IMG/VR virus record: IMGVR_UViG_3300046796_000541
Location: 1 to 58,657 of that record
DNA length: 58,657 nt
Strand: one strand, 5' to 3'
DNA from: a virus
Taxonomy: Duplodnaviria > Caudoviricetes
A program made the position numbers and the translations under genes. Below, piece by piece: positions 1 to 58,657 of this stretch. Below the pieces are notes generated by a model. That model was not told the DNA's origin. It did no database searches and saw only the letters and a program-made list of their open reading frames with translations. Positions within the stretch are counted from its first letter, which is position 1. Every line of letters starts with the position of its first letter.

Positions 1-127
1 ACGAGCTGTACTGGATCAACAGCGCCGGCAACAAGGTCCAGATCACCGCGGGCAACACGCTGAACTTCGCCGCGTTCGTCGGCGGGATCGGCGGCGACTA
101 CACGAGCGTCGGCGCGACCCTCAACTA
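1..127. repeat. Terminal overlap, copy 1 (circular contig)
   Basis: Identical to 58531-58657; falls inside a CDS; 127 is a common assembler k-mer size. Confidence 0.97.
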
Positions 128-884
128 TACCGACTCGCAGAAGGCGTACGAGTTCAAGGAGGGAACGATCGACTCGCACGGCTGGGCGCGGCTGCGCAGC
201 GGCGATCTGCGCCTGCTGCCGTTCAACACCACCGGCTCGGTGTTCGTCGGAATGGCGGCGCCCGGCGCGATCGCGGGCTCGTATACGGTGACCTGGCCGC
301 TCGCGTTGCCGGGCTCCACCGCGCTCCAGCAGATCGACAATACGGGCCAGGCGATCTTCAGCAACACGGTACCGAACGCGGTCACGTTCAGCAGTGCGGT
401 TATCGTGTCGGCCGGGGGGATCGCGGTCACCGGCAACTCGACGGTCACCGGCACCTTGAACGTGACCGGAACGCTGACCAACGGTGAAACCAGGACGTAT
501 TCGGTGGCGCTCGGAATTGCGGGAAGCGGCGCCACCGTCACCGTCGGGGGATCTCCGCCAGCGATCGGGATTGGTACCGCGACGACCGGCACCATGCTTC
601 CACTCGAGTTCAAGGTTGGCGTCACCATCACCGCATGGGAGGTACGGCTCATCAAGAACACCGACAATACGAAGACGCTGAGTGCGAAGCTGTGGAAGGG
701 GATTACCCCGACACAGGTCGGATCTACGCAGAGCAACTCCGCGAATGCCCCCGGATTTATCACGCTCGGTCAGAGCGGACTTACCGATGTGGTTGCGACC
801 CAGACCGCGTACTTCATCGAGGTCGTTGGTAGCGGCACCGCTGGCGACATCGTGACGCACTACTACCAAGCTACGACGGCGTGA
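1..884 (+). CDS. Tail fibre / receptor-binding protein, 3' part (gene starts at 58230 and crosses the junction; 394 aa in total)
   Basis: Frame is continuous across the overlap (...NELYWINSAGNKVQIT...); beta-rich, G/T-rich, with fibre-like VTGNSTVTGTLNVTGTLT; last gene of the head-tail operon. Confidence 0.7.
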   Translation, partial: ELYWINSAGNKVQITAGNTLNFAAFVGGIGGDYTSVGATLNYTDSQKAYEFKEGTIDSHGWARLRSGDLRLLPFNTTGSVFVGMAAPGAIAGSYTVTWPLALPGSTALQQIDNTGQAIFSNTVPNAVTFSSAVIVSAGGIAVTGNSTVTGTLNVTGTLTNGETRTYSVALGIAGSGATVTVGGSPPAIGIGTATTGTMLPLEFKVGVTITAWEVRLIKNTDNTKTLSAKLWKGITPTQVGSTQSNSANAPGFITLGQSGLTDVVATQTAYFIEVVGSGTAGDIVTHYYQATTA

Positions 885-885
885 G

Positions 886-1851
886 CTACTGCATTGTGTC
901 CTGGTAATCCATCACGTAGTCGCCGGCCGATCCCCCGCCCTGGACCTCGATGAAGTAGGAGGCATTCGGTGGGGTCGGATCGGTCAGGCCGGATGCTCCG
1001 ATGCTACCGGCGCCCTGGCCGATCAGCTGCTGTATAGAACCGATCTGAATCGCCGCGCCGGATCCTGTGGTCGCCCGCCACAAGCGAGCCGAGATGGTCC
1101 CCGTGGACGAGTTCTTGATGAATCTTACCGACCAGCCCACCAGCATCCGGCCGGCGGCGATGCGCATCGGCAGGTTGCTCGAGGCTGTGCTCGTGCCGAG
1201 CGCGAGCGACGGCGCGGTGAATGCCGAGCCCGGGAATAGCTGGACGCCGGGCCCCGGAATCGCGAACCCGATCGAATACGTCTCGACGGTCTGCGGCGTC
1301 GGCCCTGCCGCGATCGCAGCCCCCGCCCACGACACGTGGGTCGCCGGTGTCGGCCCGAAGATGCCCGGGGTCTGGGCCTTGAGCCGGATCTGCAGGTTCT
1401 CGCCAGCGACGACCACGTGCGGCGTCGCGAATGTGAGCGTCACGGTGGCGAGGTCGCCGGCGCCACTCGTGGTCGCATAGAGCAGCGCGTTGAACGTCGA
1501 ACCGTCCGACGACGGCGTCCCCACGAACACCACCACCGTGTTCCCGCCGGTCGAGAACCCGTTGTTCGGGCCGTTGTCGCGCACCGGGACGCTCACCGTG
1601 CCGATCACGTCACCGGCGGCGACAGGCAGCGGCACGATCCAGGTGGTGCAGCACCAGGACACCGAGCCGTCGGCGTTCAGCGTGCTGGTCACCCCGGTGT
1701 CGCCCCAGCCGGACGCCGGCGGGATCACGATGCCGCCGGACGAGAGCGACCCGGAGGAGGCGGCGACCGTAGCCGACTCTGCACCTCCAACGCACCCCAT
1801 TACCGCACATGAACTGACGAGCAGAATTCCTGATAACAGCGAAGATTTCAT
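886..1851 (-). CDS. Lipoprotein with two beta-rich domains; the C-terminal one is paralogous to the tail-fibre tip
   Basis: Signal peptide MKSSLLSGILLVSSCAVMG-C with lipobox-like Cys20; colinear motif matches to the C-terminus of the 884-ending protein. Confidence 0.8.
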   Translation of the reverse strand: MKSSLLSGILLVSSCAVMGCVGGAESATVAASSGSLSSGGIVIPPASGWGDTGVTSTLNADGSVSWCCTTWIVPLPVAAGDVIGTVSVPVRDNGPNNGFSTGGNTVVVFVGTPSSDGSTFNALLYATTSGAGDLATVTLTFATPHVVVAGENLQIRLKAQTPGIFGPTPATHVSWAGAAIAAGPTPQTVETYSIGFAIPGPGVQLFPGSAFTAPSLALGTSTASSNLPMRIAAGRMLVGWSVRFIKNSSTGTISARLWRATTGSGAAIQIGSIQQLIGQGAGSIGASGLTDPTPPNASYFIEVQGGGSAGDYVMDYQDTMQ

Positions 1852-2015
1852 GTTGGCACCCTTTCAGCGCCCGGAAGCATCGAGCGCGTCTGCAGCATAG
1901 GCGCCGCATCCGGCCTCAGAGCAATACCCATAAGTGCTTCTCCTCGGATAGGTCAGTTGCGCACATGCAACGTTTGCGCGTCTTCCTGATGTGCGAACGG
2001 TGTGTCTACGTGAGA

Positions 2016-2063
2016 TTGACATTATACAGCAGCGCAGAATGTGCGCCTGTCTGACACTCCGGA
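2016..2063. promoter_or_regulatory. Divergent promoter/operator region
   Basis: TTGACA (+, 2016-2021) overlaps a perfect TATAAT on the minus strand (2021-2026); CACTCCGGA motif at 2055-2063; locally AT-richer intergenic DNA. Confidence 0.5.
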
Positions 2064-2145
2064 CTGGTCGGCGCGGCGACGGGCCCGCTAGCGAAGGGGC
2101 GAAGCAACGGCGTCGTGCCGACCCTCCTTGAGGTACGCTGGTCCG

Positions 2146-2454
2146 ATGTCTACGCGCGACCTCAACGACACCGGACCTGTTCCGCCGATCGACTTCGACT
2201 TCGACCCGATGACGAGGACCTACCATCAGCCCGGCACCGGCCCGCGCTACGCCGTGCTGCCGTCGCCGGTGGCCGTCGCCGAGGTCATGCGCCGCGCCGC
2301 GCGCGAGGTGTTCGCGATCTCACCCGAGGCCCGGATGCTGGCCGCGGCGGGGCTGCGCAGCGACTTCGAGCGGCTGCTCGAGCAGATCGTCGACCGCGCC
2401 GGCCGCGAGGTGTCGGAGGTCCTGACGGCGGCGCTGACCGACCGCAAGGCGTAG
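2146..2454 (+). CDS. Hypothetical protein, probably leaderless
   Basis: TACGCT -10-like hexamer 6 nt before ATG 2146; typical codon usage. Confidence 0.65.
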   Translation: MSTRDLNDTGPVPPIDFDFDPMTRTYHQPGTGPRYAVLPSPVAVAEVMRRAAREVFAISPEARMLAAAGLRSDFERLLEQIVDRAGREVSEVLTAALTDRKA

Positions 2455-2470
2455 CCGGCACGTTGACGTC

Positions 2471-3160
2471 CTACCCTAGCGTGAGCACGCCCTGCCCGAG
2501 TCGGCGTGCGGCGATCTCGCAATACTTCTCCTCGCGCTCGATGCCCACGGCGCGGATGCCGAGGTCCTTGCAGGCGCGGAGCGTGGTGCCCGAGCCCATG
2601 AACGGGTCGAGCACAGACGTCGGCCGCTCGGGGCACAGGCCGATGGCCCACGACATGACGGCGAGCGGCTTCTGGGTCGGGTGGTAGCGGGGCTCATGGC
2701 CCTTGCGGATCATGCCGTTCCACAAATGCCGGCGAAGTCGAACCGCGCCGGTGTAGTTCGTCCAGGCCAGTTCGGCGTCGGCGAAATCCCCGGAGTTCTC
2801 TTTGTCCCAGACCAGCCAGCACGGAGAAGGAGGCAACGCGAAGTAGTTCCCGCCGAAGATGCACTGCCACATTGATAGCGAGCGGAGGTCGGTCAGTAGT
2901 CCATCGCTTGGCGGCGCATCGTCCCAGTCCGCGGTGCCATAGTCGCGAGGGCGCGGCGTGGACCCCTGTAGCCTCGCCGCCCTCGCCTCGGTGCAGACTC
3001 TAGACTTCCCCTTCCCTCTCGCCTCCCCGATCCCATACGGCGGGTCCGTGCACAGCAGATCGAACCGGCCGAGAGTCGGCGCGATCTCCGCGCAGTCGCC
3101 GTGGTAGATCGCGATCCCGTCGGCTTCGTAGTAGGGCGTCACGGGCTCCATCATCGTCAC
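2471..3160 (-). CDS. Orphan N6-adenine/N4-cytosine DNA methyltransferase (beta class)
   Basis: IYHGDC, DPPY catalytic motif, HPTQKP, LDPFMGSGTT SAM-binding motif in beta-class order. Confidence 0.95.
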   Translation of the reverse strand: MTMMEPVTPYYEADGIAIYHGDCAEIAPTLGRFDLLCTDPPYGIGEARGKGKSRVCTEARAARLQGSTPRPRDYGTADWDDAPPSDGLLTDLRSLSMWQCIFGGNYFALPPSPCWLVWDKENSGDFADAELAWTNYTGAVRLRRHLWNGMIRKGHEPRYHPTQKPLAVMSWAIGLCPERPTSVLDPFMGSGTTLRACKDLGIRAVGIEREEKYCEIAARRLGQGVLTLG

Positions 3161-3204
3161 GGGTGTGACACCCGGCGCGCGGTCGGACGTGGTACTACGC
3201 GCCC

Positions 3205-3573
3205 ATGTCCAACGACTACTTCAAGGAAATCGACCTCAACCCCGCCGTCGGGGGCCTCGTCAACAACCCGCTCGACCCCCGGGCGATGCACTACTTTGGG
3301 TTCCTGGCGGAGGGCCAGGATATCTCGATCGTGAACCCGATCACCCCGCAGCCCCGGATCGCGGTCTCCTGGCAGTTCGGGAATCAGCCCACCCCCGCGC
3401 CCGTCCCACCACAGCCGTCGATCGATGCGATCCTCGACTTCAACGGCACGGGCCCCGGTCTGCACTACGAGTTCCACCACGATCGGTCGCACGTGATCGT
3501 GTGGTGGGACCCGACCGTCGCGACGCCGACCGGACCGGCGGTCGTTCGGGTCCGCGCCTGGGCCACGAAGTAG
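3205..3573 (+). CDS. Hypothetical protein (possibly virion-associated)
   Basis: Clean 122-aa ORF with strong GC3 codon bias. Confidence 0.7.
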   Translation: MSNDYFKEIDLNPAVGGLVNNPLDPRAMHYFGFLAEGQDISIVNPITPQPRIAVSWQFGNQPTPAPVPPQPSIDAILDFNGTGPGLHYEFHHDRSHVIVWWDPTVATPTGPAVVRVRAWATK

Positions 3574-3600
3574 CCCGGTCCGACAGCGATCTGTATGCCG

Positions 3601-3708
3601 GCTTGCATTCCCGGCTGAACTGTGGTCGCATCGGTCAACCCACGGACCGGTACCGGCAGCCGTAGGTGAGCTTCCCCACCAGCCGCGGGGCCGCGCAACA
3701 GCGCCGCC
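3601..3708 (+). promoter_or_regulatory. Putative late promoter and structured 5' leader, copy 1
   Basis: TTGCAT-17-TCGCAT, hairpin 3638-3667, GAG-N5-CCACCAGCCG; homologous to 50192-50304. Confidence 0.7.
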
Positions 3709-6700
3709 ATGCCCGGGGAAGCCGTCCAAGCGTTCAGGTTCGCGCAGGGTGTCCAGACCAAGCAGGACCCCAAGAGCGTGGCCATGCCGGCGCTCCTCGT
3801 GCTCGAGAACGGCGTGTTCTCGCGCGCGACGTCGATCAGGAAGCGGAACGGGTGCGCTGACCTCGGCCAGCAGATCGAGGGCACCTCCGCCGACGTGACC
3901 GGCGCGATCCGCATGGCCAAGCGCGGCACCGAGCTGCTCGAGTTCACGCGCAACCGCTGCTACTCGCGCGAGAGCGGCGTCGCGCAGTGGTCCGACGCCG
4001 GGGCCGTGTTCAGCGCGGTGGGCGCGGACCGCCCGCTGCCGACCACCGGGACCGACCAGACCATGATCGACGCGGCATCGCTCGCCGGCGTCACGGTCTG
4101 CGCCTGGGAGGACTCGGCCGGCGGCGTCTGGTGGTCGGCCGTCGATACCGTGAGCCAGCGCGTCTACCGCGCCGCGACCCAGGCCGACGCGACCGGAATC
4201 TCGCCGCGTTGCGTGGCGGTCGGAGCCAACCTCCACGTGTACTGGGCGAACGCGGCGGGCGGGTCGATCAACGTCCTCGTGGTCAGCCCGCAGACCCCCG
4301 CGGCCGCGCCGGCGTCGATCCAGCTGACCCCTGACCTGGCGGTCGCTGACCCGGTCTACGACGTCGCGCCGACCACGCGCACCGACACCCCGTCGATCAT
4401 CGCGTGGGCCGAGCAGGGGACCACGAACATCAGGATCGGGTACATCGACCAGAGCGGCACCATCTCGTCGCCGCTGCTCGGTGACCCACCGTCGATCACC
4501 TTCGCTGCCGCGCGTACCGCGGCGACGCCGCTGGGGCTGGCCCACGCGTTCGTCGACGGCGCGAACGCCGACCGGATCGCGCTCGCATACGTCACCGGCG
4601 GCGGCCTGGGCACCGCCAAGGTCGAGTGGTTCGCGGCCGGGAACAGCGGTGCGAGCCCGTTGGCCACGCTCGCGAACTTCACCGCGTACGCGCCGACCGC
4701 GGCGTTCCTGCGGTGCGGCGTGACCGTGTTGCGCGACGCGACGGCGGGGACGATCACGGCGTGGACGATCTGGGAGGAGAGCGCGGCGGCTCCGACGAAC
4801 CACTATCTCCGCGTGGTCTCCGTCGAGGTCACCGCCGGCTCGAGCGGCGTCCTGGGGACGTTCAAGTCGGTCGGCCTCGTCGCCAAGCCGTTCTCGATCG
4901 GCTCCGACGTGTTCGCGACCACCGTGCACCCGACCACCTCATTCAACGTCTACGTCACCGTCCGGATCAACGGCAGCGGCACCGGCGTCTTCACCGACAA
5001 CGTGCCGGTGGGGCGCCACCTGCCCGGCTCGGCCGCCGGGCTGCCGGTCCGTACGCACGTCGCGTCGGCGTACGTGGTCGGGTCGATCGCGAGCATCGCC
5101 CTGCCGATGCGGCAGCGGTTGGTGAGCGAGAACAACGACAAGTTTCTGGAGACCGCGCCGCGGCTCATCACGATCGATTTCGACAACCCGCAGAGCCACC
5201 AAAGCGCCGAGTTCGGCAAGGGGCTGTACCTCGCCGGGGCCTGCCCGATGCACTACGACGGGCTCCAGTGGACCGAGCTCGGGTTCCACGTCGGTCCCGA
5301 GGTCATCGCTGCGGTCCCCGCCGGCGGCGGCTCGATGACCTCGAGCACAGTCTACGAGTACCGGGTCTGGTACGAGTGGACCGACGCGCAGGGCGAGGTG
5401 CATCTCGGGCCGACCTCGCCCGGGATCCTCGTGACGATGGGAGGCGGCGACACCCAGGTCACCCTGACGCTGCCGACCTGCCGGCTCACCCACAAGCTGG
5501 GCGTGCGCATCATGGTCGCGCGCTCGTTGCCCGGCTCGGACGGGAACGCCTCGCAGCTGTTCCGCGTGACATCGCTCGACACGACCGCGACGGGATCGGC
5601 CAACGGCTACGTCGCGAACTCGCTGGCGTCCGACACCGTGAATTTCCTGGACCGGATGAGCGACGTGACGCTCCAGACCTTCGACGAGCTGTACACCGAC
5701 GGCGGCATTCTCTCGAACGACCCGACGCCGCTCGGGCCCACGCTCACGCGGGGCAAGGATCGGTTGTTCGCGAGCGACCCGAGCGATCCGACCCTCGTGC
5801 GCTACTCGCAGCCGATCTCGGACGGGTTCGGCGTGCAGTGGCCGCCGGACCTCTTCCTCCGCATCGACCTCCAGGGCGGCAGCGTGCAGGGCCTCGCCGG
5901 CATCGACAACCGGATGATCATCTGGACCGAACGCCAGATCTGGACGTTCGCCGGCGACGGTCCGGACCAGACCGGGAACGCTGATGTGAGCGGGTTCTCG
6001 CGACCGCAGCTCGTCCCGAGCGGCGATATCGGCTGCACTGACCCGCAGTCGATCGTGTTCACGCCGCGCGGCTACTTGTTCATGAGCGCGCAGGGGATCT
6101 TCGAGCTCGGCGGCGACAGCAGCATCAACTACCGCGGCGCCCCCGTCGAGGCGTTCAACGGCCAGACGATCCGCCGCGCGATCCAGCTGCCGGACCGCAC
6201 CCAGATCCTGTTCCTCACCGACAGCGGATCGACGCTGCTCTACGACTACCTCTTCGACCAGTGGAGCACCTTCACGAACTACGAGGGCCTTGACTGCGCG
6301 GTCGTCGCCGGCCGGCTCTACTACCTGCGCACCGATGGGCGCATGTTCGCGGAGACCGTCGGGGTGTACTCGGACGCCGGCTCGCGGATCCGGCTGCGGC
6401 TCGAGACCGCGTGGATCAAGATGGTGGAGTACCTGCAGGGGTTCGAGAAGTTCAACCAGTTCCACCTGCTCGGCACATGGGAGTCGGCGCACCAGCTCGG
6501 TGTGCAGTACCAGACCGACTACACGCTGGGCTGGACCGACGCGGTGTGGTTCGACGCGACCGGCGTGAGCAGCGGCACCGGCTGGATCAGCGGATCGAAC
6601 GTCGTCGGCGTGGAGCCGATCAGCGGCTCGAACTACAACGACGGGCAGTACAGCATCGGGCAGTACGGCGGCACGGCGCCGGGCGAATACGCGTGGCGGC

Positions 6701-6858
6701 TCGACATGTGGGAGGTGGGGCAGGCGATTCAGTTCAGGTTCGAGGACTTCGAGGCCGCCGGATTCTTCGGCCCCTCCTTCGAGCTCACCGAGCTCGTCAT
6801 CACCGGGCAAGTGCTCGGCAACGTGCGCCGTCCGATGACGGCGGGAAGATCGGGATAA
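3709..6858 (+). CDS. Tail nozzle / tail tubular protein B-like (P22 gp10 / T7 gp12 analogue)
   Basis: 1049 aa, beta-rich; N-terminal LENGVF...IRKRNG and later GCTDPQSIV...FMSAQGI, LLYDYLFDQWSTF; directly upstream of ejection-protein genes. Confidence 0.75.
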   Translation: MPGEAVQAFRFAQGVQTKQDPKSVAMPALLVLENGVFSRATSIRKRNGCADLGQQIEGTSADVTGAIRMAKRGTELLEFTRNRCYSRESGVAQWSDAGAVFSAVGADRPLPTTGTDQTMIDAASLAGVTVCAWEDSAGGVWWSAVDTVSQRVYRAATQADATGISPRCVAVGANLHVYWANAAGGSINVLVVSPQTPAAAPASIQLTPDLAVADPVYDVAPTTRTDTPSIIAWAEQGTTNIRIGYIDQSGTISSPLLGDPPSITFAAARTAATPLGLAHAFVDGANADRIALAYVTGGGLGTAKVEWFAAGNSGASPLATLANFTAYAPTAAFLRCGVTVLRDATAGTITAWTIWEESAAAPTNHYLRVVSVEVTAGSSGVLGTFKSVGLVAKPFSIGSDVFATTVHPTTSFNVYVTVRINGSGTGVFTDNVPVGRHLPGSAAGLPVRTHVASAYVVGSIASIALPMRQRLVSENNDKFLETAPRLITIDFDNPQSHQSAEFGKGLYLAGACPMHYDGLQWTELGFHVGPEVIAAVPAGGGSMTSSTVYEYRVWYEWTDAQGEVHLGPTSPGILVTMGGGDTQVTLTLPTCRLTHKLGVRIMVARSLPGSDGNASQLFRVTSLDTTATGSANGYVANSLASDTVNFLDRMSDVTLQTFDELYTDGGILSNDPTPLGPTLTRGKDRLFASDPSDPTLVRYSQPISDGFGVQWPPDLFLRIDLQGGSVQGLAGIDNRMIIWTERQIWTFAGDGPDQTGNADVSGFSRPQLVPSGDIGCTDPQSIVFTPRGYLFMSAQGIFELGGDSSINYRGAPVEAFNGQTIRRAIQLPDRTQILFLTDSGSTLLYDYLFDQWSTFTNYEGLDCAVVAGRLYYLRTDGRMFAETVGVYSDAGSRIRLRLETAWIKMVEYLQGFEKFNQFHLLGTWESAHQLGVQYQTDYTLGWTDAVWFDATGVSSGTGWISGSNVVGVEPISGSNYNDGQYSIGQYGGTAPGEYAWRLDMWEVGQAIQFRFEDFEAAGFFGPSFELTELVITGQVLGNVRRPMTAGRSG

Positions 6859-6860
6859 CC

Positions 6861-7793
6861 ATGGTTGACTGGGGCGCAGGCGGCAAGGGCGCCGCATCCG
6901 GTGCGGCACTTGGAACGGCGATCCTTCCCGGCTGGGGGACCGCGATCGGCGGCGCCGTCGGCGGGCTATACGGCCTATTCGGCGGCGGCGGAGACGATCC
7001 CGCCCCGCCACCGCCACCGAACCCGTACGCCACCGCGATGCTTGGCAACATCGCCGGCGGCGCCCAGGGCCGCAGCGCGGCGTCGATGTACGGCTCGCAG
7101 TTCACCGTGGACCCCACGGGCCGGCAGGGCATCCTCGACACCACCGGCCGGCTCGGGCGGATCGCCGCGGGGACCCAGCAGGGCGCCGGCGAGATGGCGG
7201 TCAACGCGCAGGTCGGGCGCGCGAACGCCGCGCAGATGGCCGCCGCGCGCGCGAGCCACGGGGCGAACGCAGCCCTGGCGTTCCGCAACTCGATGCGCAA
7301 CCAGGCCGACATCGGGCTCGCCGGCGCGGGCCAAGCCGGCGCGATGCGGCTGCAGGACCAGGCTGCGGCGAATCAGCAGCTCGGTGGCCTGTTCACGAAC
7401 CTCTACGGCCAGGACGCCGGCATCGCCGCGCAGAACGCTCAGCTCTCACAGGCCGCGCAGCAAGCGAACCTGCAGGCGCAGATGCAGCAGCGTCAGATGA
7501 ACGACGCCTACCAGATCCAGGCGCTCGGGCAGATGCAAGGCTGGTCGCAGCAGCAGATTGACGCCTACCGCGCGCAGCTCCAGCAGCAGCAGATCGACCT
7601 GCAGAAGCCCAACGTGGCGGGAAACCTCCTGCAGGGCGCGGGGACATACATGCAGCTCAAGGGGATGGGGGCCTTCGGTGGCAACGCCGGCGCGAGCGGC
7701 GGCGTTCAACTTCCCAACCCCGGCGGGCTCTCGCAGATGTATCCCCACGGTGACCAGACCGGCGGTAGCGGCCCGGTCACGATGCCGAGCTGA
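6861..7793 (+). CDS. Internal virion / ejection protein (small)
   Basis: ATG 6861; glycine-zipper N-terminus GAASGAALGTAILPGWGTAIGGAVGGLYGLFG followed by A/Q-rich helices. Confidence 0.75.
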   Translation: MVDWGAGGKGAASGAALGTAILPGWGTAIGGAVGGLYGLFGGGGDDPAPPPPPNPYATAMLGNIAGGAQGRSAASMYGSQFTVDPTGRQGILDTTGRLGRIAAGTQQGAGEMAVNAQVGRANAAQMAAARASHGANAALAFRNSMRNQADIGLAGAGQAGAMRLQDQAAANQQLGGLFTNLYGQDAGIAAQNAQLSQAAQQANLQAQMQQRQMNDAYQIQALGQMQGWSQQQIDAYRAQLQQQQIDLQKPNVAGNLLQGAGTYMQLKGMGAFGGNAGASGGVQLPNPGGLSQMYPHGDQTGGSGPVTMPS

Positions 7794-7795
7794 CC

Positions 7796-10141
7796 ATGCC
7801 CCTCTACGACGGCAACATGGTCCAGATGCTCACGCCCGACGGGCGCGCGATCACGATGCCGAGCGGGCTCGCGCAGACCTTCCCCGGGCTGCAGCCCTTC
7901 CCGGCGGCGCCCCCGATGCCCGCCGGTGGCCCGCCGGATCAAGCCGGCAGCCTGCCCCCAGCCGCGCCGCAGATCGCGCCACAGGGCCCCCAGGAGGGCC
8001 CCATCACGGACCCCTCGCAGCTCCCGCCGGGGACCGGGGCCCCTTCGGCGCCACAGGGCCCTGTGACGACCCCCGCGGAGGACACCGGGGTGCCGCGCCG
8101 GCCAGCGCCGGAGCCCTCGCCCACGAAGGCCCAGCTGGTCAAGGAGGGCCCCGCGGGGACCCTCGCCGCGCAGAACGCCGCGATCGACAAGCAGCAGACC
8201 GCGATCGACCGTTCCGCGCAGGTCGAGGCCGACGCCGCCACGCAAGAGGGCCACGCGATGGCCCAGCGCGACGCGCAGACCCAGCAGATCCTGATCGAAA
8301 AGGCGAACCAGGCCAAGGCGAACGAGGCCGAGCTCAACGCGCGGATCCAGGCGCGCGACCAGCTCGCCGATCAGATCGCCAAGACGCGGATCGACCGCAG
8401 CGTGGACCATCCGATCTGGGCGCAGATCGGGCTCGTGCTGTCGATGATCGGCACCGCCATGACCCGGCGGCCAGGCGAGGCGTACAGCGACCCGGCGTTC
8501 AACACGCTGCAGCAGCTGCTTGACAAGAAGGTCGCCGGGCAGATGCAGGACCTCGATCAGAAGCGACTGGGGCTCGCCCAGATGAACATCGGCGTGACCG
8601 AGCAGCGACAGCACAACGTCGACCGGCTCACCGAGATCGACGCGCGCAAGGACGCCGCGATCCAGCAGGCCCAGCAGGCGGTGCAGACGATCGCGATGCA
8701 GATGAAGTCCCCGGCGGCGCTCGCGAACGCGCAGCAGCTCAATGCGAAGCTGGACGAGGAGCGGGCGAATCTCCGGGGCCAGGCCGGGCAGCGGTACCAA
8801 GACCAGATGAACGCCGAGGCGACGCGTGCGCAGAGCCTGCAGATGCACCGCGAGTCGCTCGGGATGCAGTACCGCATCCACAGCGAGACGCTGCAGGCGA
8901 CCGAGCGCGAGAAGATGGCCGAGGTCGCGCAGCGTGCGCTCGCCGCTGGCGACAAGGCCACCTCCGAGAAAGCCAAGGCGGTGCAGGAGCGGGCCGTCGG
9001 CGACCCGCGGACCGGCAACGTGCTCCTCGGCCCGGCCGGACAGGCGAAGATGGACCAGGCCGACAAGATCGAGGCGCAGGCGCGCCAGCAGCAGGACCCC
9101 GATGCCGCACAGAAGATGCGCGACTACGCCGGCGCGCTCCGACAGAGCGCCATGCTGAACGACGCCGCGCTCGCACCGACCGCCGAGGCTCAGAAGGAGC
9201 TGACCAAGCAGGTGCGTTCCGCGCAGGACATCACAGACCAGATCGGCGACGTGATCGACAAGCTCCAGGCGGGCCCAGGCGTGCTGAACCGCGAGGCATG
9301 GTCAACGATCACGACCGATCTCGGCATCATCGCCGGCAAGTATCAACAGGCGATGGGCGAGCGCGTCTCGACGAAGGCGTTCGAGCAGACGATGCAGCAC
9401 ATCATCAACTTCGATCCCACCAGCCTGTTCAACCGGGCGGCGAGCAAAGACAAGGCGATCGCGTCACTCCAAACGCTCAAGAATGTGGTGGCCAGCGACG
9501 TCGATACCTCCCTGAAGGCCAACCGCATGCAGACCGCATGGCATCCGCAGACCAAGACCGAGCGGGGGGCCGCGCTCAACATCGACGAGAAGACAGCCGC
9601 GGAGACTGCCGACGATCGGAGCCTGGGTTACCTCAATCTGGGGCGCTACACCGGCGGGCAGGAGCAGGCCAAGGAGGAAGCCTTCAACGAGGCGCAGGCG
9701 CGCCCCGGTGCCGAGGCCGGGCTCTCGCCGAACGCCGCGACCCACATCAAGGCGCTCGCCGCGCGCGCCACCACCGCGGGCGATGCCGAGCACGACCGGA
9801 TCGTGCAGTCGCTCGCGGGTCCGATCAGCGACGGGCTCCGAGAGGGGTCGCGCAACTCGGTGTCGACCGGCATGCTCGAGGTGCTGCGGAACTCCGCGCC
9901 CGCCATCTATGACGACGTCGTGAAGGCGCTGCCTGCCAGCGATCAGAAGGAGATCCGCGCGCGCGATGCGCTGGTCCGCAAGGCGACCCCGGTGCCGAAT
10001 ACGCCGAGCGGGTTCGACCCGGACGCCGCGGCTGCGGCGCAGGCGGAGCGCGATCGGGCTGCTGCCGGCGCATCGGCGCGGTCCGAGCGCGTGCGGGCGG
10101 AGCAGCGCGACAAGTTCGGCGATCTGGGGACCTCGAGGTAG
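7796..10141 (+). CDS. Internal virion / ejection protein (coiled-coil)
   Basis: 781 aa, A/Q-rich helical, one hydrophobic segment; position between other ejection proteins. Confidence 0.7.
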   Translation: MPLYDGNMVQMLTPDGRAITMPSGLAQTFPGLQPFPAAPPMPAGGPPDQAGSLPPAAPQIAPQGPQEGPITDPSQLPPGTGAPSAPQGPVTTPAEDTGVPRRPAPEPSPTKAQLVKEGPAGTLAAQNAAIDKQQTAIDRSAQVEADAATQEGHAMAQRDAQTQQILIEKANQAKANEAELNARIQARDQLADQIAKTRIDRSVDHPIWAQIGLVLSMIGTAMTRRPGEAYSDPAFNTLQQLLDKKVAGQMQDLDQKRLGLAQMNIGVTEQRQHNVDRLTEIDARKDAAIQQAQQAVQTIAMQMKSPAALANAQQLNAKLDEERANLRGQAGQRYQDQMNAEATRAQSLQMHRESLGMQYRIHSETLQATEREKMAEVAQRALAAGDKATSEKAKAVQERAVGDPRTGNVLLGPAGQAKMDQADKIEAQARQQQDPDAAQKMRDYAGALRQSAMLNDAALAPTAEAQKELTKQVRSAQDITDQIGDVIDKLQAGPGVLNREAWSTITTDLGIIAGKYQQAMGERVSTKAFEQTMQHIINFDPTSLFNRAASKDKAIASLQTLKNVVASDVDTSLKANRMQTAWHPQTKTERGAALNIDEKTAAETADDRSLGYLNLGRYTGGQEQAKEEAFNEAQARPGAEAGLSPNAATHIKALAARATTAGDAEHDRIVQSLAGPISDGLREGSRNSVSTGMLEVLRNSAPAIYDDVVKALPASDQKEIRARDALVRKATPVPNTPSGFDPDAAAAAQAERDRAAAGASARSERVRAEQRDKFGDLGTSR

Positions 10142-13100
10142 ATGCCGGCGTTCCGCGGCCCAGATGGGAAGGTGGTCTACGTCCCCGAGGACGAGGCCGA
10201 TCGGTACCGCGCGGGCGGCGACTACCAGGAGGTCGGCCGGGCGGAGGCCGGCGCCGCGCAGAACCGGATCGCGCCCACCGACAACGGCGTCCTGGGGTCG
10301 ATCGGCGCGACGGTCAGCGCTGGGCTGTCGGGGGCGACGCTGGGCGCCTCGGATTGGCTGCTCAAGGGGGTCCTGAACAAGGGGCAGTTCGAGCAGCTCG
10401 CGCAGGACCGCGCGGACAACCCGATCCTGGCTGGGACCGCGCAGGCCGCCGGCATGGTGATCCCTGCGCTGGTCAGCGGCGGCACGGCGACGCCGGCGGG
10501 GGCGCTCGGGCGGCTGGCCGGCGAGGGCATCGAGGCAGGCAGGGCGACCGGCGGCGCGCTGGGCGTCGCACAGCAGCTCGGCGCCGCCGGGGCCGAGGGG
10601 GCGATCGCAAACGCCGGGATCTACATGTCGGACGTGGCGCTGGGCGATCGGAACCTCACCGCCGAGGGCATCAACGGGGCGCTCGGGACTGGGCTGCTGT
10701 TCGGCGCGGCAGGAATCCCGGTCGCGCACGGCATCGAGGCCGGTACGATCGCCGCGCGGCGCATGTTCGCGCGGTACGCCGAGGGTGGCACGCAGGCGGC
10801 GGAAGCTGCGACCGCGGCGTGGACCGAGCAGGCGCAGAAGCATCTGGAGGGCTTCGACCAGGCCGCCGAGCTCGCGAAGGCGAAGCTGGCGGAGACCCAG
10901 ACCGCGCGCGAGGCGGCGAACCTGCAGCGGCTCCGCGCCGGCTCCGAGATGGCGGACGCGCGCGCGTTCACCCCGCCGAGCGAGTTCCCGGGCGGCCCGG
11001 CCGCGCCGGCGTCGCCGGCAGGCGCCGCCACGGAGGCCGCTGGGCCCGCCGCCGCCGCGGCCCCTGAACCACCCGAGGTCGCCATGGCGCGTGCGCTGCG
11101 CGACCGCGCCAAGGGGCTGGGCGGGGAGCCGATCACGCCCGGCGAGCTGCCGCCCGGAGCACCCGGGTTCCGGAGGGACTTCGTCATCCCCGGCGAGCGC
11201 CCGCCGGCGGCGCCCAACGCGCTCGAGCAGCTGGCGCAACAGCCCGGCGTGACCACGCAGGGGCCCGCGACGCTCGCGCGCACGCGCGGGCTGGTTGGGC
11301 CGCCGGTGACCGCGGACGAGGCCGAGCTCGGCGCCCGGCTCGGCGAGTACCAGGCGGCCCGGCGCTCGTTCGACGAGCTGCACGCGCAGGTCGACCCCGA
11401 CCTCGACGCGATCCTCCGCGGCGTCCAGCCGGGCGACGTCCAGCGGATGCCGGTGCCGATCGGCGAGTTCGGCGCCCCCGGCGCGGGCGGGTTCAAGAGC
11501 CAAGGCGAGCTCGCGCGGCTCGCCTCCGGGACCGGGCGCGAAGAGGGCGCGCAGGCGGCGTCGCTCGCGTCGGCGGACGCGACTGGTACTGGCGGCCCGC
11601 GCGCGCTCCGATCCCAGGGCACGCCCCCGGCGCGGTCCCTGGGCGAGGTCGCGTCCGAACAGGCTCCGGTGCCGATCGAGCAGCCTTCGACCGCGGTGGG
11701 GAAGCGACCGGCGGGCGCCATGGAGACCCCCACCGGATTCGATATCCACGGCTCAACGGAGGCCGGTCCGGTATTCGACAAGAACCCGACCGTGCGGAGC
11801 GGCGTCCCCGGGTTCGCCGACTTGGAGCGCGAGACCTACCGCAAGAATGCCTACGTCTTGCGGCCGAGCGAGCTCGATGGTCCCAAGCTGCGCGGCATCA
11901 CGAGCGGCGAGGACATGGTCGCCGACGCGCGCACGGCCAAGGTCCGCGAGGCATGGGGCAAGGGCGAGAGCACCCCGGCGCTGGAGATCGACGTCGACCC
12001 CAAGGGCAACTACTTCGTCGCCGACGGGAATCACCGCCTGCTCGCAGCCGCCGCGGACGGCGATCGCCCGGTTCTGGCCAGGTTTCGACCCGTGGAGGCC
12101 GAGGTCGGGAACATGGACCGGATCGGCGACGACCTCCGGCGCGCGCTCGGGCGTGGTGAGGAATCGACATCGTCGATAGAGACCGCTCATCCGGGGATCG
12201 CGAAGGAGTATTCACCGGACACGGGAACGCGCCTCAATTCCGAGGGAGCGCTTGGATTCAATGGAGATGCCCCGTTGGTAGAATGGGCGCATAAATCTGG
12301 CTTCGCCCCGGAGGGAGCCGGTCCCGTCCATACCACGCCGACTGGGTTCTCGTACAAACCGACCATTACGGATCCGGATAGTGCCCTTAGCAAATACATC
12401 CAGCATCCGAGTGAATTCAATATCGATGCTCGCGCGGGGAGATTGACCGACGACATCAAGCGGCTTGATGCGGAGATCGGTGCGCGTCGCATGCCCGAAA
12501 CGATTACGACGTTCCGCGGTGTGCGATCGGGACCACTGACCGCCGCATCGGAGGGAGAAGTTGTTAATGAGGCAGGGTTCATGTCCTCGAGCCCGACTGA
12601 GCGCCGAGCCAAGAACTTCGCGACAGGGGCCGCGAAGCCTGGGGAAACGACACCGACAATCGTTGAATTCGATATCCCCAAGGGCACCCAAGCCCACTGG
12701 GTGAGCGATTTCGAGGGCGAGATCCTCCTGGGACGCGGTCACAAATTGGAGATCGTCAGTGTAGGATTCAAGGAAATCCGCGGCAAGAACGTCCGCATGG
12801 TCAGGGCGCGGCTCATAGAGCCGTCATCTACCATCCCGGCCACTGACACGCTCACCGGCCAGCTCCGCGGCATGGAGTCGAAGCTCGGAGCCGGCGAGGA
12901 CCTCGTGGCGATGGGCGAGCCCGCACGTGATGCGTATCGCGCCGCGAAGGCCGAGCGGACTTCCGAGGCGGCGGCGCACTTCCGGGGAAAGGCGATCGCG
13001 GCCCGCGAGGCGCGCGCCGGCGCGGTGGCCGCGGGCGAGACCCCCAACCCGTTCCACGAGCCGGCCGCGGGCGGCGCCGGGTCCGAGATGGACCAGTTCT

Positions 13101-14992
13101 TCCGCAACCTGAACACCCCCAAGACCCGCGACGCCTACGTCGCCGCGAACATCGGCCGGGCGATGCGCGAGGAGGGATCGCACGCCGCCGCGCTGGCCAA
13201 GGTCGAACGCGAGTGGGCGGACCACGCGGGCACCGCTACGGCCGCCGCGCCGCCGGCCACATGGCGCGAGTTCCAGGCCTCCAAGATGGCCGAGTACATG
13301 AAGTCGGAAGGCGGGCACGCCGGCGCAATGAAGCGGCTCGGCCAGGAGTGGCGGGCGCGCGGCGAGCACCCGCTGGACGTCAAGCGGCTCGAGATGGCCC
13401 ACGATGCCGCGCTCGAGCGTGCTGCCACCGCGGCGGATCCCGCCGAGCGCGCGGCGGCCGCGCAGGAGGCGCAGGTGATCGAGAAGCAGATCACCCAGGT
13501 TGGCGCTCGCCCCGGGGCCGTCGAGGACATCGCGGCGCTCGCGCCGGCAGTGACCCGGGTGGAGAAGGCCGCCGCGGCGCTCACCGAGGCGCTGGGCGAC
13601 GCCGCGCCGGCCGCCGCGAAGGAGCACGCCGCCGCGTTCCGGGCCGCGGAGGACGAGGCGAGCCGCAAGACGGTCGCGCGCATCGGACAGGCCGCGGACG
13701 ATGCCGCCGCGGGCCGCGCTGCGGCGCAGAGCCGGGATCCGCTCGCTCCGCCGGCGCGCCCGGCCGAGGACCTCCTGCTCGGCCCCAGCCAGAAGCAGCA
13801 GCGGATCGCCGCCGCCCAGAAGTCCCAGCGCGAGGCCGGCGCCGCCTATGCCAAGGCGCGGGTGGCCGAGGCCGAGGCGCAGATCGGCGCCAAGCAGGCC
13901 GCCGGCGCCGCCGCGGACGCGCGCGCCAAGCTCGGCCCGCCGCCGGAGACCGTCGGTGCCGCGCCGCGCGGGCGCGGGATCGGCGGACGAGTGATCGCCG
14001 GAGCGCACGCCGTGGGCTACGCCGCCGAGCTCGGCTCCGACCTCGGGATCCCCGGAGTCCCGCGCCCGCACGACATCCCGGTGATCGGCCCCCTGCTCAG
14101 CGCTTACCTGAAGTACCGGGCGCTCCGGGCCGCGGCCGGGCGGTTCATGGGGCGCGTTCCGGCCACCGCGGAGACCCAGGCGGCGGCGCTCGCCGCGCGC
14201 ACCCGCGACGGCATTGCCCGCGCCGTCGACCGCTCGCTGGGGCTCGTCGAGAGCAACGTGAACACGGTCCGGGCGGCGCTGACCGTCGGTACCCTGAAGG
14301 CCACCGATGCGCTCTCCAAGCGCCTGGTGGACGATGGGGCGCCCGACGCGCCGGCCAAGGCGTCGGTGTCGGAGCAGGCGGCGGTGAGGATGCGCGAGGT
14401 CGCCGCGGTGGCCGCCAACCCGGCGCTGATCCACGACGCGATCCGCGCGCAGGGCCGGGCGCTCACCGACCCGGACCTGATCGACGCGCTGTCCACCCAC
14501 CTGGTGACGATGTTCCAGCGCCTGAGCGAGGTCGCCCCGAAGGGCCCGCCGCCGAACCCGTTCACGGGTAAGACGTGGACGCCGTCGCCCGCCGAGGCGA
14601 TCCGCTTCGGGCAGCAGGTGGCGATCGCGCGGGACCCCCAGGTGGCGTTCCAGATGCTCGAGGCGGGCACGCTCACGCCGACCGGCGCCGACACGCTGCG
14701 GGCCTGCTACCAGCTGCTGTTCCGCGATGGCCAACAGCGGGTCATCCAGCGCGCCACCGATCTCAAGAACCCGCCCGACTACCAGCAGCTCATCCGGCTC
14801 GGCCGGCTGTTCGACCTGCCGCTCCACCCAAGCCAGGATCCGGCGAATGCCGCGGTACTCGCCGAGGCCCACACGCAGGCCGCGAAGCCGGCGCCGGCGG
14901 CCGGCAGCGGCGGGCCCCCGACCCCCTCGACCGCCGGTCCCACGACCCTCAGCAACCTGTACCAGCCATCGGGCGAGCGCGCCCAGAGGTGA
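10142..14992 (+). CDS. Large ejection protein with inserted ParB/Srx-like and ADP-ribosyltransferase domains
   Basis: 1616 aa, Ala/Gly-rich; YFVADGNHRLLAA (~12010-12050); FRG...GFMSSS...EGEILL R-S-E ART motifs (~12510-12730). Confidence 0.8.
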   Translation: MPAFRGPDGKVVYVPEDEADRYRAGGDYQEVGRAEAGAAQNRIAPTDNGVLGSIGATVSAGLSGATLGASDWLLKGVLNKGQFEQLAQDRADNPILAGTAQAAGMVIPALVSGGTATPAGALGRLAGEGIEAGRATGGALGVAQQLGAAGAEGAIANAGIYMSDVALGDRNLTAEGINGALGTGLLFGAAGIPVAHGIEAGTIAARRMFARYAEGGTQAAEAATAAWTEQAQKHLEGFDQAAELAKAKLAETQTAREAANLQRLRAGSEMADARAFTPPSEFPGGPAAPASPAGAATEAAGPAAAAAPEPPEVAMARALRDRAKGLGGEPITPGELPPGAPGFRRDFVIPGERPPAAPNALEQLAQQPGVTTQGPATLARTRGLVGPPVTADEAELGARLGEYQAARRSFDELHAQVDPDLDAILRGVQPGDVQRMPVPIGEFGAPGAGGFKSQGELARLASGTGREEGAQAASLASADATGTGGPRALRSQGTPPARSLGEVASEQAPVPIEQPSTAVGKRPAGAMETPTGFDIHGSTEAGPVFDKNPTVRSGVPGFADLERETYRKNAYVLRPSELDGPKLRGITSGEDMVADARTAKVREAWGKGESTPALEIDVDPKGNYFVADGNHRLLAAAADGDRPVLARFRPVEAEVGNMDRIGDDLRRALGRGEESTSSIETAHPGIAKEYSPDTGTRLNSEGALGFNGDAPLVEWAHKSGFAPEGAGPVHTTPTGFSYKPTITDPDSALSKYIQHPSEFNIDARAGRLTDDIKRLDAEIGARRMPETITTFRGVRSGPLTAASEGEVVNEAGFMSSSPTERRAKNFATGAAKPGETTPTIVEFDIPKGTQAHWVSDFEGEILLGRGHKLEIVSVGFKEIRGKNVRMVRARLIEPSSTIPATDTLTGQLRGMESKLGAGEDLVAMGEPARDAYRAAKAERTSEAAAHFRGKAIAAREARAGAVAAGETPNPFHEPAAGGAGSEMDQFFRNLNTPKTRDAYVAANIGRAMREEGSHAAALAKVEREWADHAGTATAAAPPATWREFQASKMAEYMKSEGGHAGAMKRLGQEWRARGEHPLDVKRLEMAHDAALERAATAADPAERAAAAQEAQVIEKQITQVGARPGAVEDIAALAPAVTRVEKAAAALTEALGDAAPAAAKEHAAAFRAAEDEASRKTVARIGQAADDAAAGRAAAQSRDPLAPPARPAEDLLLGPSQKQQRIAAAQKSQREAGAAYAKARVAEAEAQIGAKQAAGAAADARAKLGPPPETVGAAPRGRGIGGRVIAGAHAVGYAAELGSDLGIPGVPRPHDIPVIGPLLSAYLKYRALRAAAGRFMGRVPATAETQAAALAARTRDGIARAVDRSLGLVESNVNTVRAALTVGTLKATDALSKRLVDDGAPDAPAKASVSEQAAVRMREVAAVAANPALIHDAIRAQGRALTDPDLIDALSTHLVTMFQRLSEVAPKGPPPNPFTGKTWTPSPAEAIRFGQQVAIARDPQVAFQMLEAGTLTPTGADTLRACYQLLFRDGQQRVIQRATDLKNPPDYQQLIRLGRLFDLPLHPSQDPANAAVLAEAHTQAAKPAPAAGSGGPPTPSTAGPTTLSNLYQPSGERAQR

Positions 14993-14995
14993 CCC

Positions 14996-15493
14996 ATGCA
15001 TGGATCTCGACGCTACCTCGTTCCGATCGATACCGCCGACGGCACCTCGCCCGCGGAGGCCGGAGGCCACGGCATCTACACGCTCACCGCGAGCCACACC
15101 TACGTCTACCTGGACCCGACGCTCGACACGCCGTTCACGAGCTTCGACCTGACCGGGTATGACGCCGGGCTTGTGATCACCTCGGCGACGATCCAGGACA
15201 CGAACCACCCAGGATCGGTGACCGCCGGCGGGCCGAACGGTGGCGACGTCCCAGACACGAGCGTGACCGTCGGCGAGTGGAAGAACGAGCGGCCGACCAA
15301 CGGCTACGTGGCGGCGGATGGCGCCGGCTGGAGCGTCGGCAGCGGCGCGACCGCGTGCGTCGTCGCAGCCAGCGGCGCCGGCGTCGGCGGCGCGCTCTGG
15401 CACGTCGCGGAGACCGGCGCGGCGCGGACCCGGCTCAACGTCGTGGTCGGCGGCACCGGCGGCAAGGTCCGCGTATCGGCGGCGGGGAAGTAG
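14996..15493 (+). CDS. Hypothetical beta-rich virion protein
   Basis: SD-like GAGGTGA, tight operon coupling, G/T/V-rich. Confidence 0.65.
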   Translation: MHGSRRYLVPIDTADGTSPAEAGGHGIYTLTASHTYVYLDPTLDTPFTSFDLTGYDAGLVITSATIQDTNHPGSVTAGGPNGGDVPDTSVTVGEWKNERPTNGYVAADGAGWSVGSGATACVVAASGAGVGGALWHVAETGAARTRLNVVVGGTGGKVRVSAAGK

Positions 15494-17053
15494 ATGGGGA
15501 TCGGGCTCCGCATCGGGGCGCGCATGACCTCGACCATCGGCGTGGGCATCGGCGGCGTCGGCAGCTCTCCGGCGACGCTGGTCGCGGGATTCGGCGACAG
15601 CAACAACGAGGGCTTCGTCGCCTCGTTCGGATCGAGCGGCGCTAACGGGCTGGACCCGGCGCTCAACGCCAACACGCCGTACATCACCCGGTACAACTGG
15701 CACGGCGCGGCCGGCGTCGCCGACCCGCCGGTGTTCTTGCCGGCGTTCCCCGGGCCGGGCGATCTGGACATCGGGGGCGTCAGCGCCCGGTTCTCGACCG
15801 ACGGCAAGATGGGTAACGACATGGGCATCGCTCGCGCGCTCGAGACGGCGATCGCCGTGCCGGCCGTGAGCTCTGAAGGCCTGGTCGCGGCGACCCTCGC
15901 TGTGCACTGGTTGCCGTCTACCCCATACCCGTCCAGCGGGCCGAACCTATTCAACTTGTGGGTCACGCGGCAGCACACGCTCGAGGGCATTCTGGGACGT
16001 CGACTCGGCGGCGCGTACGTGGATCTGCTGCCAAACGACACGCTGTCCGCGCCTCAGTCCGCAGCGGCGGGCACCAACCTCACTGCGCTGTTTGCCGCGA
16101 TCCGCGCGGTGTGGCCAGGATTGCCCATCTGCCTTCCGAAGCTCTCCATCAGCAACCTCAACGCGGCCAACCGCGACACAATCCGCGCGCTGGAGGTCAC
16201 GTTCGCGGCGAGCGATCCGCTGTGCGCGTTCGTCGACGTCGACGACCTGCCGCTGATCGATGGCCTCCACTTCCCGCCGAACGGGTACCAGACGCGCGGC
16301 GAGCGCATCGGGTTCGCGTTGCTCCCGCTGATGGGCTACGCGCCAAGGGTGGCAGTCACAACGCCGGCGATGCTCGGATGGGGACCGGGCGCCTGGGCAT
16401 CGACGTCGTTGTCATTCGCGAACCTCAATACCATCAACTCCTACGGAGACGAACGTAACGGCGACCTGCAGATCATGGTGATTGAGACCGGTGTCCTGAG
16501 CGGGTCCGCCATCGGCACGCCGGCCGGCTGGACCGCGGTCGGGACGCTGCAGACCACGGGGAGCGCCGGGATCTTCTGCAACGTGCAGCTGTTCTCGAGG
16601 GCGGTCACGACGGCGATCCTCAACGCTAACGGTGGACACATGCCGGCGACGAGCTACACCGCAGCCGACGACCGCAACGTCGCGAAAATCATCACGGTGC
16701 GAGGGCCGAGCGCGAATCCGACGATCGATGTGGCCACCCCGTTTCTGGCGAACGCTGTCGGCGCCTCGATGAGCGTTCCCGGGATTACCACCGGGTTTGC
16801 CAACGAGCTCGTGATCGTCATCGCGGGCGGCTGGGCCGGCTCCTCGTCGAGGACCCAGGCGATCACGAATGGGACCCTCACGGGATTCGTCCAGCAGCAG
16901 GATGGCGCGTACCCGATGCCGACCACGGACGCCTTCGTCCTGTCGTTCGCGTCGGGCGCCAAGGCCGCCGCCGGCGCCACGGGCACGACCACGGTTACGG
17001 TGACGGGCGGGACGACCATTGGATGGGCCTACACGATCGGAATCAAGCCATGA
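15494..17053 (+). CDS. SGNH-family (sialate/carbohydrate O-acetylesterase-like) domain plus C-terminal beta domain; probable tail spike
   Basis: GFGDSNNEG block I and DGLHF DxxH motif; C-terminal T/G-rich domain. Confidence 0.7.
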   Translation: MGIGLRIGARMTSTIGVGIGGVGSSPATLVAGFGDSNNEGFVASFGSSGANGLDPALNANTPYITRYNWHGAAGVADPPVFLPAFPGPGDLDIGGVSARFSTDGKMGNDMGIARALETAIAVPAVSSEGLVAATLAVHWLPSTPYPSSGPNLFNLWVTRQHTLEGILGRRLGGAYVDLLPNDTLSAPQSAAAGTNLTALFAAIRAVWPGLPICLPKLSISNLNAANRDTIRALEVTFAASDPLCAFVDVDDLPLIDGLHFPPNGYQTRGERIGFALLPLMGYAPRVAVTTPAMLGWGPGAWASTSLSFANLNTINSYGDERNGDLQIMVIETGVLSGSAIGTPAGWTAVGTLQTTGSAGIFCNVQLFSRAVTTAILNANGGHMPATSYTAADDRNVAKIITVRGPSANPTIDVATPFLANAVGASMSVPGITTGFANELVIVIAGGWAGSSSRTQAITNGTLTGFVQQQDGAYPMPTTDAFVLSFASGAKAAAGATGTTTVTVTGGTTIGWAYTIGIKP

Positions 17054-17478
17054 TCGACGACGATGACCAGGACGACCGGACCCCGCGCGAGCAGCGCCCG
17101 CCGACGAACAGCGAGCGGATCGCGTACTTCGTCGACCACCCGCCCGGGACCCCGGTCGCGGACGTCATCGACCAGCGCATCGAGAAGCTCGACGCACGCC
17201 TCGACGCGCAGCAGCTCGACATCGCATCGCTCCTCGCGAGCCGTCGCGCCTGGCGCTGGATCGCGGGGATCACCCTGCCCGTGCTGCTCGTGGCGATGAC
17301 CACGGTGCAGCTCTGGATGATCGACCGGGTCTCGACGAGCGAGCGCGCGGCCGGTCGGTCCGAGGCCACCACCGAATCGATCCAGTTCCGGCTCAACCTG
17401 CTCGAGGGTTACGTCCACGAGCTGCTGCGGCATGCCGGGCTCGACGCGCGCGGCACCGTCGCGGTAGGTGGGCCATGA
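17050..17478 (+). CDS. Single-TM membrane protein, holin-like
   Basis: ATGA overlap with upstream stop; coiled coil then WIAGITLPVLLVAMTTVQLW; start of lysis cluster. Confidence 0.5.
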   Translation: MIDDDDQDDRTPREQRPPTNSERIAYFVDHPPGTPVADVIDQRIEKLDARLDAQQLDIASLLASRRAWRWIAGITLPVLLVAMTTVQLWMIDRVSTSERAAGRSEATTESIQFRLNLLEGYVHELLRHAGLDARGTVAVGGP

Positions 17479-17693
17479 GGATCGCAGTCGCGCTGCTCCT
17501 CCTGCTCGCGGCATGCCCGAGGACGCCTACAAGGGCGCTAGCGCAAGAGGACCCGAGCTTCCAGTGCCAGAGCAGCTCCGAGTGCAACCACAACAGCAAC
17601 GGGTGCACGTACTGTTACCAGGGTGCCTGCAGCTGCTTCCTGCCCGCCGAACCCAAGACGCCACCTGACGCCGGAACCGAACCCACGAAGTGA
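17475..17693 (+). CDS. Small Cys-rich lipoprotein
   Basis: MRIAVALLLLLAA-C lipobox; six further Cys (CQSSSEC...CTYC...CSC). Confidence 0.75.
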   Translation: MRIAVALLLLLAACPRTPTRALAQEDPSFQCQSSSECNHNSNGCTYCYQGACSCFLPAEPKTPPDAGTEPTK

Positions 17694-17705
17694 AAGGACC
17701 GAATC

Positions 17706-18482
17706 ATGCTCTCGTCTCGAATCCGTGACACCCTGCCCCAGGCCGCCGTTGCTCTCGCCGTCGTCGCAAGCGTCGTCGTGCTGCTCACCCGGATCGCCCA
17801 CGCCGCGCAAGCCGTCGCGCCGATCGCGACCGCTGCGCCCTTCGACTGGAACTTCTGGATCGGCGTGCTCCTCGCCGCCGCTACCGCCGGTTCATACGTG
17901 CTCCATGCGCTCGCCGCGCGGCGCCACAGCGCGACGTTGGAGAAGTGGGCCGCGGCGATCGATGAGGGCCGCGTCGTCGTCAAGGGCGTCGCTCCAGCGC
18001 CGCTCGCGGTGGCCAAGGCGCCCGGCACCGGGACCGCCGCGATGCTGGTTGTCGTGCTGCTCGGCATCACCGGAGCTGGTCTCGCGCTGGCCCCCGGCTG
18101 CACGCCCGCCGAGCGCGCCACCGCCGCGACCACGGCCAAGGTCTCGCTGGTCAACTGCACTGCTCAGACGGTCGGCGCCACACCGGCGCTCGACCTCGCC
18201 ACGCTGGTCGCGGTCGTCAACCTGACGGCGGCGGAGCGCGCGAAGTGCATGACCGCGACCGGGATCAGCTGGCCATGCGTCGAGACGGACGCCATCGCCA
18301 AGGGCGTGACGCTGGGCGGATGCATGTTCGTCGACATGGTCGCGGCGGCGGCCAAGGCGATCCAGCCGTCCGCTTCCGGCCTCGCCGCTAACCCTGCGCC
18401 ACCACCGGGCCGCGTCGAGCTCGAGGACTACCGCGGCAAGGTCGGCGGCGCGACGTGGCACACCTCGGCCGGCGACCAGTGA
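17706..18482 (+). CDS. Membrane protein of lysis cassette (holin/spanin-like) with internal lipobox
   Basis: Two N-terminal hydrophobic segments, then MLVVVLLGITGAGLALAPG-C and a Cys-containing domain. Confidence 0.55.
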   Translation: MLSSRIRDTLPQAAVALAVVASVVVLLTRIAHAAQAVAPIATAAPFDWNFWIGVLLAAATAGSYVLHALAARRHSATLEKWAAAIDEGRVVVKGVAPAPLAVAKAPGTGTAAMLVVVLLGITGAGLALAPGCTPAERATAATTAKVSLVNCTAQTVGATPALDLATLVAVVNLTAAERAKCMTATGISWPCVETDAIAKGVTLGGCMFVDMVAAAAKAIQPSASGLAANPAPPPGRVELEDYRGKVGGATWHTSAGDQ

Positions 18483-19045
18483 TGGCGTCGGCCGGACCGC
18501 GCCCGCTCTACACCGCCGATGCGGCGGTCGCCCGCGCGCTCGCCGCGGTCGGGCATGGCGTCTACCAGCTTGGCACCGGCGACATCGATTCGACCGGCGA
18601 GGCGCCGCGCGACTGCTTCGGGTTCGCGTTCTGCGAGTGCTACGGCGTGCCGCGCCACCGGCCCGGCTTCAACCACGGAGCCTGGGCCACGGTATCGGAC
18701 GACCTGAACTGCAACAGCGCGATCGAGGACGCGGACCACGCCGGCGATCTGTTCGAGCGCGTGGCCACGCCTGCGCCAGGGTGCCTGATCCTCTACCCGA
18801 CGATTCACCTGCCGGGACACGAGCAGCCCTGGATCGGCCACGTCAAGATCGTGGTCCGCGTCTCGCGGTGCCTCGAGTGGGACGTCGAGCACCCGGACTG
18901 GACGCTCCTCGACACCGTCGAGTGCTGCGGCCCGCCGGGTCGACACCCCGGGATTATCCGCGGGACCGGCGCCGGCATGACCGACCACGACGCGCGCTGG
19001 CCCAAGCCGGCGCACCGGACGGCGATGCTTCGGGTCAAAGCCTGA
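18482..19045 (+). CDS. Putative endolysin, NlpC/P60-CHAP-like cysteine peptidase
   Basis: TGATG overlap; AVARA...YQLG...DCFGF and WIGHVKIV catalytic Cys/His pattern. Confidence 0.7.
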   Translation: MASAGPRPLYTADAAVARALAAVGHGVYQLGTGDIDSTGEAPRDCFGFAFCECYGVPRHRPGFNHGAWATVSDDLNCNSAIEDADHAGDLFERVATPAPGCLILYPTIHLPGHEQPWIGHVKIVVRVSRCLEWDVEHPDWTLLDTVECCGPPGRHPGIIRGTGAGMTDHDARWPKPAHRTAMLRVKA

Positions 19046-19065
19046 CGCGTCGCCCGCGAGAACGA

Positions 19066-19431
19066 TTAGCAGGTCGGAGCGATCGGCGAGCCGCACTCCA
19101 GTATGGCGCAGTTCGGCTCCCCATCCAGATCGGCGCAGTCGACCAGATATCGCAGGAACTGGTTCTGATAGTGATTCGTGCACTCGTTCCAGTACACGAT
19201 ATCTCCACTGTCATCGTGTCCGTGCACGACGTGGCAGTAGGGTGGCCCCACCGGGCTACCCACCGCGCTACCGGCGCCGACCATCGCGTTCACGAGCTGC
19301 TGAAAGTTCCCCGGGTCGCAAGGGTCGCAGATCAAGCTCTGCTCGTGGGTCGCGGTCGGCGCCGCCTTGGGATCTTCGACCGCGCACGCTGTCATCGCTG
19401 CACACATCGCAATCAGAATCATCGTCCTCAT
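19066..19431 (-). CDS. Cys-rich lipoprotein, paralog A
   Basis: MRTMILIAMCAAMTA-C; EQSL-x-CDPCDPG; SD AGGAG. Confidence 0.8.
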   Translation of the reverse strand: MRTMILIAMCAAMTACAVEDPKAAPTATHEQSLICDPCDPGNFQQLVNAMVGAGSAVGSPVGPPYCHVVHGHDDSGDIVYWNECTNHYQNQFLRYLVDCADLDGEPNCAILECGSPIAPTC

Positions 19432-19530
19432 CGTCTCTCTCCTTCATCTGGGCGGCCAATCCCGCCCATGGTGCCCCGACCGGACTCGCGTCCAGCGCCG
19501 CCCACGCGGGCAGTCGGGGCTGTAGCAGCG

Positions 19531-19866
19531 CTAGTTCCAGTAGTACCAGCAGTCCTGTGGACCGAGAGAGTCACAGGTCGCCTGATACGTCCCGCATCCC
19601 TGATCGGTGCATGCGTGGAATCCGGCGGTGCACGACGTGACGTGATTCACGGTATGGCACGTAATATCTGAGGTCAGATACGGACTGCCACCGGGAAACA
19701 GGCTGAAGCCGTAACCCCCAACGATATTGGAAATCAGAGCCTGAGCACCCCCAGGGTCGCAGTTGTCCCCGCAGTCCAAGCCCTGCTCGCTGGTCGCTGT
19801 TCCGACCGTCTCGCCCACCGCGCATCCCATCGCGCACACCAGAATCATCATCGCTATCGTCTTCAT
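19531..19866 (-). CDS. Cys-rich lipoprotein, paralog B
   Basis: MKTIAMMILVCAMG-C; EQGL-x-CGDNCDPG; same AGGAGAGAGACGATGA start region as paralog A. Confidence 0.8.
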   Translation of the reverse strand: MKTIAMMILVCAMGCAVGETVGTATSEQGLDCGDNCDPGGAQALISNIVGGYGFSLFPGGSPYLTSDITCHTVNHVTSCTAGFHACTDQGCGTYQATCDSLGPQDCWYYWN

Positions 19867-19933
19867 CGTCTCTCTCCTCGGGCTGGGCCCTGCCCGTTGT
19901 CGATGGCCCCGTCGCGACGCGTAGCACGCGCCG

Positions 19934-20212
19934 TCACGGGGACGCCGATATCCCTGTCCGGCGTGGCGTCATGCCCTTGCGCAGGCGGACCTCCGCCTTG
20001 CGATCGCGGTCGTCCGCTCTGCAGGTCTCGCAGTACGCCCACGGGCGCGCGCGATGCTCGCCCGGCGGCAGCGGCGCCAGTCCGGCGATGGGGTCGCGGC
20101 ACGTCGGGCACTTCCCGGCGTCGGCGGAGAACTGGCGGTAGTGGAGTGCCTTCGCGCGCCACAGGTGCCTGAGCAGCAGGCGGAGGAACAGCGCGGCGAC
20201 CAGCGGCGTCAT
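19934..20212 (-). CDS. Hypothetical Zn-finger protein
   Basis: CPTC...CETC; start overlaps upstream stop. Confidence 0.55.
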   Translation of the reverse strand: MTPLVAALFLRLLLRHLWRAKALHYRQFSADAGKCPTCRDPIAGLAPLPPGEHRARPWAYCETCRADDRDRKAEVRLRKGMTPRRTGISASP

Positions 20213-20403
20213 CGCTTTTCCGGCGGGAACGGGTGCCCGCTGCTGATCCAGTTCGCGAGCGCCACGATCCCGAGCGTGCCGGCCGACGCGACGGCGATGA
20301 TCAGCGGGATCGGCGTGACCTCGAAGATCGCCATCCACAGACAGCCGCTGACCGCGTATGCGAGCAACCAGCCGGGGCCGAGGAAACGCGGCCAGCGGGT
20401 CAT
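20209..20403 (-). CDS. Small two-TM membrane protein
   Basis: Two hydrophobic segments; overlapping start/stop with neighbours. Confidence 0.6.
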   Translation of the reverse strand: MTRWPRFLGPGWLLAYAVSGCLWMAIFEVTPIPLIIAVASAGTLGIVALANWISSGHPFPPEKR

Positions 20404-20786
20404 CGCCTGCGCCCCGGCATAACATCGATCGTCCTGCAGCGATGTACGGGGTCCGTTCCGGGCTCAGTCCGCGTGCCGATCGATTTTAGCGCCTCTTCGA
20501 GTGCGTCGCGATCAGCGAAGCTCATCTCACCGACGTGGTCGAGTAGCGCCTTCACGTCGGACGACAACTCGACATGCGCGCCACGGAGCCACTCCAGCGA
20601 GCAACCATAGACGTCGGCCATGCGCCGTTCGACCTCCGAGATCGGCTTCTGCTTGCCCTCTTCGATCCGGCGCAGAGTCCTCGCCCCAGACGTCCAGCCC
20701 ATCCGGTCGGCGGCCTGGCCGATCGACAGTCCGGCGAGTTCGCGAGCGCGGCGATACCTTGGACCTGTCATTGCGGTCTCACCCAT
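20400..20786 (-). CDS. XRE-family HTH regulator
   Basis: YRRARELAGLSIGQAADRMG...LRRIEEG...MADVYGCSLEWL. Confidence 0.85.
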   Translation of the reverse strand: MGETAMTGPRYRRARELAGLSIGQAADRMGWTSGARTLRRIEEGKQKPISEVERRMADVYGCSLEWLRGAHVELSSDVKALLDHVGEMSFADRDALEEALKSIGTRTEPGTDPVHRCRTIDVMPGRRR

Positions 20787-21537
20787 GGTCGCCTCCCTTC
20801 GGCCCGCCGGTGCTCAAGATCGCCTTCTGCTGCACGATCCCCAGGTGCGCGGCCTGGCACGCCTCGCAGGTCGCGAGGTGCAGGCGGAACCCGTCCGCAC
20901 GCTCGGGCGAGAGCTCGCCGTCCGCGAACGGGCCGACGTCCTCGTGGCGGTGCTCGTCGACCAGCTTATCGAGTTCCGCGATCCGGGCGTCGCGTTCTGC
21001 GATGATGTGGTCCGCCGTATCGTTCGCGCGCTGGACCTCGTTATGCCCCCAGGCCTCGAGGTCGCGGACCTTGGCGCGCAGGGCATCGCGATCGCCAAGC
21101 ATCGTGGCGCACATCATCCGGCTCGCCTTGCTGAGCCAGTCACCCTCGGCGGCGGTGGCGTGCGAGAGCTCCTCGACCAGGCGCGCGAGCTCGGCGCGCA
21201 TGGTCTCGTAGGTCGTCATCCACTCGGTCCGGTCGGAGTTGCGCAGGCGACGCAGGAGCCTGACCTCGCACTCGAGGCACTCGCAGGCGTCGCCGCTGAT
21301 GCAGCGCTTGCCCTCGAGCTCGGCGATCACCTTGTCGACCTCGTGGCCTTCGGGCAGGCCCAGCGCCTCGGTGGCGCGGCTCCAGGCCTGCAGCAGGGCG
21401 TCGCGGTCGGCGACCACCGCTTCATGCTGGAGCCTCAGATCGTCCACCTCGCGGCGAAGCTCGGCGATCGTCTGCGCGTCGGTTGGCGCGAAGCCGCGCG
21501 GCGGTGTGACGCAACGGGGGTGTCGGTGCTCGGTCAT
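20779..21537 (-). CDS. Coiled-coil protein with C-terminal zinc anti-sigma (zf-HC2/ZAS) domain
   Basis: Heptad-rich body; FADGELSPERADGFRLHLATCEAC = HxxxCxxC motif. Confidence 0.75.
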   Translation of the reverse strand: MTEHRHPRCVTPPRGFAPTDAQTIAELRREVDDLRLQHEAVVADRDALLQAWSRATEALGLPEGHEVDKVIAELEGKRCISGDACECLECEVRLLRRLRNSDRTEWMTTYETMRAELARLVEELSHATAAEGDWLSKASRMMCATMLGDRDALRAKVRDLEAWGHNEVQRANDTADHIIAERDARIAELDKLVDEHRHEDVGPFADGELSPERADGFRLHLATCEACQAAHLGIVQQKAILSTGGPKGGDHG

Positions 21538-22165
21538 CGATGCACGACCTTTCCGCGCTGGCGCACCGGCCCCGCGCCGCGCTTCTCGGGTGGGACGGCC
21601 GTGCAGTCGAACCTGTGCTCATCGCTCGACTGGCAGCAGGTGCGCCACAGGCCCTGGAGCACCGTCGGCGCGTCGCCTTTGCGGTGGCCGCCCATCGGAC
21701 GCCGGTTCTCGGCGTGGAGGTGGAACTTGTTGTTCGCCGCCATCAGAACACCCACGTGGTGAGCCGGACGCGGGGCACGCACTTCGGCGCGGCGTCGCGC
21801 ACGCTGTAGAGCCCCTCGTCGAAGCCCGCGAGGAACGGCCCCGTGGAGAGCAGGCGGTACACGTCCGGGCGACGTACCGGCGCCGGCTGTCGATCCGGGA
21901 ATCGGTGCCGGATCCCGGTGCCGTGGTCGGTGAATTCGATGTCGATCTCCAAGTTGTCCTCCGTGCCGGGTGGCGGGCGTCGAACCCGCGGACGATCGAG
22001 GCAGGGGGAGGTGGGGTGGCCACCACGATCGTCGTACCTTCCATCACCGGCAAGCACCCCGCACAACGCGGGGGACGGGCTTTGATCTTCGGCGCCGGGG
22101 TTCCCGCGCCCGGCTCTTGTCACGCGTCGCACGGCGCCCGTCCCGGCGATGCGACGCGTCGCCAA
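21534..22165 (-). other. Two small hypothetical genes (21534-21743, ~21743-22165)
   Basis: Fill the minus-strand operon with coupled starts/stops; second start uncertain. Confidence 0.45.
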
Positions 22166-22168
22166 ACC

Positions 22169-23164
22169 TCATGGGGCGGCGGCACCCCCGCCCATCATCG
22201 CGTCGATCCGAGCGTCCGCCGCCTCGCTCGCGCGCTTGACCCGGGTGCGCGCGTCGCCCTTGGGCAGCGAGTCCCACGCGCGGCGGGTCTCTTCCTTCAG
22301 CTGCTCGAGGACCTCGGGCAGCGTGCACGCGTCGAAGCGCGCGATCAGGTCGTCGACCGGCCTGGCCGGCGCGGGCGATGTTCCACGGCTTGACGTCGCG
22401 GTAGCCGATGGGGCGCCGACATCGCCGCCCATGGCCCACCGCGCGAGCTGCTCGCCGATGTCCGGGTTCAGCTGCGGCTCCTTGGCGAACATCGCCCGCC
22501 ACCAGTCCGGGCACTTCATCATCTCCTGCTCGTGGAGGCGCGGAGACTTCCACTTCGGTCGACCGTCGACCCCAGGGTAGAGCAGCGCGCACAGGTCCAT
22601 CTCGTAGATCAGGCTGTCGTCGCCGAGCGGTTGCCAGCCGAGATCCTCGGGCTCCCCGCCCTTCACCGGCTTGATCTTTTCCTTGGCGCGGAAGCAGAAG
22701 ATCCAGTTGCAGCGCTGCTGCAGGATGAAGTGCTTTAGCTTCGTGCGGTCGCCCTTGGGCTTCTTCCACGCGATCTGGTCGTGGCTGCGCCCTTTCTCCG
22801 CGACCACGGTGTCGTGCTGGTCGAGTACGCCGCCCTCGCCGTCGTGCTCGTGGGTCATGCTGTCGATGATGATCGTCGAGGGCTGGTGCTTGAGCGCGTG
22901 CTTGATGGCGTCGATGTAGTCGAGCGGCCCGAACGGAGGCGCGAATGGGACATGGACGAATCGGTCGGGGTTTCCGTCGCTGTGCTTGAGGGCGCGCAGG
23001 GACTCGGTGTCGATCACCACGATCGGCCCCGGCTGGACGCGCTGGATGCCCTCGGCGAGCAGGATCGCGGACAGCGTCTTGCCGGAGCCCGAAGCGCCGA
23101 CGATCGCGAGCATCAGCGGCATGCGCGCGCGCCGCGCGGGTCCGCTCTCGAAGGTGCGGGTCAT
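22169..23164 (-). CDS. AAA_24 / Sak4-like recombination ATPase
   Basis: GASGSGKT Walker A, VIDTE, IIIDS Walker B; adjacent to exonuclease. Confidence 0.85.
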   Translation of the reverse strand: MTRTFESGPARRARMPLMLAIVGASGSGKTLSAILLAEGIQRVQPGPIVVIDTESLRALKHSDGNPDRFVHVPFAPPFGPLDYIDAIKHALKHQPSTIIIDSMTHEHDGEGGVLDQHDTVVAEKGRSHDQIAWKKPKGDRTKLKHFILQQRCNWIFCFRAKEKIKPVKGGEPEDLGWQPLGDDSLIYEMDLCALLYPGVDGRPKWKSPRLHEQEMMKCPDWWRAMFAKEPQLNPDIGEQLARWAMGGDVGAPSATATSSRGTSPAPARPVDDLIARFDACTLPEVLEQLKEETRRAWDSLPKGDARTRVKRASEAADARIDAMMGGGAAAP

Positions 23165-23382
23165 CGGGTCGCCTGCCTGGCGCTGAGAGCTGGTGAGCAA
23201 CCACCCGGAAACCGCGAGGCGATCACACGCAGCGCAGCGACAGCGCGATCCGCGGTCACGCCGCATCGGTCAGCGACTAGATCATCTGACGAACGACGAT
23301 GATGGTCGATGAATTCGACCCACGCAGCCGCGAACGTCGCGCGCCACACGGCAAGTTCCCCCTCGGTCATCTCAGTCTGCAT
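23161..23382 (-). CDS. Hypothetical protein
   Basis: TAATG coupling upstream, ATGA coupling downstream. Confidence 0.55.
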   Translation of the reverse strand: MQTEMTEGELAVWRATFAAAWVEFIDHHRRSSDDLVADRCGVTADRAVAALRVIASRFPGGCSPALSARQATR

Positions 23383-24359
23383 TACATCTCCTCGGGCGCG
23401 AAGCCCTCGTTGCGCAACGTCCACATCGGCGCCGTGATTTCGTCGTAACCCTGCTCGCGGTAGCTTGGCGCCTTGCCGGTGACCTGGAGTTCGGCCCACG
23501 CGTAGACCGCGCGGAGCCAGCGCCGCTCGCCGAGCTCTCGGAACGCGCCAGACAGCCGCGGGGGGTCCCACAGGGCGTACGGCCGGCGCGTCTCGCAGAA
23601 CAGGAACTGGTGCGTGATGCGGCCCGCGAGCCGGGGGTACAGCGCGGCGAGCGCGCGCGGGTACGCCGCGGCCGCGATCCCGTAGCCGAGGTTCTCGGCC
23701 GTGCGCTGACACCTCTCCGGGTGCGCGTCGCCGACCATCTTGAGCTCGTAGATGATCGCGCCGGGCGCGACACCGGCGATATGTGACACGGGGTCGGCCC
23801 CCAGAGCGTCGCCGGGGAGCGTCGTCCCCCAGCACACGACGTGGTCCATCATGCACCGGCACATCACCGGGCCGTGCGGCGTCGCTTCCCACCACTCGAC
23901 CGCGAACTCGCTGCGACCGTCGAGGATGTGACCGGCGGCGGCGATACGCGACCGGACCGCGTCCGCGATCTTCTGGTGAATCTCCAGATCCTCCTCCTTG
24001 ACGGGGATCCGGCCGGCAGCGCGCGCGGCGGCCGCGAACGCCTTCGCATCCTTCGTGGAGAGCGCCCCGTTGCTCGCGAGCAGGCCCTCCGGGATCGGGT
24101 CCACCCGCTTGCCGACCCCTAGGATCAGCGCGTGGTCGATGCTGCCGCCGTCCAGCCGCTTGCGTTTGTCGGCCGGCATGTCCTCGTCGGGGTCCATGCC
24201 CTCGTCGGCGAGGTGCTCCAGGTGGCGATCGTGCGCATCCTTCGCATGTGCGATCGACTGCCGCACGGAGATCTTCGCGAGGCTCGCGCTGAACCCGGGG
24301 AGCTTGTGGTAGGCGTCCGGGGTCACCTCGAGAACGCGGGCCGGTGGTAGTTCGTTCAC
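23382..24359 (-). CDS. RecE / exonuclease VIII-like PD-(D/E)XK nuclease
   Basis: YH...SAS, GSIDHALIL, CRCMMD...IYELK, FLFCE..PY pattern. Confidence 0.8.
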   Translation of the reverse strand: MNELPPARVLEVTPDAYHKLPGFSASLAKISVRQSIAHAKDAHDRHLEHLADEGMDPDEDMPADKRKRLDGGSIDHALILGVGKRVDPIPEGLLASNGALSTKDAKAFAAAARAAGRIPVKEEDLEIHQKIADAVRSRIAAAGHILDGRSEFAVEWWEATPHGPVMCRCMMDHVVCWGTTLPGDALGADPVSHIAGVAPGAIIYELKMVGDAHPERCQRTAENLGYGIAAAAYPRALAALYPRLAGRITHQFLFCETRRPYALWDPPRLSGAFRELGERRWLRAVYAWAELQVTGKAPSYREQGYDEITAPMWTLRNEGFAPEEM

Positions 24360-25441
24360 CTCCTCGCCGTCCTGGCTTGCCTCTCGGCGAGCGCGCGCAG
24401 GGTCAGCGCCCGGTCGATGGCATCATCTACGCGCGGGTCGACGGACACGTCGGTGTCATCGTAGAACCAGCCGTGAAGCGGTCCGAGGGAGACCGCGCGC
24501 GTGCTCTCCTCGCGGCCGAGCAGCCAGCGCGCGAGCCAGCATGGCGTGCGCGTCACCGTCGCGGTGTTGGCGCTCTGTATGACGATGGAGATCGTCATAG
24601 GGTCCAGAACTCCTCTCGTAGGACCGCCAGCAGCTGCTCCGCGTCCTCGTCGGAGTGGGTCAGGACGAGCGCGTCGATCGCGAGTGCACGTCGGGCCTTC
24701 CACTTCGCGAACCGCGCCGCGGCCTTCACGATCGCCTCGCCATCGCCGATCGCGTCTTCTGGGTGCTTCGGCGGCCGGCTCATGTGCGCGGCCTCCCCAT
24801 CCACCGCGTGACCGCCTCGGGGCTACCATAGATCGACGCGTGCAGCGCCTCGCGGATGTACGCGACGACCGCGGGCATCACGAGCATCGCCTCGAGCGTG
24901 GCGGGAACGTCCGAGAGCCCGAACAGGTCGGACTCGAAGTGGTGATGGTCGGCGAGCGCGAACGCGCCGTAGAGATCGCCCTCCAAGATCATGCGAACCA
25001 CGGGAGAAGGCCGGGCCCCGACGCTCGCATAGTCGTCCAGCTCCCTGCGCACCGCCGGCGGGATGCGCTCGGGCGAGGTCACCGCGGGCAGGAGCGCGAT
25101 CTGGCCGATGATCTGCGCGCAGACCTTGGCGCGGGTCACCGCCTCGTGCGCGCCCGCTTCCCCTAGCTCGTCGATCTGGTGCTGGGCCTCGTCGATGAAG
25201 GTCTGGCAGAGCGCGAGGATGCGTTCGATGTCGGTCATCCGCCACCCGCGATCAGCGCAGCGCTTCGCCCGTGCATGGAGATCTCGCCATTGCCTCCGGG
25301 AAACACGATCCTGATCATGACCTCGGCCGCGAAGCCTCGCGCGTCGAATGCGGCGATCAGATCGGCGACGATCGTGGGGAGATCATCGATGCGCTGCTTC
25401 GGTGCTGGCTGCCCAGCGATGTTGTCATGTGCGGTTTCCAT
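24356..25441 (-). other. Four small leftward early genes (24356-24598, 24595-24783, 24780-25238, 25235-25441)
   Basis: Chained 4-nt start/stop overlaps. Confidence 0.6.
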
Positions 25442-25530
25442 GCTTCGACAACTACAGCAGGGCGCGCTCCGTTGTCAATCTCGAAAGTGCGCCCTTGACT
25501 CACTCCGGAAGAGCGTGAGAGGTTGTCCGC
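25442..25530. promoter_or_regulatory. Main divergent early promoters
   Basis: Leftward TTGACA-18-TAGTTG-7-ATG; rightward TTGACT-18-GAGGTT-6-ATG; CACTCCGGA in the rightward spacer. Confidence 0.7.
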
Positions 25531-25767
25531 ATGGGCACACCGAACGTTGACCTTGCCGGCCGCCTCGCGGCCTGGCGCGCGCGCAGCGGCCTCACGCTGC
25601 AGGAAGTTGCCGACGCGAGCGGCGTCTCGAAGCAGACCCTCAGCTACCTCGAGTGCGGCGAGCAGCACGACCTCGGGGTTTGCAAGCTCTCCGCGGTCGC
25701 GAAGGCGCTCCGCACCGACCTGCTCACGTTCCTCGGCCCGCTGCCGAAGCAGGAGCGTGCAGCTTGA
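25531..25767 (+). CDS. Cro/CI-type XRE HTH regulator
   Basis: RLAAWRARSGLTLQEVADASGVSKQTLSYLECG; first gene after the divergence point. Confidence 0.9.
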   Translation: MGTPNVDLAGRLAAWRARSGLTLQEVADASGVSKQTLSYLECGEQHDLGVCKLSAVAKALRTDLLTFLGPLPKQERAA

Positions 25768-25873
25768 ACGCCCTCACCTGCTGGCACCGCTTGTTCGGCT
25801 GGCCCGGCCCGGAACACCTTTATTGCTGGACCTTGGTCTCGTTCTCGACCGGCGAGACATGGAGACTGGATCG

Positions 25874-26867
25874 ATGATGACCCTCCGCGAACTACTCGAC
25901 GACACGATCATGCGCCTGGGGCTGTGCGATCGCGTGGAGATGCTGGCCGTGCGCAAGTTCCTCGACGGGATCGAGGCGCAGCGCACGATCCTGCAGGCGC
26001 AGGGACTCGCAGACCGACTGGAGCCCGAGCAGACCCGGCCCGGTCCATCCGACTTCGCTTGCACGGCATGCGGGAAGACCATGGCGCGGTATGACGATTT
26101 CGAGGAGTACCAACACGACGGGTGTGGCGGGCTTGTGGAACGGCGAACGAAGGCGCCGGCCGAGTTCTCGGCCGAGCACCACCTCACACCGGCGGGCGGC
26201 GCGGACCCATACGAGGAACTGAGGATCGACCATGGCGACGGGATTCTGTGAACATCCCGATCGACCAGCGACCGCCGTCCATCGTCACCGACGACGAGAG
26301 CGACGTCGGGATCCGGCGCCAGTTCAAGGCGATGAAGGCGCGGTTGCTGGAGCTCGAGCACCTGTACGCGTCTCGGCATCAGTACCAGGTCCCGACCGCT
26401 ACGCGCGTCAAGAAGCCGTCGTACTTCGATGGTAAGTGCAAGCTGCACCTGCACATCGAGGTCGACATGCACTCCGCGGTGGTCGAGTGCGCGGACTGCG
26501 GGGTGCCGCTCGATCCTCTCCAGGTGCTGCGCGAATTCGCACGCGAGGAACGGCACTTCGCCGACCAGCTCGAACACCTGCGCGAGGAGAAGGCGGCTCT
26601 GGCCAAGGAGGTTGCCGAGCTCAAGAAGCAGCGGCTGAGCCTCCGCGGCGCGGTGCGCAAGGCCGGCGGCAAGCCGATCGAGCGCTGGCAGATCAAGGAC
26701 GAAGGGTGACCCTCGGCGAGCTGCACGACCGCGCTGCGCTCGAGCCGGCCGAGGTCCGCGCCTCGCGGCGCCGCGCGGTCGTGCGCCGGATGCAGCGCCT
26801 GCCGCTCCGCCAGCTGGAGCGCGACATGGCCGAGTTCGGGTACCGGGATCTGGGCGGCGAGGGCTGA
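25874..26867 (+). other. Three hypothetical genes (25874-26251 and 26248-26709 with CxxC motifs; 26706-26867)
   Basis: GTGA overlaps; CTACG, CADCG. Confidence 0.6.
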
Positions 26868-26940
26868 GGAGATCTCCCCTGAGCGATTTTGTCACCGTTC
26901 CGGATTGACGCGAGATCCTCGCTGGAGTTACCGATGTGTC

Positions 26941-27099
26941 ATGGCCATCAAAGCCGTGAACGGTAAGTGCAGGATCGTGATCACCGTGCCCGAGGCGGAG
27001 TGCCGTGAACTCGAGGCGATCGCGAGAGATACCGGGACCGCTGTCACTGACGTGGTCCGCATGAAGATCAAGGGGTTCGAGCCGCGGCGGGCCGCATGA
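26941..27099 (+). CDS. Ribbon-helix-helix (CopG-like) protein
   Basis: RIVITVPEAECRELEAIARDTGTAVTDVVR; TTGACG upstream at 26905. Confidence 0.65.
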   Translation: MAIKAVNGKCRIVITVPEAECRELEAIARDTGTAVTDVVRMKIKGFEPRRAA

Positions 27100-27308
27100 G
27101 CAGGCCGCGCGGCCGAGGAACCACAGGCAAGACGCAGCGGGCCGCACTCTGGCTCCGGAGCAACCCGACGGCGAGCCCACAGGTCGCGGCGGATCTCCAC
27201 GGCTGCAGCGAGGGCGCGGTGCGCACGGCCTGGTGTCGGATGTTCCCGCAGGAGAGCCTCGCCGCGTCGCGGATCAGGGTCACAGGGCGGCTGGCGCCGG
27301 GGCACTGA
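27096..27308 (+). CDS. Small HTH protein
   Basis: SPQVAADLHGCSEGAVRTAW. Confidence 0.55.
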   Translation: MSRPRGRGTTGKTQRAALWLRSNPTASPQVAADLHGCSEGAVRTAWCRMFPQESLAASRIRVTGRLAPGH

Positions 27309-28516
27309 TGGGGGAGCGCTACGCCAACTGCACGGTGCACCACGAGATGCACAGCGACCGGCGCTTCGACCTGCTGGCGCAGCTCGCCGGCTGGTCGCGC
27401 CCGGAGGCGTGCTGGCGCATGGTCGAGCTCTGGTCGCGCTGCACCGCGTTGCAGACCGACCGACCGCCGCCAGCGGAGATTCGGATCCACCTGGGGCTCG
27501 AGGGCGAACGGCTGCTGGTCGATGCCGCACTGGGCGAGCGGCTTCCCGGGGGCGCGATCCGCGTGCTGGGCGGCGGGCTGACCGGCGGCGACACGGACCG
27601 CTTCGGATGGTACGAGCCGCTCTCGACACGTGCGGCCGCTGGTGGTCTGGCCAGAGCAGAGCAGGTGCGTCAATCCGGGCGCGGACCGCGGGGTAGGTTC
27701 GGACCAGCCGGCACCAGCGACCCGCCAGCGACTGACCAGCGATCCACCAGCGCCACCAGCGATCCACCAGCGATCGCCGGACCTCCACCAGCCTCCGGAT
27801 TCCGGATTCCGGAAGAAGAGAAGAACTCTCCCTCCGCGTGCGCGATCCCCCGTAGCCCAGCACCCAACCCGGTGGCCTACGACCCGGTACGTGACCCGAT
27901 GGCGATCGGCCGGCTCGCCGAGGCGACCTACCGCCGGGTCTCGGACGCGCTGATCCGGGTCTCCGCCGAGCTCAAGCTCCCGGCGCCGCTGCCCTTCCCC
28001 GCGGTCAACCCGGGGTCGAGCGAGCGGACCCGCGACGCGCGCGATCGAGTGCGCGAGGAAGGCGCGGACGCGCCGGCGGTGTGCGACCGCATCGTCGCGA
28101 ACCTGATCGCCCAGGCGCGCGAGGAGCGCTCCGTCGAGTGGCTCGCCGAGAAGGCGTTCACACCCGGCGGATGGCGAACGGCGCGAGCCTGGACGCCGGG
28201 CGCGGCCGCGCGCCGGCGAGGTCCCGCGCGTGGCGATCCGCTTCCGCCGGCGCCTCCGCCCAAGCGGCCCGAACCCCCGCCGCCCGATCCGGTGCTCTCG
28301 CCCGAGGACCGCGCCGAGATCCTGGCGCTCGCGGCGCGCGTCGGCGCGAACCCCGAGGCGGCCGCGATCGAGCTCGCCAAGAGCCCATCGAGCCTCCCGA
28401 CCGCCGAGCTCGTGAAGCGGTTCGGCGACGGCCAGCGGGCGCCGCCGTCGAGACCCGGACCGACCGACGACACCCACGACGAGAAATCCAACCGACAGCG
28501 AAGGAGAGCAACGTGA
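27308..28516 (+). CDS. Putative replication initiator (lambda O-like organisation)
   Basis: Folded N- and C-terminal regions joined by a low-complexity linker encoded by iteron-like repeats; follows regulator genes. Confidence 0.65.
   Translation: MGERYANCTVHHEMHSDRRFDLLAQLAGWSRPEACWRMVELWSRCTALQTDRPPPAEIRIHLGLEGERLLVDAALGERLPGGAIRVLGGGLTGGDTDRFGWYEPLSTRAAAGGLARAEQVRQSGRGPRGRFGPAGTSDPPATDQRSTSATSDPPAIAGPPPASGFRIPEEEKNSPSACAIPRSPAPNPVAYDPVRDPMAIGRLAEATYRRVSDALIRVSAELKLPAPLPFPAVNPGSSERTRDARDRVREEGADAPAVCDRIVANLIAQAREERSVEWLAEKAFTPGGWRTARAWTPGAAARRRGPARGDPLPPAPPPKRPEPPPPDPVLSPEDRAEILALAARVGANPEAAAIELAKSPSSLPTAELVKRFGDGQRAPPSRPGPTDDTHDEKSNRQRRRAT
27704..27825. repeat. Iteron-like array, probable replication origin
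   Basis: CCAGC(GA) at 27704, 27714, 27725, 27736, 27747, 27756, 27767, 27788 (mostly 11-bp period), then TCCGGA(T) x3 and a purine-rich tract. Confidence 0.65.
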
Positions 28517-28788
28517 AATTCCGCAAGAAGCCAGTGGTCATCGAGGCTGTTCAGGTTAGCGACCTGATCGCCGAGTTCTTTCAGCGCAAGTCGCTGTGGC
28601 CGGCGTGGGCGACCGAGGCATTCGAGTCCGGCGCAATGCAGGTCGGCGAGCACTCTGTGCAGATCAAGACGCTGGAGGGCGAGATGGTCGGAGGAGCCGG
28701 CGACTGGATCATCCGCGGCGTCAAGGGCGAGCTGTACCCCTGCAAGCCCGACATCTTCGCCGCGACCTACGAGCCCGTCGAGGACTGA
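28513..28788 (+). CDS. Conserved phage protein (KFRKKPVVIEA...GDWIIRGVKGELYPCKPDIF family)
   Basis: Widely seen phage motif pattern; SD AAGGAG. Confidence 0.85.
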   Translation: MKFRKKPVVIEAVQVSDLIAEFFQRKSLWPAWATEAFESGAMQVGEHSVQIKTLEGEMVGGAGDWIIRGVKGELYPCKPDIFAATYEPVED

Positions 28789-28832
28789 CCCGACACCCAC
28801 GACGAGAAACCGAACCGACGAAAGGCAGCGAC

Positions 28833-29915
28833 GTGACCGACCAGGACCGATACATGCGAGCCGTCCACTGCATCCAAGCCGGCTCCAAGCTGGTTGCCGC
28901 CAAGCTCGGCGAGCACCCGCAGAGCCGCATCGGGATCAACTGCGCGATGCGCGACCACGCTTCGCTCGTCGAACTGCTTATCGCCAAGGGCGTGATCACG
29001 CACGACGAGTACATGAAGGCGCTCGCCGATGGCGCCGAGGTCGAAGTGTGCCGCCTCGAGCAGGAACTCGGTGCCGGTGGCCTCAAGATAACGCTCGTCG
29101 GCGCATTCGGCAGCATCCACGCGACCTGAACCAGAAAAGGGACACAGCACCATGGCAAAAGAGCAACCCGGACTACCCGGCATCCTGCAGGCAGCGAAGC
29201 GCAAGATCATCGAGGCCATCGAGGACAAGTGCCTAGAGCGCGACAAGCTCGCAGGCAAGCGCACCGCGATGAGCGACAAGGTCGCGGAGCAGTGGGCCGA
29301 GATTCAGGCGCTCCTCGTCGAGCACAAGCTCGAGGTCTACACGTACGAGGACGCGAGCGGCGTGCTCCAGGACGTGACCCGCGAGTCGGTGCTCAAGAAG
29401 CGCAAGAGCAAGCTCAACCCCAAGAAGGCAAAGAAGGACGAGTAGCCGATGACCAGACCAGCACCGAACGACGAGACCGCCGTCCGCGTTACCCCGCCCG
29501 GCAAGCGCCGCACCCGCGGCCCCAACAAGCCCAAGCCCGGCGCGATCGAGGTGCGCACCGAGGCGGTGATGAACCAGGCCGAGATCGTCAAGCTACTCGA
29601 GGCGCACGCGGTCGCGATGCTCGGCGCGGCCGGCGCGGAGGGCATGACGCTCCAAGTTAACATCGGCAATGGGTGGAGCGCTCCGGCGGAGATACCGCCG
29701 CATGGAGTCATCATCCGGTTCGCGACCGCCAAGGGATCGGGCACGTGAGCTTGTTCTGTCCAGACCTCGAGCCTGGGATCTTCCCGCCGGTCGCGCCCAC
29801 GGTCCCGCGCGAGCGCGGCGCGAAGTGGTCTCCGCCGGATCCCGCGGCGGACCGCTGTACTCGCTGCGGGCGCCGGGCGTGGCAGCACTGGACCATGCGG
29901 TCGGAGGCGGCGTGA
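28833..29915 (+). other. Four hypothetical genes (28833-29129, 29152-29445, 29449-29748, 29745-29915)
   Basis: Operonic spacing and codon bias. Confidence 0.6.
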
Positions 29916-30235
29916 TCTGGCGCGCGGCGAAGCGCGACGAATCGGAACCTGAGATCGTGCGGGCGCTCGAGGCTGTGGGCGCGATCGTCCAGCGCCTGAG
30001 CACCGAAGGCGTGCCGGACCTGCTTGTCGGATGGCAGGGCCGGATGTGGCTGCTCGAGGTCAAGATGCCGCTCACCGCGCGCGGCGCCTACCAGCCGGGT
30101 CGGAGCCTCAAGCACAAGGGCGGGCGCGGCGACATGACGGCCGCGCAGGCGGCGTGGTGGGACGCGTGGAAGGGACCGTCGCCTGCGATCGTGCGGACGC
30201 CGGCCGAGGCGCTAGCGGCGATCGGCGCGGTCTAG
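29912..30235 (+). CDS. VRR-NUC-like PD-(D/E)XK nuclease (resolvase-like)
   Basis: AKRDESEPEIVRAL...GVPDLLVG...LLEVK...TAAQAAWW. Confidence 0.85.
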   Translation: MIWRAAKRDESEPEIVRALEAVGAIVQRLSTEGVPDLLVGWQGRMWLLEVKMPLTARGAYQPGRSLKHKGGRGDMTAAQAAWWDAWKGPSPAIVRTPAEALAAIGAV

Positions 30236-30971
30236 GTCCGCCGCGCCAGACGCGTCAGGAGCTGCGCGGCGCGCACGTGGGCGACTCGGGCATGGGACAG
30301 CGCCTCCTGCACCGCGGCACCCGTGTGGCCCGCGCCAGGGGTCACAGCGAGCGCGTGCTGTGCGGTCTGCAGGAGCTCGACCGCGCGCCGGATCTGGTCG
30401 GCCGCCACCGCGGCGCGCCCATAGTCGACCGCGGCGTCGGTGTGGCCCGGGAGGCTGGCCTCGAGCTCGCGGGTGAGGTCGGCCATGGGTCAGCTCCCCG
30501 CCCGGGCAACGTCCGCGTCCATCCGTGCCGCCATCTGGGCGCGCTCCTCCGCGTCCCTCGCCCGGGCCCACGCCTCATCCACGATGCCGGTGGTCAGGAG
30601 CGGCGCCTCGCTGTCGGGGCGCCCGGCATGGCCGTCGCGCAGCAGGCCGAACTGCGCGTCACCCGCAAGCCGGAGGTCGACCGCGATCAGCCGCCACTGC
30701 CGCGGCGACCGGCCGACCCCGCGGGCCTCGTCGTTGACCGCGGTCTCGTAGCGCTCGCGGGCGCCGCGCGCGAAGGCGAGGACTTCGCTGGTCTTGTGGG
30801 TCACGGCCGCACCGCCGGACGCTTCACGATGCGGTACTCGCGCATCGGCGACACCGGACCCGGCCTCTCCTCGACGAGGTACTCGTGGGTCGGGTCGGCG
30901 CTCGCGAGGCGTGCACGCTCCTCGTAGGCTGCGCCCCCGACATTCCAGTCAGCGTGAACGACGAACATCAC
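30232..30971 (-). other. Three small leftward genes downstream of the wHTH gene
   Basis: 30232-30486, 30490-30804, ~30801-30968; coupled starts/stops. Confidence 0.5.
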
Positions 30972-31306
30972 CGCACCGCCTGCGCGTCGGTCGCGGCGTA
31001 CAGCGCCTGCTTGGCGCTCTCGCTCGCGTCCAGGCCCTGCAGCTGGAGCCAGCCCAGCCCGTCGTGGGTCAGGCCCCACAGGTCGCGGTTGGCGAGCCCG
31101 GTCCCGGCAGGGTCGGGCGGGTACTCGGCGAGCAGACGATAGCCGTCGACGCCAGCGGCGAGGAGGCGGCACAGCTCCTTGGTCTGCGCGCGGAGCTCGT
31201 CACCGATCGCGTCGGCGAGAGATCCGGTCGAGCGCGGTCCCTTGCGCAGGGCGACGAGAATCGCGACGGCGCGGGGGTTCAGGGCGAGGTCTCGGAGGTT
31301 CGTCAT
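30968..31306 (-). CDS. Winged-helix (ArsR-like) protein
   Basis: PRAVAILVALRKGPRSTGSLADAIG...WGLTHDG; ATG 13 nt after a sigma54 -12 GC. Confidence 0.65.
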   Translation of the reverse strand: MTNLRDLALNPRAVAILVALRKGPRSTGSLADAIGDELRAQTKELCRLLAAGVDGYRLLAEYPPDPAGTGLANRDLWGLTHDGLGWLQLQGLDASESAKQALYAATDAQAVR

Positions 31307-31318
31307 GTCCATCTCTAC

Positions 31319-31334
31319 AGCATCCTCCATGCCA
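31319..31334 (-). promoter_or_regulatory. sigma54 -24/-12 promoter (leftward)
   Basis: TGGCATG-gagga-TGCT, GG-N10-GC. Confidence 0.7.
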
Positions 31335-31521
31335 CCTCGATTTCGCGCGCAAACTCGCGACGACACGCGACCCGGCAACGGTCCGGAACCTCCGGAGTGT
31401 TGCGACTCGTATCCGGGGGTGTGAAAGCGGTGCGTCACTCCGGACTGAGGCCGAGCAGCGCGTCATCAATTCGAGCCCGAGAATCAAAGGAGTTGCGCGC
31501 GTGATCCTGGGGTGGGCGCTC

Positions 31522-31537
31522 TGGCACGCCGCGAGCA
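31522..31537 (+). promoter_or_regulatory. sigma54 -24/-12 promoter (rightward)
   Basis: TGGCACG-ccgcg-AGCA, GG-N10-GC. Confidence 0.7.
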
Positions 31538-31549
31538 GTGATGGAGGGC

Positions 31550-34500
31550 ATGACGAACCTGACCAGCACGCAGCGCGCGGAGTTCAAACTCGATCTCGCG
31601 GCCAAGCCGTACAGCGTCACGCTGTGGGGATCGAACCCCGACACCACCGACAACGACGACTGCTGGACGGGCGACGAGTTCGCGACGCGCGAGGAGGCGA
31701 TCGCCTGCTACCGCGCGCTCGTCATGTTCCCGACCGAGGGCCAGCTCGCCAAAGCGTGCGGCTACGACTGGGAGCACGTCATGCTCGACGGGCCCGACGT
31801 CCATGAGGTCAGCGCGAACCCCGACCAGGCGACGCAGCGTCGCCACCGCCGCGAGCGCACCGGCAGCGATGCGGACTGGCAGCGCGAGCAGGCGACGCAG
31901 GCCGGCATGGCGTTCGGCTGCGACGGCTACAACGACGCGATGGGCTGGTGAACCGTGACGATCAAGAAGCTCAAGGTCGGCATGTGGGTTCGGACGCGAC
32001 TCGGCGACGGCGAGGTGAAGCGCGTTGGCGGCACGCACCCGCCGAGCCTTCGCGTCCACATTGTGGCGCCGATCCCGCGCGGTATCGTCAACGTGGTGCC
32101 CCGCGACGTCGAGCGCGCGCTCACTGGCGAAGAGACGTATGCGCTGCGCGGCGGTGCGTCGTGATCCTCATCGTCTGGGACACCCGCGGCGACGGGCACG
32201 ACTCCGATGCGGTCTACTGGTGCGGCCCCACGAACGGGCACGACGGCCAAGGCTGGTCGGACAACATCCGCGAGGCCATCGACTACTCGGAGCCCGGCGC
32301 GGACGCCGCCGAGCACGACCTCCGCGCCGCGCGCGAGACCGTGCAGCGCGGGGTCCAGCGGGGCCGCGTGGAAGTCCAGGAGATCGTGTAGCTATGAACG
32401 GTCGGACGTACCGCAAGCGGGGTCGCGTCTACTGCATGGGCAGCGGGACGCAGCCGCACCCGAGCGAGGCGCGCGGCGCCCCGGTGAACTCCGCGACTGG
32501 ACGCTTCACGCGCGCTCGCTGTGCTGAATGCGGTCGCGAGGTCGCGACGCTGCGCAGCGGACTGCTCTCTCACCATGGCCCCTCGAAGGGAGGCAAGTAG
32601 TATGTACCACCTTACCCCAAAGTGCATGTGCGGAGGCTCGATCTGCCAGGACAAGCACGGCGCGCCGAAGCGCAGGCGCTACCGCTGCGTCGGATGTCGG
32701 CGCCGTGTGCCGTGGTGCTTTGGCGCCGCGGACGACATGCCCAATCACTGTGACGACTGCTGGGCGAAGCAGCACAAGGAGGCTGCATAGCCATGTACCA
32801 CCTGACCCTGATGTGGCTCGCTATCACCGGCGCCGCGTTCATCGCCGGCGTTCTGTGCGGGCGCCTGATCGCGCGGCGCTCGAACCAGGCGATCGCCCGC
32901 TTCGAGGCACTGGCCCACACGCTGGAGACCCAGCCGCGCGACTGGCCACCGATTCCGCGAGTGGAACTGGCCGCGGTGATCCGCAGCAGGTTGCGAGGTG
33001 GCCAGTGAAGCTAGAACGCATCCCCGTACCGCTGTGGTCGCCGCCGCGGCAAGGCCCATGGACACTGCGGTGGACCAGGCCCGACAGGTCGACCTTCCGA
33101 GGCGATGACTACAAATCAACCTTGATATGGGATCTGTATTCGGATGCCGACTACTGGCGTGGGCTCGCCGAGCGAGCAAATCCAGAGGGCTGCCGCGTGG
33201 ACGTCGTGCCCGCATTGCAAGGAGACCGCAAGTGACCGACACCGACATCACCCTGCCGCTCACCGGAGACGCGGCCCTGCTCGCCGAGCGCTACGAGCAC
33301 CAGGTGACGCTCCGGGCCCTCGAGCGGGCACTGGAGGAGCGCGAGCAGGCCGAGGTCGACGCCGCGCTGTGGCATGCGATCGCGCTGCGGGCCCTCGGCG
33401 TCATGGCGATCGGGCCGCAGTCGATCGAGCAGATCGTCGCCGGCGTGAACAGCCAGCTGGCGCGCGAGCTCATCGCCGAGCGCCGGGGCATCCAGTCGCC
33501 GCTCGACCGGGTAGCGCTGGCGGTCGCCGGCCGCCCGGCCGCCGCGGTCAACGCGGAGCTCCGTCTTGAGGACCGCGCGTATCCATCGAAGGGGTTCGAC
33601 CCCGCAGGAGGACATTCGTGACGAACCCCGACCGCGAATCCCGATTCGACCAGGCGAACCTGACCATGCTCGACACCGCCGCGTTGGTCCGCATCCTGGA
33701 CGCCGCTCTCGTAGCGCGCGGGCACCCTGACCCGTTCGCGGCGCGCGCATGGGCGCTGCGAGTCAGCGACCTCCAACGCGAGCTCGCGATCCGCAACCGG
33801 CGCGAGACCGAGCGCCAGGATGATCTTCCTCCGATCCCCGAGGCCGCAGCCCCGACCGCCAGCGCGGATGTGCGGGCGGACGTGCGCGCATACGCGATCA
33901 AGATCATCGGCGGTTATCTCGGCGCCGGCTTGAGCAGCGCGACAACGGAAGCGGTCGCCGATGCCATCGCTGGACGCGCCGCCGCGCTCGTGGTGCTGTC
34001 TCCTGACAGCGCGGACCGGGTGCGGGCGGTGGTGCGCGAGGCGTTCGCTCGGGTATCCGATCTCAGCGGCGCCGAATTCGCGCAGCGCCACATCGAGGAC
34101 ATCGCGACCCGCGTCGCCGCGCAGCTGACCGCGCCCGCGCCCGGCCACGTGTGCCCGGTGCCGTACGGGCTCGGGCCGGAGGATCTGGAGCGGATCGAGA
34201 CGACGCGTGCGGTGATGGCGCGGTTCGACTTCCTGCCGCAGATTCCCGAGCTCATCTCGACGCTCGACAAGATCCTCGCCGCGCACCGCGCCCCCGAGGC
34301 TACGATCCGACCGCTGCCCGAGGTGATCCAGTGCGGGACACCCGGATGCCCGGCGTCGATCCGCAAGACGATGCTGCCCTCGGGCTGGCTTCTGCGCGAT
34401 GGCGCGTGGGCCTGCCCCCGCTGCAAGGTGCTCGCGACGCAGGAGGCTTCATGACCGCGCCGAACGACGTGCTCAACGACCTGCACTGGGCCGTGCTCGA

Positions 34501-36098
34501 GCGCCTGGCCGCGGGCGAGCATCCGCCGATCCCGCCGCTCATGCGCAAGAAGTTGCACCGGATGGGGCTCATCAACCCGGCCGAGCCCCGGCACAGCCCT
34601 CGAGCAAGGGATGGCCGAGTGCCGGCGCCGCGGCCGCGCAGGAACGTCCTGACCGCCGCCGGTGTTCACCGGGTGGCGGAGCGCCGCATCGCCGGGCAGA
34701 CCCGGCACGACGTAGCCGCGAGCGTGGCGCGGCATGTCGAGCTCGACCGGCACTTCGAGCGCATGGCCCCGACGATCGCCGCGATCAACGCTGGCATGGT
34801 CAAGACAGGCAACACCGGAGGTTCGCCATGACAATCGACCTCGACGAACTCGAGCGAATCGCACGCGAATGGGGAGCGGAAGATGCCGACTGGTATCCCG
34901 GCGTCGGACCGCCGGTCACGCTCGCGCTGATCGCGCGCATCCGCGAACTGGAGGCCACGGTGCGCGGCGAGATCGGTCCAGGGTTCAGCCGTCGCAGCCA
35001 GAGCCTGCGCGCGATCCTCGAGCGAGGCGCGGTGCTGCCATGACGCCGCTGGAGCAGGCCGTGTTTGATGCAGCGCTCGCCCTGGTAGACGCGCGTCGTG
35101 CCGCTATGACCGTGTTCCTGCCGGACCACGGCGTGGTCATCGTGGATGATGAGGCGCGCGGGATCGCGGCTCGGTACAACGCAGCGGGAGAAGCGCTGGA
35201 GCGCGCGGTCGACGAGCATCGGAGGAATTCGTGATCTGCGACCCCTACCCCATCGCTACCCCACCCGTACCCGATGATTCGGCGGGGAGTGAGTAGATTG
35301 AGGGCATGACGAACACGAACCGCATCCCGACCACCCGCGAAGCCGCCATCGCCGCCCTCGTCGAGCAGGACGTCGCCAAGTGGGGAGAGGGCGAGCGCGA
35401 GGCCTCTCAGCGCATGCACGCCCACCGCTCGTTGGGCCTCGCGCTCAACGAGCTCTGGGCCCGCAGCGTCCTGCGCGACGCTCCGGACGCGGACCTCAAG
35501 CGCGCTGCCAAGGCGGCCCTCACCGCCGTCGATCGCGCGGCACTCCGGCAGGGGGGCTGAGCGATGACCCCCGCCGAACGCCTCGCGATCTACCGCGAGG
35601 TCGCCGCAGCGCTCCGGGCCACAGGCGAGCGCGGCTCCGAGGTCGCGGCGATGCTGGTCGAGCAGCTGGCGGACGAGCTGGGCGAGGCTGCGCCATGATT
35701 TGCGAGTCGTGCATGGTCGACTGCACCGTGACCGTGGTGCACGCCGCGTCGATCCTCCGCGTTCACCCGCACTCGGGCAGGACGAGCACCGAGACCCGCG
35801 CGCGCCGGCTCTGCGTCCGCTGCGGCGGCGGTGACGCGCCCGAGGCGCTGGTCGCGGTGACCGCTCATCCGCCGCGCTGATTCCCACGTCGTTCATCGCC
35901 AACCCAGGAGAGACCATGATCATCGCACCGCAGACCGTATATTCGATGGCCGCCGCCCTTGCTCGGGCTCAGAGCGCCACGCGCCGCGTCATCTTGCGCG
36001 CTGCCGTCATGGCGGGGCCAGGGACCAGGGAGTGGACCGAGGCCGAGGAGGAGCTCGCCAGCCTCGAGCGCTGGGATTGCGTCCCGGTGAGCCGCTGA
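31550..36098 (+). other. Cluster of ~16 small hypothetical genes (e.g. 31550-31951, 31955-32164, 33618-34454, 34451-34831, 35306-35560), several with CxxC motifs
   Basis: Chained ATGA/GTGA overlaps; no recognisable families. Confidence 0.6.
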
Positions 36099-36312
36099 GA
36101 TCCCCGGGCAGCGGATGGCGCGGCGCGCGGGGCAGGACGTTGTTCCGCTGCCGTCCCTGCAGTGCCCAGGCAGCCCAGCACCAGAGGCTCAGGACTGGGA
36201 GGATCCGGAGTGTGGCGTTGCAGATTCACGGGGTGTGAGTATCTTGCGTCGGTTCGCCCGGCCGCGCTCCTCGCCGTCGAGCAAGGTCGAGAGGTTGAGC
36301 GCGATATGTGGG

Positions 36313-36328
36313 TGGCACGCGGGAAGCA
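36313..36328 (+). promoter_or_regulatory. sigma54 -24/-12 promoter
   Basis: TGGCACG-cggga-AGCA; ATG 13 nt after the GC. Confidence 0.7.
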
Positions 36329-36340
36329 GTACAGAGGAGC

Positions 36341-36941
36341 ATGACCACGACGAACACCGCCCTGATTGTCGAGCGCACCGCGGCCGGTGGAGACGACCTC
36401 TGGATCGAGTGCCGCGCCTGCGGACGCTGCAACTACCTCAGCAAGGGCCCGATCGGGCACAAGCGCGGCTGCTCGACCTCGACCGCACAGTACGGCTCCT
36501 CGGTTGCCGAAGCGCCCGTCGCCACGACCCCTGACCAGCTCCGCCGCTTCGCCGGCGAGGTTCGCCGCACTGGCCTCACCAAGGGCCGTGACGCAGACGT
36601 GCTCGCCGCGGTTCGCGCCGGCTACCTGTCGGAGAGCGCCGCCATGAATACCGACGACTGACCGCAACCTCACCACCACGGAGACTGCCATGATCACGAC
36701 CGACTGCCCCGCACCGCGCTATTACGTCGAGACCCGCGCCACCATGGCGACCACCGGGCCGGGCTCGCGCTGGGAGCGCGTGGGGCCGAGCACCGATGAG
36801 AGCGAGGCGCGCCACGCGCTTGCTGTGTTGCGAGCGAGCCAGTTCAACGCGCGCCTCGTCCGCCTCGACTGGGACCCAGACGGTGACGAGGACTCGCTGC
36901 CGACCACCACCGTCGTCGTCGAGCACCTGGTCGAGGGGTAG
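36341..36941 (+). other. Two hypothetical genes (36341-36661 with CRAC/HxxxC; 36690-36941)
   Basis: ORFs downstream of the sigma54 promoter. Confidence 0.6.
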
Positions 36942-36985
36942 GGGCAGGCTCCGCACCGGCCCGGTGACGAGCAGACGCGCGCGAT

Positions 36986-37273
36986 CTATCGGCGCCACAT
37001 GCGGCCCAGGCCGTATCCACGCCCGAACCGGCGCACGGCGGCGGCGATCGCGGCCTCGCTGCCGGCCGGCGGCCCCGGCGGGTAGGCGCGGGGCTTGACA
37101 GGCGGGCGCTCGGGCAGGACGGCGGGCGCGCTGTCGGCCATGGCCTCGAGCTGGGCGCGGACCAGGCCGTAGCGCACCTTCACGGCGAGCTCCTCCTGCT
37201 CGTCGTAGTCGAGGCTGGCGCCTCTCTCGTAGGCTGCCAGCTGGCGGCGGACCCGGCGCGATGCGGAGGACAT
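36986..37273 (-). CDS. Hypothetical protein
   Basis: Isolated minus-strand ORF with leftward TTGACA-18-CAGAGT upstream. Confidence 0.5.
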   Translation of the reverse strand: MSSASRRVRRQLAAYERGASLDYDEQEELAVKVRYGLVRAQLEAMADSAPAVLPERPPVKPRAYPPGPPAGSEAAIAAAVRRFGRGYGLGRMWRR

Positions 37274-37468
37274 GGCAGATCGCGGACGCAGGTATCAGTC
37301 GGGGGATCCGGATCCAGCGGCGTTCGTCCGGGAGAACACGTCCGGAACTCTGAGGGGCCGGCGAGATCGCTGTCAAGAGGTCTTGACGTAATACGGCTTA
37401 CTCATCGTTCAAGTACCTGATGTCTGGTTGAACTGGACTCGCGTCAGGGCGCCGTGCGAGGGTTTGGC

Positions 37469-38300
37469 ATGGGTGACGCCAACCGACCCACCGACCTAGC
37501 AGGGTCCTGGAACCGCGCGATCGACGCGGCCAATGCCGAGATCGACACCGCCATCGCCGCGGCGGACCGCGCGGAGCGCTGCCTCGACGCCCACGGGTAC
37601 GGCTGCGCGCGCGCCGAGTGCGGCCGGTCTCCGGTGGCCGCCGGCGACATCCGCGGAATCGCCGAGTACATCGGCCCGTCTCGGGAGGGTAAACCGTGAC
37701 CGCCTTGCCCTCGAGCTGTCCCGGCCGCGGCAGTTTGCATCCAGCATCTGGAGATCGCGGCCCCGAGTACGCCTGCGCCGCGTGCTTCTGGCAGGTCGCG
37801 GGCCCGACCGACTGCCGGGGAGAGCCGCTCGACCTCGAGCCGATGTTCGCCGCTCTGGCCGGCGCGGATGCGCGCGATCGAGACGCCGAGCGCGTACAGG
37901 ACTTCGACGAGGCCGCAGCGCGCTATGCGGCGCTGCGGCCCGAGGTCGGGATTGCCCTGCTCGGCGGCCCCGCGACCTCAGCTGACCTGCTCGAGCTCGA
38001 CGCGGTGCCCGACCCGGTCGACAGCGACGCGCCGCGCGCGACGTTCAGCGCCGAGGAGACCACGCAGCGCAACCGCCGGAGCGAGCGGCCGTGAATCGCG
38101 AGGGTCAAAGGGCTCTGCTCACCAGGAGGCTGGCCGGCGTGGACGGCGAGGCGCGCTACGGCACCGGCCGCCGCCCGCCCTATGGCCGCCCGGGCGCGCG
38201 CACCACCGAGGCGGCTGCCGCGATCAAGCGTCGCAACCAGGTGGCGGCCGCGGCCCGCCGCGCGGCGCTCCGCTTGACGCCGGCGCCACGCCCCCGGTAG
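37469..38300 (+). other. Three hypothetical genes (37469-37699, 37696-38094, 38091-38300)
   Basis: TGGACT-18-GAGGGT-5-ATG; GTGA overlaps. Confidence 0.55.
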
Positions 38301-38309
38301 CCTGTTCAC

Positions 38310-38516
38310 GTGAGTTACAAGCACAGCATCAGCGTGAGGGGCGAGACGGCCGGCAGGATCGCGGTCGCTGCGGACGCGGCCGGGTCGTCGATGTCGGCGA
38401 TCGTCGAGGCGGCCACTTCCGATCTACCGACGGATCCGGTCGAGATCGCGGCGCTCGCGGACCGTGTCTGGGCGCGCATGTCGCCGGCGGCGCGCGGCAA
38501 GCACACCGGCGGGTAA
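38310..38516 (+). CDS. Ribbon-helix-helix-like protein
   Basis: HSISVRGETAGRIAVAADAAGSSMSAIVE. Confidence 0.55.
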   Translation: MSYKHSISVRGETAGRIAVAADAAGSSMSAIVEAATSDLPTDPVEIAALADRVWARMSPAARGKHTGG

Positions 38517-38517
38517 C

Positions 38518-38964
38518 GTGGGCCGACCCGAGCGCGATCGCTGGATGTCCCGCTTCCTCACCGAGGAGGCGGAGGCCCAGACCAGGATCCTGGTCACGCT
38601 GCGGGGCCGGCTCGAGCGCGGTCAGGCCGCTGCGGACCCCGCGAAGCCTGACCCGCCGTCTCGCGAGTGGGTGCGCGCCTGCCGGCTCTACTTCGACGGC
38701 TACCGCTCGCTCGCGAACCTCGAGCTCGAGCACGCCAAGCTCAGGTTGATCGCCGAGCGCTCGCACGTGCGCGCCCCGATGTCGGACGACGAGTTCCAGC
38801 AGCAGATCGCCGCGCTCGGGCGCCAGGCACTGGACACGCTGTCGGCGGAGGAGCTGGAGGCAGCGCTCGCGCGGAAGCGCGCAATCGTGGTGACAACGTC
38901 AGACCGGACAGGCACGATGGCGCCGATGAACCCACAACACCAGGACGAGGACCATGGCGGATGA
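38518..38964 (+). CDS. Hypothetical helical protein (terminase small subunit candidate)
   Basis: MGRP start and LDTLSAEELE tail; function is a guess. Confidence 0.3.
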   Translation: MGRPERDRWMSRFLTEEAEAQTRILVTLRGRLERGQAAADPAKPDPPSREWVRACRLYFDGYRSLANLELEHAKLRLIAERSHVRAPMSDDEFQQQIAALGRQALDTLSAEELEAALARKRAIVVTTSDRTGTMAPMNPQHQDEDHGG

Positions 38965-40189
38965 GACGAGGTTGCGGAGGCCTGACCGAGGCGAGGCGGG
39001 TCGATCGATGTTCGGGCATCGGCGCATGCGCCTCCGCACCGATATCAATCTGCCGCGCCGCATGAGCAGCGCCGAGCGCCGCCTCGCGCGCGCGACCGGC
39101 GGGTTCAAGCGCCGATTCCCCGGCGGCATGCTGCAGAGGACATGGCGCCATGGCGGATGACGAAGCACTCCGTGTCGAGAACCAACGCCTGCGCGGCGAG
39201 ATCGTTCGGCTGATCCGCGAGTGGTGGCGCGGACCGGGGCGCTTGCTCGAAGTTCTGCCGGACGCCACCGACCAAGAGAAGGAGGCCGCTCGTGCCCGAT
39301 GATCGCTACTCGACCATCACGCGCGAGGTCCCGGTAGACCGTCCGCGGAACACCGTGTTCGTGCCGGGCGCGACCTACGACCCGGCCGCGAACTTCACCG
39401 ATCCGAACGCGACCGGCGACCTGAACTCGCAGCACCGCGTCTCGCTCCACCCAGCGGGGTTCCGCATGCGCGAGCGTGGCGCGATCGACGCGACCGTAGT
39501 CCACGCGTACCGCTGCCCGGTGCACGGGGACTTCGACATGCGCGTGTCGCGGGCCGACGTGCCGAACGCGCTGCCATGTCAGGTTCCGCACGGTGACCAG
39601 CGCACCATCCTCGCCCTTGCGCCGTGGAAGCACGATGCGGTCTACGGCGACATCTGGGTGAGCGAGAGCGGGCTCGACTTCCGCATCAAGGATGGCGTCC
39701 TGCTCTGCGGCGAGCCTTCCCCCTGGGCCGGCTCCTCGTGCGGCATCGGGCACTCGTCGGGGGAGGTGACATGCTGACCGAACAGGATCTGACGGATCTC
39801 GAGATGGCCGACGCGATCGGCGACTTCGGGAGCGGAAGCAAGGTGAGCGACGCCGTCGGGGAGTTGCGCGCGTTGCGAGCTACGCTGCGTAGCGTGCGTG
39901 ACGCACTGCCGATGGTCGGCGCCGACCCCGAGGTGGCGCGAGCGGTGCGCGAGGACATCGATCACGCGCTCGGAGAAACTTCGTGACGCTGACCATGGCC
40001 GATGCGCTCCGCATCGTGTACAAGCGCGGCCACCTGACGGCGCTGCACCAAGGCAACGGCATCGAGTGCGCGCGCTGCGGTGCGAGCGGGTCCGTCGGCG
40101 CCGATGGACAGCAGATCGGCGCCATCTTCACCAAGACGTGCGGCACCCCGACCGGGGTGAGCTACGACTACGGAGCGACCCGTCAATGA
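38954..40189 (+). other. Small hypothetical genes incl. 39292-39777 (YRCPVHG...CGEP Zn-ribbon-like)
   Basis: Coupled ORFs. Confidence 0.5.
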
Positions 40190-41001
40190 CGCTCACCATC
40201 GTGTCCGGCGCTGCCTCCGGCGTCGAGCAGGGCGCGATCGAGGCTGCGATCAACCTCGCGCTGCGCTGGCAGGGCTGGGCCTCGCGCGAGCACCTCGCCG
40301 CGTTGTTCGCCATCTACCGCACCGGCCTGCAGGAGACCTCGGCGACCGACCCTGGCATGGTCCGCCGGCTGAACTGCCAGGACGCGGACGGTGCGCTCGT
40401 GTTCTCGACCAGCATGGTGCTCGTCGGCGTCCCGGCGTTCGTCGATCACGTGACCGAGCAGATGCAGCGCGCGTTCCTCCACGTGACGCTGAACCCGGCG
40501 GCGCTGCAGTCCCCGCTCCCCGACGAGGTGCGCGACCACATCCGGGACTGGATCCGGTCGAACGAACTCGCGCGCGTGTACGTGACGGGCCCGAGCTCGG
40601 ACGATGTGCCCGGGATCCAGGGCGCGGTGCGCGACGCGCTCATCGCGATCCTGGAACCGTTCGCGGTCGACGAGATCCGCGAGACCACACGGGTGCTCAG
40701 CCTCATCAACCACGAGCGCAACATGCAGGCGCTCGGGTTCGGCCCGCCAGGAGATCGCTACCGCCTCGGCCCGCCCGAGGGTCTCGACGAGCTCCAGCGT
40801 CACCAGCTCGACGCCTCGATCCGCGAGGCCGAGCGCGATGTCCGAGACCCCGTGGAGGAGCGGGTACGCGCCTACCACGATCTCGTCTCGACCGCGCCGG
40901 GACCGATCGGCGGCGGGCGCCGCGACTACGAGGACGAAGAAGACGACGCGATCGGCGGCCCCGATCACGAACCCCCAGCACCAGGAGACCAGACCACATG
41001 A
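40186..41001 (+). CDS. SLOG-superfamily (putative molybdenum-carrier / cpYpsA-like) protein, divergent
   Basis: IVSGAASGVEQGAIEAA...GW...LQET...RRLNCQDADGALVF...VYVTGP. Confidence 0.6.
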   Translation: MTLTIVSGAASGVEQGAIEAAINLALRWQGWASREHLAALFAIYRTGLQETSATDPGMVRRLNCQDADGALVFSTSMVLVGVPAFVDHVTEQMQRAFLHVTLNPAALQSPLPDEVRDHIRDWIRSNELARVYVTGPSSDDVPGIQGAVRDALIAILEPFAVDEIRETTRVLSLINHERNMQALGFGPPGDRYRLGPPEGLDELQRHQLDASIREAERDVRDPVEERVRAYHDLVSTAPGPIGGGRRDYEDEEDDAIGGPDHEPPAPGDQTT

Positions 41002-41222
41002 GCGAGTTCAGCATAGGAGACGTAGTCATGCTCAAGAGCGGTGGCCCCGACATGACCATTGTTCGATTCGAGCAGCTGACGATCGTCGATAAGCAGGAGG
41101 ACCGGGCATTCTGCCAATGGCAGGCATGGTCGGGCGAGGTGTCCTCGCACGTGTTCCCGTTGGCGTGTCTGAAGACGGCGCCGGTCAAGATGAAGGATCA
41201 GCCGGAGCCCGGTACCCCATGA
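40998..41222 (+). CDS. YodC / DUF2158 family protein
   Basis: FSIGDVVMLKSGGPDMTI...CQW...FP..CL. Confidence 0.85.
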   Translation: MSEFSIGDVVMLKSGGPDMTIVRFEQLTIVDKQEDRAFCQWQAWSGEVSSHVFPLACLKTAPVKMKDQPEPGTP

Positions 41223-42476
41223 GCGACCACTCCGTGAACAACTCGCAGTGCGACCTCAACATGTACGGCCCCGACCCCGGCGACGGGTCGGTCAAGTGCA
41301 CGTGCGACGAGGATGCGCCGGTCGAGCCCGCGACCACGCCGCGCCAGGGGCCGGCGCAGGCCTTCCCTCGCGCGTTCCCGCATCTGGTCAACGAGACCAT
41401 GCCGGCCGGCGCCATCACCCTCACCGGCCGAGGCGCCACTGTGGAGCTCGAGCTGCGCGATGCCGGTCGCGAGTACCGCGCCGCGCAGGAGCTGTTTCGC
41501 AAGGCCGAGGCGCGCATGAAGGCGGCGATCGACGCGAAGATGCAGGAGATCCAGTGAGCGCGCACCACGGTCCGCCGTGCGGACACACGCTGCTCGGGAC
41601 TTGTGTCGGGTGCGGCGGTCAGGCACCGGCGCCACCCCCGAATGGGTGGCTCACGCTGACCAACGCGACGCGCACGTACGGCCCGGTCACCGTCACGGCG
41701 GAGGCGATGGCTGAGGCGCAGCGGCAGATCGGCGCGCTACAGCGACTGCGCGAGCAGAACGATGCGCTCCTGTGGAAGTGGATGGTGCATCCGTTCGCGG
41801 TCCAGCTCAAGGCGGAGTTCAAGCCGGAGGCGTACCGTGGCATCGATCGCTCAGCGACGCCGCAGAAGCTGTCGGGAGCCATGCTGCGCGATCGCGATGG
41901 CGACCTGTATTTCGGCGGCATCAAGATCACCGCGGACCCGACGCTCATGCCGCACGAGATCCGGATGGTGCAGGCCCCGCCCATTGACCCGCTCGACGTC
42001 GAGTACGACGGGGTGAAGCTGCGAGACCTGCTGGATATCGACGCCCGCCGGCGCGATGAGCGCAACCCGTTCCGGAAGCTATCGCTCGCCCAGCGCGCCG
42101 CGGTCTCCGCCCACTGGAGCGCCGAGCTTCGCGCCAAGGTCGCTGCCGGCGCCGCGGCCGACAAGGCGCGCGAGACTAGCGTCGTGGTTGACCTGGAGGA
42201 ACCGTGAAGTTCGCGGAGCCCGGTGGGGGCGAGGCCGACTACACCTTCCACCGCGGCCCGGTGATGGTCGAGTGCCGTTGCGGTGCAGCGCCGTTCCATC
42301 TGCGCTTTGCCACGCGTCGCGAGCGCGCGACGATGTGGCTCCGCGACCGCTGGATGTCGGCCACGCGGTGGTTTCGCCCGCGCACCGTGACCTCGGACGT
42401 CGACGTCGAGGCCGGCTGCATCATGCTCGCGACCGAGCGCTGGTCCTGGCTCCGCTGGAGGTGGGTCCAGTCGTGA
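41219..42476 (+). other. Three hypothetical genes (41219-41557, 41554-42207, 42204-42476)
   Basis: ATGA/GTGA overlaps. Confidence 0.55.
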
Positions 42477-43054
42477 CCGTCGCCACCCGCCACCCCGCAC
42501 CGCACGCCTACGAGGCCTCGACCCCGCCGGCGTTCACGCCGATCGCGCGCGCGATGCGCGACGACGAGCTCCCGTGGGCGATCCACAGCTGGGGCCAGGC
42601 GTGGAAGGACTCGCCGGCGAACCGCTCGCGGACCTGGGGCGACTACAAGGCGCACCACCTATCCCCGATCCGGGACGCGCTGTGCCGCGCCGACTGCATG
42701 CGGGTCGCGATCGAGGGCCCCGCTCCCGGGCGCGCGATCGGGTGGCTCGCGCTGTCCCGCCGGCCGGGCTACGACGCCGTGCACTGGGTCTACGTGAGCA
42801 GGCAGTACAGGCGCGCGCGCTCGCGCGGGGTCGCCCCATTCGGCGCGATGGTCGGCCTGCTCGGGCACGTCGTGCTGCAGCGCAGCGTGGTCTACACGTT
42901 CCAGGCCGCGTGTGACTCGAAGCTACCGCCTCGCCCGAATGTTCCTGGCGAGACTGGTTGCCGGCTCGGGCGAAACGACGTCTGGCTCGCGGAGTACTTG
43001 CGCGACCGCGGGCATACCGTGTCCTATGAACCCTTCGCAGAGTGGTCGCGTTGA
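42473..43054 (+). CDS. GNAT-fold acetyltransferase-like protein
   Basis: RAMRDDELPWA...IGWLAL...VHWVYVSRQYRR motif-A-like segment. Confidence 0.5.
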   Translation: MTVATRHPAPHAYEASTPPAFTPIARAMRDDELPWAIHSWGQAWKDSPANRSRTWGDYKAHHLSPIRDALCRADCMRVAIEGPAPGRAIGWLALSRRPGYDAVHWVYVSRQYRRARSRGVAPFGAMVGLLGHVVLQRSVVYTFQAACDSKLPPRPNVPGETGCRLGRNDVWLAEYLRDRGHTVSYEPFAEWSR

Positions 43055-43075
43055 CCACCAAGGAGACCTAGCACC

Positions 43076-44026
43076 ATGAAGCTCGTCAGCATCCGACTCC
43101 CCCTCGACAACCAGGACACCTCGTTCCGCGGCGTCCGCGAAGTCAACTTCGCCATGCCCAAGGTCGACACCTACGGCTGGCGCATCCTGATCCACGGCCA
43201 GGTCGTCACCGTGATCGTGCCGCTGCTCGCCGACCAGCCTCAGGGCGGGCGCCGGCCCGAGAACGCCGGCGGCTGGGTGTTCGCGCGCTCGCGCTGCGTC
43301 GAGCAGTGGGACTCGCGCGACCCCAAGGACTACGCGAAGCCCGTCCAGGACTACGAGAGCGAGCCGTGCGGTCCGAAGTCCGCACCGGCAGCCGCCGAGG
43401 CCGACGAGTCCAAGGCGGTGGCGTGATGCGGGATGACATCGTCGAGACCTTCCACGCGAATGGGACGCGAACCGAGCGCCCAAAGCCGCGATGCAAGTGC
43501 GGTGGCATCCAGGACCCTCACCCGACACGTGACCTCAGAGTTTGCCGGTCCTGCCGCATGACCGATCTGGAGCGCGGGTGACCGCGATCAGCACGACCCG
43601 CGCCGTCGAGCGCTGCGAGCGCCTGGCCACGCTAGGTCCGCCGCCCGCTTGGTGGCGGGTGTTCGCGCTGCGCCGGTGGCTGCGCGGCTACGACGCGATC
43701 ATGGCGCTGGACATCAGCGTGGCTGCTCAGCTGCTGCGCGAGGTCTACAAGCACGCGACCCCAGAGGAGAGCGCGGCGCTCGACGCGTTGACGCCGGAGG
43801 AACTGGCGCTGCGCATGGTGCCGAGGAGCGAGCGGTGAAGCGCGAGACTTCGACCTTCGCGACCCCAGGAGAGACGGTCGCGGAAGCCTTGCGGCTCGGT
43901 CGCGCGACCGGGAATCCCGTAGTGATTCACGACGAGAAGTGTGAAGGGAGAGAGGATTCGGATCCGCCATTTAGTGCCGGATGCACCTGTACTCCGCTCG
44001 TGATGCGGGCCGGAGCACGGGCATGA
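43076..44026 (+). other. Four small hypothetical genes (43076-43426 with SD AAGGAG, 43426-43581, 43578-43838, 43835-44026)
   Basis: Coupled ORFs. Confidence 0.55.
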
Positions 44027-44430
44027 CCCGCATCGTCATCCTCGGCGGCCCCAGGACGGGGAAGACGACGCTCGCGAACAAGATGGCTCCGCTGGACGCG
44101 ATCGTGCCTGCCGGGTTCGGCCTGGTTCGCCACACCGACGACCTCATCGGCCTCGGCTGGTCCGAGGGGTCGCAGCACATCGCCGACGAGTGGCTCACGC
44201 AGCCCGGCCCCTGGATCATCGAAGGCGTGGCCTGCTCGCGCGCGCTGCGGAAGTGGCGCGAGGCGCACGCCGGCGAGCCCCCGCCGGTCGACCGCGTGAT
44301 CCGCCTGACCACGCCGCACGTCGCGCTCGAGGGCGGGCAGATCGCGATGATGAAGGGCGAGCACACCGTGTGGTCGCGCGACGTCGAGCCGTGGCTGCGC
44401 GATCACGGCGTCGAGATCGAGCACCCCTGA
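44023..44430 (+). CDS. Small P-loop kinase-like NTPase
   Basis: IVILGGPRTGKTTLA, HTDD, WIIEG. Confidence 0.8.
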   Translation: MTRIVILGGPRTGKTTLANKMAPLDAIVPAGFGLVRHTDDLIGLGWSEGSQHIADEWLTQPGPWIIEGVACSRALRKWREAHAGEPPPVDRVIRLTTPHVALEGGQIAMMKGEHTVWSRDVEPWLRDHGVEIEHP

Positions 44431-44431
44431 C

Positions 44432-47326
44432 GTGTTCGACGGCGACCGCGAGCTAGCCGAACGCCTGCTCTGGATGCTCCAGGACCGCCAGCAGCAGGAC
44501 GCCGAGCTCCGCAAGCAGGCCGCCGCCGTGGCCGAGGTCCACGCGCAGCACGAACCCGAGCAGGCCGCGGCGGCCGCCATGCTGCGGTCGCTCTACGCGC
44601 CCAAGCAGGCCGCGTTCTTCCGCCCCGGCAAGAGATGGAAGGCGACCCGCAAGACGCGCCGCGCCGGCATCACCACCGTGGGCGTGCGCGAGATGCTCGC
44701 GCGGGCCATCGAGATCCCCGGGTTCCGCGCGACGTACGTGGCGAGCACCCGCGGCGAGGCCGAGGATCGCGCGTGGAAGTCCGACACCAAGAGCGGGCTT
44801 ATCGATGTCCTGGTCCGGCACGCCGAGCGTATCGACCACCCCACGCTGACCGCGTACTCGCTCGGCGGGGTGGCGATCGAAGTGCGTGCAGCCGACCTCG
44901 TGCTCCAGTTCTCGAACGGATCCGAGATCGAGCTGTTCGGCGTCGCCGATCTCCGATCGCAGCGAAAGAAGCGCGGCGGCGCGAAGCACCTGATCTGGAT
45001 CGACGAGGCGCAGGAGTTCGCGCACCTCGAAGAGTTCTTCGACTCGGTGATCGTCCCGATGTCGGACTTTGGCGTCGAGGTCTGGATGACCGGCACGCCC
45101 GGCCGCGACTGCGCCGGCATGTTCTACGAGATCACCAAGGAGCCCGAGGACGGCGACACGCCCATGCCGGGGTGGGAGGTCCACGAGCTCGCGCAGGTGG
45201 ACAACCCGTTCTTCGGCCACGTCGTCACCGACACGACGGCCTGCGCCTTCTACGTCGAGGACAACCTGTTCACGGCGCCGCACCTGACCGCGGAGCAGCG
45301 CGCGGAGCACCGCTACGGGCCGTTCGACACGACCGCGGACGCCGAGGCCGAGGCGGTGCGCGTGCGGTGGGAGCAGACCGCCGGCGAGGCGATGCGGCTC
45401 AAGGGCTGGAAGGGCGACGAGCCCCAGTTCGTGCGCGAATTCCTAGGGAAGTGGGTCAAGACGGACGCGCGCTACGTCTACCCGGTCCACGGCCGGCCGC
45501 GGCATGAGCTGTTCTTCGCGCCGCAGCGCCTGCGCGATAACCCATTCGTCGGCAGCGACCCGCGCTTCGACGGCCACCCGCCCTGGTACGACCACGTCGC
45601 CGCGGTGCGCGACCTGCCGAGGCTCGGCCGGGATCGGCGCCCGCACGAGTGGCTCTACTCGCTGTGGTTCGACTTCGGCTTCTGGCCCGACCCGTTCGCG
45701 TGCGTGCTCTGGGCGTTCACGACGACGTTCAACCACGTCTACGAGATGTTCAGCTGGAAGCAAACGAAGGTGCACGCCGACGACCAGGCGCGCTACATCA
45801 AGCTCCTGTGGGACGTCGAGCCGGCGATCGTGTCGTTCGGCGGCGATTCCGCGGGCAAGGAGGCCGACTTCGCCGAGTGGAAACGCCGGCTGAACCTGCC
45901 GCTCGAGCCAGCGCACAAGCAGGGCAAGGAGACGCTGGCGGAGCTGCTCGCGGGCGACATCCGCGGCGGACTGGTCCATCTACGCGACGGTTCCCCGCTC
46001 TACGTAGACAAGGACGGCAAGCCCCTGCAGTCGCCGCTCTATACCGAGATGCGGCACCTGGTCTACCTGCCGACCGCGCCGGGCAAGCCGCGCAAGGTCC
46101 ACAAGCACCGGGCGGTGAGCGGAGTGGTGCACGGCGACCACTGTTGTCTCGTGACCGGGACGATGGTCGAGACCGCGAGCGGCCCGGTGCCCATCGAATG
46201 CGTACGGCTCGGTGACCTTGCCTGGACCCGCGCGGCGCCGCGCCCGGTCACGGCGGCGTTCTCGGTCGGCGTGCGACCGACGTTAGGCGTTGACCTCGAT
46301 ACCGGAGCGACGCTGGTCGGAACCGCGGACCACCCCGTCTGGACGGAGCGCGGCTGGGTTCCTCTCGCGGAACTGATGCCGGGTGATACACTCACGACAT
46401 GGGCAAGTACGGCAGAGCAGAGACCGTCATCTTCAACGGCCGGAGGTATCGGCGATATCCCGACGCCGAGCATCGAACCTCGCGCGTCTACTTCTCGCGA
46501 ACCGTCAAGCGGGGCGGCATTGGTCGACCCGAGTTCCTGCACCGAGCCATCTGGGCGAGCATCAACGGATCCATCCCCGAGGGATTCGACGTGCACCATC
46601 GAGACGACGACCCGCTCAACAACGACCCCGGGAACCTCATCATCCTGCCCGGAGACGAGCACGCCCGCATGCACGCCAGCCAACCTGAGCGCGTCGCTCG
46701 AGCTCGCGTCAGCATCGCCAAGGCCCAGCTCTCAGCTCCGGCATGGCATCGCTCCGCCGAAGGACGAGCTTGGCATGCCAAGCTCGGCGTTGCCGTCATG
46801 GCCGGACGTCCGATCCTCACCACCGGGTGCCTTCACTGCGGAGCCGAGTTCCAGACCAAGAACTCCGACGCGAAGCACTGCTCCAACGCCTGTCGGGCCG
46901 CCGCGCGTCGAGCGAGCGGAGCCGACGATGTCGACCGCGTCTGCACCTGCTGCCGAGGGATGTTCCGCGCGAACCGCTACTCGCGGCAGCGGTGCTGCTC
47001 CCACTCGTGTGCTTCGCGTCTATGCCACCGGGAAGGATGAGCGCGTGTTCAACCTGACCGTCTCCGGCGAGCATGAGTACTTCGCGAACGGCGTGCTGGT
47101 GTCGAACTGCGACGCCGGGCGCTACGGCTTCGCGGACCTGACCCACTACCTGGCCAAGCTCGCAGGCGAGCGCCCGCCATCCGGATCGCGCGAGGCGTAC
47201 GCCGCCGAGGAAGCGAAGATCGAGCGCTCAATCGAGGAAGCCGACCGCCGGCGCGAGGAAAGGCTGGACGAGCAGGACGAGCTTGCTGCAGAGTACGGGG
47301 CGATGGGAGACTACGATGCCTACTGA
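44432..47326 (+). CDS. terL: Terminase large subunit precursor with intein (643 aa after splicing)
   Basis: RRAGITT (Walker A-like), LIWIDEAQ (Walker B), MTGTPG, FDFGF..D; spliced junction restores DHCCDAGRY nuclease motif. Confidence 0.92.
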   Translation: MFDGDRELAERLLWMLQDRQQQDAELRKQAAAVAEVHAQHEPEQAAAAAMLRSLYAPKQAAFFRPGKRWKATRKTRRAGITTVGVREMLARAIEIPGFRATYVASTRGEAEDRAWKSDTKSGLIDVLVRHAERIDHPTLTAYSLGGVAIEVRAADLVLQFSNGSEIELFGVADLRSQRKKRGGAKHLIWIDEAQEFAHLEEFFDSVIVPMSDFGVEVWMTGTPGRDCAGMFYEITKEPEDGDTPMPGWEVHELAQVDNPFFGHVVTDTTACAFYVEDNLFTAPHLTAEQRAEHRYGPFDTTADAEAEAVRVRWEQTAGEAMRLKGWKGDEPQFVREFLGKWVKTDARYVYPVHGRPRHELFFAPQRLRDNPFVGSDPRFDGHPPWYDHVAAVRDLPRLGRDRRPHEWLYSLWFDFGFWPDPFACVLWAFTTTFNHVYEMFSWKQTKVHADDQARYIKLLWDVEPAIVSFGGDSAGKEADFAEWKRRLNLPLEPAHKQGKETLAELLAGDIRGGLVHLRDGSPLYVDKDGKPLQSPLYTEMRHLVYLPTAPGKPRKVHKHRAVSGVVHGDHCCLVTGTMVETASGPVPIECVRLGDLAWTRAAPRPVTAAFSVGVRPTLGVDLDTGATLVGTADHPVWTERGWVPLAELMPGDTLTTWASTAEQRPSSSTAGGIGDIPTPSIEPRASTSREPSSGAALVDPSSCTEPSGRASTDPSPRDSTCTIETTTRSTTTPGTSSSCPETSTPACTPANLSASLELASASPRPSSQLRHGIAPPKDELGMPSSALPSWPDVRSSPPGAFTAEPSSRPRTPTRSTAPTPVGPPRVERAEPTMSTASAPAAEGCSARTATRGSGAAPTRVLRVYATGKDERVFNLTVSGEHEYFANGVLVSNCDAGRYGFADLTHYLAKLAGERPPSGSREAYAAEEAKIERSIEEADRRREERLDEQDELAAEYGAMGDYDAY
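46145..47107 (+). mobile_element. Intein, 321 aa
   Basis: Block A CLVTGTMV, block B GTADHPVWT, block F RVFNLTV..HEYFANG, ends VLVSN followed by +1 Cys. Confidence 0.95.
46399..47040 (+). CDS. HNH homing endonuclease with C-terminal Zn-finger repeats, nested out of frame in the intein
   Basis: LHRAIW...IPEGFDVHHRDDDPLNNDPGNL...EHARMH; CLHC..CSNAC and CTCC..CSHSC; own ATG, GGTGAT SD-like sequence upstream. Confidence 0.92.
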   Translation: MGKYGRAETVIFNGRRYRRYPDAEHRTSRVYFSRTVKRGGIGRPEFLHRAIWASINGSIPEGFDVHHRDDDPLNNDPGNLIILPGDEHARMHASQPERVARARVSIAKAQLSAPAWHRSAEGRAWHAKLGVAVMAGRPILTTGCLHCGAEFQTKNSDAKHCSNACRAAARRASGADDVDRVCTCCRGMFRANRYSRQRCCSHSCASRLCHREG

Positions 47327-49079
47327 AGCCACCCACGAGGAGCGCGATGCGCGAGAAGCCCGCGATCGTCGAGAGCTAGAGGGGCTTCGCGCGATGCGCG
47401 AGGGGCTGAAACGCTTCGTCGCGGGACTCGATGACGAGGACGACCACGGGCTCATCGCGGAGCAACTCGAGGCCCTGCTCGCGCTCGCCCCGGATCCTGC
47501 CGTCGAGGACCGCTCGTGACCTTGATCTACGCGCTCTCCGGCATCCTGCTGGCGACCGCGTTTCTGACCTACCTGATCACCGAAGGGAACCGCAAAATCA
47601 TGGCCGACATCTCCAAGCTGACCGCTGCCGAGCAGGACCTCATCGTGAAGACGGATGCTCTGCTCGCGTTCGCGACCACGCAGAACACGCTGATCGCCCA
47701 GCTCCAGGCGACGATCGCCAACGGCGGGATCGACCCGACCACCGCGGCCGAGCTGCAGGCGCTTGCCGACAGCATGGCGGCCGAGAGCGCCAAGGTCACC
47801 GCATTCCTGCCCCCGACGGCCCCATGACCCGCGTCCAGTCCGACCGCCTCGAGCTCATCGCCAAGCGGTCACACCGAACCATCGACGACGTGACCGAGTT
47901 CTGGAACGAGCGTGCGGCGATCCGCGAGTACGACGGCGGAAAGCGCCGCGTGGACGCCGAGCGGCTCGCGCTCGATGATGTCGCGGACGTGGTGCTGCGG
48001 TGATGCCCGACAAGGTCGATCGGTTGCTGTCGCCGCGCGTGGACGGCGTCGGGCTCTGCATCCCGCAGACGTTCAGCGCGACGTTGGAATTCCGCCGCAC
48101 GTACTACCAGCTGCGAGATCCATGCGTCATTCACCCCGTGCCGAACGGCTACGTCGAGCAGCACCACGAGAGGATCCGGTGGTCTCGGTTCGCCCTGCTG
48201 TGGGCCGCGCTCGGCGCGCAGATGGTCATCGAGCACGAGGTCCCGTCGTGATCCCCGAGGTCTTGCGTGCCCGGCTCCGGCCCGGATACGCGATCGGGCT
48301 GATGTTCGCGCTCGCGGTGGTGCTCGGCGTCGCCTGCGCGACCACCGGCGCGTGGATGCTCGCTGCAGCAGACCGAGCGGCGGAGATTGATCGTCAGGTC
48401 GACCAGATCCGACGCGAGACCGACTGGTTGGAGGCCGAGCTCCACTGCACCGGCGGCGCGGCGCAGCACCGGGACGGCGAGAGCCGGTGGTGTCAGCGAT
48501 GAGCTGCACGTACGAGACCGCGGTCGCGGATCTGCAGATTCGCGTCACCGTGAACGCGGACTGGTCTGGGCTCGCGCGGATCGGAATCGACCGCTACGAC
48601 GAAAACGGCAAGGCGACGGGCCACGCGCAAGCCGTGTGCTCCGCGAGCCGGCTGCTGGTCGGCATCGTTGATGAAGTCGGACCAGAGGCAGGGCAGATCC
48701 GGTGGCGCGAATGGCCGATGGTTGTCGCGCTCGCCGTCCGCGAGCACTTCCGCGCCCGCGCCATCGCCCACATCGAGGGCATCCCATCGTGACCACCCGC
48801 ATCCCGCCGCCCGGTCCGTTGGAGCACGACCTCGACGGCGACCCGCTGCCCCAACCGGCCGCCGCGTCCGACCTCGCGGACCTGATCCAGCTGCTCGAGT
48901 ACGCGCGCGCGAAGGACTTCGTGCTCGGCCCGATCGTCCAGGTCGGCAAGATCCGCTGTCAGGTCGCGGATCTCCGGCAGGCCAAACGGCACGGGCTTGA
49001 CCAGCAGCGCAGCTCCGAACCCGAGCCCTCGATGGGCGACCTGGTCGGGGTGCCCGAGTACAGCCCCGGCAGCGAGTGA
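47316..49079 (+). other. Seven small genes (47316-47519, 47516-47827, 47824-48003 with ERAAIREYDGG motif, 48003-48251, 48248-48502, 48499-48792, 48789-49079)
   Basis: Chained overlaps. Confidence 0.6.
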
Positions 49080-49114
49080 TGGACCGCGCGGCGGCGCCGG
49101 CGTAGGCTTCCGGC

Positions 49115-49426
49115 ATGCCAAGCACGAGCGCCAAGCAGCATCGCACCATGGAAGCCGCGGCCCACGACCCGGCGTTCGCGAAGAAGATGGGGATCCCCCA
49201 GGGGGTCGCCCGCAACTTCGTGTCCGCGGACACGAAGGCCAGCGCCGGCCCCCACAAGGAGCCCGACGCCGACCAGCGCGGCGGCCGCAGCGACATGGAC
49301 GCCGATGACACCCGCAGCCCGGCGCCGCACCACAAGTCGCACGACGCGCCCATGAAGACGCCCGGGCGGCAGCACGGCAGCCACGACGTCCCGACGCGGC
49401 CCGGCAAGAGCCGCGCGGGCTACTGA
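49115..49426 (+). CDS. Conserved small phage protein (MPSTSAKQHRTMEAAAHDPAFAKKMGIPQ family)
   Basis: Recognisable N-terminal motif; TGGACC-17-TAGGCT-6-ATG promoter. Confidence 0.75.
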   Translation: MPSTSAKQHRTMEAAAHDPAFAKKMGIPQGVARNFVSADTKASAGPHKEPDADQRGGRSDMDADDTRSPAPHHKSHDAPMKTPGRQHGSHDVPTRPGKSRAGY

Positions 49427-49468
49427 TCTCGCTTGACCGTCGCGGCGCTCGTCCGGCAGGGTGAACGG

Positions 49469-49954
49469 ATGAGCGACGACAGCGACAGCAGCGAGATGTC
49501 GGGCGAGGAGTGGCGCCAATGGATGGCCGACCGCCTCGCGGAGCGCACCGGCAAGAAGCCGACCGTGCCGGGTCGCATCGGCCGGCCACGGCAGCACAGG
49601 CCCGATCCGGTCGACGCGACCGAGAAGGCAGCGAGCGACGCGGTGCACGCCGAGCACGAGCGACCGCGGACCCGGGGCGAGTGCGGGACCGAGCGCCCGT
49701 GTCCCTTCGTGGCCTGCCGGCACCACCTCTACCTCGACGTGAACCCGGACACCGGCAAGATCAAGATCCACTTCCCCGACCGCGAGCCGTGGGAGCTCGA
49801 GCACAGCTGCTCGCTCGACCTCGCGGACGAGGGCGGGCTGACGCTCGAGGCCGTGGCGCAGACCATGAACGTGACCCGGGAGCGGATCCGCCAGCTGGAG
49901 GACCGGGGCAGGCGGATGCTCCGCTTCAGCCGTGCGCGGATGCTCGTTCGGTAA
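49469..49954 (+). CDS. Stand-alone sigma70 region-4 HTH protein with Cys/His-rich N-terminal domain
   Basis: RPRTRGEC...[12 protein letters not shown]...SCSLD; [21 protein letters not shown]; TTGACC-18-CAGGGT-6-ATG. Confidence 0.88.
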
Positions 49955-50004
49955 CGTGGCTTGCAATTCACGTGGAACCGTGCTCGGATCTCTACGTGGA
50001 CGGC

Positions 50005-50175
50005 ATGTTGGCCACGATCAGCGAGGAGACCGCCAAGCGCGTCGTCGAGGACGTCCGCGACTTCGGGCACGGCTACCTGCGCGTCGATCGCGAGGGCCGG
50101 ATCTGGCACGTGCCGGCGCCGGTGCTGGTCTCGCCGCCGTCGGCCGAACGTCGGCGCAGCGCGGCGCACGAGTAG
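50005..50175 (+). CDS. Small hypothetical protein
   Basis: Follows TTGCAA-17-TCGGAT at 49961-49989. Confidence 0.5.
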
Positions 50176-50191
50176 GCCGCGTTGTAACGCC

Positions 50192-50304
50192 GCTTGCAAT
50201 TCCGTCCGAGGTGTGGCTTGCTGAAGCCCAGATCAGTGACCGGGCACCGGCAGCGCTGATCGAGTAGGGCCACCAGCCGAGGCTCCGCGACAAGCGGAAC
50301 CTCC
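50192..50304 (+). promoter_or_regulatory. Putative late promoter and structured 5' leader, copy 2
   Basis: TTGCAA-17-CTTGCT, hairpin 50231-50261, GAG-N5-CCACCAGCCG. Confidence 0.7.
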
Positions 50305-52320
50305 ATGGCCAAGGACACCGGCGACCAGTACACGCTCAAGCGCGACGAGCACTGGTTCCGTCTGCCGGTCGGCGCCCCGGTCCACAAGCGCGTGGTGCCC
50401 TACGCGAAGGCGCTGATCCAGCGGGAGAGCAACTTCCATCGGAAGAACCTCGCGAGGGAGCGGATCTACCGCGGCGTCGTCCTCCAGCAGTTCCGCGCGG
50501 CGCTGCAGCACCTCGAGCGGGGCGGGTACGGGATGGCCCGGCTGAACGTCGTCGGCGCCGTGTGCGACACGTTCTCGTCGAGGCTGTCGAAGGACCGGCC
50601 CATGCCCGGCATCATCACCACCGGGGCGGACTGGGGCATGAAGCGGCGCGGGCAGAAGTTCCGTGAGTTCGTCGTCGGTCAGATGCAAGAGACCGAGTTC
50701 GACGACCTCTCGCGGTTCGCGCTCGACGATGGGACGCAGCTCGGCGTCGGGTTCACGCGCGTCGACAACGACGACGACGGGCTCATCGCCGAGCGGATCC
50801 CGGTCAATGAGCTGCTGTTCGACAGGCGCGAGTGCAAGTACGGCAAGCCCGGTCAGGCGATCCGAATCCGGCGCGTGGCGCGGCAGTACCTGTGCGAGCT
50901 GTTCCCCAAGGCGGAAGATGTCATCGAGCACGCGCCGCAGTCCGAGCGCCGACAGGAGGACACCGACATCGACGGCGACGGCCCGCACTACGGCGACCTC
51001 GAGGACTACGTCGACGTGTTCGAGGCATGGCACCCACCGACGCTCAAGGGCGGCACGGATGGGCGCCACGTCCTCTGCATCGACGGCGTGACCGACGAGT
51101 GCACGCTGTCCGCCGAGGAGTGGCACGAGCCGCGGTTCCCGTGGGCGCGGTTCCAGCTGCGGCTCCCGCACCGGGGCATCTACTGCGACGGGTTCGTGGA
51201 CCTGCTGTGCGACCTGCAGCACCGGCTGAACATGATCATCCGGGACCTGCAGTTGAACCTCGCGGCGACCGGGCGCGGGTTCTTCCTGGTCAACAAGGCC
51301 AACGACATCCCCGTCGAGAACCTGACCGGCTGGAACCCGTTCAAGCTCAAGTATGGCGGCTCGCAGCCTCCCGTATACGAGACGCCTCAGCCGTTCCACC
51401 CAGCGCACCTCCAGATGGCCAAGGAGGTCATCGGGTGGATGTACGACCTCAGCGGCGTCTCGCGCGCGAACGCGGAGAGCAAGAGCTCGCTCGGCCCCGG
51501 AGCGTCGGGCGTTGCGCTCGAGACCCAGTACGACATCGACAGCGACCGCTTCCGCATGCCCCAGGCGAACTACGCGCGGTACCGGCTCGAGGCCGCCCAG
51601 CGCTACATCGACGCCGCGGCCCGCGTCGCGCGCGCGCGCGAGCAGAGCAAGGGCAAGAAGCGCAGCTGGGTCGCGGTGTCGTGGAAGGGCCGCGACGCGA
51701 TCGAGCAGCTGGACTACAGCAAGGTCCAGCTCGAGGACGGCGACTACCGGCTGAGGATCGAGCCCATCGGGTTCCTGCCTGATACCCGCGCGGGCAAGCT
51801 GAACATCGTCGACCAGCTCGCGCGCGCCGGCGTGATCCCGCAGTGGTTCGTCCCGGCGCTGTTCGATGACCCGGACCTCACCGAGGCGATGCGGATCGTC
51901 CTCGCGCCGTTCAAGAACATCTTGAAGATGATGGACACGCTCGTCGAGGTCGACAAGCCGGCTCCGATGCCCGAGCAGTACCACGACCTCAAGCTCGCGC
52001 TCATCGTCGCGACCTCCTATTACAACTGGGTCCAGGCCGAGGAAGCGCCGCCCGAGGTCCAGCAGCGGTTCCGCGACTTCATCGACAACGTCGTCGGCGA
52101 GATTCAGCGCCAGGCGCCCGCGGCCGCTCCGGGTCAGCCCACCATGGGCGCCGGTCCCAGCCCGAGCGCCGCGGTGGCGCCGGCGCTGCCCCCCGGCCCG
52201 CCACCGATGCCAGCCGGACCCCTGCCGCCCAACACCGGCGGCGTCCAGCTCATGCCCTCGGGCCCGGTTCCGCCGCCGGCCCCGGTCGGAGCGATCCCAC
52301 CTATCCCGATGGCGGCCTGA
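50305..52320 (+). CDS. Portal protein
   Basis: 671 aa, first gene of head operon; NVV..VCDT..SRL...RP, LSGVS, ASGVAL; Pro-rich tail. Confidence 0.85.
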   Translation: MAKDTGDQYTLKRDEHWFRLPVGAPVHKRVVPYAKALIQRESNFHRKNLARERIYRGVVLQQFRAALQHLERGGYGMARLNVVGAVCDTFSSRLSKDRPMPGIITTGADWGMKRRGQKFREFVVGQMQETEFDDLSRFALDDGTQLGVGFTRVDNDDDGLIAERIPVNELLFDRRECKYGKPGQAIRIRRVARQYLCELFPKAEDVIEHAPQSERRQEDTDIDGDGPHYGDLEDYVDVFEAWHPPTLKGGTDGRHVLCIDGVTDECTLSAEEWHEPRFPWARFQLRLPHRGIYCDGFVDLLCDLQHRLNMIIRDLQLNLAATGRGFFLVNKANDIPVENLTGWNPFKLKYGGSQPPVYETPQPFHPAHLQMAKEVIGWMYDLSGVSRANAESKSSLGPGASGVALETQYDIDSDRFRMPQANYARYRLEAAQRYIDAAARVARAREQSKGKKRSWVAVSWKGRDAIEQLDYSKVQLEDGDYRLRIEPIGFLPDTRAGKLNIVDQLARAGVIPQWFVPALFDDPDLTEAMRIVLAPFKNILKMMDTLVEVDKPAPMPEQYHDLKLALIVATSYYNWVQAEEAPPEVQQRFRDFIDNVVGEIQRQAPAAAPGQPTMGAGPSPSAAVAPALPPGPPPMPAGPLPPNTGGVQLMPSGPVPPPAPVGAIPPIPMAA

Positions 52321-52329
52321 GGTTTTCGC

Positions 52330-53751
52330 ATGGACATGCCCACCGTTACCGAGACCACCGTCCCGACCCGCAACTCCGGGCCCGCGCCGAGCAAGGAGCG
52401 CGCGGCGGATGCAACGCGCGGCGGCCGCCCCCAGCTGACCGAGCAGGTGGTGCACGGCAGCGCCGTCGACCGCCCGGACCGCCCGCATGGGCGCGATGGC
52501 GCGGCGACCCATGTCCACGTCCACGGCGGCGCGGCGAACAGGATCCTCTCCAAGAGCGCCCAGACGATGCTCGAGAACCTCGACAAGCACGGCGATGTGC
52601 GCGGCGCGAGCGAGGGCAAGCCGGACCGCGAGGGGACCTCGACGGCGGGTATCACGGTGGTCGAGACCGCTGGCGAGCGGGCTGCCGAGGGCTCCTCGGA
52701 GGCCGCGGCGGCGCCCGAGACATCCTCGACGGAGACGGCCGCGGAGAGCGACACGCCCGCGACCAGCGAGCCGGTCAAGGAGGCCGCGGCGGCGCCGGCG
52801 CCCGAGAAGCCCGCCGAGACCGCAGCGGCCGCCGACCCGAAGCTCACCGCGGAGATCGACCGGCTCCAGGCCCACAACCGCAAGCTGGTTTCCGAGCTCG
52901 AGACCCGCTCCGGCGCGCCCGTGCTCGACGACCGCCACAAGGCCCTCGACGAGATCGAGCGGATGGCCATCGAGAGCCCCATCGACGCGCTCGAGCGGCT
53001 GTTCACGCTGGCGATCGGCGCCAAGGACGCGAAGGACCCCGCCGTGCAGCGGTTCCTCGCCGGCGTGTACGGCGACTGGACCGAGCGCGAGCTCAAGGTC
53101 CCGATGGACCGCGCGGCGCGCGCCGAGTTCGGCACCGAGCGCAACAAGCACCTGATCGACCGCGACCGGCGCGACCGCTCGAGCGGCGAGACCACGGCGG
53201 CCGAGAAATCCAAGGCGGCGGAGCGCGAGCGCACCGTGCGCGACACCGTGAGCACGCTCGACCGACAGCTCGTCGAGAGCAAGCACGGCGACAAGTTCCC
53301 CCACCTGATGAAGTCCGAGCTGCTCGACGGCATCACGCCCGGGCAGCGGCTGTTCACCGCGATCGCCCAGGGCCTCGCGGCCGGCGACTGGGACAAGGTC
53401 CCGCCGGACGACAAGCTCGTCGAGCACTACTCGGCGAAGATCGACAAGGAGTACCAGACCCGTGACCAGAAGCTCCGAGCGCACTACGCGCCGGCGCCGA
53501 CTACCAGCACTGCGAACCCAACTCCAGCAAGCGAGCCTGTGAAGGACAAAGCCGCGGACGCGCCCTCGAAAGAGGTTCAAGCCGGCGCCCGAACCATCAC
53601 GAACGCAAGCGCGAGCGTCGCCCCGTCGACTCCTCCCAAGGAAGCGGCGGCGCCACCAGCGAAGGACAAGCCCCCGACCTTCCGGAATGAAGCCGAACGA
53701 CGCCAGTACCTGGCCCGGAAATGGTTCGACGAGGCTGGAGCCGATCGCTGA
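52330..53751 (+). CDS. Capsid scaffolding protein
   Basis: Acidic, A/P/E-rich, helical; between portal and capsid. Confidence 0.7.
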   Translation: MDMPTVTETTVPTRNSGPAPSKERAADATRGGRPQLTEQVVHGSAVDRPDRPHGRDGAATHVHVHGGAANRILSKSAQTMLENLDKHGDVRGASEGKPDREGTSTAGITVVETAGERAAEGSSEAAAAPETSSTETAAESDTPATSEPVKEAAAAPAPEKPAETAAAADPKLTAEIDRLQAHNRKLVSELETRSGAPVLDDRHKALDEIERMAIESPIDALERLFTLAIGAKDAKDPAVQRFLAGVYGDWTERELKVPMDRAARAEFGTERNKHLIDRDRRDRSSGETTAAEKSKAAERERTVRDTVSTLDRQLVESKHGDKFPHLMKSELLDGITPGQRLFTAIAQGLAAGDWDKVPPDDKLVEHYSAKIDKEYQTRDQKLRAHYAPAPTTSTANPTPASEPVKDKAADAPSKEVQAGARTITNASASVAPSTPPKEAAAPPAKDKPPTFRNEAERRQYLARKWFDEAGADR

Positions 53752-53786
53752 CCGCGGTGTGCCAACCCCTCACCTGAGAGCAGACC

Positions 53787-55067
53787 ATGGCAGCACATAC
53801 GCTTGCGAATCAAGACGCCTTTCTGAAGGACGTCTACACCGACGAGAAGATCCTCGAGCAGTCGTTCGGTGACAACCCCTGGCTCGCGTTCGTCCAGAAG
53901 GAACGCGGGTACACGGCCGGCGGACGTCGCTACGTCCAGCCGGTCGAGTTCGCGAACCCGAGCGGCGCCGGCGCCGACTACGGCTTTGCGATGACCGACT
54001 CGACGGTCTCGCAGTACCAGGACTTTCTGCTGTCCCGGATGAAGCAGTACCAGCGCATCCAGGTCAACAACGAGCTCCTCTACGCGACCGAGAAGAAGTC
54101 CGACGCCTTCGTGAAGGCGCTCGGCGAGTTCGATCGCGGGCTCCAGTCCCTCGGCGAGAAGATCGGGCGCCGGCTCTACCGGACCCAGGGCGGCGCCCTC
54201 GGCCAGCTGGCCATCGTGGGCACCCTCGCGACCTCGACGCTGACGTTCACCGACAACGCCGCGTGCTTCAACTTCACGATCGGCCAGGTCATCCAGGCCT
54301 CGACGGCGGACGGCTCGGGCACGCTGCTCAACGGCGGCGCGTTCACGACCGTGACCGCGGTCGACGAGGAGGGCGGCACGGTCACGATCGCCGATGTGCT
54401 GAACGTCAAGTTCGGCGGCAGCGTGACCTCGGCGAGCTTCATTTTCCAGCGCGGCGACTACAACGCGTGCATCTCCGGCCTGGCCGACTGGCTTCCCGGC
54501 GACGTCTCGACGCGCGCCACGCTGCTCGCGGCGGCGTTCAACAACATCACGCGCTCGACGTCGCCCGTGCGACTCGGCGGGGTGTTCCTCGACGGCCGGA
54601 CCGTCGGCGACCTCGACGCGATCATCATCAAGCTCACCGCGAAGGTCACGAAGTACGGCGGCAAGACGAGCCACATCTTCGCCAACCCCGAGTCGCTCGC
54701 TGACCTCGAGCTGGTGAGCAACTCGAAGGTGCGGATCCTCGGCGACGTCAACGGCCAGGTGATGTCTAAGGACGGCAACCTGATCGTGGGCTTCGCGGGC
54801 TACAAGGCGCTGTGCGGCGGGCGGATGGTCTCCATCTACCCTGACCGCAACTGCCCCTCGAACCGGCTCTACGCGCTCATGGCCTCGACGTGGAGGTTGT
54901 GGCACACGGGCGAGTGGATCAACTGGACCGGCGAGATGGCCACCGGGTTGAGGCTGCGTCCCTCGGAGAACGAGGACAGCGTGGAAGCTCGACTCGGTGC
55001 GTACCAGAACCTCGGCTGCTCGGCGCCCGGCTGGAACGGCGTCGCCCAGCTCACCGCGAGCTCGTGA
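53787..55067 (+). CDS. Major capsid protein (HK97 fold expected)
   Basis: 426 aa, strongest codon bias, position after scaffold; LKDVY...NPWLAFV, ISGLADW. Confidence 0.85.
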   Translation: MAAHTLANQDAFLKDVYTDEKILEQSFGDNPWLAFVQKERGYTAGGRRYVQPVEFANPSGAGADYGFAMTDSTVSQYQDFLLSRMKQYQRIQVNNELLYATEKKSDAFVKALGEFDRGLQSLGEKIGRRLYRTQGGALGQLAIVGTLATSTLTFTDNAACFNFTIGQVIQASTADGSGTLLNGGAFTTVTAVDEEGGTVTIADVLNVKFGGSVTSASFIFQRGDYNACISGLADWLPGDVSTRATLLAAAFNNITRSTSPVRLGGVFLDGRTVGDLDAIIIKLTAKVTKYGGKTSHIFANPESLADLELVSNSKVRILGDVNGQVMSKDGNLIVGFAGYKALCGGRMVSIYPDRNCPSNRLYALMASTWRLWHTGEWINWTGEMATGLRLRPSENEDSVEARLGAYQNLGCSAPGWNGVAQLTASS

Positions 55068-55079
55068 AAGGGGGAAGCA

Positions 55080-55472
55080 ATGGGTCTCCCCAACGGACAG
55101 CGATACATGCTGCAAGCCGCCCACGAGGCGCATGCAGTGGACTGCTTCGCGAAGCTCACCGGAGGCGGTGTCGGCGTGGACCTCGTCAACAGCGACTCGG
55201 CCAACCGCGGCGGGGGCGAGATTGTGTCGGCCGTGTGGGGTTCCACCGGCACGTACACGGTCACGTTCCGCCACGCGTGGCCGGCGCTGCTCTGGGCCCC
55301 GCAGTGCACCTTCGTCAACGCCAACCTCGACTTCAACATGGTCCCGACCGCGATCGACGTGACGGCCCAGACCGCCACGTTCGTTTTCGGCACCGGCACC
55401 ACCCCCACCGACGTCGCAACCACCACCACCGTCTACGTCCGCTGGACCGTTCTCGCGGTCAACAAGCGGTAA
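55080..55472 (+). CDS. Head decoration / minor virion protein
   Basis: STGTYTVTF beta motif; directly after capsid gene. Confidence 0.6.
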   Translation: MGLPNGQRYMLQAAHEAHAVDCFAKLTGGGVGVDLVNSDSANRGGGEIVSAVWGSTGTYTVTFRHAWPALLWAPQCTFVNANLDFNMVPTAIDVTAQTATFVFGTGTTPTDVATTTTVYVRWTVLAVNKR

Positions 55473-55485
55473 TCGGAGCATTCCC

Positions 55486-56208
55486 ATGGACCAGACTCGT
55501 CTCAACCAGGTCGGCAACTTCGACCAGACCACCATCAACCAGCTCGCGGCCGACACCGGCTCGCTCGTCGAAGCGATCAGCGTGGCCGGCGCGCTGTCGC
55601 TCGGCATCTACGCCAGCGAGCTCACCATCGGAAGCACGCTGGCGTTCACGCTGGCGGCGCCGACCTTCGCGGGTCAGAAGAAGCTGATCCGGTGCGTCGC
55701 GGTGTCGGGCACCCCGCTCGGCACCGTGACGATCACCAGCCCGGACACCGTGACCGGGTTCGTGTGCTCGTCCACGTTCACGTTCACGGACGTTGGCCAG
55801 GCGATCTGGCTCGAGGCGACCGCCGGCCTGAAGTGGCGTGCGACGCGCGTGCAGCGCGCCGGCGGCGCCGCGAACAACGTCGTGGTCGGCACCACGGTGC
55901 TCACCGGGCTCAACCTGTGGCTCCGGTACTGCCTGTCCGTCACCGGAACGGTGAACTCGACCGGCACGTCGGCGCTGCCGAACGGGTCGGCGATCGGCGA
56001 GCGCATCATCATCACGAACTCGACCGCGGCGCTGACCCCGATCGGCAGCATCGACGGCGTGTACACCGGGATGATCAACGAGGCCTACACGCACCTCGGG
56101 GCGATCGGCGTGGTCGCGTCGTCCACCGTCGAGGGCGATACCGCGATCCTCGAGTGGACCGGGACCTCGTGGAGTGTGCTCACGCAGAACGGCTGCACGC
56201 TCTCGTGA
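55486..56208 (+). CDS. Virion protein with two similar beta domains
   Basis: TL..PTFAGQKKLI...AIWLE...KW versus ALPNGSAIGERIII...AILEW...SW. Confidence 0.65.
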   Translation: MDQTRLNQVGNFDQTTINQLAADTGSLVEAISVAGALSLGIYASELTIGSTLAFTLAAPTFAGQKKLIRCVAVSGTPLGTVTITSPDTVTGFVCSSTFTFTDVGQAIWLEATAGLKWRATRVQRAGGAANNVVVGTTVLTGLNLWLRYCLSVTGTVNSTGTSALPNGSAIGERIIITNSTAALTPIGSIDGVYTGMINEAYTHLGAIGVVASSTVEGDTAILEWTGTSWSVLTQNGCTLS

Positions 56209-56681
56209 GGTTGACGGTGACCGGACGGACGAACGAGCTCACGCGACGGTGGGCGGATGCCCTCGATGGCGTCATCGTCCGGCACCCCAACCGCGGCATC
56301 ACGCCGCTCATGACGCTCGACGATGGCGCCGAGCCGAGCTTGCACTTCGAGCTCGACTCCAACCCGTCGAGCGATGCCGACGAGGTGATTTCGCCGTTCC
56401 GCATCACCAACGTTCGGCTGACCTATTTCCCGGGCATCGCCGCGGCGCGGGCCTGGCTCGCGGCGGCCTGGGGGTGCTTCCTGCAGCACGAGGCGCTCGA
56501 GCTCGTGACCGTGGGCGACCTGCGGACCCGTGTGCTCGATCCGCACGCGACACGCGCGACGCTCGACTACGTGTTCCACACCGGGCTGCCGTTCGCGCTC
56601 ACGCCTGAGTCGCTGCTCGCTGCGCTCGTCACGGCGATCCCGCGCGCGGCCGCGCTGGCTCTGGTGGAGGCCTCGACATGA
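56205..56681 (+). CDS. Hypothetical protein
   Basis: GTGA/ATGA overlaps on both sides. Confidence 0.6.
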   Translation: MRLTVTGRTNELTRRWADALDGVIVRHPNRGITPLMTLDDGAEPSLHFELDSNPSSDADEVISPFRITNVRLTYFPGIAAARAWLAAAWGCFLQHEALELVTVGDLRTRVLDPHATRATLDYVFHTGLPFALTPESLLAALVTAIPRAAALALVEAST

Positions 56682-57358
56682 CCCAGACGCTCGCGCAGCT
56701 CATCACCATCGTGCGGAACCGCGGCGACGCGCGCAACACGGTACGCTTCCCGGATGCGTACCTGACGGCCGAGCTCCAGGCGGCGTTCGCCGAGGGCTAC
56801 GAGCTCATCGTCGAGCAGAACAGCGGGTTCTTCGACCAGTTCGACAACGTATCGACGGTCGCGCACCAGGCGTTTGTGGCGCTCCCCGCGGGGCCGCCGG
56901 TGAGCTGGATCGTGCGCGCGGTCGACCGGCAGGACGGCAACGACTTCATCCCGATCCCGCGCGTGGGCATCAAGGACCGGCTGCGCTACGGCACAACCGA
57001 GGGGCGGCCCGGCGCGCACCGGCTGACCGCGCGCGGGATCGACCTCTACCCCACGCCTGATCAGATCTACACGCTGCGGGTGCTCCACACGCCGGCCGCC
57101 CCGATCCTCGATGCGACGCCGCGCGAGTACTACAGCTCGTGGGAAGAGTACGCGGTGTACGGCGCGCTGGTGCGGCTCTACAACACGCAGGGCCGCGACC
57201 CCATGCAGTGGTCCCGGCAGCTGGCGCTGACCACGGAGCGCATCATGAAGGCGGCTGGCGAGCGCGACTCCTCGGGCCCGGAGTACCTGAACCTGCGCGA
57301 GGGACCGGGCGGGGACTCGTGGGACGGCGAGCTCGACGCGTGGCGCCGGGGGTTCTGA
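56678..57358 (+). CDS. Head-tail adaptor (tail tubular A-like)
   Basis: TLAQLITIVRNRGD N-terminus, IDLYPTPD, EEYAVYGA. Confidence 0.75.
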   Translation: MTQTLAQLITIVRNRGDARNTVRFPDAYLTAELQAAFAEGYELIVEQNSGFFDQFDNVSTVAHQAFVALPAGPPVSWIVRAVDRQDGNDFIPIPRVGIKDRLRYGTTEGRPGAHRLTARGIDLYPTPDQIYTLRVLHTPAAPILDATPREYYSSWEEYAVYGALVRLYNTQGRDPMQWSRQLALTTERIMKAAGERDSSGPEYLNLREGPGGDSWDGELDAWRRGF

Positions 57359-57359
57359 C

Positions 57360-58220
57360 GTGCCGGGCCGCCGCGTCGCCGCGCCGCGCAACGTGACGGT
57401 GGCCTCGCTCGCTGACACCGGCGATCCGGCGACCGATCGCGTGATGATCCAGGCCGAGCAGAACCTCCAGGACCTGCAGGAGAAGGCGCGCGCCGCGGCG
57501 GCCACCGCTGCGGCGCAGGCGACGGCGATCGCTGCGATCCCGACCGGCGGCCGGCTGCTGGGCGTGGTGCTGCTGACCGGCAGCGGCTCAGGCACCCTGC
57601 CGGCGGGGACCGCGGCGATCCGGTTCCGCGGCACCGGCCAGGGCGGCGGCGGCGGCGGGGCGACCACCGGAGCCGGGATCGCGGCGGGCGCCGGTGGCTC
57701 GACCGGTGAGATCGTCGAGGGCATGACCGGGACGCCGGGCGGGACACCGCTCACCGTGACCGCCTACAGCTGGATCGGCGGCACGGGCGCCGGCGCCGGC
57801 GGGACCTCGGCGGGCGGCAACGGGGCGACGGGCACCGCATCGACCTTCACGGCCAACGGGGTCGCCTATACGGCGAGCGGTGGCGGTGGCGGGCAGGGCA
57901 TTGTCGGCGTGGCTGGCAACGCGAACACGAACCCGACGACCACCGCCACGGGAACGCCCGCGGTCGGCGTCTCCGGCGTGCTGCGCCGCGCGTCCGGCCT
58001 GGGGCTCGACGGCGAGATGCACGACGGCACGATGTGGATCTCGGGATCCGGCGGCTGTCACGAGATGGGCACCGGCGGCGTGACCGTGGGCGGGCTCACC
58101 GCGGGCAACCCCGGGACCGGGATGGGCGGCGGCGGGGGCGGCGCGGCCGCTGGAGGCGGCGGAGGGCGGGCCGGCGGCGATGGCGCGCCTGGCGGATGGA
58201 TCGTCGAATTCTACAGCTAA
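57360..58220 (+). CDS. Glycine-rich tail fibre-like protein
   Basis: GGGGGG/AGAGG runs and GGDGAPGGWIVEF C-terminus typical of phage glycine-rich domains. Confidence 0.7.
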   Translation: MPGRRVAAPRNVTVASLADTGDPATDRVMIQAEQNLQDLQEKARAAAATAAAQATAIAAIPTGGRLLGVVLLTGSGSGTLPAGTAAIRFRGTGQGGGGGGATTGAGIAAGAGGSTGEIVEGMTGTPGGTPLTVTAYSWIGGTGAGAGGTSAGGNGATGTASTFTANGVAYTASGGGGGQGIVGVAGNANTNPTTTATGTPAVGVSGVLRRASGLGLDGEMHDGTMWISGSGGCHEMGTGGVTVGGLTAGNPGTGMGGGGGGAAAGGGGGRAGGDGAPGGWIVEFYS

Positions 58221-58229
58221 GGAGCTGAT

Positions 58230-58657
58230 ATGACTGTTCTACCAAACACCGGCATGACCCTCCCTGTCCGCGGCTCCCCCGGCTCCGGCGCGTGGGGCGA
58301 CACGATCGACGCCAACCTCGGGATCCTGGACGTGATGGACCACACTCCCGGCCACGGCCCGCTCGTGCCCGTCGCCGGCCTAAACATCAACGCGGACCTG
58401 CCCTTCAGCTCGCTCTGGGCGCCGACGCAGCTACACCGCGTCCAGTTCTCGAATATCGCCGCGGGCGCGCTCACGGCGGGCCAGCGCAAGAGCTTGTACG
58501 CGTCCGACGGCACCGGCGGCGGCGTCGCGAACGAGCTGTACTGGATCAACAGCGCCGGCAACAAGGTCCAGATCACCGCGGGCAACACGCTGAACTTCGC
58601 CGCGTTCGTCGGCGGGATCGGCGGCGACTACACGAGCGTCGGCGCGACCCTCAACTA
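58230..58657 (+). CDS. Tail fibre / receptor-binding protein, 5' part (continues to 884)
   Basis: SD AAGGAG, ATG 58230, MTVLPNTGMTLP...WGDTIDANL...DH fibre-attachment-like N-terminus; open to window end. Confidence 0.75.
   Translation, partial: MTVLPNTGMTLPVRGSPGSGAWGDTIDANLGILDVMDHTPGHGPLVPVAGLNINADLPFSSLWAPTQLHRVQFSNIAAGALTAGQRKSLYASDGTGGGVANELYWINSAGNKVQITAGNTLNFAAFVGGIGGDYTSVGATLN
58531..58657. repeat. Terminal overlap, copy 2
   Basis: Identical to 1-127. Confidence 0.97.

What the first reader, a model, noticed from the sequence alone, without database searches (positions are those of the whole stretch)
495..1851. Lipoprotein carrying a copy of the phage's own tail-fibre tip, encoded tail-to-tail with the fibre gene
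Seen: the fibre gene ends at 884 and a lipoprotein gene on the other strand ends at 886. Their last ~130 aa align colinearly: TYSVALGIAGSG/TYSIGFAIPGPG, PAIGIGTATT/PSLALGTSTA, WEVRLIKN/WSVRFIKN, TLSAKLWK/TISARLWR, QVGSTQ/QIGSIQ, SGLTD/SGLTD, YFIEVVGSGTAGD/YFIEVQGGGSAGD. DNA traces of an inverted duplication centred near 885 remain (TACTTCATCGAGGTC at 810-824 vs 943-957; TCATCAAGAAC at 649-659 vs 1111-1121). Known: receptor-blocking lipoproteins such as T5 Llp and Cor sit near receptor-binding genes but are not homologs of them. Inference: a membrane-anchored copy of the receptor-binding domain could mask the receptor (superinfection exclusion or protection of progeny at lysis). Alternatively the fibre tip was captured from a host surface lipoprotein, or the pair swaps tips by recombination. 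I do not know a described case.
Basis: partly seen in the sequence, partly recalled or inferred. Interest (0 to 1): 0.85.

Follow-up and report, generated by a model that had tools for sequence, protein, structure and literature searches.

The report
Phage lipoprotein built from fibre-tip domains
A soil phage encodes, tail-to-tail with its tail-fibre gene, a lipoprotein made of two sugar-binding-like domains related to the fibre's own tip, and this pairing recurs in other phages, which suggests an untested way for a phage to mask or mimic its own receptor binding.

Summary
The fibre gene stops at 884 and a convergent lipoprotein gene stops at 886. Their last ~130 aa are 38% identical (E 7e-22). 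The DNA "traces" come from protein conservation plus codon bias, so the duplication is old.

- **Fold:** the fibre tip is a CBM-like beta-sandwich (Z 11.7). The lipoprotein is a tandem of two such domains, and both are homologous to fibre tips.
- **Family:** it belongs to an unannotated family in which about 30 clusters show a lipobox. All come from metagenomes.
- **Position:** 23 of 75 related loci carry some lipoprotein gene convergent on the fibre stop, against 29 of 5188 background ORFs.
- **Other lineages:** two-domain members lie tail-to-tail with a fibre gene in a baseplate-bearing phage (L087), and with an unidentified gene in L090.
- **Co-variation:** the C-domain matches the neighbour clearly in only 2 of 8 directly seen loci (window; L090, 45% with a different domain type). 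A tree needs at least 3 exchanges between fibres and lipoproteins.
- **Excluded:** no invertase, reverse transcriptase or integrase.

My best reading, at 0.4, is an envelope-anchored receptor-directed protein that works like T5 Llp or Cor but derives from the receptor-binding domain. The function is untested and the host is unknown.

The parts
58230..58657 (+). 5' part of the tail-fibre-like gene (N-terminal, virion-proximal region). It continues at window base 128 because bases 1-127 repeat 58531-58657.
   Evidence: ORF listing. 127-nt terminal repeat and 394-aa joined product. The N-terminal 130 aa are conserved in 59 other proteins.
3..884 (+). 3' part of the fibre gene (shaft and tip), stop codon at 882-884.
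   Evidence: 62 relatives. The gene sits inside the structural module, after the portal, capsid and a Gly-rich tail-fibre-like gene.
480..881 (+). Fibre tip domain (residues about 261-394), a CBM-like beta-sandwich.
   Evidence: Confident part of model m13ca78e33354. VIA Z 11.7 to a porphyran-binding CBM (8xmz_B, rmsd 3.1, 121 aligned), and CBM15 Z 11.3.
886..1851 (-). Lipoprotein gene (321 aa), convergent on the fibre gene, stop codon at 886-888.
   Evidence: GC3 0.85. Model m098af0d15b68, mean pLDDT 84.4.
1792..1851 (-). Signal peptide with lipobox. The lipidated cysteine is most likely C20 (codon 1792-1794); C15 is the alternative.
   Evidence: C20 is invariant in 19 aligned family members. 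L004 and L066 homologues share the signal. pLDDT is below 50 for residues 1-25.
1306..1746 (-). Lipoprotein N-terminal beta-sandwich domain (residues about 36-182), a distant homologue of fibre tips.
   Evidence: hhalign against tip clusters B and C gives 96% probability, and 73% against A. VIA Z 11.3 to 8hhv_A and Z 10.0 to CBM86.
889..1290 (-). Lipoprotein C-terminal beta-sandwich domain (residues about 188-321), the same subtype as the phage's own fibre tip.
   Evidence: 38% identity, E 7e-22. VIA Z 11.8 to CBM16 and Z 11.5 to 8xmz_B. It falls in the same 13-row subclade as the own fibre tip, SH-aLRT 88.
1852..2127 (.). Divergent intergenic region upstream of the lipoprotein gene. It presumably holds the gene's own promoter.
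   Evidence: Inference from gene layout. The sigma-70 consensus scan found no site.

Best explanation
Gene 886-1851(-) encodes an exported, lipid-anchored protein. It consists of two tandem CBM-like beta-sandwich domains, and both derive from the domain family that forms the tail-fibre tip.

Proposed mechanism. The gene is transcribed on its own from the divergent region 1852-2127. The protein is exported and lipidated at Cys20, and it sits in the host envelope during infection. Its tip-like domains bind the same class of surface ligand that fibre tips bind. This makes the infected cell and its debris poor targets for adsorption, which excludes later phages and spares progeny. That is the job done by T5 Llp and by Cor, here done with a module taken from the receptor-binding protein itself.

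Shown: homology, fold, lipobox, conserved tail-to-tail position, and repeated domain exchange with fibres.

Inferred: export and lipidation, location, ligand binding, and any effect on adsorption.
For: 1. Homology and fold. BLASTP gives 38% identity over 130 aa, E 7e-22. The fibre tip, the lipoprotein N-domain and the lipoprotein C-domain all hit the same CBM chains at Z 10-12. The whole lipoprotein matches tandem CBM22 (E 1.8e-9) and the Bacteroides surface glycan-binding lipoprotein SGBP-B (E 4e-7).

2. The slot. 23 of 75 related loci (16 of 61 fibre groups at 90% identity) have a lipobox ORF convergent on the fibre stop, against 29 of 5188 other ORFs under the same test. These lipoproteins belong to several unrelated families.

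3. The two-domain family. 78 representatives have E <= 0.001, and 30 of the 70 new ones were flagged with a lipobox by script. Members lie convergent on the fibre gene in L004, L010, L020 (two genes), L022 and L066.

4. Searching from the lipoprotein side. L087 shows the same tail-to-tail pair in a baseplate-bearing phage. L090 shows a pair whose C-terminal 148 aa are 45% identical (E 3e-33), using a different domain type. Among everything I hold, that type occurs elsewhere only in P0005.

5. Modularity. The C-domains are shuffled on two N-domain types. On a tree the 17 lipoprotein C-domains need 8 label changes, at least 3 of them forced by strongly supported branches.

6. No integrase was found, which fits a lytic-conversion role like that of virulent T5.

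7. Literature. Llp is adjacent and downstream of pb5 (PMC9586334, passages read). Cor and Llp disable receptors so that offspring do not adsorb to debris, and the RBP locus of small siphoviruses also encodes exclusion factors (PMC11990801, passages read).
Against: - There is no functional, expression or localisation data, and the host is unknown. The sample is soil, and only three MAG contigs carry fibre relatives.
- The lipoprotein C-domain does not track the neighbour's tip in most pairs. It is clear in 2 of 8 directly observed loci and weak in L022 (E 0.002). It is absent in L004, L010, L020 (two genes), L066 and L087.
- At the level of coarse tip clusters the match is no better than the base rate of cluster A would give.
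- The short lipoproteins in the same slot do not correlate with tip cluster either.
- If the ligand is an abundant surface glycan, stoichiometric masking is hard. PMC11990801 makes this point for O-antigen.
- In diderm hosts most lipoproteins face the periplasm, where a fibre-type ligand may be out of reach.
- There is no sequence relation to Llp, Cor or any annotated family.
Confidence: 0.4

Rival explanations
1. Tip reservoir. The main role of the tail-to-tail arrangement is to hold a second tip-type module next to the fibre tip, so that recombination between the inverted homologous segments, or with other phages, swaps host-range modules. The lipoprotein function would be secondary.
For: - The two homologous segments are inverted and adjacent.
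- Lipoprotein C-domains are polyphyletic among fibre tips: at least 3 and up to 8 exchanges.
- The same C-domain type sits on two different N-domain types.
- In the best-holding run the stretch 129-2002, which is the fibre shaft and tip plus the lipoprotein, assembles as its own contig at depth 7.7. The flanks are at 10.8 and 9.68, and other contigs diverge at its borders.
- P0008 has the same last 286 aa on a different N-terminus.
Against: - No serine invertase, reverse transcriptase or tyrosine recombinase is present in the complete genome.
- Nucleotide identity is only 54% with saturated synonymous sites, so homologous recombination between these two copies is unlikely now.
- Contigs from three runs cross the 884/886 junction in the same orientation, and no inversion joint is seen in any of the four runs laid. 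Contigs cannot show rare forms, so this is inconclusive.
- The lipoprotein keeps a conserved signal peptide and N-domain under its own constraint.
Confidence: 0.15
2. Envelope lectin with another role. The lipoprotein binds a host glycan or matrix polymer for a purpose other than blocking adsorption. Examples would be holding infected cells in a biofilm or next to susceptible neighbours, or altering polysaccharide export.
For: - It has a tandem CBM-like fold and resembles a surface glycan-binding lipoprotein.
- The C-domain type often differs from the neighbour's tip, which is hard to reconcile with strict self-receptor masking.
Against: - The strong positional tie to fibre genes in three lineages, and the matched rare domain type in L090, point to a link with adsorption.
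- No glycan-processing genes are adjacent. The neighbours are a hypothetical gene and a DNA methylase.
Confidence: 0.2
3. Unlinked accessory gene. The slot after the fibre gene is simply a hot spot for independently transcribed morons, and the tip-like domains reflect promiscuous shuffling of a common beta-sandwich module with no functional tie to the fibre.
For: - The slot holds many unrelated lipoproteins. In the window it also holds a hypothetical gene and a methylase.
- There is no consistent co-variation.
- The same tip module sits on several other fibre scaffolds.
Against: - The enrichment is for lipoproteins in particular: 23 of 75 loci against 0.56% of background ORFs.
- The family is again tail-to-tail with a fibre when it is searched for from the lipoprotein side.
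Confidence: 0.15
4. Host origin. The fibre tip was captured from a bacterial surface lipoprotein, or the lipoprotein is a host gene carried along.
For: - In L090 the pair lies next to a PAS-domain gene at the end of a 69%-complete record, which may be a prophage border.
- CBM-like lipoproteins exist in bacteria.
Against: - The look-ups covered 30 family members. All are one- or two-member clusters from metagenome assemblies without names. 26 of the 30 have a longest contig of 1.3-25 kb, and the other four reach 40-104 kb. The relatives come only from metagenome assemblies, on contigs of 2-52 kb.
- The family was not searched for directly in the species genomes.
Confidence: 0.05

Closest known systems
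T5 Llp and the Cor proteins of T1, phi80 and N15 (receptor-blocking superinfection-exclusion lipoproteins)
   Same: All are phage-encoded lipoproteins whose gene lies next to the receptor-binding gene. Llp is 'adjacent and downstream to pb5' (PMC9586334, passages). Virulent phages use them to stop adsorption to the infected cell and its debris (PMC11990801, passages).
   Different: Llp and Cor are small, are not homologous to the receptor-binding protein, and inactivate the protein receptor FhuA. This protein is 321 aa and is built from two receptor-binding-tip homologues. It matches no annotated PHROG, Pfam or NCBIfam family, and its target is unknown.
Invertible tail-fibre segments (Mu G / P1 C with Gin/Cin); features recalled, not read here
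   Same: Two alternative fibre C-terminal modules are encoded in opposite orientation next to each other.
   Different: No invertase gene is present and there are no exact crossover repeats. The second module is part of a complete gene with its own start, signal peptide and N-domain. No inverted form appears in the contigs of the four runs laid.
Tandem carbohydrate-binding modules and Bacteroides SGBP-B surface glycan-binding lipoprotein
   Same: A lipid anchor followed by tandem beta-sandwich modules. Foldseek gives E 1.8e-9 to CBM22-1-CBM22-2 (4xup) and 4e-7 to SGBP-B (7kwb). Single-domain Z is 10-12 to CBM16, 15, 22, 36 and 86.
   Different: There is no sequence membership in any CBM family. 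The gene is phage-encoded and is not in a polysaccharide utilisation locus. Sugar binding has not been shown.
Receptor interference by retroviral Env expressed in the infected cell (recalled analogy)
   Same: The concept is shared: the virus's own receptor-binding module, membrane-anchored in the infected cell, occupies the receptor.
   Different: The biology is entirely different and there is no homology. For this phage the mechanism is only a hypothesis.

Membership tests
Llp/Cor-type receptor-blocking lipoproteins | Phage-encoded protein with a lipoprotein signal peptide (lipobox cysteine) | tested here: met
   The signal peptide has lipobox-like cysteines at C15 and C20. C20 is invariant in 19 aligned members. 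The signal is shared with L004 and L066. This is sequence evidence only, and no SignalP tool was available.
Llp/Cor-type receptor-blocking lipoproteins | Gene adjacent to the receptor-binding protein gene | tested here: met
   The stop codons are 1 nt apart. The arrangement recurs in L004, L010, L020, L022, L066 and L087, and in L090 beside an unidentified gene.
Llp/Cor-type receptor-blocking lipoproteins | Sequence homology to Llp or Cor | tested here: not met
   No PHROG, Pfam or NCBIfam family matches at E <= 0.01. No tblastn hit in 50,697 GenBank phage records.
Llp/Cor-type receptor-blocking lipoproteins | Blocks adsorption by inactivating the receptor | not testable with these tools
   This needs expression in a host and adsorption or plating assays. 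The host is unknown.
CBM-like beta-sandwich (jelly-roll) carbohydrate-binding modules | Fold | tested here: met
   Fibre tip: Z 11.7 (8xmz_B, rmsd 3.1, 121 aligned) and Z 11.3 (1gny). Lipoprotein C-domain: Z 11.8 (2zew). N-domain: Z 11.3 (8hhv).
CBM-like beta-sandwich (jelly-roll) carbohydrate-binding modules | Sequence membership in a curated CBM family | tested here: not met
   No Pfam family matched. The profile of A3 found no PDB sequence at E <= 1.
CBM-like beta-sandwich (jelly-roll) carbohydrate-binding modules | Binds a carbohydrate | not testable with these tools
   This needs glycan binding assays.
Invertible fibre segment (Gin/Cin type) | Site-specific serine invertase encoded at the locus | tested here: not met
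   PF00239 is absent from the complete 58.6-kb genome, while the control search rings in 12 of 14 control genomes.
Invertible fibre segment (Gin/Cin type) | Both orientations present in the population | tested here: inconclusive
   Contigs of three runs cross the junction colinearly, and none of the four runs laid shows an inversion joint. Only contigs were available, and they drop rare forms.
Diversity-generating retroelement target | Reverse transcriptase and template repeat | tested here: not met
   PF00078 is absent. The two copies differ at all base types, with 54% identity.
Spanin (outer-membrane lipoprotein lysis component) | Small lipoprotein paired with an inner-membrane partner in a lysis cassette | tested here: not met
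   The protein is 321 aa with two beta-sandwich domains, and its neighbours are not lysis genes. Only the unrelated short lipoprotein of L011 gave a weak Rz-like hit (E 0.001).
Phage tail fibre (for the 58230..884 gene) | Structural-module position, conserved N-terminus and exchangeable C-terminal tip | tested here: met
   The gene follows the portal, capsid and a Gly-rich fibre-like gene. The N-terminal part is conserved in 59 relatives, while the tips fall into several clusters. BFVD matches are fibrous phage proteins at low TM. Presence in virions is not testable here.

The most novel reading that the evidence does not exclude
Phages have repeatedly turned their own receptor-binding tip into a membrane-anchored lipoprotein encoded back-to-back with the fibre gene. 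This would be a phage counterpart of retroviral Env receptor interference. The anchored tip copy occupies the receptor on the infected cell and its debris, and the fibre tip plus lipoprotein domain travel and are renewed together as one host-range cassette.
Probability: 0.3. Interest if true: 0.85.

Novelty: new variant of a known kind. Interest (0 to 1): 0.66.

Why it matters
Known receptor-blocking phage lipoproteins (Llp, Cor) are unrelated to the proteins that bind the receptor. Here a whole family of phage lipoproteins derives from the receptor-binding domain, and it keeps a fixed tail-to-tail position with fibre genes in three lineages; two of these have different virion architectures, and the third (L090) is uncharacterised.

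If these proteins mask receptors, two things follow. First, this would show a simple evolutionary route to superinfection exclusion and progeny protection. Second, the specificity of an exclusion factor could be predicted from a fibre tip, and the reverse.

If they serve instead as exchange partners for fibre tips, they are a new source of host-range variation. Either way the pair marks host-recognition loci in uncultured soil phages. The family gives a clean test case: express one gene and measure adsorption.

Tried and rejected
**Searches that found nothing**
- GenBank phages: no tblastn hit for the lipoprotein or the capsid.
- Pfam, PHROGs, NCBIfam: nothing for the fibre, the lipoprotein, or ten short lipoproteins from the same slot.
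- PDB by sequence: nothing meaningful.
- ESM Atlas: only unnamed viral clusters scoring below 0.9, which are leads only.
- Promoter and terminator consensus scan of 600-3400: no sites.
- Viral contigs searched with the single lipoprotein: no relative.
- Literature: four searches found no paper on fibre-tip-like lipoproteins. PMC13292811 was not held, so for that work I saw only a preprint's search listing. Supplements were closed. S2 Fig of PMC11990801, on RBP loci with exclusion factors, may bear on the comparison.

**Sequencing runs**
- No RNA holder is listed.
- Contigs of four runs were laid. No inversion joint appears, and the only joint (159 to 1629, side 21, one run) looks spurious. Contigs cannot show rare forms.

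**Methods that failed or proved weak**
- Pattern searches with alignments A1 and A4 were not possible because no conserved stretch exists. I used a single protein and the smaller alignment A5 instead.
- Matching contig lengths is a weak way to pair proteins. P0101 and L024 share the length 12954, yet L024 does not encode P0101. The pairs P0079/P0026 and P0082/P0036 are therefore only presumed.
- My second lipobox script was faulty. One search replaces it.
- The careful tree search did not finish, so the quick tree is reported.

**Ideas considered and rejected**
- Tail-fibre chaperone: an exported lipoprotein cannot act in the cytoplasm.
- Spanin and DGR target: see the membership tests.

Full report
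**What the window is**

The window is a complete IMG/VR virus record of 58,657 nt and 70% G+C, with a 127-nt direct terminal repeat. It encodes:
- a large terminase that contains an intein;
- a P22-like portal;
- a podovirus-type major capsid protein (weak match);
- a Gly-rich tail-fibre-like protein;
- several very large virion proteins.

It has no relative among 50,697 GenBank phage records for the capsid or the lipoprotein. It carries no tyrosine integrase, serine recombinase or reverse transcriptase. Runs that hold the stretch are labelled soil and rhizosphere metagenomes.

**The observation**

The fibre-like ORF starts at 58230, crosses the repeat and stops at 882-884 (394 aa). A 321-aa ORF on the other strand runs from 1851 to 886, so the stop codons are 1 nt apart.

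BLASTP aligns fibre residues 265-388 with lipoprotein residues 190-316 at 38% identity (50 of 130), E 7e-22. The colinear inverted DNA matches are reported by the repeat finder.

These DNA matches are what protein conservation plus strong codon bias produce:
- nucleotide identity over 120 aligned codons is 54%;
- at identical residues the same codon occurs 25 of 48 times, against 26.2 expected from codon usage.

The duplication is therefore old.

**The lipoprotein**

Starting at ATG 1851 the product begins with a basic residue, a hydrophobic stretch and two lipobox-like cysteines. C20 is invariant across 19 aligned relatives. The same signal peptide is seen in the homologues of L004 and L066. 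The database gene call begins at M18 and would lose the signal.

**Fold**

An AlphaFold2 model of the lipoprotein has mean pLDDT 84.4 (35-row alignment). It shows a disordered signal and linker followed by two beta-sandwich domains, residues 36-182 and 188-320. The fibre model (P0008, identical over the last 286 aa) has a confident tip at residues 253-386.

| Domain | Best structural matches |
|---|---|
| Fibre tip | Z 11.7 to a porphyran-binding CBM (8xmz_B, rmsd 3.1, 121 aligned); Z 11.3 to CBM15; Z 10-11 to CBM22, 36 and 35 |
| Lipoprotein C-domain | Z 11.8 to CBM16; Z 11.5 to 8xmz_B |
| Lipoprotein N-domain | Z 11.3 to 8hhv_A; Z 10.0 to CBM86 |
| Whole lipoprotein (Foldseek) | Tandem CBM22-1-CBM22-2 (E 1.8e-9); Bacteroides surface glycan-binding lipoprotein SGBP-B (E 4e-7) |

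Profile-profile comparison shows the following:
- the three main fibre-tip clusters are homologous to each other (96-98.5% probability);
- the lipoprotein N-domain is homologous to clusters B and C (96%) and less surely to A (73%; 84.7% with the smaller profile).

The lipoprotein is therefore a tandem of two fibre-tip-family domains. A shared fold does not show sugar binding.

**Families**

The fibre has 62 relatives in the 5.8-billion protein set. The first 130 aa are conserved in 59 of them. The window's tip type is found in 32 other fibres.

The lipoprotein has only 6 relatives by the word-indexed search, but 78 representatives at E <= 0.001 in the exhaustive search. Of the 70 new proteins, 30 were flagged by a lipobox script, and several more visibly carry one.

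Most of these are 300-350 aa and share the N-domain, with differing C-domains. Two short ones (P0080, P0105) are a lipobox plus a single tip-like domain. The tip module also occurs on fibres with other N-terminal scaffolds.

All 30 lipoproteins I looked up are unnamed one- or two-member clusters from metagenome assemblies. Their longest contigs range from 1.3 to 104 kb, and most are short.

**Position**

A scan of IMG/VR with the fibre alignment gave 80 loci, 75 of them with a complete fibre ORF. In 23 of the 75 (16 of 61 fibre groups at 90% identity), an ORF on the opposite strand ends within -60 to +150 nt of the fibre stop and starts with a lipoprotein signal. The same test passes 29 of 5188 other ORFs in these loci. 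One of the 23 (L024) looks doubtful. The script misses L010, L020, L022 and L066, which HMM searches identify as two-domain family members.

The lipoproteins in this slot belong to several unrelated, unannotated families.

Searching from the lipoprotein side gave two informative loci.
- **L087.** The family member P0088 is convergent, with a 16-nt gap, on a 386-aa gene. That gene follows baseplate-wedge and baseplate genes, so the virion architecture is different. Its C-terminus matches the tip profiles (E 3e-17).
- **L090.** A 338-aa member and a convergent 392-aa gene overlap by 14 nt at their 3' ends. They share 45% identity over the last 148 aa (E 3e-33). Among all proteins and loci I hold, this domain type occurs elsewhere only in P0005. 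I could not show that the 392-aa protein is a fibre. Its other neighbour is a PAS-domain gene, so this may be a prophage border.

**Co-variation**

Pairs seen on the same DNA:

| Locus | Similarity of lipoprotein C-domain to the neighbour's tip |
|---|---|
| Window | Yes; own fibre ranks 6th of 63 hits, 79.7 bits against 88.2 for the best |
| L090 | Yes, 45% identity |
| L022 | Weak, E 0.002; rank 45 |
| L004, L010, L020 (two genes), L066, L087 | None |

Pairs inferred only from equal contig length:

| Pair | Similarity |
|---|---|
| P0002/P0009 | Yes, rank 9 |
| P0075/P0024 | Yes, rank 1, 49% identity |
| P0079/P0026 | No |
| P0082/P0036 | Weak |

Equal contig length can be a coincidence, as P0101 and L024 show.

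At the level of coarse clusters, the many A-with-A pairs are no more than the abundance of cluster A would give.

A quick maximum-likelihood tree covered 107 cluster-A-type domains over 139 columns, with SH-aLRT support only.
- The 17 lipoprotein C-domains need 8 label changes, at least 3 of them forced by strongly supported branches. The shuffled mean is 16.1.
- The window's C-domain clade (with P0002, P0004 and P0080) sits in the same 13-row subclade (support 88) as the window's own fibre tip.
- P0075 groups with its presumed partner P0024.
- P0127 and P0105 each group with other fibres (supports 97 and 95).

Domains have therefore moved between fibres and lipoproteins several times. The same C-domain type also sits on two different N-domain types.

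**Population data**

In the best-holding run, bases 129-2002 form one contig with no differences, at depth 7.7 against 10.8 and 9.68 for the flanking contigs. That stretch is the fibre shaft and tip plus the lipoprotein. Other contigs diverge at its borders. Contigs of two further runs bridge the 884/886 junction, and no inversion joint is seen.

This hints that the stretch varies as a unit. Contigs cannot show rare forms, and depth figures from contigs are rough.

**Interpretation**

What is shown: a phage lipoprotein family made from fibre-tip domains, a conserved tail-to-tail position with fibre genes, and repeated domain exchange.

What is inferred: its function. I favour, at 0.4, an envelope-anchored protein that binds fibre-type ligands and reduces adsorption to the infected cell and its debris.
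- This is the role of Llp and Cor, whose genes also sit beside the receptor-binding gene (PMC9586334 and PMC11990801, passages read).
- The absence of an integrase fits lytic conversion, as in virulent T5.

Against this reading:
- the domains are unmatched in most pairs;
- masking an abundant glycan is difficult;
- the topology of lipoproteins in diderm hosts is uncertain;
- there are no functional data at all.

The rivals are a tip reservoir for host-range exchange (0.15), an envelope lectin with another role (0.2), an unlinked accessory gene (0.15), and host origin (0.05).

**Novelty**

Four full-text searches found no description of fibre-tip-like phage lipoproteins. I rate this as a new variant of a known kind: a receptor-gene-adjacent phage lipoprotein that here derives from the receptor-binding domain. 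It would be more than that if the cassette model holds.

Noticed in passing
window 44432-47326 (+): The large terminase subunit (964 aa) carries Hint/intein-splicing matches at about residues 571-892, so it appears to contain an intein.
   Followed up: no
window 57360-58220 (+): The Gly-rich 286-aa protein directly upstream of the fibre gene matches PHROGs annotated as tail fibre assembly and tail fiber protein (E 5e-10 and 3e-6). It may be a second fibre component.
   Followed up: no
window 129-2002: In the best-holding run this stretch is a separate contig at lower depth (7.7 against 10.8 and 9.68). Other contigs diverge near 94-234, 1558-1592 and 2250. This suggests strain-level variation of the fibre plus lipoprotein module.
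   Followed up: partly
P0008 compared with window 58230..884: A fibre from another contig has the identical last 286 aa but only about 79% identity in the first ~100 aa. This points to a recombination joint inside the conserved N-terminal region.
   Followed up: partly
L020:11026-11988(-) and L020:12050-12760(-): Two two-domain lipoprotein genes lie in tandem after one fibre gene. Their C-domains are of different types: cluster A and cluster B.
   Followed up: partly
L061:9345-9719(+), L071:1740-2132(+), L047:9597-9923(+): In these low-GC relatives a neighbouring same-strand gene carries a second copy of the fibre tip (59%, 45% and 28% identity). These are paralogous fibres, not lipoproteins.
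   Followed up: no
L005/L006, L008, L012, L014, L039, L054-L058, L062 (convergent ORF after the fibre): A family of lipoproteins of about 110-140 aa sits in the same slot. They share a D-W/A-x-Q-T motif and hydrophobic segments, and match no Pfam or PHROG family.
   Followed up: partly
window 20779-21537 (-) and 39898-41001 (+): One protein has a C-terminal zf-HC2 anti-sigma-type zinc finger, and another belongs to the cpYpsA SLOG family.
   Followed up: no
window 1-2000: G+C is 0.651 here, the lowest 2-kb bin of the genome. The GC3 of the fibre (0.80) and the lipoprotein (0.85) is below the 0.89-0.96 of neighbouring structural genes.
   Followed up: no
L090:7210-7686(+): A PAS-domain gene lies next to the lipoprotein/392-aa pair, at the end of an 88-kb, 69%-complete 'viral' record. 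This may be host DNA at a prophage border.
   Followed up: no

Follow-up and report, generated by a model that had tools for sequence, protein, structure and literature searches.

A duplicated promoter-like site with a putative leader RNA ahead of the portal and first tail-module genes of an uncultured soil phage

The DNA analysed here (the window, 58,657 nucleotides) is the complete record of an uncultured soil phage, 58.7 kb long with 70% GC, in which no tRNA genes were found. On its plus strand, at 3592-3711 and 50183-50307, a promoter-like site with a folded 5' leader behind it occurs twice, and the two copies are 76% identical over 177 aligned columns. Copy 1 lies upstream of the gene for a 1049-aa virion protein, the first of the tail module (ATG at 3709), and copy 2 lies upstream of the portal gene, the first of the head operon (ATG at 50305). 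Both ATGs are the earliest start codons in their respective open frames, and the proteins of relatives align with the two products from residue 1 or 2. A preliminary description of this DNA, made from the letters alone, had given the operons sizes of about 9 kb (head) and 15 kb (tail); these agree with the gene map, since a 127-bp terminal repeat joins the ends of the record into a circle. A search of genome contigs for a prophage or host relative, using the capsid protein and the portal alignment, found none.

Each copy opens with a promoter-like block. That of copy 1 (3592-3631) consists of TGTAT-N6-TTGCA at 3592-3607, a 14-nt spacer, GTGG at 3622-3625 and the hexamer TCGCAT at 3626-3631, while that of copy 2 (50183-50222) consists of TGTAA-N6-TTGCA at 50183-50198, a spacer of the same length, GTGG at 50213-50216 and the hexamer CTTGCT at 50217-50222. 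The shared string GCTTGCA-N13-TGTGG-N5-T, first pointed out in the preliminary description, is indeed present at 3601-3631 and 50192-50222. The consensus of the window copies can be written as TGTAW-N6-TTGCA, N14, GTGn and a hexamer, and the layout CTTG(C/A)N-N14-(G/A)TGn-hexamer is found in all 10 tabulated leaders. When up to two mismatches are allowed, the looser GCTTGCA-N13-TGTGG is not enriched in the window (5 matches, 3.69 expected); the extra match at 49959-49983 has the flanking GTAACG-NN-GCTTGCAATTC in common with copy 2. It belongs to a third promoter-like block, additional to those described earlier, which spans 49950-49998 (GGTAA-N6-TTGCA, N14, GTGC and TCGGAT ending at 49989) and is not followed by a leader. 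The GTG of a 59-codon ORF stands there at 49996, only 7 nt past the hexamer, so that a transcript from this site may be leaderless, which agrees with the same predicted transcript start point. None of the hexamers has an A at position 2, unlike what is expected of housekeeping-sigma -10 elements, and the predicted start could therefore be wrong. An ORF resembling sigma region 4 (49433-49954) was considered as the cognate sigma factor and rejected: only region 4.2 matches (residues 130-170), and tblastn gave no homologue in any relative locus examined. The orf103 homologue occupies the position directly upstream of the portal leader in L002/L035 and L003, and the sigma-region-4-like gene, which relatives do not have next to their leaders, is a cassette insertion.

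The leader extends from the predicted transcript start to the AUG, over 71-76 nt in the window and 65-78 nt across the family, and comprises three hairpins: a bipartite P1, a short stem P2, and P3, which abuts the AUG. In copy 1, P1 (3638-3667) has the outer stem ACCCACGG/CCGTAGGT (3638-3645 and 3660-3667) with one C.A mismatch; its interior (3646-3659) holds an internal loop of A3646 facing CAG 3657-3659, and an inner stem of CCGG 3647-3650 with CCGG 3653-3656. In copy 2, P1 (50231-50261) has the outer stem GATCAGTG/CGCTGATC (50231-50238 and 50254-50261) with one U.G pair, and the interior (50239-50253) holds A50239, CAG 50251-50253 and the inner stem CCGG 50240-50243 with CCGG 50247-50250. 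Both assignments are based on folds and covariation. Although most positions of the outer stem have changed between the two paralogues, it pairs in both, exactly as had been described, and the core A-CCGG-(TA or GCA)-CCGG-CAG is likewise found in both. The pattern ACCGG-N2-5-CCGGCAG occurs twice in the window where 0.20 is expected (1 of 100 shuffles reaches this number). Its conservation, an aspect new to the present analysis, is narrow: the CCGG core is kept in the closest relatives only and is missing from the L029 and L032 leaders, which means that it is not essential to the family, and the inner stem of L016 reads CCGA/UCGG in place of CCGG/CCGG. In all eight leaders that have it, P1 begins 6-9 nt past the putative -10 hexamer; its position is constant relative to the promoter, and it begins about at the predicted transcript start, where the preliminary description had also placed it. 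An RNase III site needs about two helical turns, and the P1 helix has only about 12 bp. A conserved upstream ORF within P1 was discarded after comparison by eye of W1, W2 and L002, as W2 has a GTG followed by 7 codons and the other two have no start codon.

The inverted repeats could also be viewed as elements of the DNA, i.e. operators for transcription factors or cruciform signals, with the RNA fold being incidental. Upstream, TGTAW-N6-TTGCA forms an imperfect dyad across the -35 position and could well be a protein site on DNA. For the hairpins themselves such an explanation is very improbable, considering that the stems differ between copies with pairing kept, and that the distance between the half-sites of the inner stem ranges from 2 to 5 nt, a variability that suits a hairpin loop and not a dimer site on duplex DNA. 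The apical loops vary in both length and sequence among the six close leaders. The argument from strand is balanced, as G.U pairs on the plus strand in W2 and L003 are offset by C.A (which is G.U on the other strand) in W1 and L016.

P1 is followed by a GAG linker and by P2, a helix that the preliminary description did not include and that is based here on RNAalifold, with two compensated variants. In copy 1 (3668-3692), the tract X (CCCC 3674-3677) pairs with Y (GGGG 3687-3690) around the loop ACCAGCCGC at 3678-3686; in copy 2 (50262-50284), X is GGCC 50268-50271, Y is GGCU 50281-50284 and the loop is ACCAGCCGA. The P2 loop carries the conserved ACCAGCCG. P3 of copy 1 (3693-3711) is formed by GCGC 3693-3696 and GCGC 3701-3704 in front of the AUG at 3709-3711; its end lies 4 nt from the AUG, and moves to -1 if the stem is lengthened via GGC 3689-3691 and GCC 3706-3708. 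P3 of copy 2 (50284-50307) is formed by UCCGC 50284-50288 and GCGGA 50294-50298, with the AUG at 50305-50307. The sequence bears out the order originally read from it, namely GAG-N5-CCACCAGCCG, a small hairpin (GCGC-AACA-GCGC and TCCGC-GACAA-GCGGA) and CCATG. The CCACCAGCCG motif is present exactly twice in the window, only in the two copies, against an expectation of 0.22 (2 of 100 shuffles reach 2). The P2 loop was also considered as a complement, through CCAGCCG, of the 16S rRNA stretch just 5' of the anti-Shine-Dalgarno (SD), and this was set aside: that rRNA stretch is helical, the loop precedes the G tract in the mRNA, the reverse of what a continuous duplex needs, and relatives have CAAGCCG or CAAGUCG.

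That neither gene has an SD at the canonical distance, as previously claimed, is true but less special than it sounds, since among the 21 late plus-strand gene calls a 4-mer SD core at -17..-4 is present in only 7 and missing from 14. A G-rich SD-like tract (Y; GGGG, GAGG or GUGG) does lie further away, 19-26 nt upstream of the AUG. All 10 tabulated leaders have a small hairpin whose end lies 3-10 nt ahead of the AUG, with the tract 0-2 nt 5' of that hairpin; once P3 is folded, tract and AUG are effectively 5-8 nt apart in eight of the ten, with values of 4 and 11 nt for the remaining two. The predicted folds pair the tract, either as Y:Z with the nucleotides before the AUG (minimum-energy folds) or as X:Y (consensus). 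With this SD-like tract paired in either predicted state, reading the leader as a split SD and reading it as an occluding structure oppose each other. Alternative pairings at the AUG, likewise beyond the preliminary description, include GAGG 50279-50282 with CCUC 50300-50303 in copy 2, whose minimum-energy fold pairs GGCCA 50268-50272 with UGGCC 50306-50310. In the 3' halves of 12 leaders, the G of the AUG is paired in every minimum-energy fold, and the U as well in 8; opening positions -5..+3 by force costs 6.2-16.3 kcal/mol. The second codon of L034 is GAA instead of GCC, and the upstream partner changes too (UCCA vs GCCG). P2 and P3 hold a constant place relative to the AUG, which the minimum-energy folds bury. 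The more distant L009 portal and L012 tail genes retain only the hairpin abutting CATG, and the L004 and L034 portal leaders have P2 and P3 and no P1. As these two P1-less leaders and the third promoter without a leader show, promoter and leader are separable modules.

Homologous leaders were found in four related records. Six leaders come from the alignment (window copies included) and three further ones, from two additional relatives, from the covariance model; the family amounts to five records, three of which have two leaders and two have one. For the six close leaders, RNAalifold proposes 18 pairs, of which 9 show double changes. In a 16-pair version (9/16 with double changes), 95.8% of the cells pair, compared with 77.7 +/- 3.2% in shuffles, a level reached by none of 500 shuffles, and sliding the partners by 1-3 columns lowers pairing to at most 43.2%. 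With the three covariance-model matches added and the nine rows fitted to that model, 93.9% pair versus 77.7%, again reached by 0/500 shuffles. The number of independent compensatory events is small, as the nine leaders come from five records and fall into two paralogue clades. The portal-type leaders are more stable than their shuffles (z of -3.31, -4.81 and -3.27; 0/200 shuffles each), while the tail-type ones are not (z of +0.28, -0.34 and -1.52, with 120, 67 and 19 of 200 shuffles). The anatomy, the conservation and the compensatory changes are established. Since compensating mutations preserve the fold, the leader probably is a genuine regulatory RNA, outside the described families, whose function is putative.

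It could be argued that the second copy is a remnant of neutral duplication, serving simply as a promoter for the tail block after a foreign insertion between the modules, with functionless folds. Minus-strand ORFs do split the head genes from the tail leader in the window, L035 and L028, and in the more distant L014 and L018 the tail gene directly follows the preceding gene, with no intergenic region. Decay would however not retain pairing through double changes, nor keep identical blocks beside saturated divergence. In contigs of three other runs (X2, X4 and X5), copy 2 is identical over 50144-50320, against 5 differences in 50321-50394, although these are small numbers. We consider such a remnant highly unlikely. 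Over 49900-50450, the contigs of X2-X5 contain no new variant within the leader and add no covariation; none of the sequencing runs listed with the sequence is an RNA run.

The leader was described earlier as an undescribed covarying hairpin RNA, which holds with respect to both the compensatory pairing and Rfam. No match was obtained for the whole window at gathering score, and searching the two leader regions at E values up to 10 gave chance-level matches only (12-19 bits, against thresholds of 37-63). Among the isolated phages of INPHARED, neither blastn with 3300-4300 and 50170-50330 nor tblastn with the portal produced a match. The exact pattern of the whole core has no match in viral contigs, and the short pattern CCAGCCGNGGNNCCGCG has more than 120 unspecific ones; among 80 listed CCAGCCGNGGNNCCGCG loci, one covariance-model match (21.3 bits, E 0.016) was rejected for having no leader feature in common. 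A metagenome scan with the capsid gave 10 loci and no additional leader.

Of the two functions offered in the preliminary description, translational control is the one favoured here, by the register with the start codon and the predicted burial of the AUG, while for antitermination only the general anatomy speaks. Control after transcription is preferred because P2 and P3 are anchored on the AUG and bury it, with P1 anchored on the promoter. Our tentative main reading, which we give a probability of roughly 0.45, is that of a portable late-expression cassette, each copy combining a non-canonical promoter with a leader RNA of about 70-78 nt that would work post-transcriptionally. P1, at the 5' end, would protect or stabilise the transcript, and P2 and P3 would wrap the translation start of the first cistron (portal or first tail-module protein). 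The Y tract would come within an effective 5-8 nt of the AUG only with P3 folded; alternatively, it could pair upstream with X, forming P2, or downstream with the AUG itself and the nucleotides that immediately precede it, closing a long hairpin. In this way the leader would set or gate ribosome starts on the first gene, perhaps only while the RNA is being transcribed or only when a factor is bound, and the downstream genes would use their own start sites. We infer the promoter, the transcript start, a stabilising P1 and the sign of any effect on translation.

The bound factor could itself be the main actor if the leader were an operator RNA, at which a phage or host RNA-binding protein recognises the internal loop and CCGG stem of P1 and/or the P2 loop, and represses or activates translation of the first cistron. 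Autogenous or temporal control of this kind is exerted by T4 RegA and gp32 and at the coat-protein operators of RNA phages. The conserved blocks that do not covary (A-CCGG..CCGG-CAG, GAG and the ACCAGCCG loop) point to a sequence-specific partner, which a model of pure stability or occlusion does not need, and blocks identical between the paralogues adjoin the fully diverged, still pairing outer stem of P1. Details specific to a genome are also shared by both of its copies (ACCGG..CCGGCAG in the window, GTGCTCGGATCC in both L032 leaders), which looks like co-evolution with a partner or gene conversion. Against this, the sigma-region-4-like ORF, the only DNA- or RNA-binding candidate nearby, has no counterpart next to the leaders of relatives, and the CCGG core is missing from those of L029 and L032. 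An operator of this type is accordingly rated as unlikely.

Antitermination, in the form of a folded nascent leader that binds its own RNA polymerase and, without the help of a dedicated protein, makes it resist pauses and terminators along the two operons (9 kb and 15 kb), stays a live rival because the anatomy fits. HK022 put RNA acts in this manner, without protein factors, via the beta-prime zinc-binding domain. The leaders resemble its anatomy in being 65-78 nt long, in starting from the predicted +1 and in occurring twice per genome, and the invariant nucleotides of the internal loop and linker would suit a fixed protein surface, e.g. that of the polymerase. The terminators that such an RNA would overcome were searched for with a scan that requires a U-tract and is blind to Rho-dependent sites: there are no convincing plus-strand sites in 50305-58657 and 1-884, and one weak site (6053-6071) in 3709-19045. 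Totals of terminator-like sites lie under the shuffle means (2 vs 6.5, and 4 vs 5.3), and no U-tract hairpin is present in the intergenic gaps inside the operons. Moreover, the leader's 3' half is in register with the AUG and not with the promoter, a register that an RNA acting on polymerase does not need. The tail gene of G003, whose capsid is 86% identical, has no leader at all, and two portal leaders lack P1. No Rfam model matches in sequence, although Rfam may not include put. We hold a small chance that this leader, in a high-GC soil phage not related to the lambdoid phages, modifies polymerase in the manner of put, independently of proteins, for late and not early operons, while being continuous with the start site of the first gene. 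If so, a single folded RNA would permit transcription over long distances and also dose the first cistron, and a class known from very few phages would be widened; no put-like element is known to us outside the HK022 group.

From a single long mRNA, the late operons of tailed phages must yield their proteins in very different amounts. The compact duplicated promoter plus leader, with clear compensatory evidence and with separable parts (a hairpin at the 5' end, a fold around the start codon), is a concrete object for studying RNA-based control of phage morphogenesis genes. Its practical weight is moderate, given a small family of five records and a putative function.

Several known systems resemble parts of the leader. 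In lambda nut, boxB is a hairpin with a conserved apical loop recognised by N; the apical loops of P1 differ from it in being 2-5 nt long and variable in sequence (six close leaders). Emory, Bouvet and Belasco reportedly showed in 1992 that 5'-terminal stem-loops stabilise mRNA, and the T7 gene 10 leader is a stabiliser of this type. P1 is like the ompA/papA stabilisers in being a hairpin at what is predicted to be the 5' end of a long mRNA, with structure prevailing over sequence (its outer stem covaries freely), and unlike such an end-cap in its internal loop and inner stem, invariant in the closest relatives. The MS2 maturation gene is governed by delayed folding, its start being closed at equilibrium and open while an upstream alternative pairing persists. 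The choice between X:Y and Y:Z would permit a similar behaviour here, hypothetically.

For T4 genes 38 and 25, likewise late or structural genes of a phage, the parts of PMC3014915 concerned with them place the SD 22 and 27 nt from the AUG, distances shortened by a hairpin to 5 and 11 nt. Such a split initiation region has its counterpart in the tract 19-26 nt away, brought to an effective 5-8 nt in 8/10 leaders. The T4 SD is however canonical and free, whereas the predictions pair the present tract with X or with pre-AUG nucleotides, and the T4 elements are intercistronic or without a 5' hairpin module. Conserved sequences before phage start codons, some with a variable-spacer inverted repeat, are also known as the SAS/ESAS of Cluster K mycobacteriophages, with a proposed role in translation initiation; the sections of PMC3203893 that define SAS describe a 13-bp GGGATAGGAGCCC-like motif containing AGGAG, 3-7 bp from many non-structural starts per genome. 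The leaders described here number two per genome, belong to structural operons, have a promoter attached and bear no resemblance in sequence, and neither window leader has an AGGAG core at -17..-4.

The closest likeness in layout is to HK022 putL and putR, compared here by description only and belonging to an unrelated host and phage group. In the account of put within PMC9378689, these are cis-acting RNAs of about 70 nt, with bulged stem-loops, present as two paralogous promoter-proximal copies whose differences preserve pairing, and putL runs from +3 of its transcript, much as the present leaders lie behind their promoters. The put sites serve early operons, stand upstream of known terminators and are not tied to a start codon, whereas here no terminators are predicted downstream and the leader runs up to the start codon of the first late gene, an AUG that its fold is predicted to bury.

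The window covers an entire virus record (58,657 bp, G+C 69.7%), the two ends of which, 1-127 and 58531-58657, are identical direct repeats of 127 bp, from which it follows that the head operon continues across the record ends. No close relative was found among isolated phages or in the bacterial genomes searched. Our own gene map has four blocks: a plus-strand head block, which opens with the portal (50305-52320, +, phrog_156), includes a capsid-like protein (53787-55067, +) and extends past the record ends to 884; after it, a brief stretch with genes on both strands, among them an N6/N4 DNA methylase (2471-3160, -) that lies between the head and tail modules; a plus-strand tail block (3709-19045), whose first gene codes for a 1049-aa virion protein (phrog_3287); and the rest of the window, where a block of minus-strand genes is found besides a long early region on the plus strand. 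Among the other products, that of a 212-aa ORF (20779-21417, -) may be a phage anti-sigma factor: it has a zinc finger of the anti-sigma type (Pfam zf-HC2, E 5e-8) and weakly matches an RsrA-like NCBIfam model. A 964-aa ORF (44432-47326, +) matches Terminase_6N at the cut-off and, below threshold, Hint and intein-splicing models at residues 571-892; it probably encodes a large terminase with an intein inserted in it. In a 1616-aa tail-module protein (10142-14992, +), residues 764-890 constitute an exoenzyme domain of the ADP-ribosyltransferase type (PF03496, 32.9 bits), and the early region encodes a YpsA protein of the SLOG family in circularly permuted form (40186-41001, +; PF12694, E 5e-15).

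The two leaders precede the 1049-aa virion protein (copy 1, 3592-3711) and the portal (copy 2, 50183-50307). All strings quoted for them in the preliminary description are found at the positions given there. The two copies share 76% identity over 177 columns, and the core motifs occur in the window only there (about 0.2 occurrences expected). The ATGs of both downstream genes are the earliest possible starts in their frames, and alignments to homologues of both begin at residue 1 or 2. Contigs from three other sequencing runs (X2, X4 and X5; soil or rhizosphere) contain copy 2 with zero differences over 50144-50320, and differ from the window in the portal gene at 50321, 50329, 50358, 50361 and 50394.

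Viral and metagenome contigs, searched with proteins as guides, yielded few relatives. Four further leaders are clearly homologous to the window pair: those of loci L002 and L003, before portals 92-93% identical to that of the window, and those of L016 (on the same contig as L002) and L010, before tail-module proteins with 87% and 83% identity, respectively. A covariance model made from these six leaders gave three additional matches, to L029 (portal leader, 37.5 bits) and to the tail leaders of L032 (29.2 bits) and L033 (27.6 bits). No further match was convincing among related loci (314 kb), unrelated viral loci (756 kb) or five whole related records. Judged by eye, the promoter block and the 3' half are also present in the portal leaders of L004/L005 and L034, which lack the first hairpin, while the sole remnant in the distant relatives L009 and L012 is a hairpin abutting CATG. 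In L010 (2922-3010) the leader AUG starts a 28-codon ORF (MPREA...), and the tail-module gene has a second start (ATGCCGCCCCGTGA), with its own G-run, that overlaps the stop of this ORF; as read from the sequence, the gene start has gained 73 nt by insertion or partial duplication, which makes the leader AUG an upstream ORF.

Across the ten leaders of our anatomy table, the promoter-like block reads CTTG(C/A)N, 14 nt, (G/A)TGn and a hexamer (TCGCAT, TCGTAT, TCGGAT, CTTGCT and others). These putative -10 hexamers lack the position-2 A expected of a housekeeping -10 element, and a sigma-70 consensus scan returned nothing at the blocks. In most leaders TGTAW stands 6 nt 5' of TTGCA, forming an imperfect dyad, TGTAW-N6-TTGCA, that overlaps the -35 position in all three promoter copies of the window (3592-3607, 50183-50198 and 49950-49965). 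It is also found in L002, L003, L016, L010, L032 and L004, and is absent from L029 and L034. Its spacing is that of CRP/FNR-type sites.

The third promoter-like copy (49950-49989) lies in a cassette between orf103 and the portal leader (49433-50175), bordered by repeated GTAACG-NN-GCTTGCAATTC. The cassette also holds a 173-aa ORF (49433-49954, just 5' of copy 2), which has a Cys/His-rich stretch followed by a sigma-70 region 4 match limited to residues 130-170, and a 59-codon ORF with its GTG 7 nt after the third hexamer, the transcript of which is possibly leaderless. The cassette is absent from the relatives, no homologue of the sigma-like ORF was found in any related locus examined, and orf103 homologues directly abut the portal leader in L002/L035 and L003; by this comparison of sequences, the two ORFs and the third promoter are an insertion in the window. 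The sigma-like ORF was considered as the family's cognate factor and ruled out, because it is part of that insertion. In distant relatives the tail gene directly follows the neighbour gene, and the second leader copy probably arose as foreign, partly opposite-strand genes parted the head and tail modules.

Downstream of the block, the first hairpin (P1) starts 6-9 nt 3' of the hexamer in 8/8 leaders that have it. It consists of an outer stem of 6-8 bp and an asymmetric internal loop with A opposite CAG; the six close leaders add an inner stem, CCGG/CCGG (CCGA/UCGG in L016), whose loop is 2-5 nt long. A GAG linker leads to P2, a 4-5 bp X:Y helix whose sequence varies by lineage (CCCC/GGGG, GGCC/GGCU, GUCC/GGAC and CCC/GGG; by eye also CCGC/GCGG and CCUC/GAGG) around a 9-10 nt loop (consensus yMAGyCG). 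P3, a small 4-5 bp hairpin, ends 3-10 nt before the AUG. RNAalifold predicted P1 and P2, with 9/18 pairs compensated. For the 16-pair structure, 95.8% of cells are paired versus 77.7% in shuffles (0/500), with a covariation score of 0.542 versus 0.200, the rows being two paralogue clades from five records, hence few independent events, and the shuffle control ignoring relatedness. Slid registers pair at no more than 43.2%, and a nine-row alignment fitted to the covariance model at 93.9%. Between paralogue copies most P1 outer-stem positions differ, in contrast to an identical inner core, GAG and P2 loop. Fold z-scores are significant in portal-type leaders only (-3.3, -4.8 and -3.3; tail-type +0.3, -0.3 and -1.5). 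The element is classed as a structured cis-acting leader, a known type; the databases searched gave no related family or isolated phage for this unnamed motif, and the literature was compared for analogues only.

Antitermination and translational control were the functions first proposed; post-transcriptional control is favoured here, because the 3' module keeps its register to the AUG, even in relatives without P1 and in the distant L009 and L012, and the 5' module keeps a register fixed relative to the promoter. An RNA directed at the polymerase would require neither. The leader does resemble the put antiterminator RNAs of HK022, which PMC9378689 describes as about 70 nt of bulged stem-loops directly 3' of a promoter, in two covarying paralogues; however, no intrinsic terminators are predicted in the operons, the tail gene of one relative lacks the leader (it has a G-run 4 nt before its GTG start), and it is the AUG that anchors the leader, so a put-like antiterminator is unlikely. 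Post-transcriptional control would also suit demand: a virion takes far less portal than capsid protein, and probably far less of the first tail-module protein too; throttling the first cistron of a strong late transcript would be in keeping with this.

The start codon region offers a candidate switch. A G-rich tract (GGGG, GAGG or GUGG; -19 to -26) doubles as the 3' strand of P2, and folding to minimum energy pairs it with the bases immediately 5' of the AUG, conserved GCCG(N)GG then being matched to CC(N)AUGGC. Pairing takes in at least the G of the AUG in 12/12 such folds, and opening -5..+3 would cost 6.2-16.3 kcal/mol. Since the tract pairs either in P2 or with the pre-AUG nucleotides, the leader can, as modelled, take at least two forms: P2 with the small P3 and an open AUG, or a long closed hairpin; a factor or the timing of transcription may choose between them. 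P3 itself is located between the tract and the AUG, and leaving this hairpin out of the count puts the tract 5-8 nt from the AUG in 8/10 leaders. The same tract-hairpin-AUG geometry is described in PMC3014915 for T4 genes 38 and 25.

Follow-up and report, generated by a model that had tools for sequence, protein, structure and literature searches.

A probable mobile intein in a phage terminase gene, overprinted by an HNH endonuclease gene in another frame

The terminase large subunit gene (terL) of a Caudoviricetes virus very probably carries a mobile composite, in which a splicing intein is combined with a separately translated homing endonuclease of the HNH type, encoded in the −1 frame inside the intein gene. 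The DNA analysed, here called the window, spans positions 1–58,657 of IMG/VR record IMGVR_UViG_3300046796_000541 (58,657 nucleotides), and all features described below lie on its + strand. The distribution of the composite is best explained if it is old and widespread rather than a chance event confined to this phage.

The terL ORF (44432–47326) encodes a 964-aa precursor that matched PHROG 2 ‘terminase large subunit’ (E 1.5e-29) and Terminase_6N (22.1 bits against a cut-off of 22). An initial annotation, made from the sequence alone, had placed a 321-aa intein in the terminase nuclease motif (DHx/C-DAxRY, the slash marking the insertion). This assignment held: positions 46145–47107 translate as CLVTG...VLVSN between GDHC and CDAGRY, with an N-extein (44432–46144) and a C-extein (47108–47326) on either side. 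The intein matched Hint_2 at 28.9 bits (cut-off 28.4); a 26.5-bit match to Intein_splicing was below the cut-off of that family. Conceptual splicing restores the TerL nuclease motif (D/N)HxxDAxRY, here DHCCDAGRY. The residues typical of a class 1 intein were found at C1, block B (T60-A-D-H63), the C-terminal N321 and C+1; in the family alignment T60 is nearly invariant, while H63 and N321 are invariant. As initially noted, the penultimate residue is Ser320 and not the His of class 1. A penultimate His is dispensable in some inteins, and across this intein family the position varies (S, H, L, G, K or Q).

The structure predicted by AF2 divides the intein into three parts. The N-terminal splicing domain (46145–46414; Cys1, with TADH at residues 60–63), delimited from the model and from conservation, had pLDDT values of 97–98 over residues 1–80 and 89 over residues 81–90. 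The C-terminal splicing domain (46991–47107), which ends in Ser-Asn ahead of Cys+1, reached 95–97. Between them, where the initial annotation had seen a stop-free linker in place of an endonuclease domain, about 190 aa rich in S, T, P and R (46415–46990) were predicted to be disordered, with pLDDT 40–55 and no secondary structure. The conserved columns of this linker in the family alignment are shadows of motifs in the HNH frame. Rfam gave 0 matches over 45800–47500, and so no hint of a group I or group II intron. From sequence and model, TerL is predicted to be a precursor with a class 1 intein that would splice itself out.

The HNH gene is an ORF of 213 aa (46399–47040), offset by 2 relative to the TerL frame in the ORF listing, which is the −1, or third, frame relative to the intein. 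All 642 of its 642 nt lie within the intein ORF, and at its 3′ end it runs into the C-terminal splicing region, in agreement with the dual coding first proposed. Its sole Pfam match at E ≤ 1 was HNH_3 (51.2 bits, cut-off 24.8), and it also matched PHROG 15471 ‘HNH endonuclease’ (E 1.2e-34). In the catalytic core (residues 46–90, 46534–46668), H66 and H67 are invariant in the HNH family, and the conserved N79 and H92 are invariant or nearly so. Two zinc ribbons follow. The invariant Cys of the first are C144, C147, C161 and C165 (46828–46893; FCS-type Zn finger 2l8e, E 0.0065); the second has the conserved C182, C185, C200 and C204 (46942–47010; YacG-like 4tma_I, Z 2.1). All family-invariant catalytic and Cys residues are kept in the alignments, and the AF2 model had a mean pLDDT of 96.8. 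The top solved-structure match of residues 10–98 was I-HmuI (1u3e), with a middling score (Z 7.3, rmsd 3.9 over 82 residues); Foldseek gave E 0.017 for the same pair, the identity is 20%, and a sequence search of the PDB returned zinc-finger matches only. I-HmuI is an HNH nicking homing endonuclease of the group I intron of Bacillus phage SPO1. Judged by alignment and model, the nested HNH is intact, complete with both zinc fingers as the initial annotation had read it, and is predicted to be an I-HmuI-like nuclease; the activity of the enzyme, the site it would target and any homing in this phage are inferred as well.

The nested gene has its own ATG, behind an SD-like GGGTGAT (46381–46387) supplied, as had been suggested, by the P-G-D codons of the intein. 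This site is weak and lies 11 nt upstream of the ATG. The HNH-frame stop upstream, a TGA at 46384–46386, falls inside it, four codons before the ATG, and the HNH open frame is 217 aa long. Among seven HNH starts compared, four were preceded by SD-like sites and three had no obvious SD; good sites were found in Clostridium phage phiCDHM19 (AAAGGAG, 8 nt before a GTG start), locus L021 and Acinetobacter phage Highwayman. An HNH-frame stop lay at most 11 codons upstream of the start in five of the seven.

Within the window alone, an open second frame is weak evidence for overprinting, because the DNA is GC-rich (about 67%) and the remaining + frame has just 1 stop in 213 codons. The case is strong because of HNH homology and AT-rich relatives, not because of openness in GC-rich DNA. 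All 43 loci tested had an open intein frame, over 303–330 codons. In AT-rich phiCDHM19 it has 0 stops against 33 in 221 codons of the third frame, and in Highwayman, also AT-rich, 0 against 25 in 215; in a free-standing HNH homologue (BP10) the frame matching the intein frame has 12 stops in 213 codons. These differences indicate that the openness of the intein frame is selected. On the sequence comparisons, the pattern is best explained by protein-level selection on the HNH frame, with the intein frame over the overlap probably selected only against stops.

The same architecture turned up in many phages unrelated to one another and in at least 55 of the 80 viral contigs retrieved. The 80 loci are only partly de-replicated (L014–L020 are identical over the HNH); 78 of those kept gave near full-length tblastn matches to the HNH, and PF13392 was carried by 78 of the 78 homologues listed. 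An intein block G motif followed the HNH in 54 of the 80 viral loci and in L001, L002 and L004, in each case in frame HNH+1. For codon-position counts, L041, L042 and L008 are too far diverged and L014–L020, being identical, too similar. In L051 the arrangement is identical to that of the other nested copies. Tetrasphaera phage TJE1, Highwayman and phiCDHM19 share both architecture and relative frame, and in all three the nested HNH is unannotated; such a gene escapes gene callers. The initial annotation had mentioned out-of-frame cases from actinobacteriophages and called the arrangement rare. Such cases are indeed reported (bioRxiv 10.1101/2025.01.02.630785), and within this HNH family the arrangement is not rare.

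Evidence of mobility came from relatives, the Acinetobacter phages, and not from the population of this phage itself. Of 42 Acinetobacter phage records sharing terL, only Highwayman carries the 981-nt element. It is absent from phage Acba_21, in which the flanks are 99.5% identical to those of Highwayman. Substitutions cluster beside the point of insertion, with Leu giving way to Cys at residue +1. Presence in 1 of 42 records between nearly identical flanks is the presence/absence polymorphism typical of homing. Of the 120 best homologues in the TerL clade of the phage studied here, 112 are short (558–653 aa) and have no listed Pfam domain of the Hint family, three contain mini-inteins at this very site and five are long; a HINT-type Pfam domain was found in 8 of these 120. 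The free-standing HNH homologues examined all adjoin terminase genes, BP10 lying upstream of terS and L007, L035, L064 and L070 beside terL, and pairwise identities did not separate nested from free-standing HNHs.

Free-standing homologues by terL and mini-inteins at the same site are consistent with the initial proposal that an HNH gene invaded a mini-intein. Since the frame is uniform in all nested copies, any such event would predate this phage. We tentatively consider, short of favouring it, that a single ancient composite of intein and −1-frame HNH has persisted in phages of Actinobacteria, Proteobacteria and Firmicutes as a stable end state and not as a passing stage on the way to an in-frame domain, with free-standing genes, mini-inteins and composites interconverting in one homing cycle. 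The −1 arrangement would then survive because frame HNH+1 is intrinsically about 3-fold less prone to stops than HNH+2 (12 against 37 in the free-standing homologue).

The mobile composite would work as follows. TerL would be made as the 964-aa precursor, and the HINT domain, though split by the disordered linker of about 190 aa, would fold and excise the intein, restoring DHCCDAGRY. The linker DNA would double as the −1-frame gene for an HNH_3 endonuclease that resembles I-HmuI and bears two zinc ribbons; its translation would start independently, at its own ATG downstream of the SD-like site. In co-infecting phages this enzyme would cut or nick terL alleles that lack the intein, and repair of the cut allele would copy intein and nuclease together.

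Several other explanations were weighed against this one. The proximity of all examined free-standing homologues to terminase genes would also suit a packaging cofactor like HK97 gp74, kept in terL for co-expression and not for homing. This is unlikely. The HNH was matched in only 2 Acinetobacter phage records (E ≤ 1e-5) against 42 with the same terL, so most Acinetobacter phages with this terL do without it, and the presence in all related phages with the same terminase that marks the gp74 type was not found. The element is also sporadic in the TerL clade of this phage, and the HNH belongs to HNH_3 in Pfam, with a homing enzyme as its best structural match. It is very unlikely that the ORF is a decaying relic, so that the intein would in effect be a mini-intein whose linker is junk and no nuclease would be made; the ease with which long frames stay open in GC-rich DNA (the third frame has its single stop in 213 codons) and the weak, distant SD would fit such a relic, but the invariant catalytic and Cys residues are all retained, the model is confident (pLDDT 96.8), tblastn alignments span nearly the full length in 78 of 80 loci and AT-rich phages keep the frame.

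A −1 ribosomal frameshift could fuse the HNH to the N-extein and to the intein's N-terminal half, and it would account for the −1 frame of all nested copies seen and, in the available text of two 2025 papers, of the ShiLan HNH and an endonuclease VII-like nuclease. We regard this as highly improbable given the TGA four codons before the ATG, the upstream stops in five of seven copies, the lack of a slippery heptamer in the 12 nt between TGA and ATG, and the good SD sites of phiCDHM19, L021 and Highwayman. Lastly, the initial annotation had pointed out that compensating indels could conceal an ordinary in-frame HNH intein, and in-frame HNH_3 inteins do exist, for example in the dCTP deaminase of cyanophage CL131 (PMC6293099, in its available text). 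However, contig pieces from three other soil/rhizosphere runs (X2–X4) align to the region with 0 gaps and no indels, the offset is identical in every nested copy examined, and in-frame HNH fusions were found in 0 of 2112 candidates among longer proteins, which is weak evidence. The overprinting is not a sequencing artefact, and an assembly error of this kind has next to no probability.

The nearest known systems are actinophage inteins with an endonuclease VII-like nuclease in another frame (matched to 1E7D, residues 1–67), with TerL among the host genes (bioRxiv 10.1101/2025.01.02.630785). According to the available text of that preprint, they share with the present intein a same-strand nuclease ORF in frame 3 between the splicing blocks, an intein frame that is stop-free and unstructured there, and a TerL host; its authors likewise propose a free-standing nuclease gene as the origin. 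The same text lists HNH as an in-frame type only, whereas the nuclease here is HNH_3 with two zinc ribbons and its family extends to Acinetobacter and Clostridium phages. No Gordonia phage record matched the HNH protein (P0002) at E ≤ 1e-5, nor did any Mycobacterium phage record.

The ShiLan insertion of mycobacteriophage DNA methylases, as described in the text available, contains a hidden third-frame HNH of 195 aa with zinc fingers; the host ORF stays open, the distribution is patchy and splicing domains were not detected (Arsenault et al., Genes 2025, PMC11855218). Both are third-frame, zinc-finger HNHs within an open host ORF, but a complete intein surrounds the one described here. The CL131 intein, for which splicing was shown in E. 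coli, shares an HNH_3 nuclease within an intein of a phage gene; from the text available, that nuclease forms one domain within the polypeptide of the intein, in contrast to the separate overlapping ORF found here (PMC6293099). I-HmuI differs in being intron-encoded and in lacking the two C-terminal zinc ribbons. Our literature search, on accessible text, found no out-of-frame HNH in an intein beyond the two 2025 papers. On that text, the out-of-frame intein nuclease was first described in 2025, for another nuclease type; the HNH_3 type, the breadth across phage groups and the fixed frame appear to be undescribed so far.

Out-of-frame intein nucleases are therefore not limited to actinophages, and in this HNH family they are no rarity. 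In at least 55 loci, from GC-rich to AT-rich, one stretch of DNA codes for a folded nuclease while the other frame is merely open, and these loci suit work on overprinting constraints and on nuclease acquisition by inteins. The phage of the window is uncultured; Highwayman and Acba_21 form a ready experimental pair for intein homing by a separately translated nuclease. In the collaborative homing of cyanophage psbA, a free-standing nuclease gene acts with an intron lacking one. That case shares with the present family a free-standing nuclease gene beside its presumed target gene and a proposed route to composites; it concerns an RNA intron and not an intein, so the likeness is one of analogy. 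If the homing cycle considered above is real, it would be the intein counterpart of collaborative homing.

The record is that of a complete virus (58,657 bp, with direct terminal repeats at its ends). Its terL gene is a continuous + strand ORF of 964 aa (44432–47326), followed downstream by portal and major head genes, and GC near the locus is about 65–73%. An intein (CLVTG...VLVSN; 46145–47107, + strand) occupies TerL residues 572–892, flanked by GDHC and CDAGRY, and ends in Ser-Asn, as the initial annotation had it. Support from Pfam was modest, Hint_2 scoring 28.9 bits where the cut-off is 28.4. The AF2 model of the intein has two confident lobes, residues 1–90 and 283–321 (pLDDT about 89–98), and the linker between them (pLDDT 40–55) is without secondary structure.

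Nested in this intein is a + strand ORF of 213 aa (46399–47040) at offset 2 from the TerL frame. Its product, HNH, matches HNH_3 (51.2 bits, cut-off 24.8) and PHROG 15471 'HNH endonuclease' (E 1.2e-34), and PF13392 was present in all 78 of the HNH homologues listed. Across the family the His and Asn positions do not vary, nor do eight Cys, and the window copy keeps them all. The AF2 model of HNH has a mean pLDDT of 96.8, and among solved structures it best matches the homing nuclease I-HmuI (Z 7.3, rmsd 3.9, 82 residues). The 3′ end of the ORF overlaps the C-terminal splicing region and an SD-like GGGTGAT is present, both as first described. In the window, a TGA closes the HNH frame four codons upstream of the ATG; across seven copies, upstream stops in this frame lie no more than 11 codons away in five, and SD-like sites precede four of the starts, phiCDHM19 (a Clostridium phage) having AAAGGAG 8 nt upstream of a GTG start. 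These upstream stops and SD-like sites make internal initiation the likely route to HNH and −1 frameshifting unlikely.

An indel check had been proposed in the initial annotation. Contigs from three other soil/rhizosphere runs (X2–X4), coded as different studies, cover parts of 46231–47298 at low depth, with no gaps and no indels; a further run, X1, may be the source sample. One X2 contig lacks 39 nt (13 codons, in frame) of the TerL N-extein at 45991–46031, which looks like a length variant of a related population. Comparison with other phages is more decisive on whether the feature is real. Using tblastn, HNH homologues were found within the continuous annotated terL of Tetrasphaera phage TJE1, Acinetobacter phage Highwayman and phiCDHM19, and ORF listing confirmed that each is nested, with an offset of 2. 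The nested ORF is unannotated in all three GenBank records. In IMG/VR, a profile scan returned 550 related stretches and 80 of these were retained, a partly redundant set (L014–L020 are identical over HNH). An intein block-G motif lies 3′ of HNH in 54 of the 80 loci, on the + strand every time, and arithmetic on the reported coordinates puts it in the intein frame (HNH+1) every time. ORFs were listed for 11 of the 80: HNH is nested at offset 2 in L005, L012, L024, L021 and L051, and is a free-standing gene adjoining an intein-less terL in L007, L035, L064 and L070. With the ORF-listed loci added, at least 55 of the 80 are nested. Because the frame is conserved across phages, assembly error is excluded.

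The free-standing HNHs of L007 and L064 are nearest to the nested HNH of L005 (49% and 45% identity), and nested and free-standing members are not told apart by pairwise identity. The free-standing member in L035 (2845–3723) has 292 aa and a third zinc-ribbon repeat; its gene and terL, on opposite strands, are convergent (tail-to-tail).

Translation rejecting stop codons found the intein frame stop-free over 303–330 codons in the window and 43 loci. The third + frame (HNH+2) has 33 stops in 221 codons in phiCDHM19, 25 in 215 in Highwayman and one in 213 in the window. In BP10, a free-standing homologue upstream of terS whose HNH is 51% identical to that of Highwayman, HNH+1 has 12 stops and HNH+2 has 37, each in 213 codons. 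These stop-codon controls indicate that selection keeps the intein frame open; the AT-rich phages make this evident, and the window by itself does not. Of the two shifted frames, HNH+1 costs less to keep open. A few linker columns are conserved, among them two invariant Gly and a TSTT run; these are what the HNH motifs WH...WH and HxHH give when read in the shifted frame.

Copies differ in where they sit in the (D/N)HxxDAxRY motif of TerL, the insertion point being DHx\|C-DA in the window, TJE1, L012 and L024, DA\|C-RY in Highwayman and L005, and H\|S-AD in L021, where residue +1 is Ser, not Cys. One intein and HNH family, as seen in the window (46142–47113), Highwayman, L005 and L021, has three insertion points within five motif residues. 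Two intein-less TerLs, L007 (1507–2949, DACRY) and P0083 (DHLCDCARY), already have Cys at the +1 position, either as a footprint of intein loss or as a pre-adapted site. The TerL of Gordonia phage Clown (L085, 1770–4529) has an intein that begins near its N-terminal third, at a site unlike that in the window. Similar N-terminal intein halves are found in Mycobacterium phages Blubba and Cane17, where the gene is annotated as portal, and in Vibrio phage K391 and one of two Xanthomonas phage FoX3 records, where the annotation is DNA helicase; the second FoX3 record has head morphogenesis.

By megablast, Highwayman terL matches 42 Acinetobacter phage records, among which the 981-nt element is in Highwayman only. 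The flanks in Acba_21 are 99.5% identical to Highwayman's; substitutions are concentrated beside the insertion site, with residue +1 changed from Leu to Cys, a pattern like that of a co-conversion tract. The window's own TerL clade was sampled as the best 120 N-extein homologues (50–100% identity), of which 112 are of 558–653 aa and have no listed Hint-family Pfam domain, including the closest relative, P0083 (84% identity, 632 aa, sequence without an intein, HGDHLCDCARY). Three are of 702–743 aa with mini-inteins at the window's intein site, and five are of 917–964 aa with S/T-rich linkers. By these sizes and classes, empty, mini-intein and nuclease-bearing states coexist, as would be expected of a homing cycle. 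The mini-inteins (P0156, P0160 and P0200; about 125–140 aa) have a short loop exactly at the place of the window's HNH-coding stretch.

Other readings of the locus were considered. The HINT features, together with the absence of any Rfam match over 45800–47500, exclude an intron. That HNH is a decaying relic is unlikely, its residues being intact and its predicted fold confident. The lack of any HNH copy in most Acinetobacter phages that share one terL counts against a role as a packaging cofactor. The feature is a real one, is intact and probably works as a mobile intein whose HNH is translated separately.

In the literature, PMC11855218 describes a third-frame HNH within methylases, with no intein, and PMC6293099 an in-frame HNH_3 intein that splices; a term search of PMC5050341 gave no mention of out-of-frame nucleases. 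Literature searches found nothing closer, and supplementary tables could list further cases. The architecture itself, an intein with an out-of-frame nuclease, has been known since 2025; the new details are the HNH family as the nuclease type, its spread across phage groups and the invariant frame.
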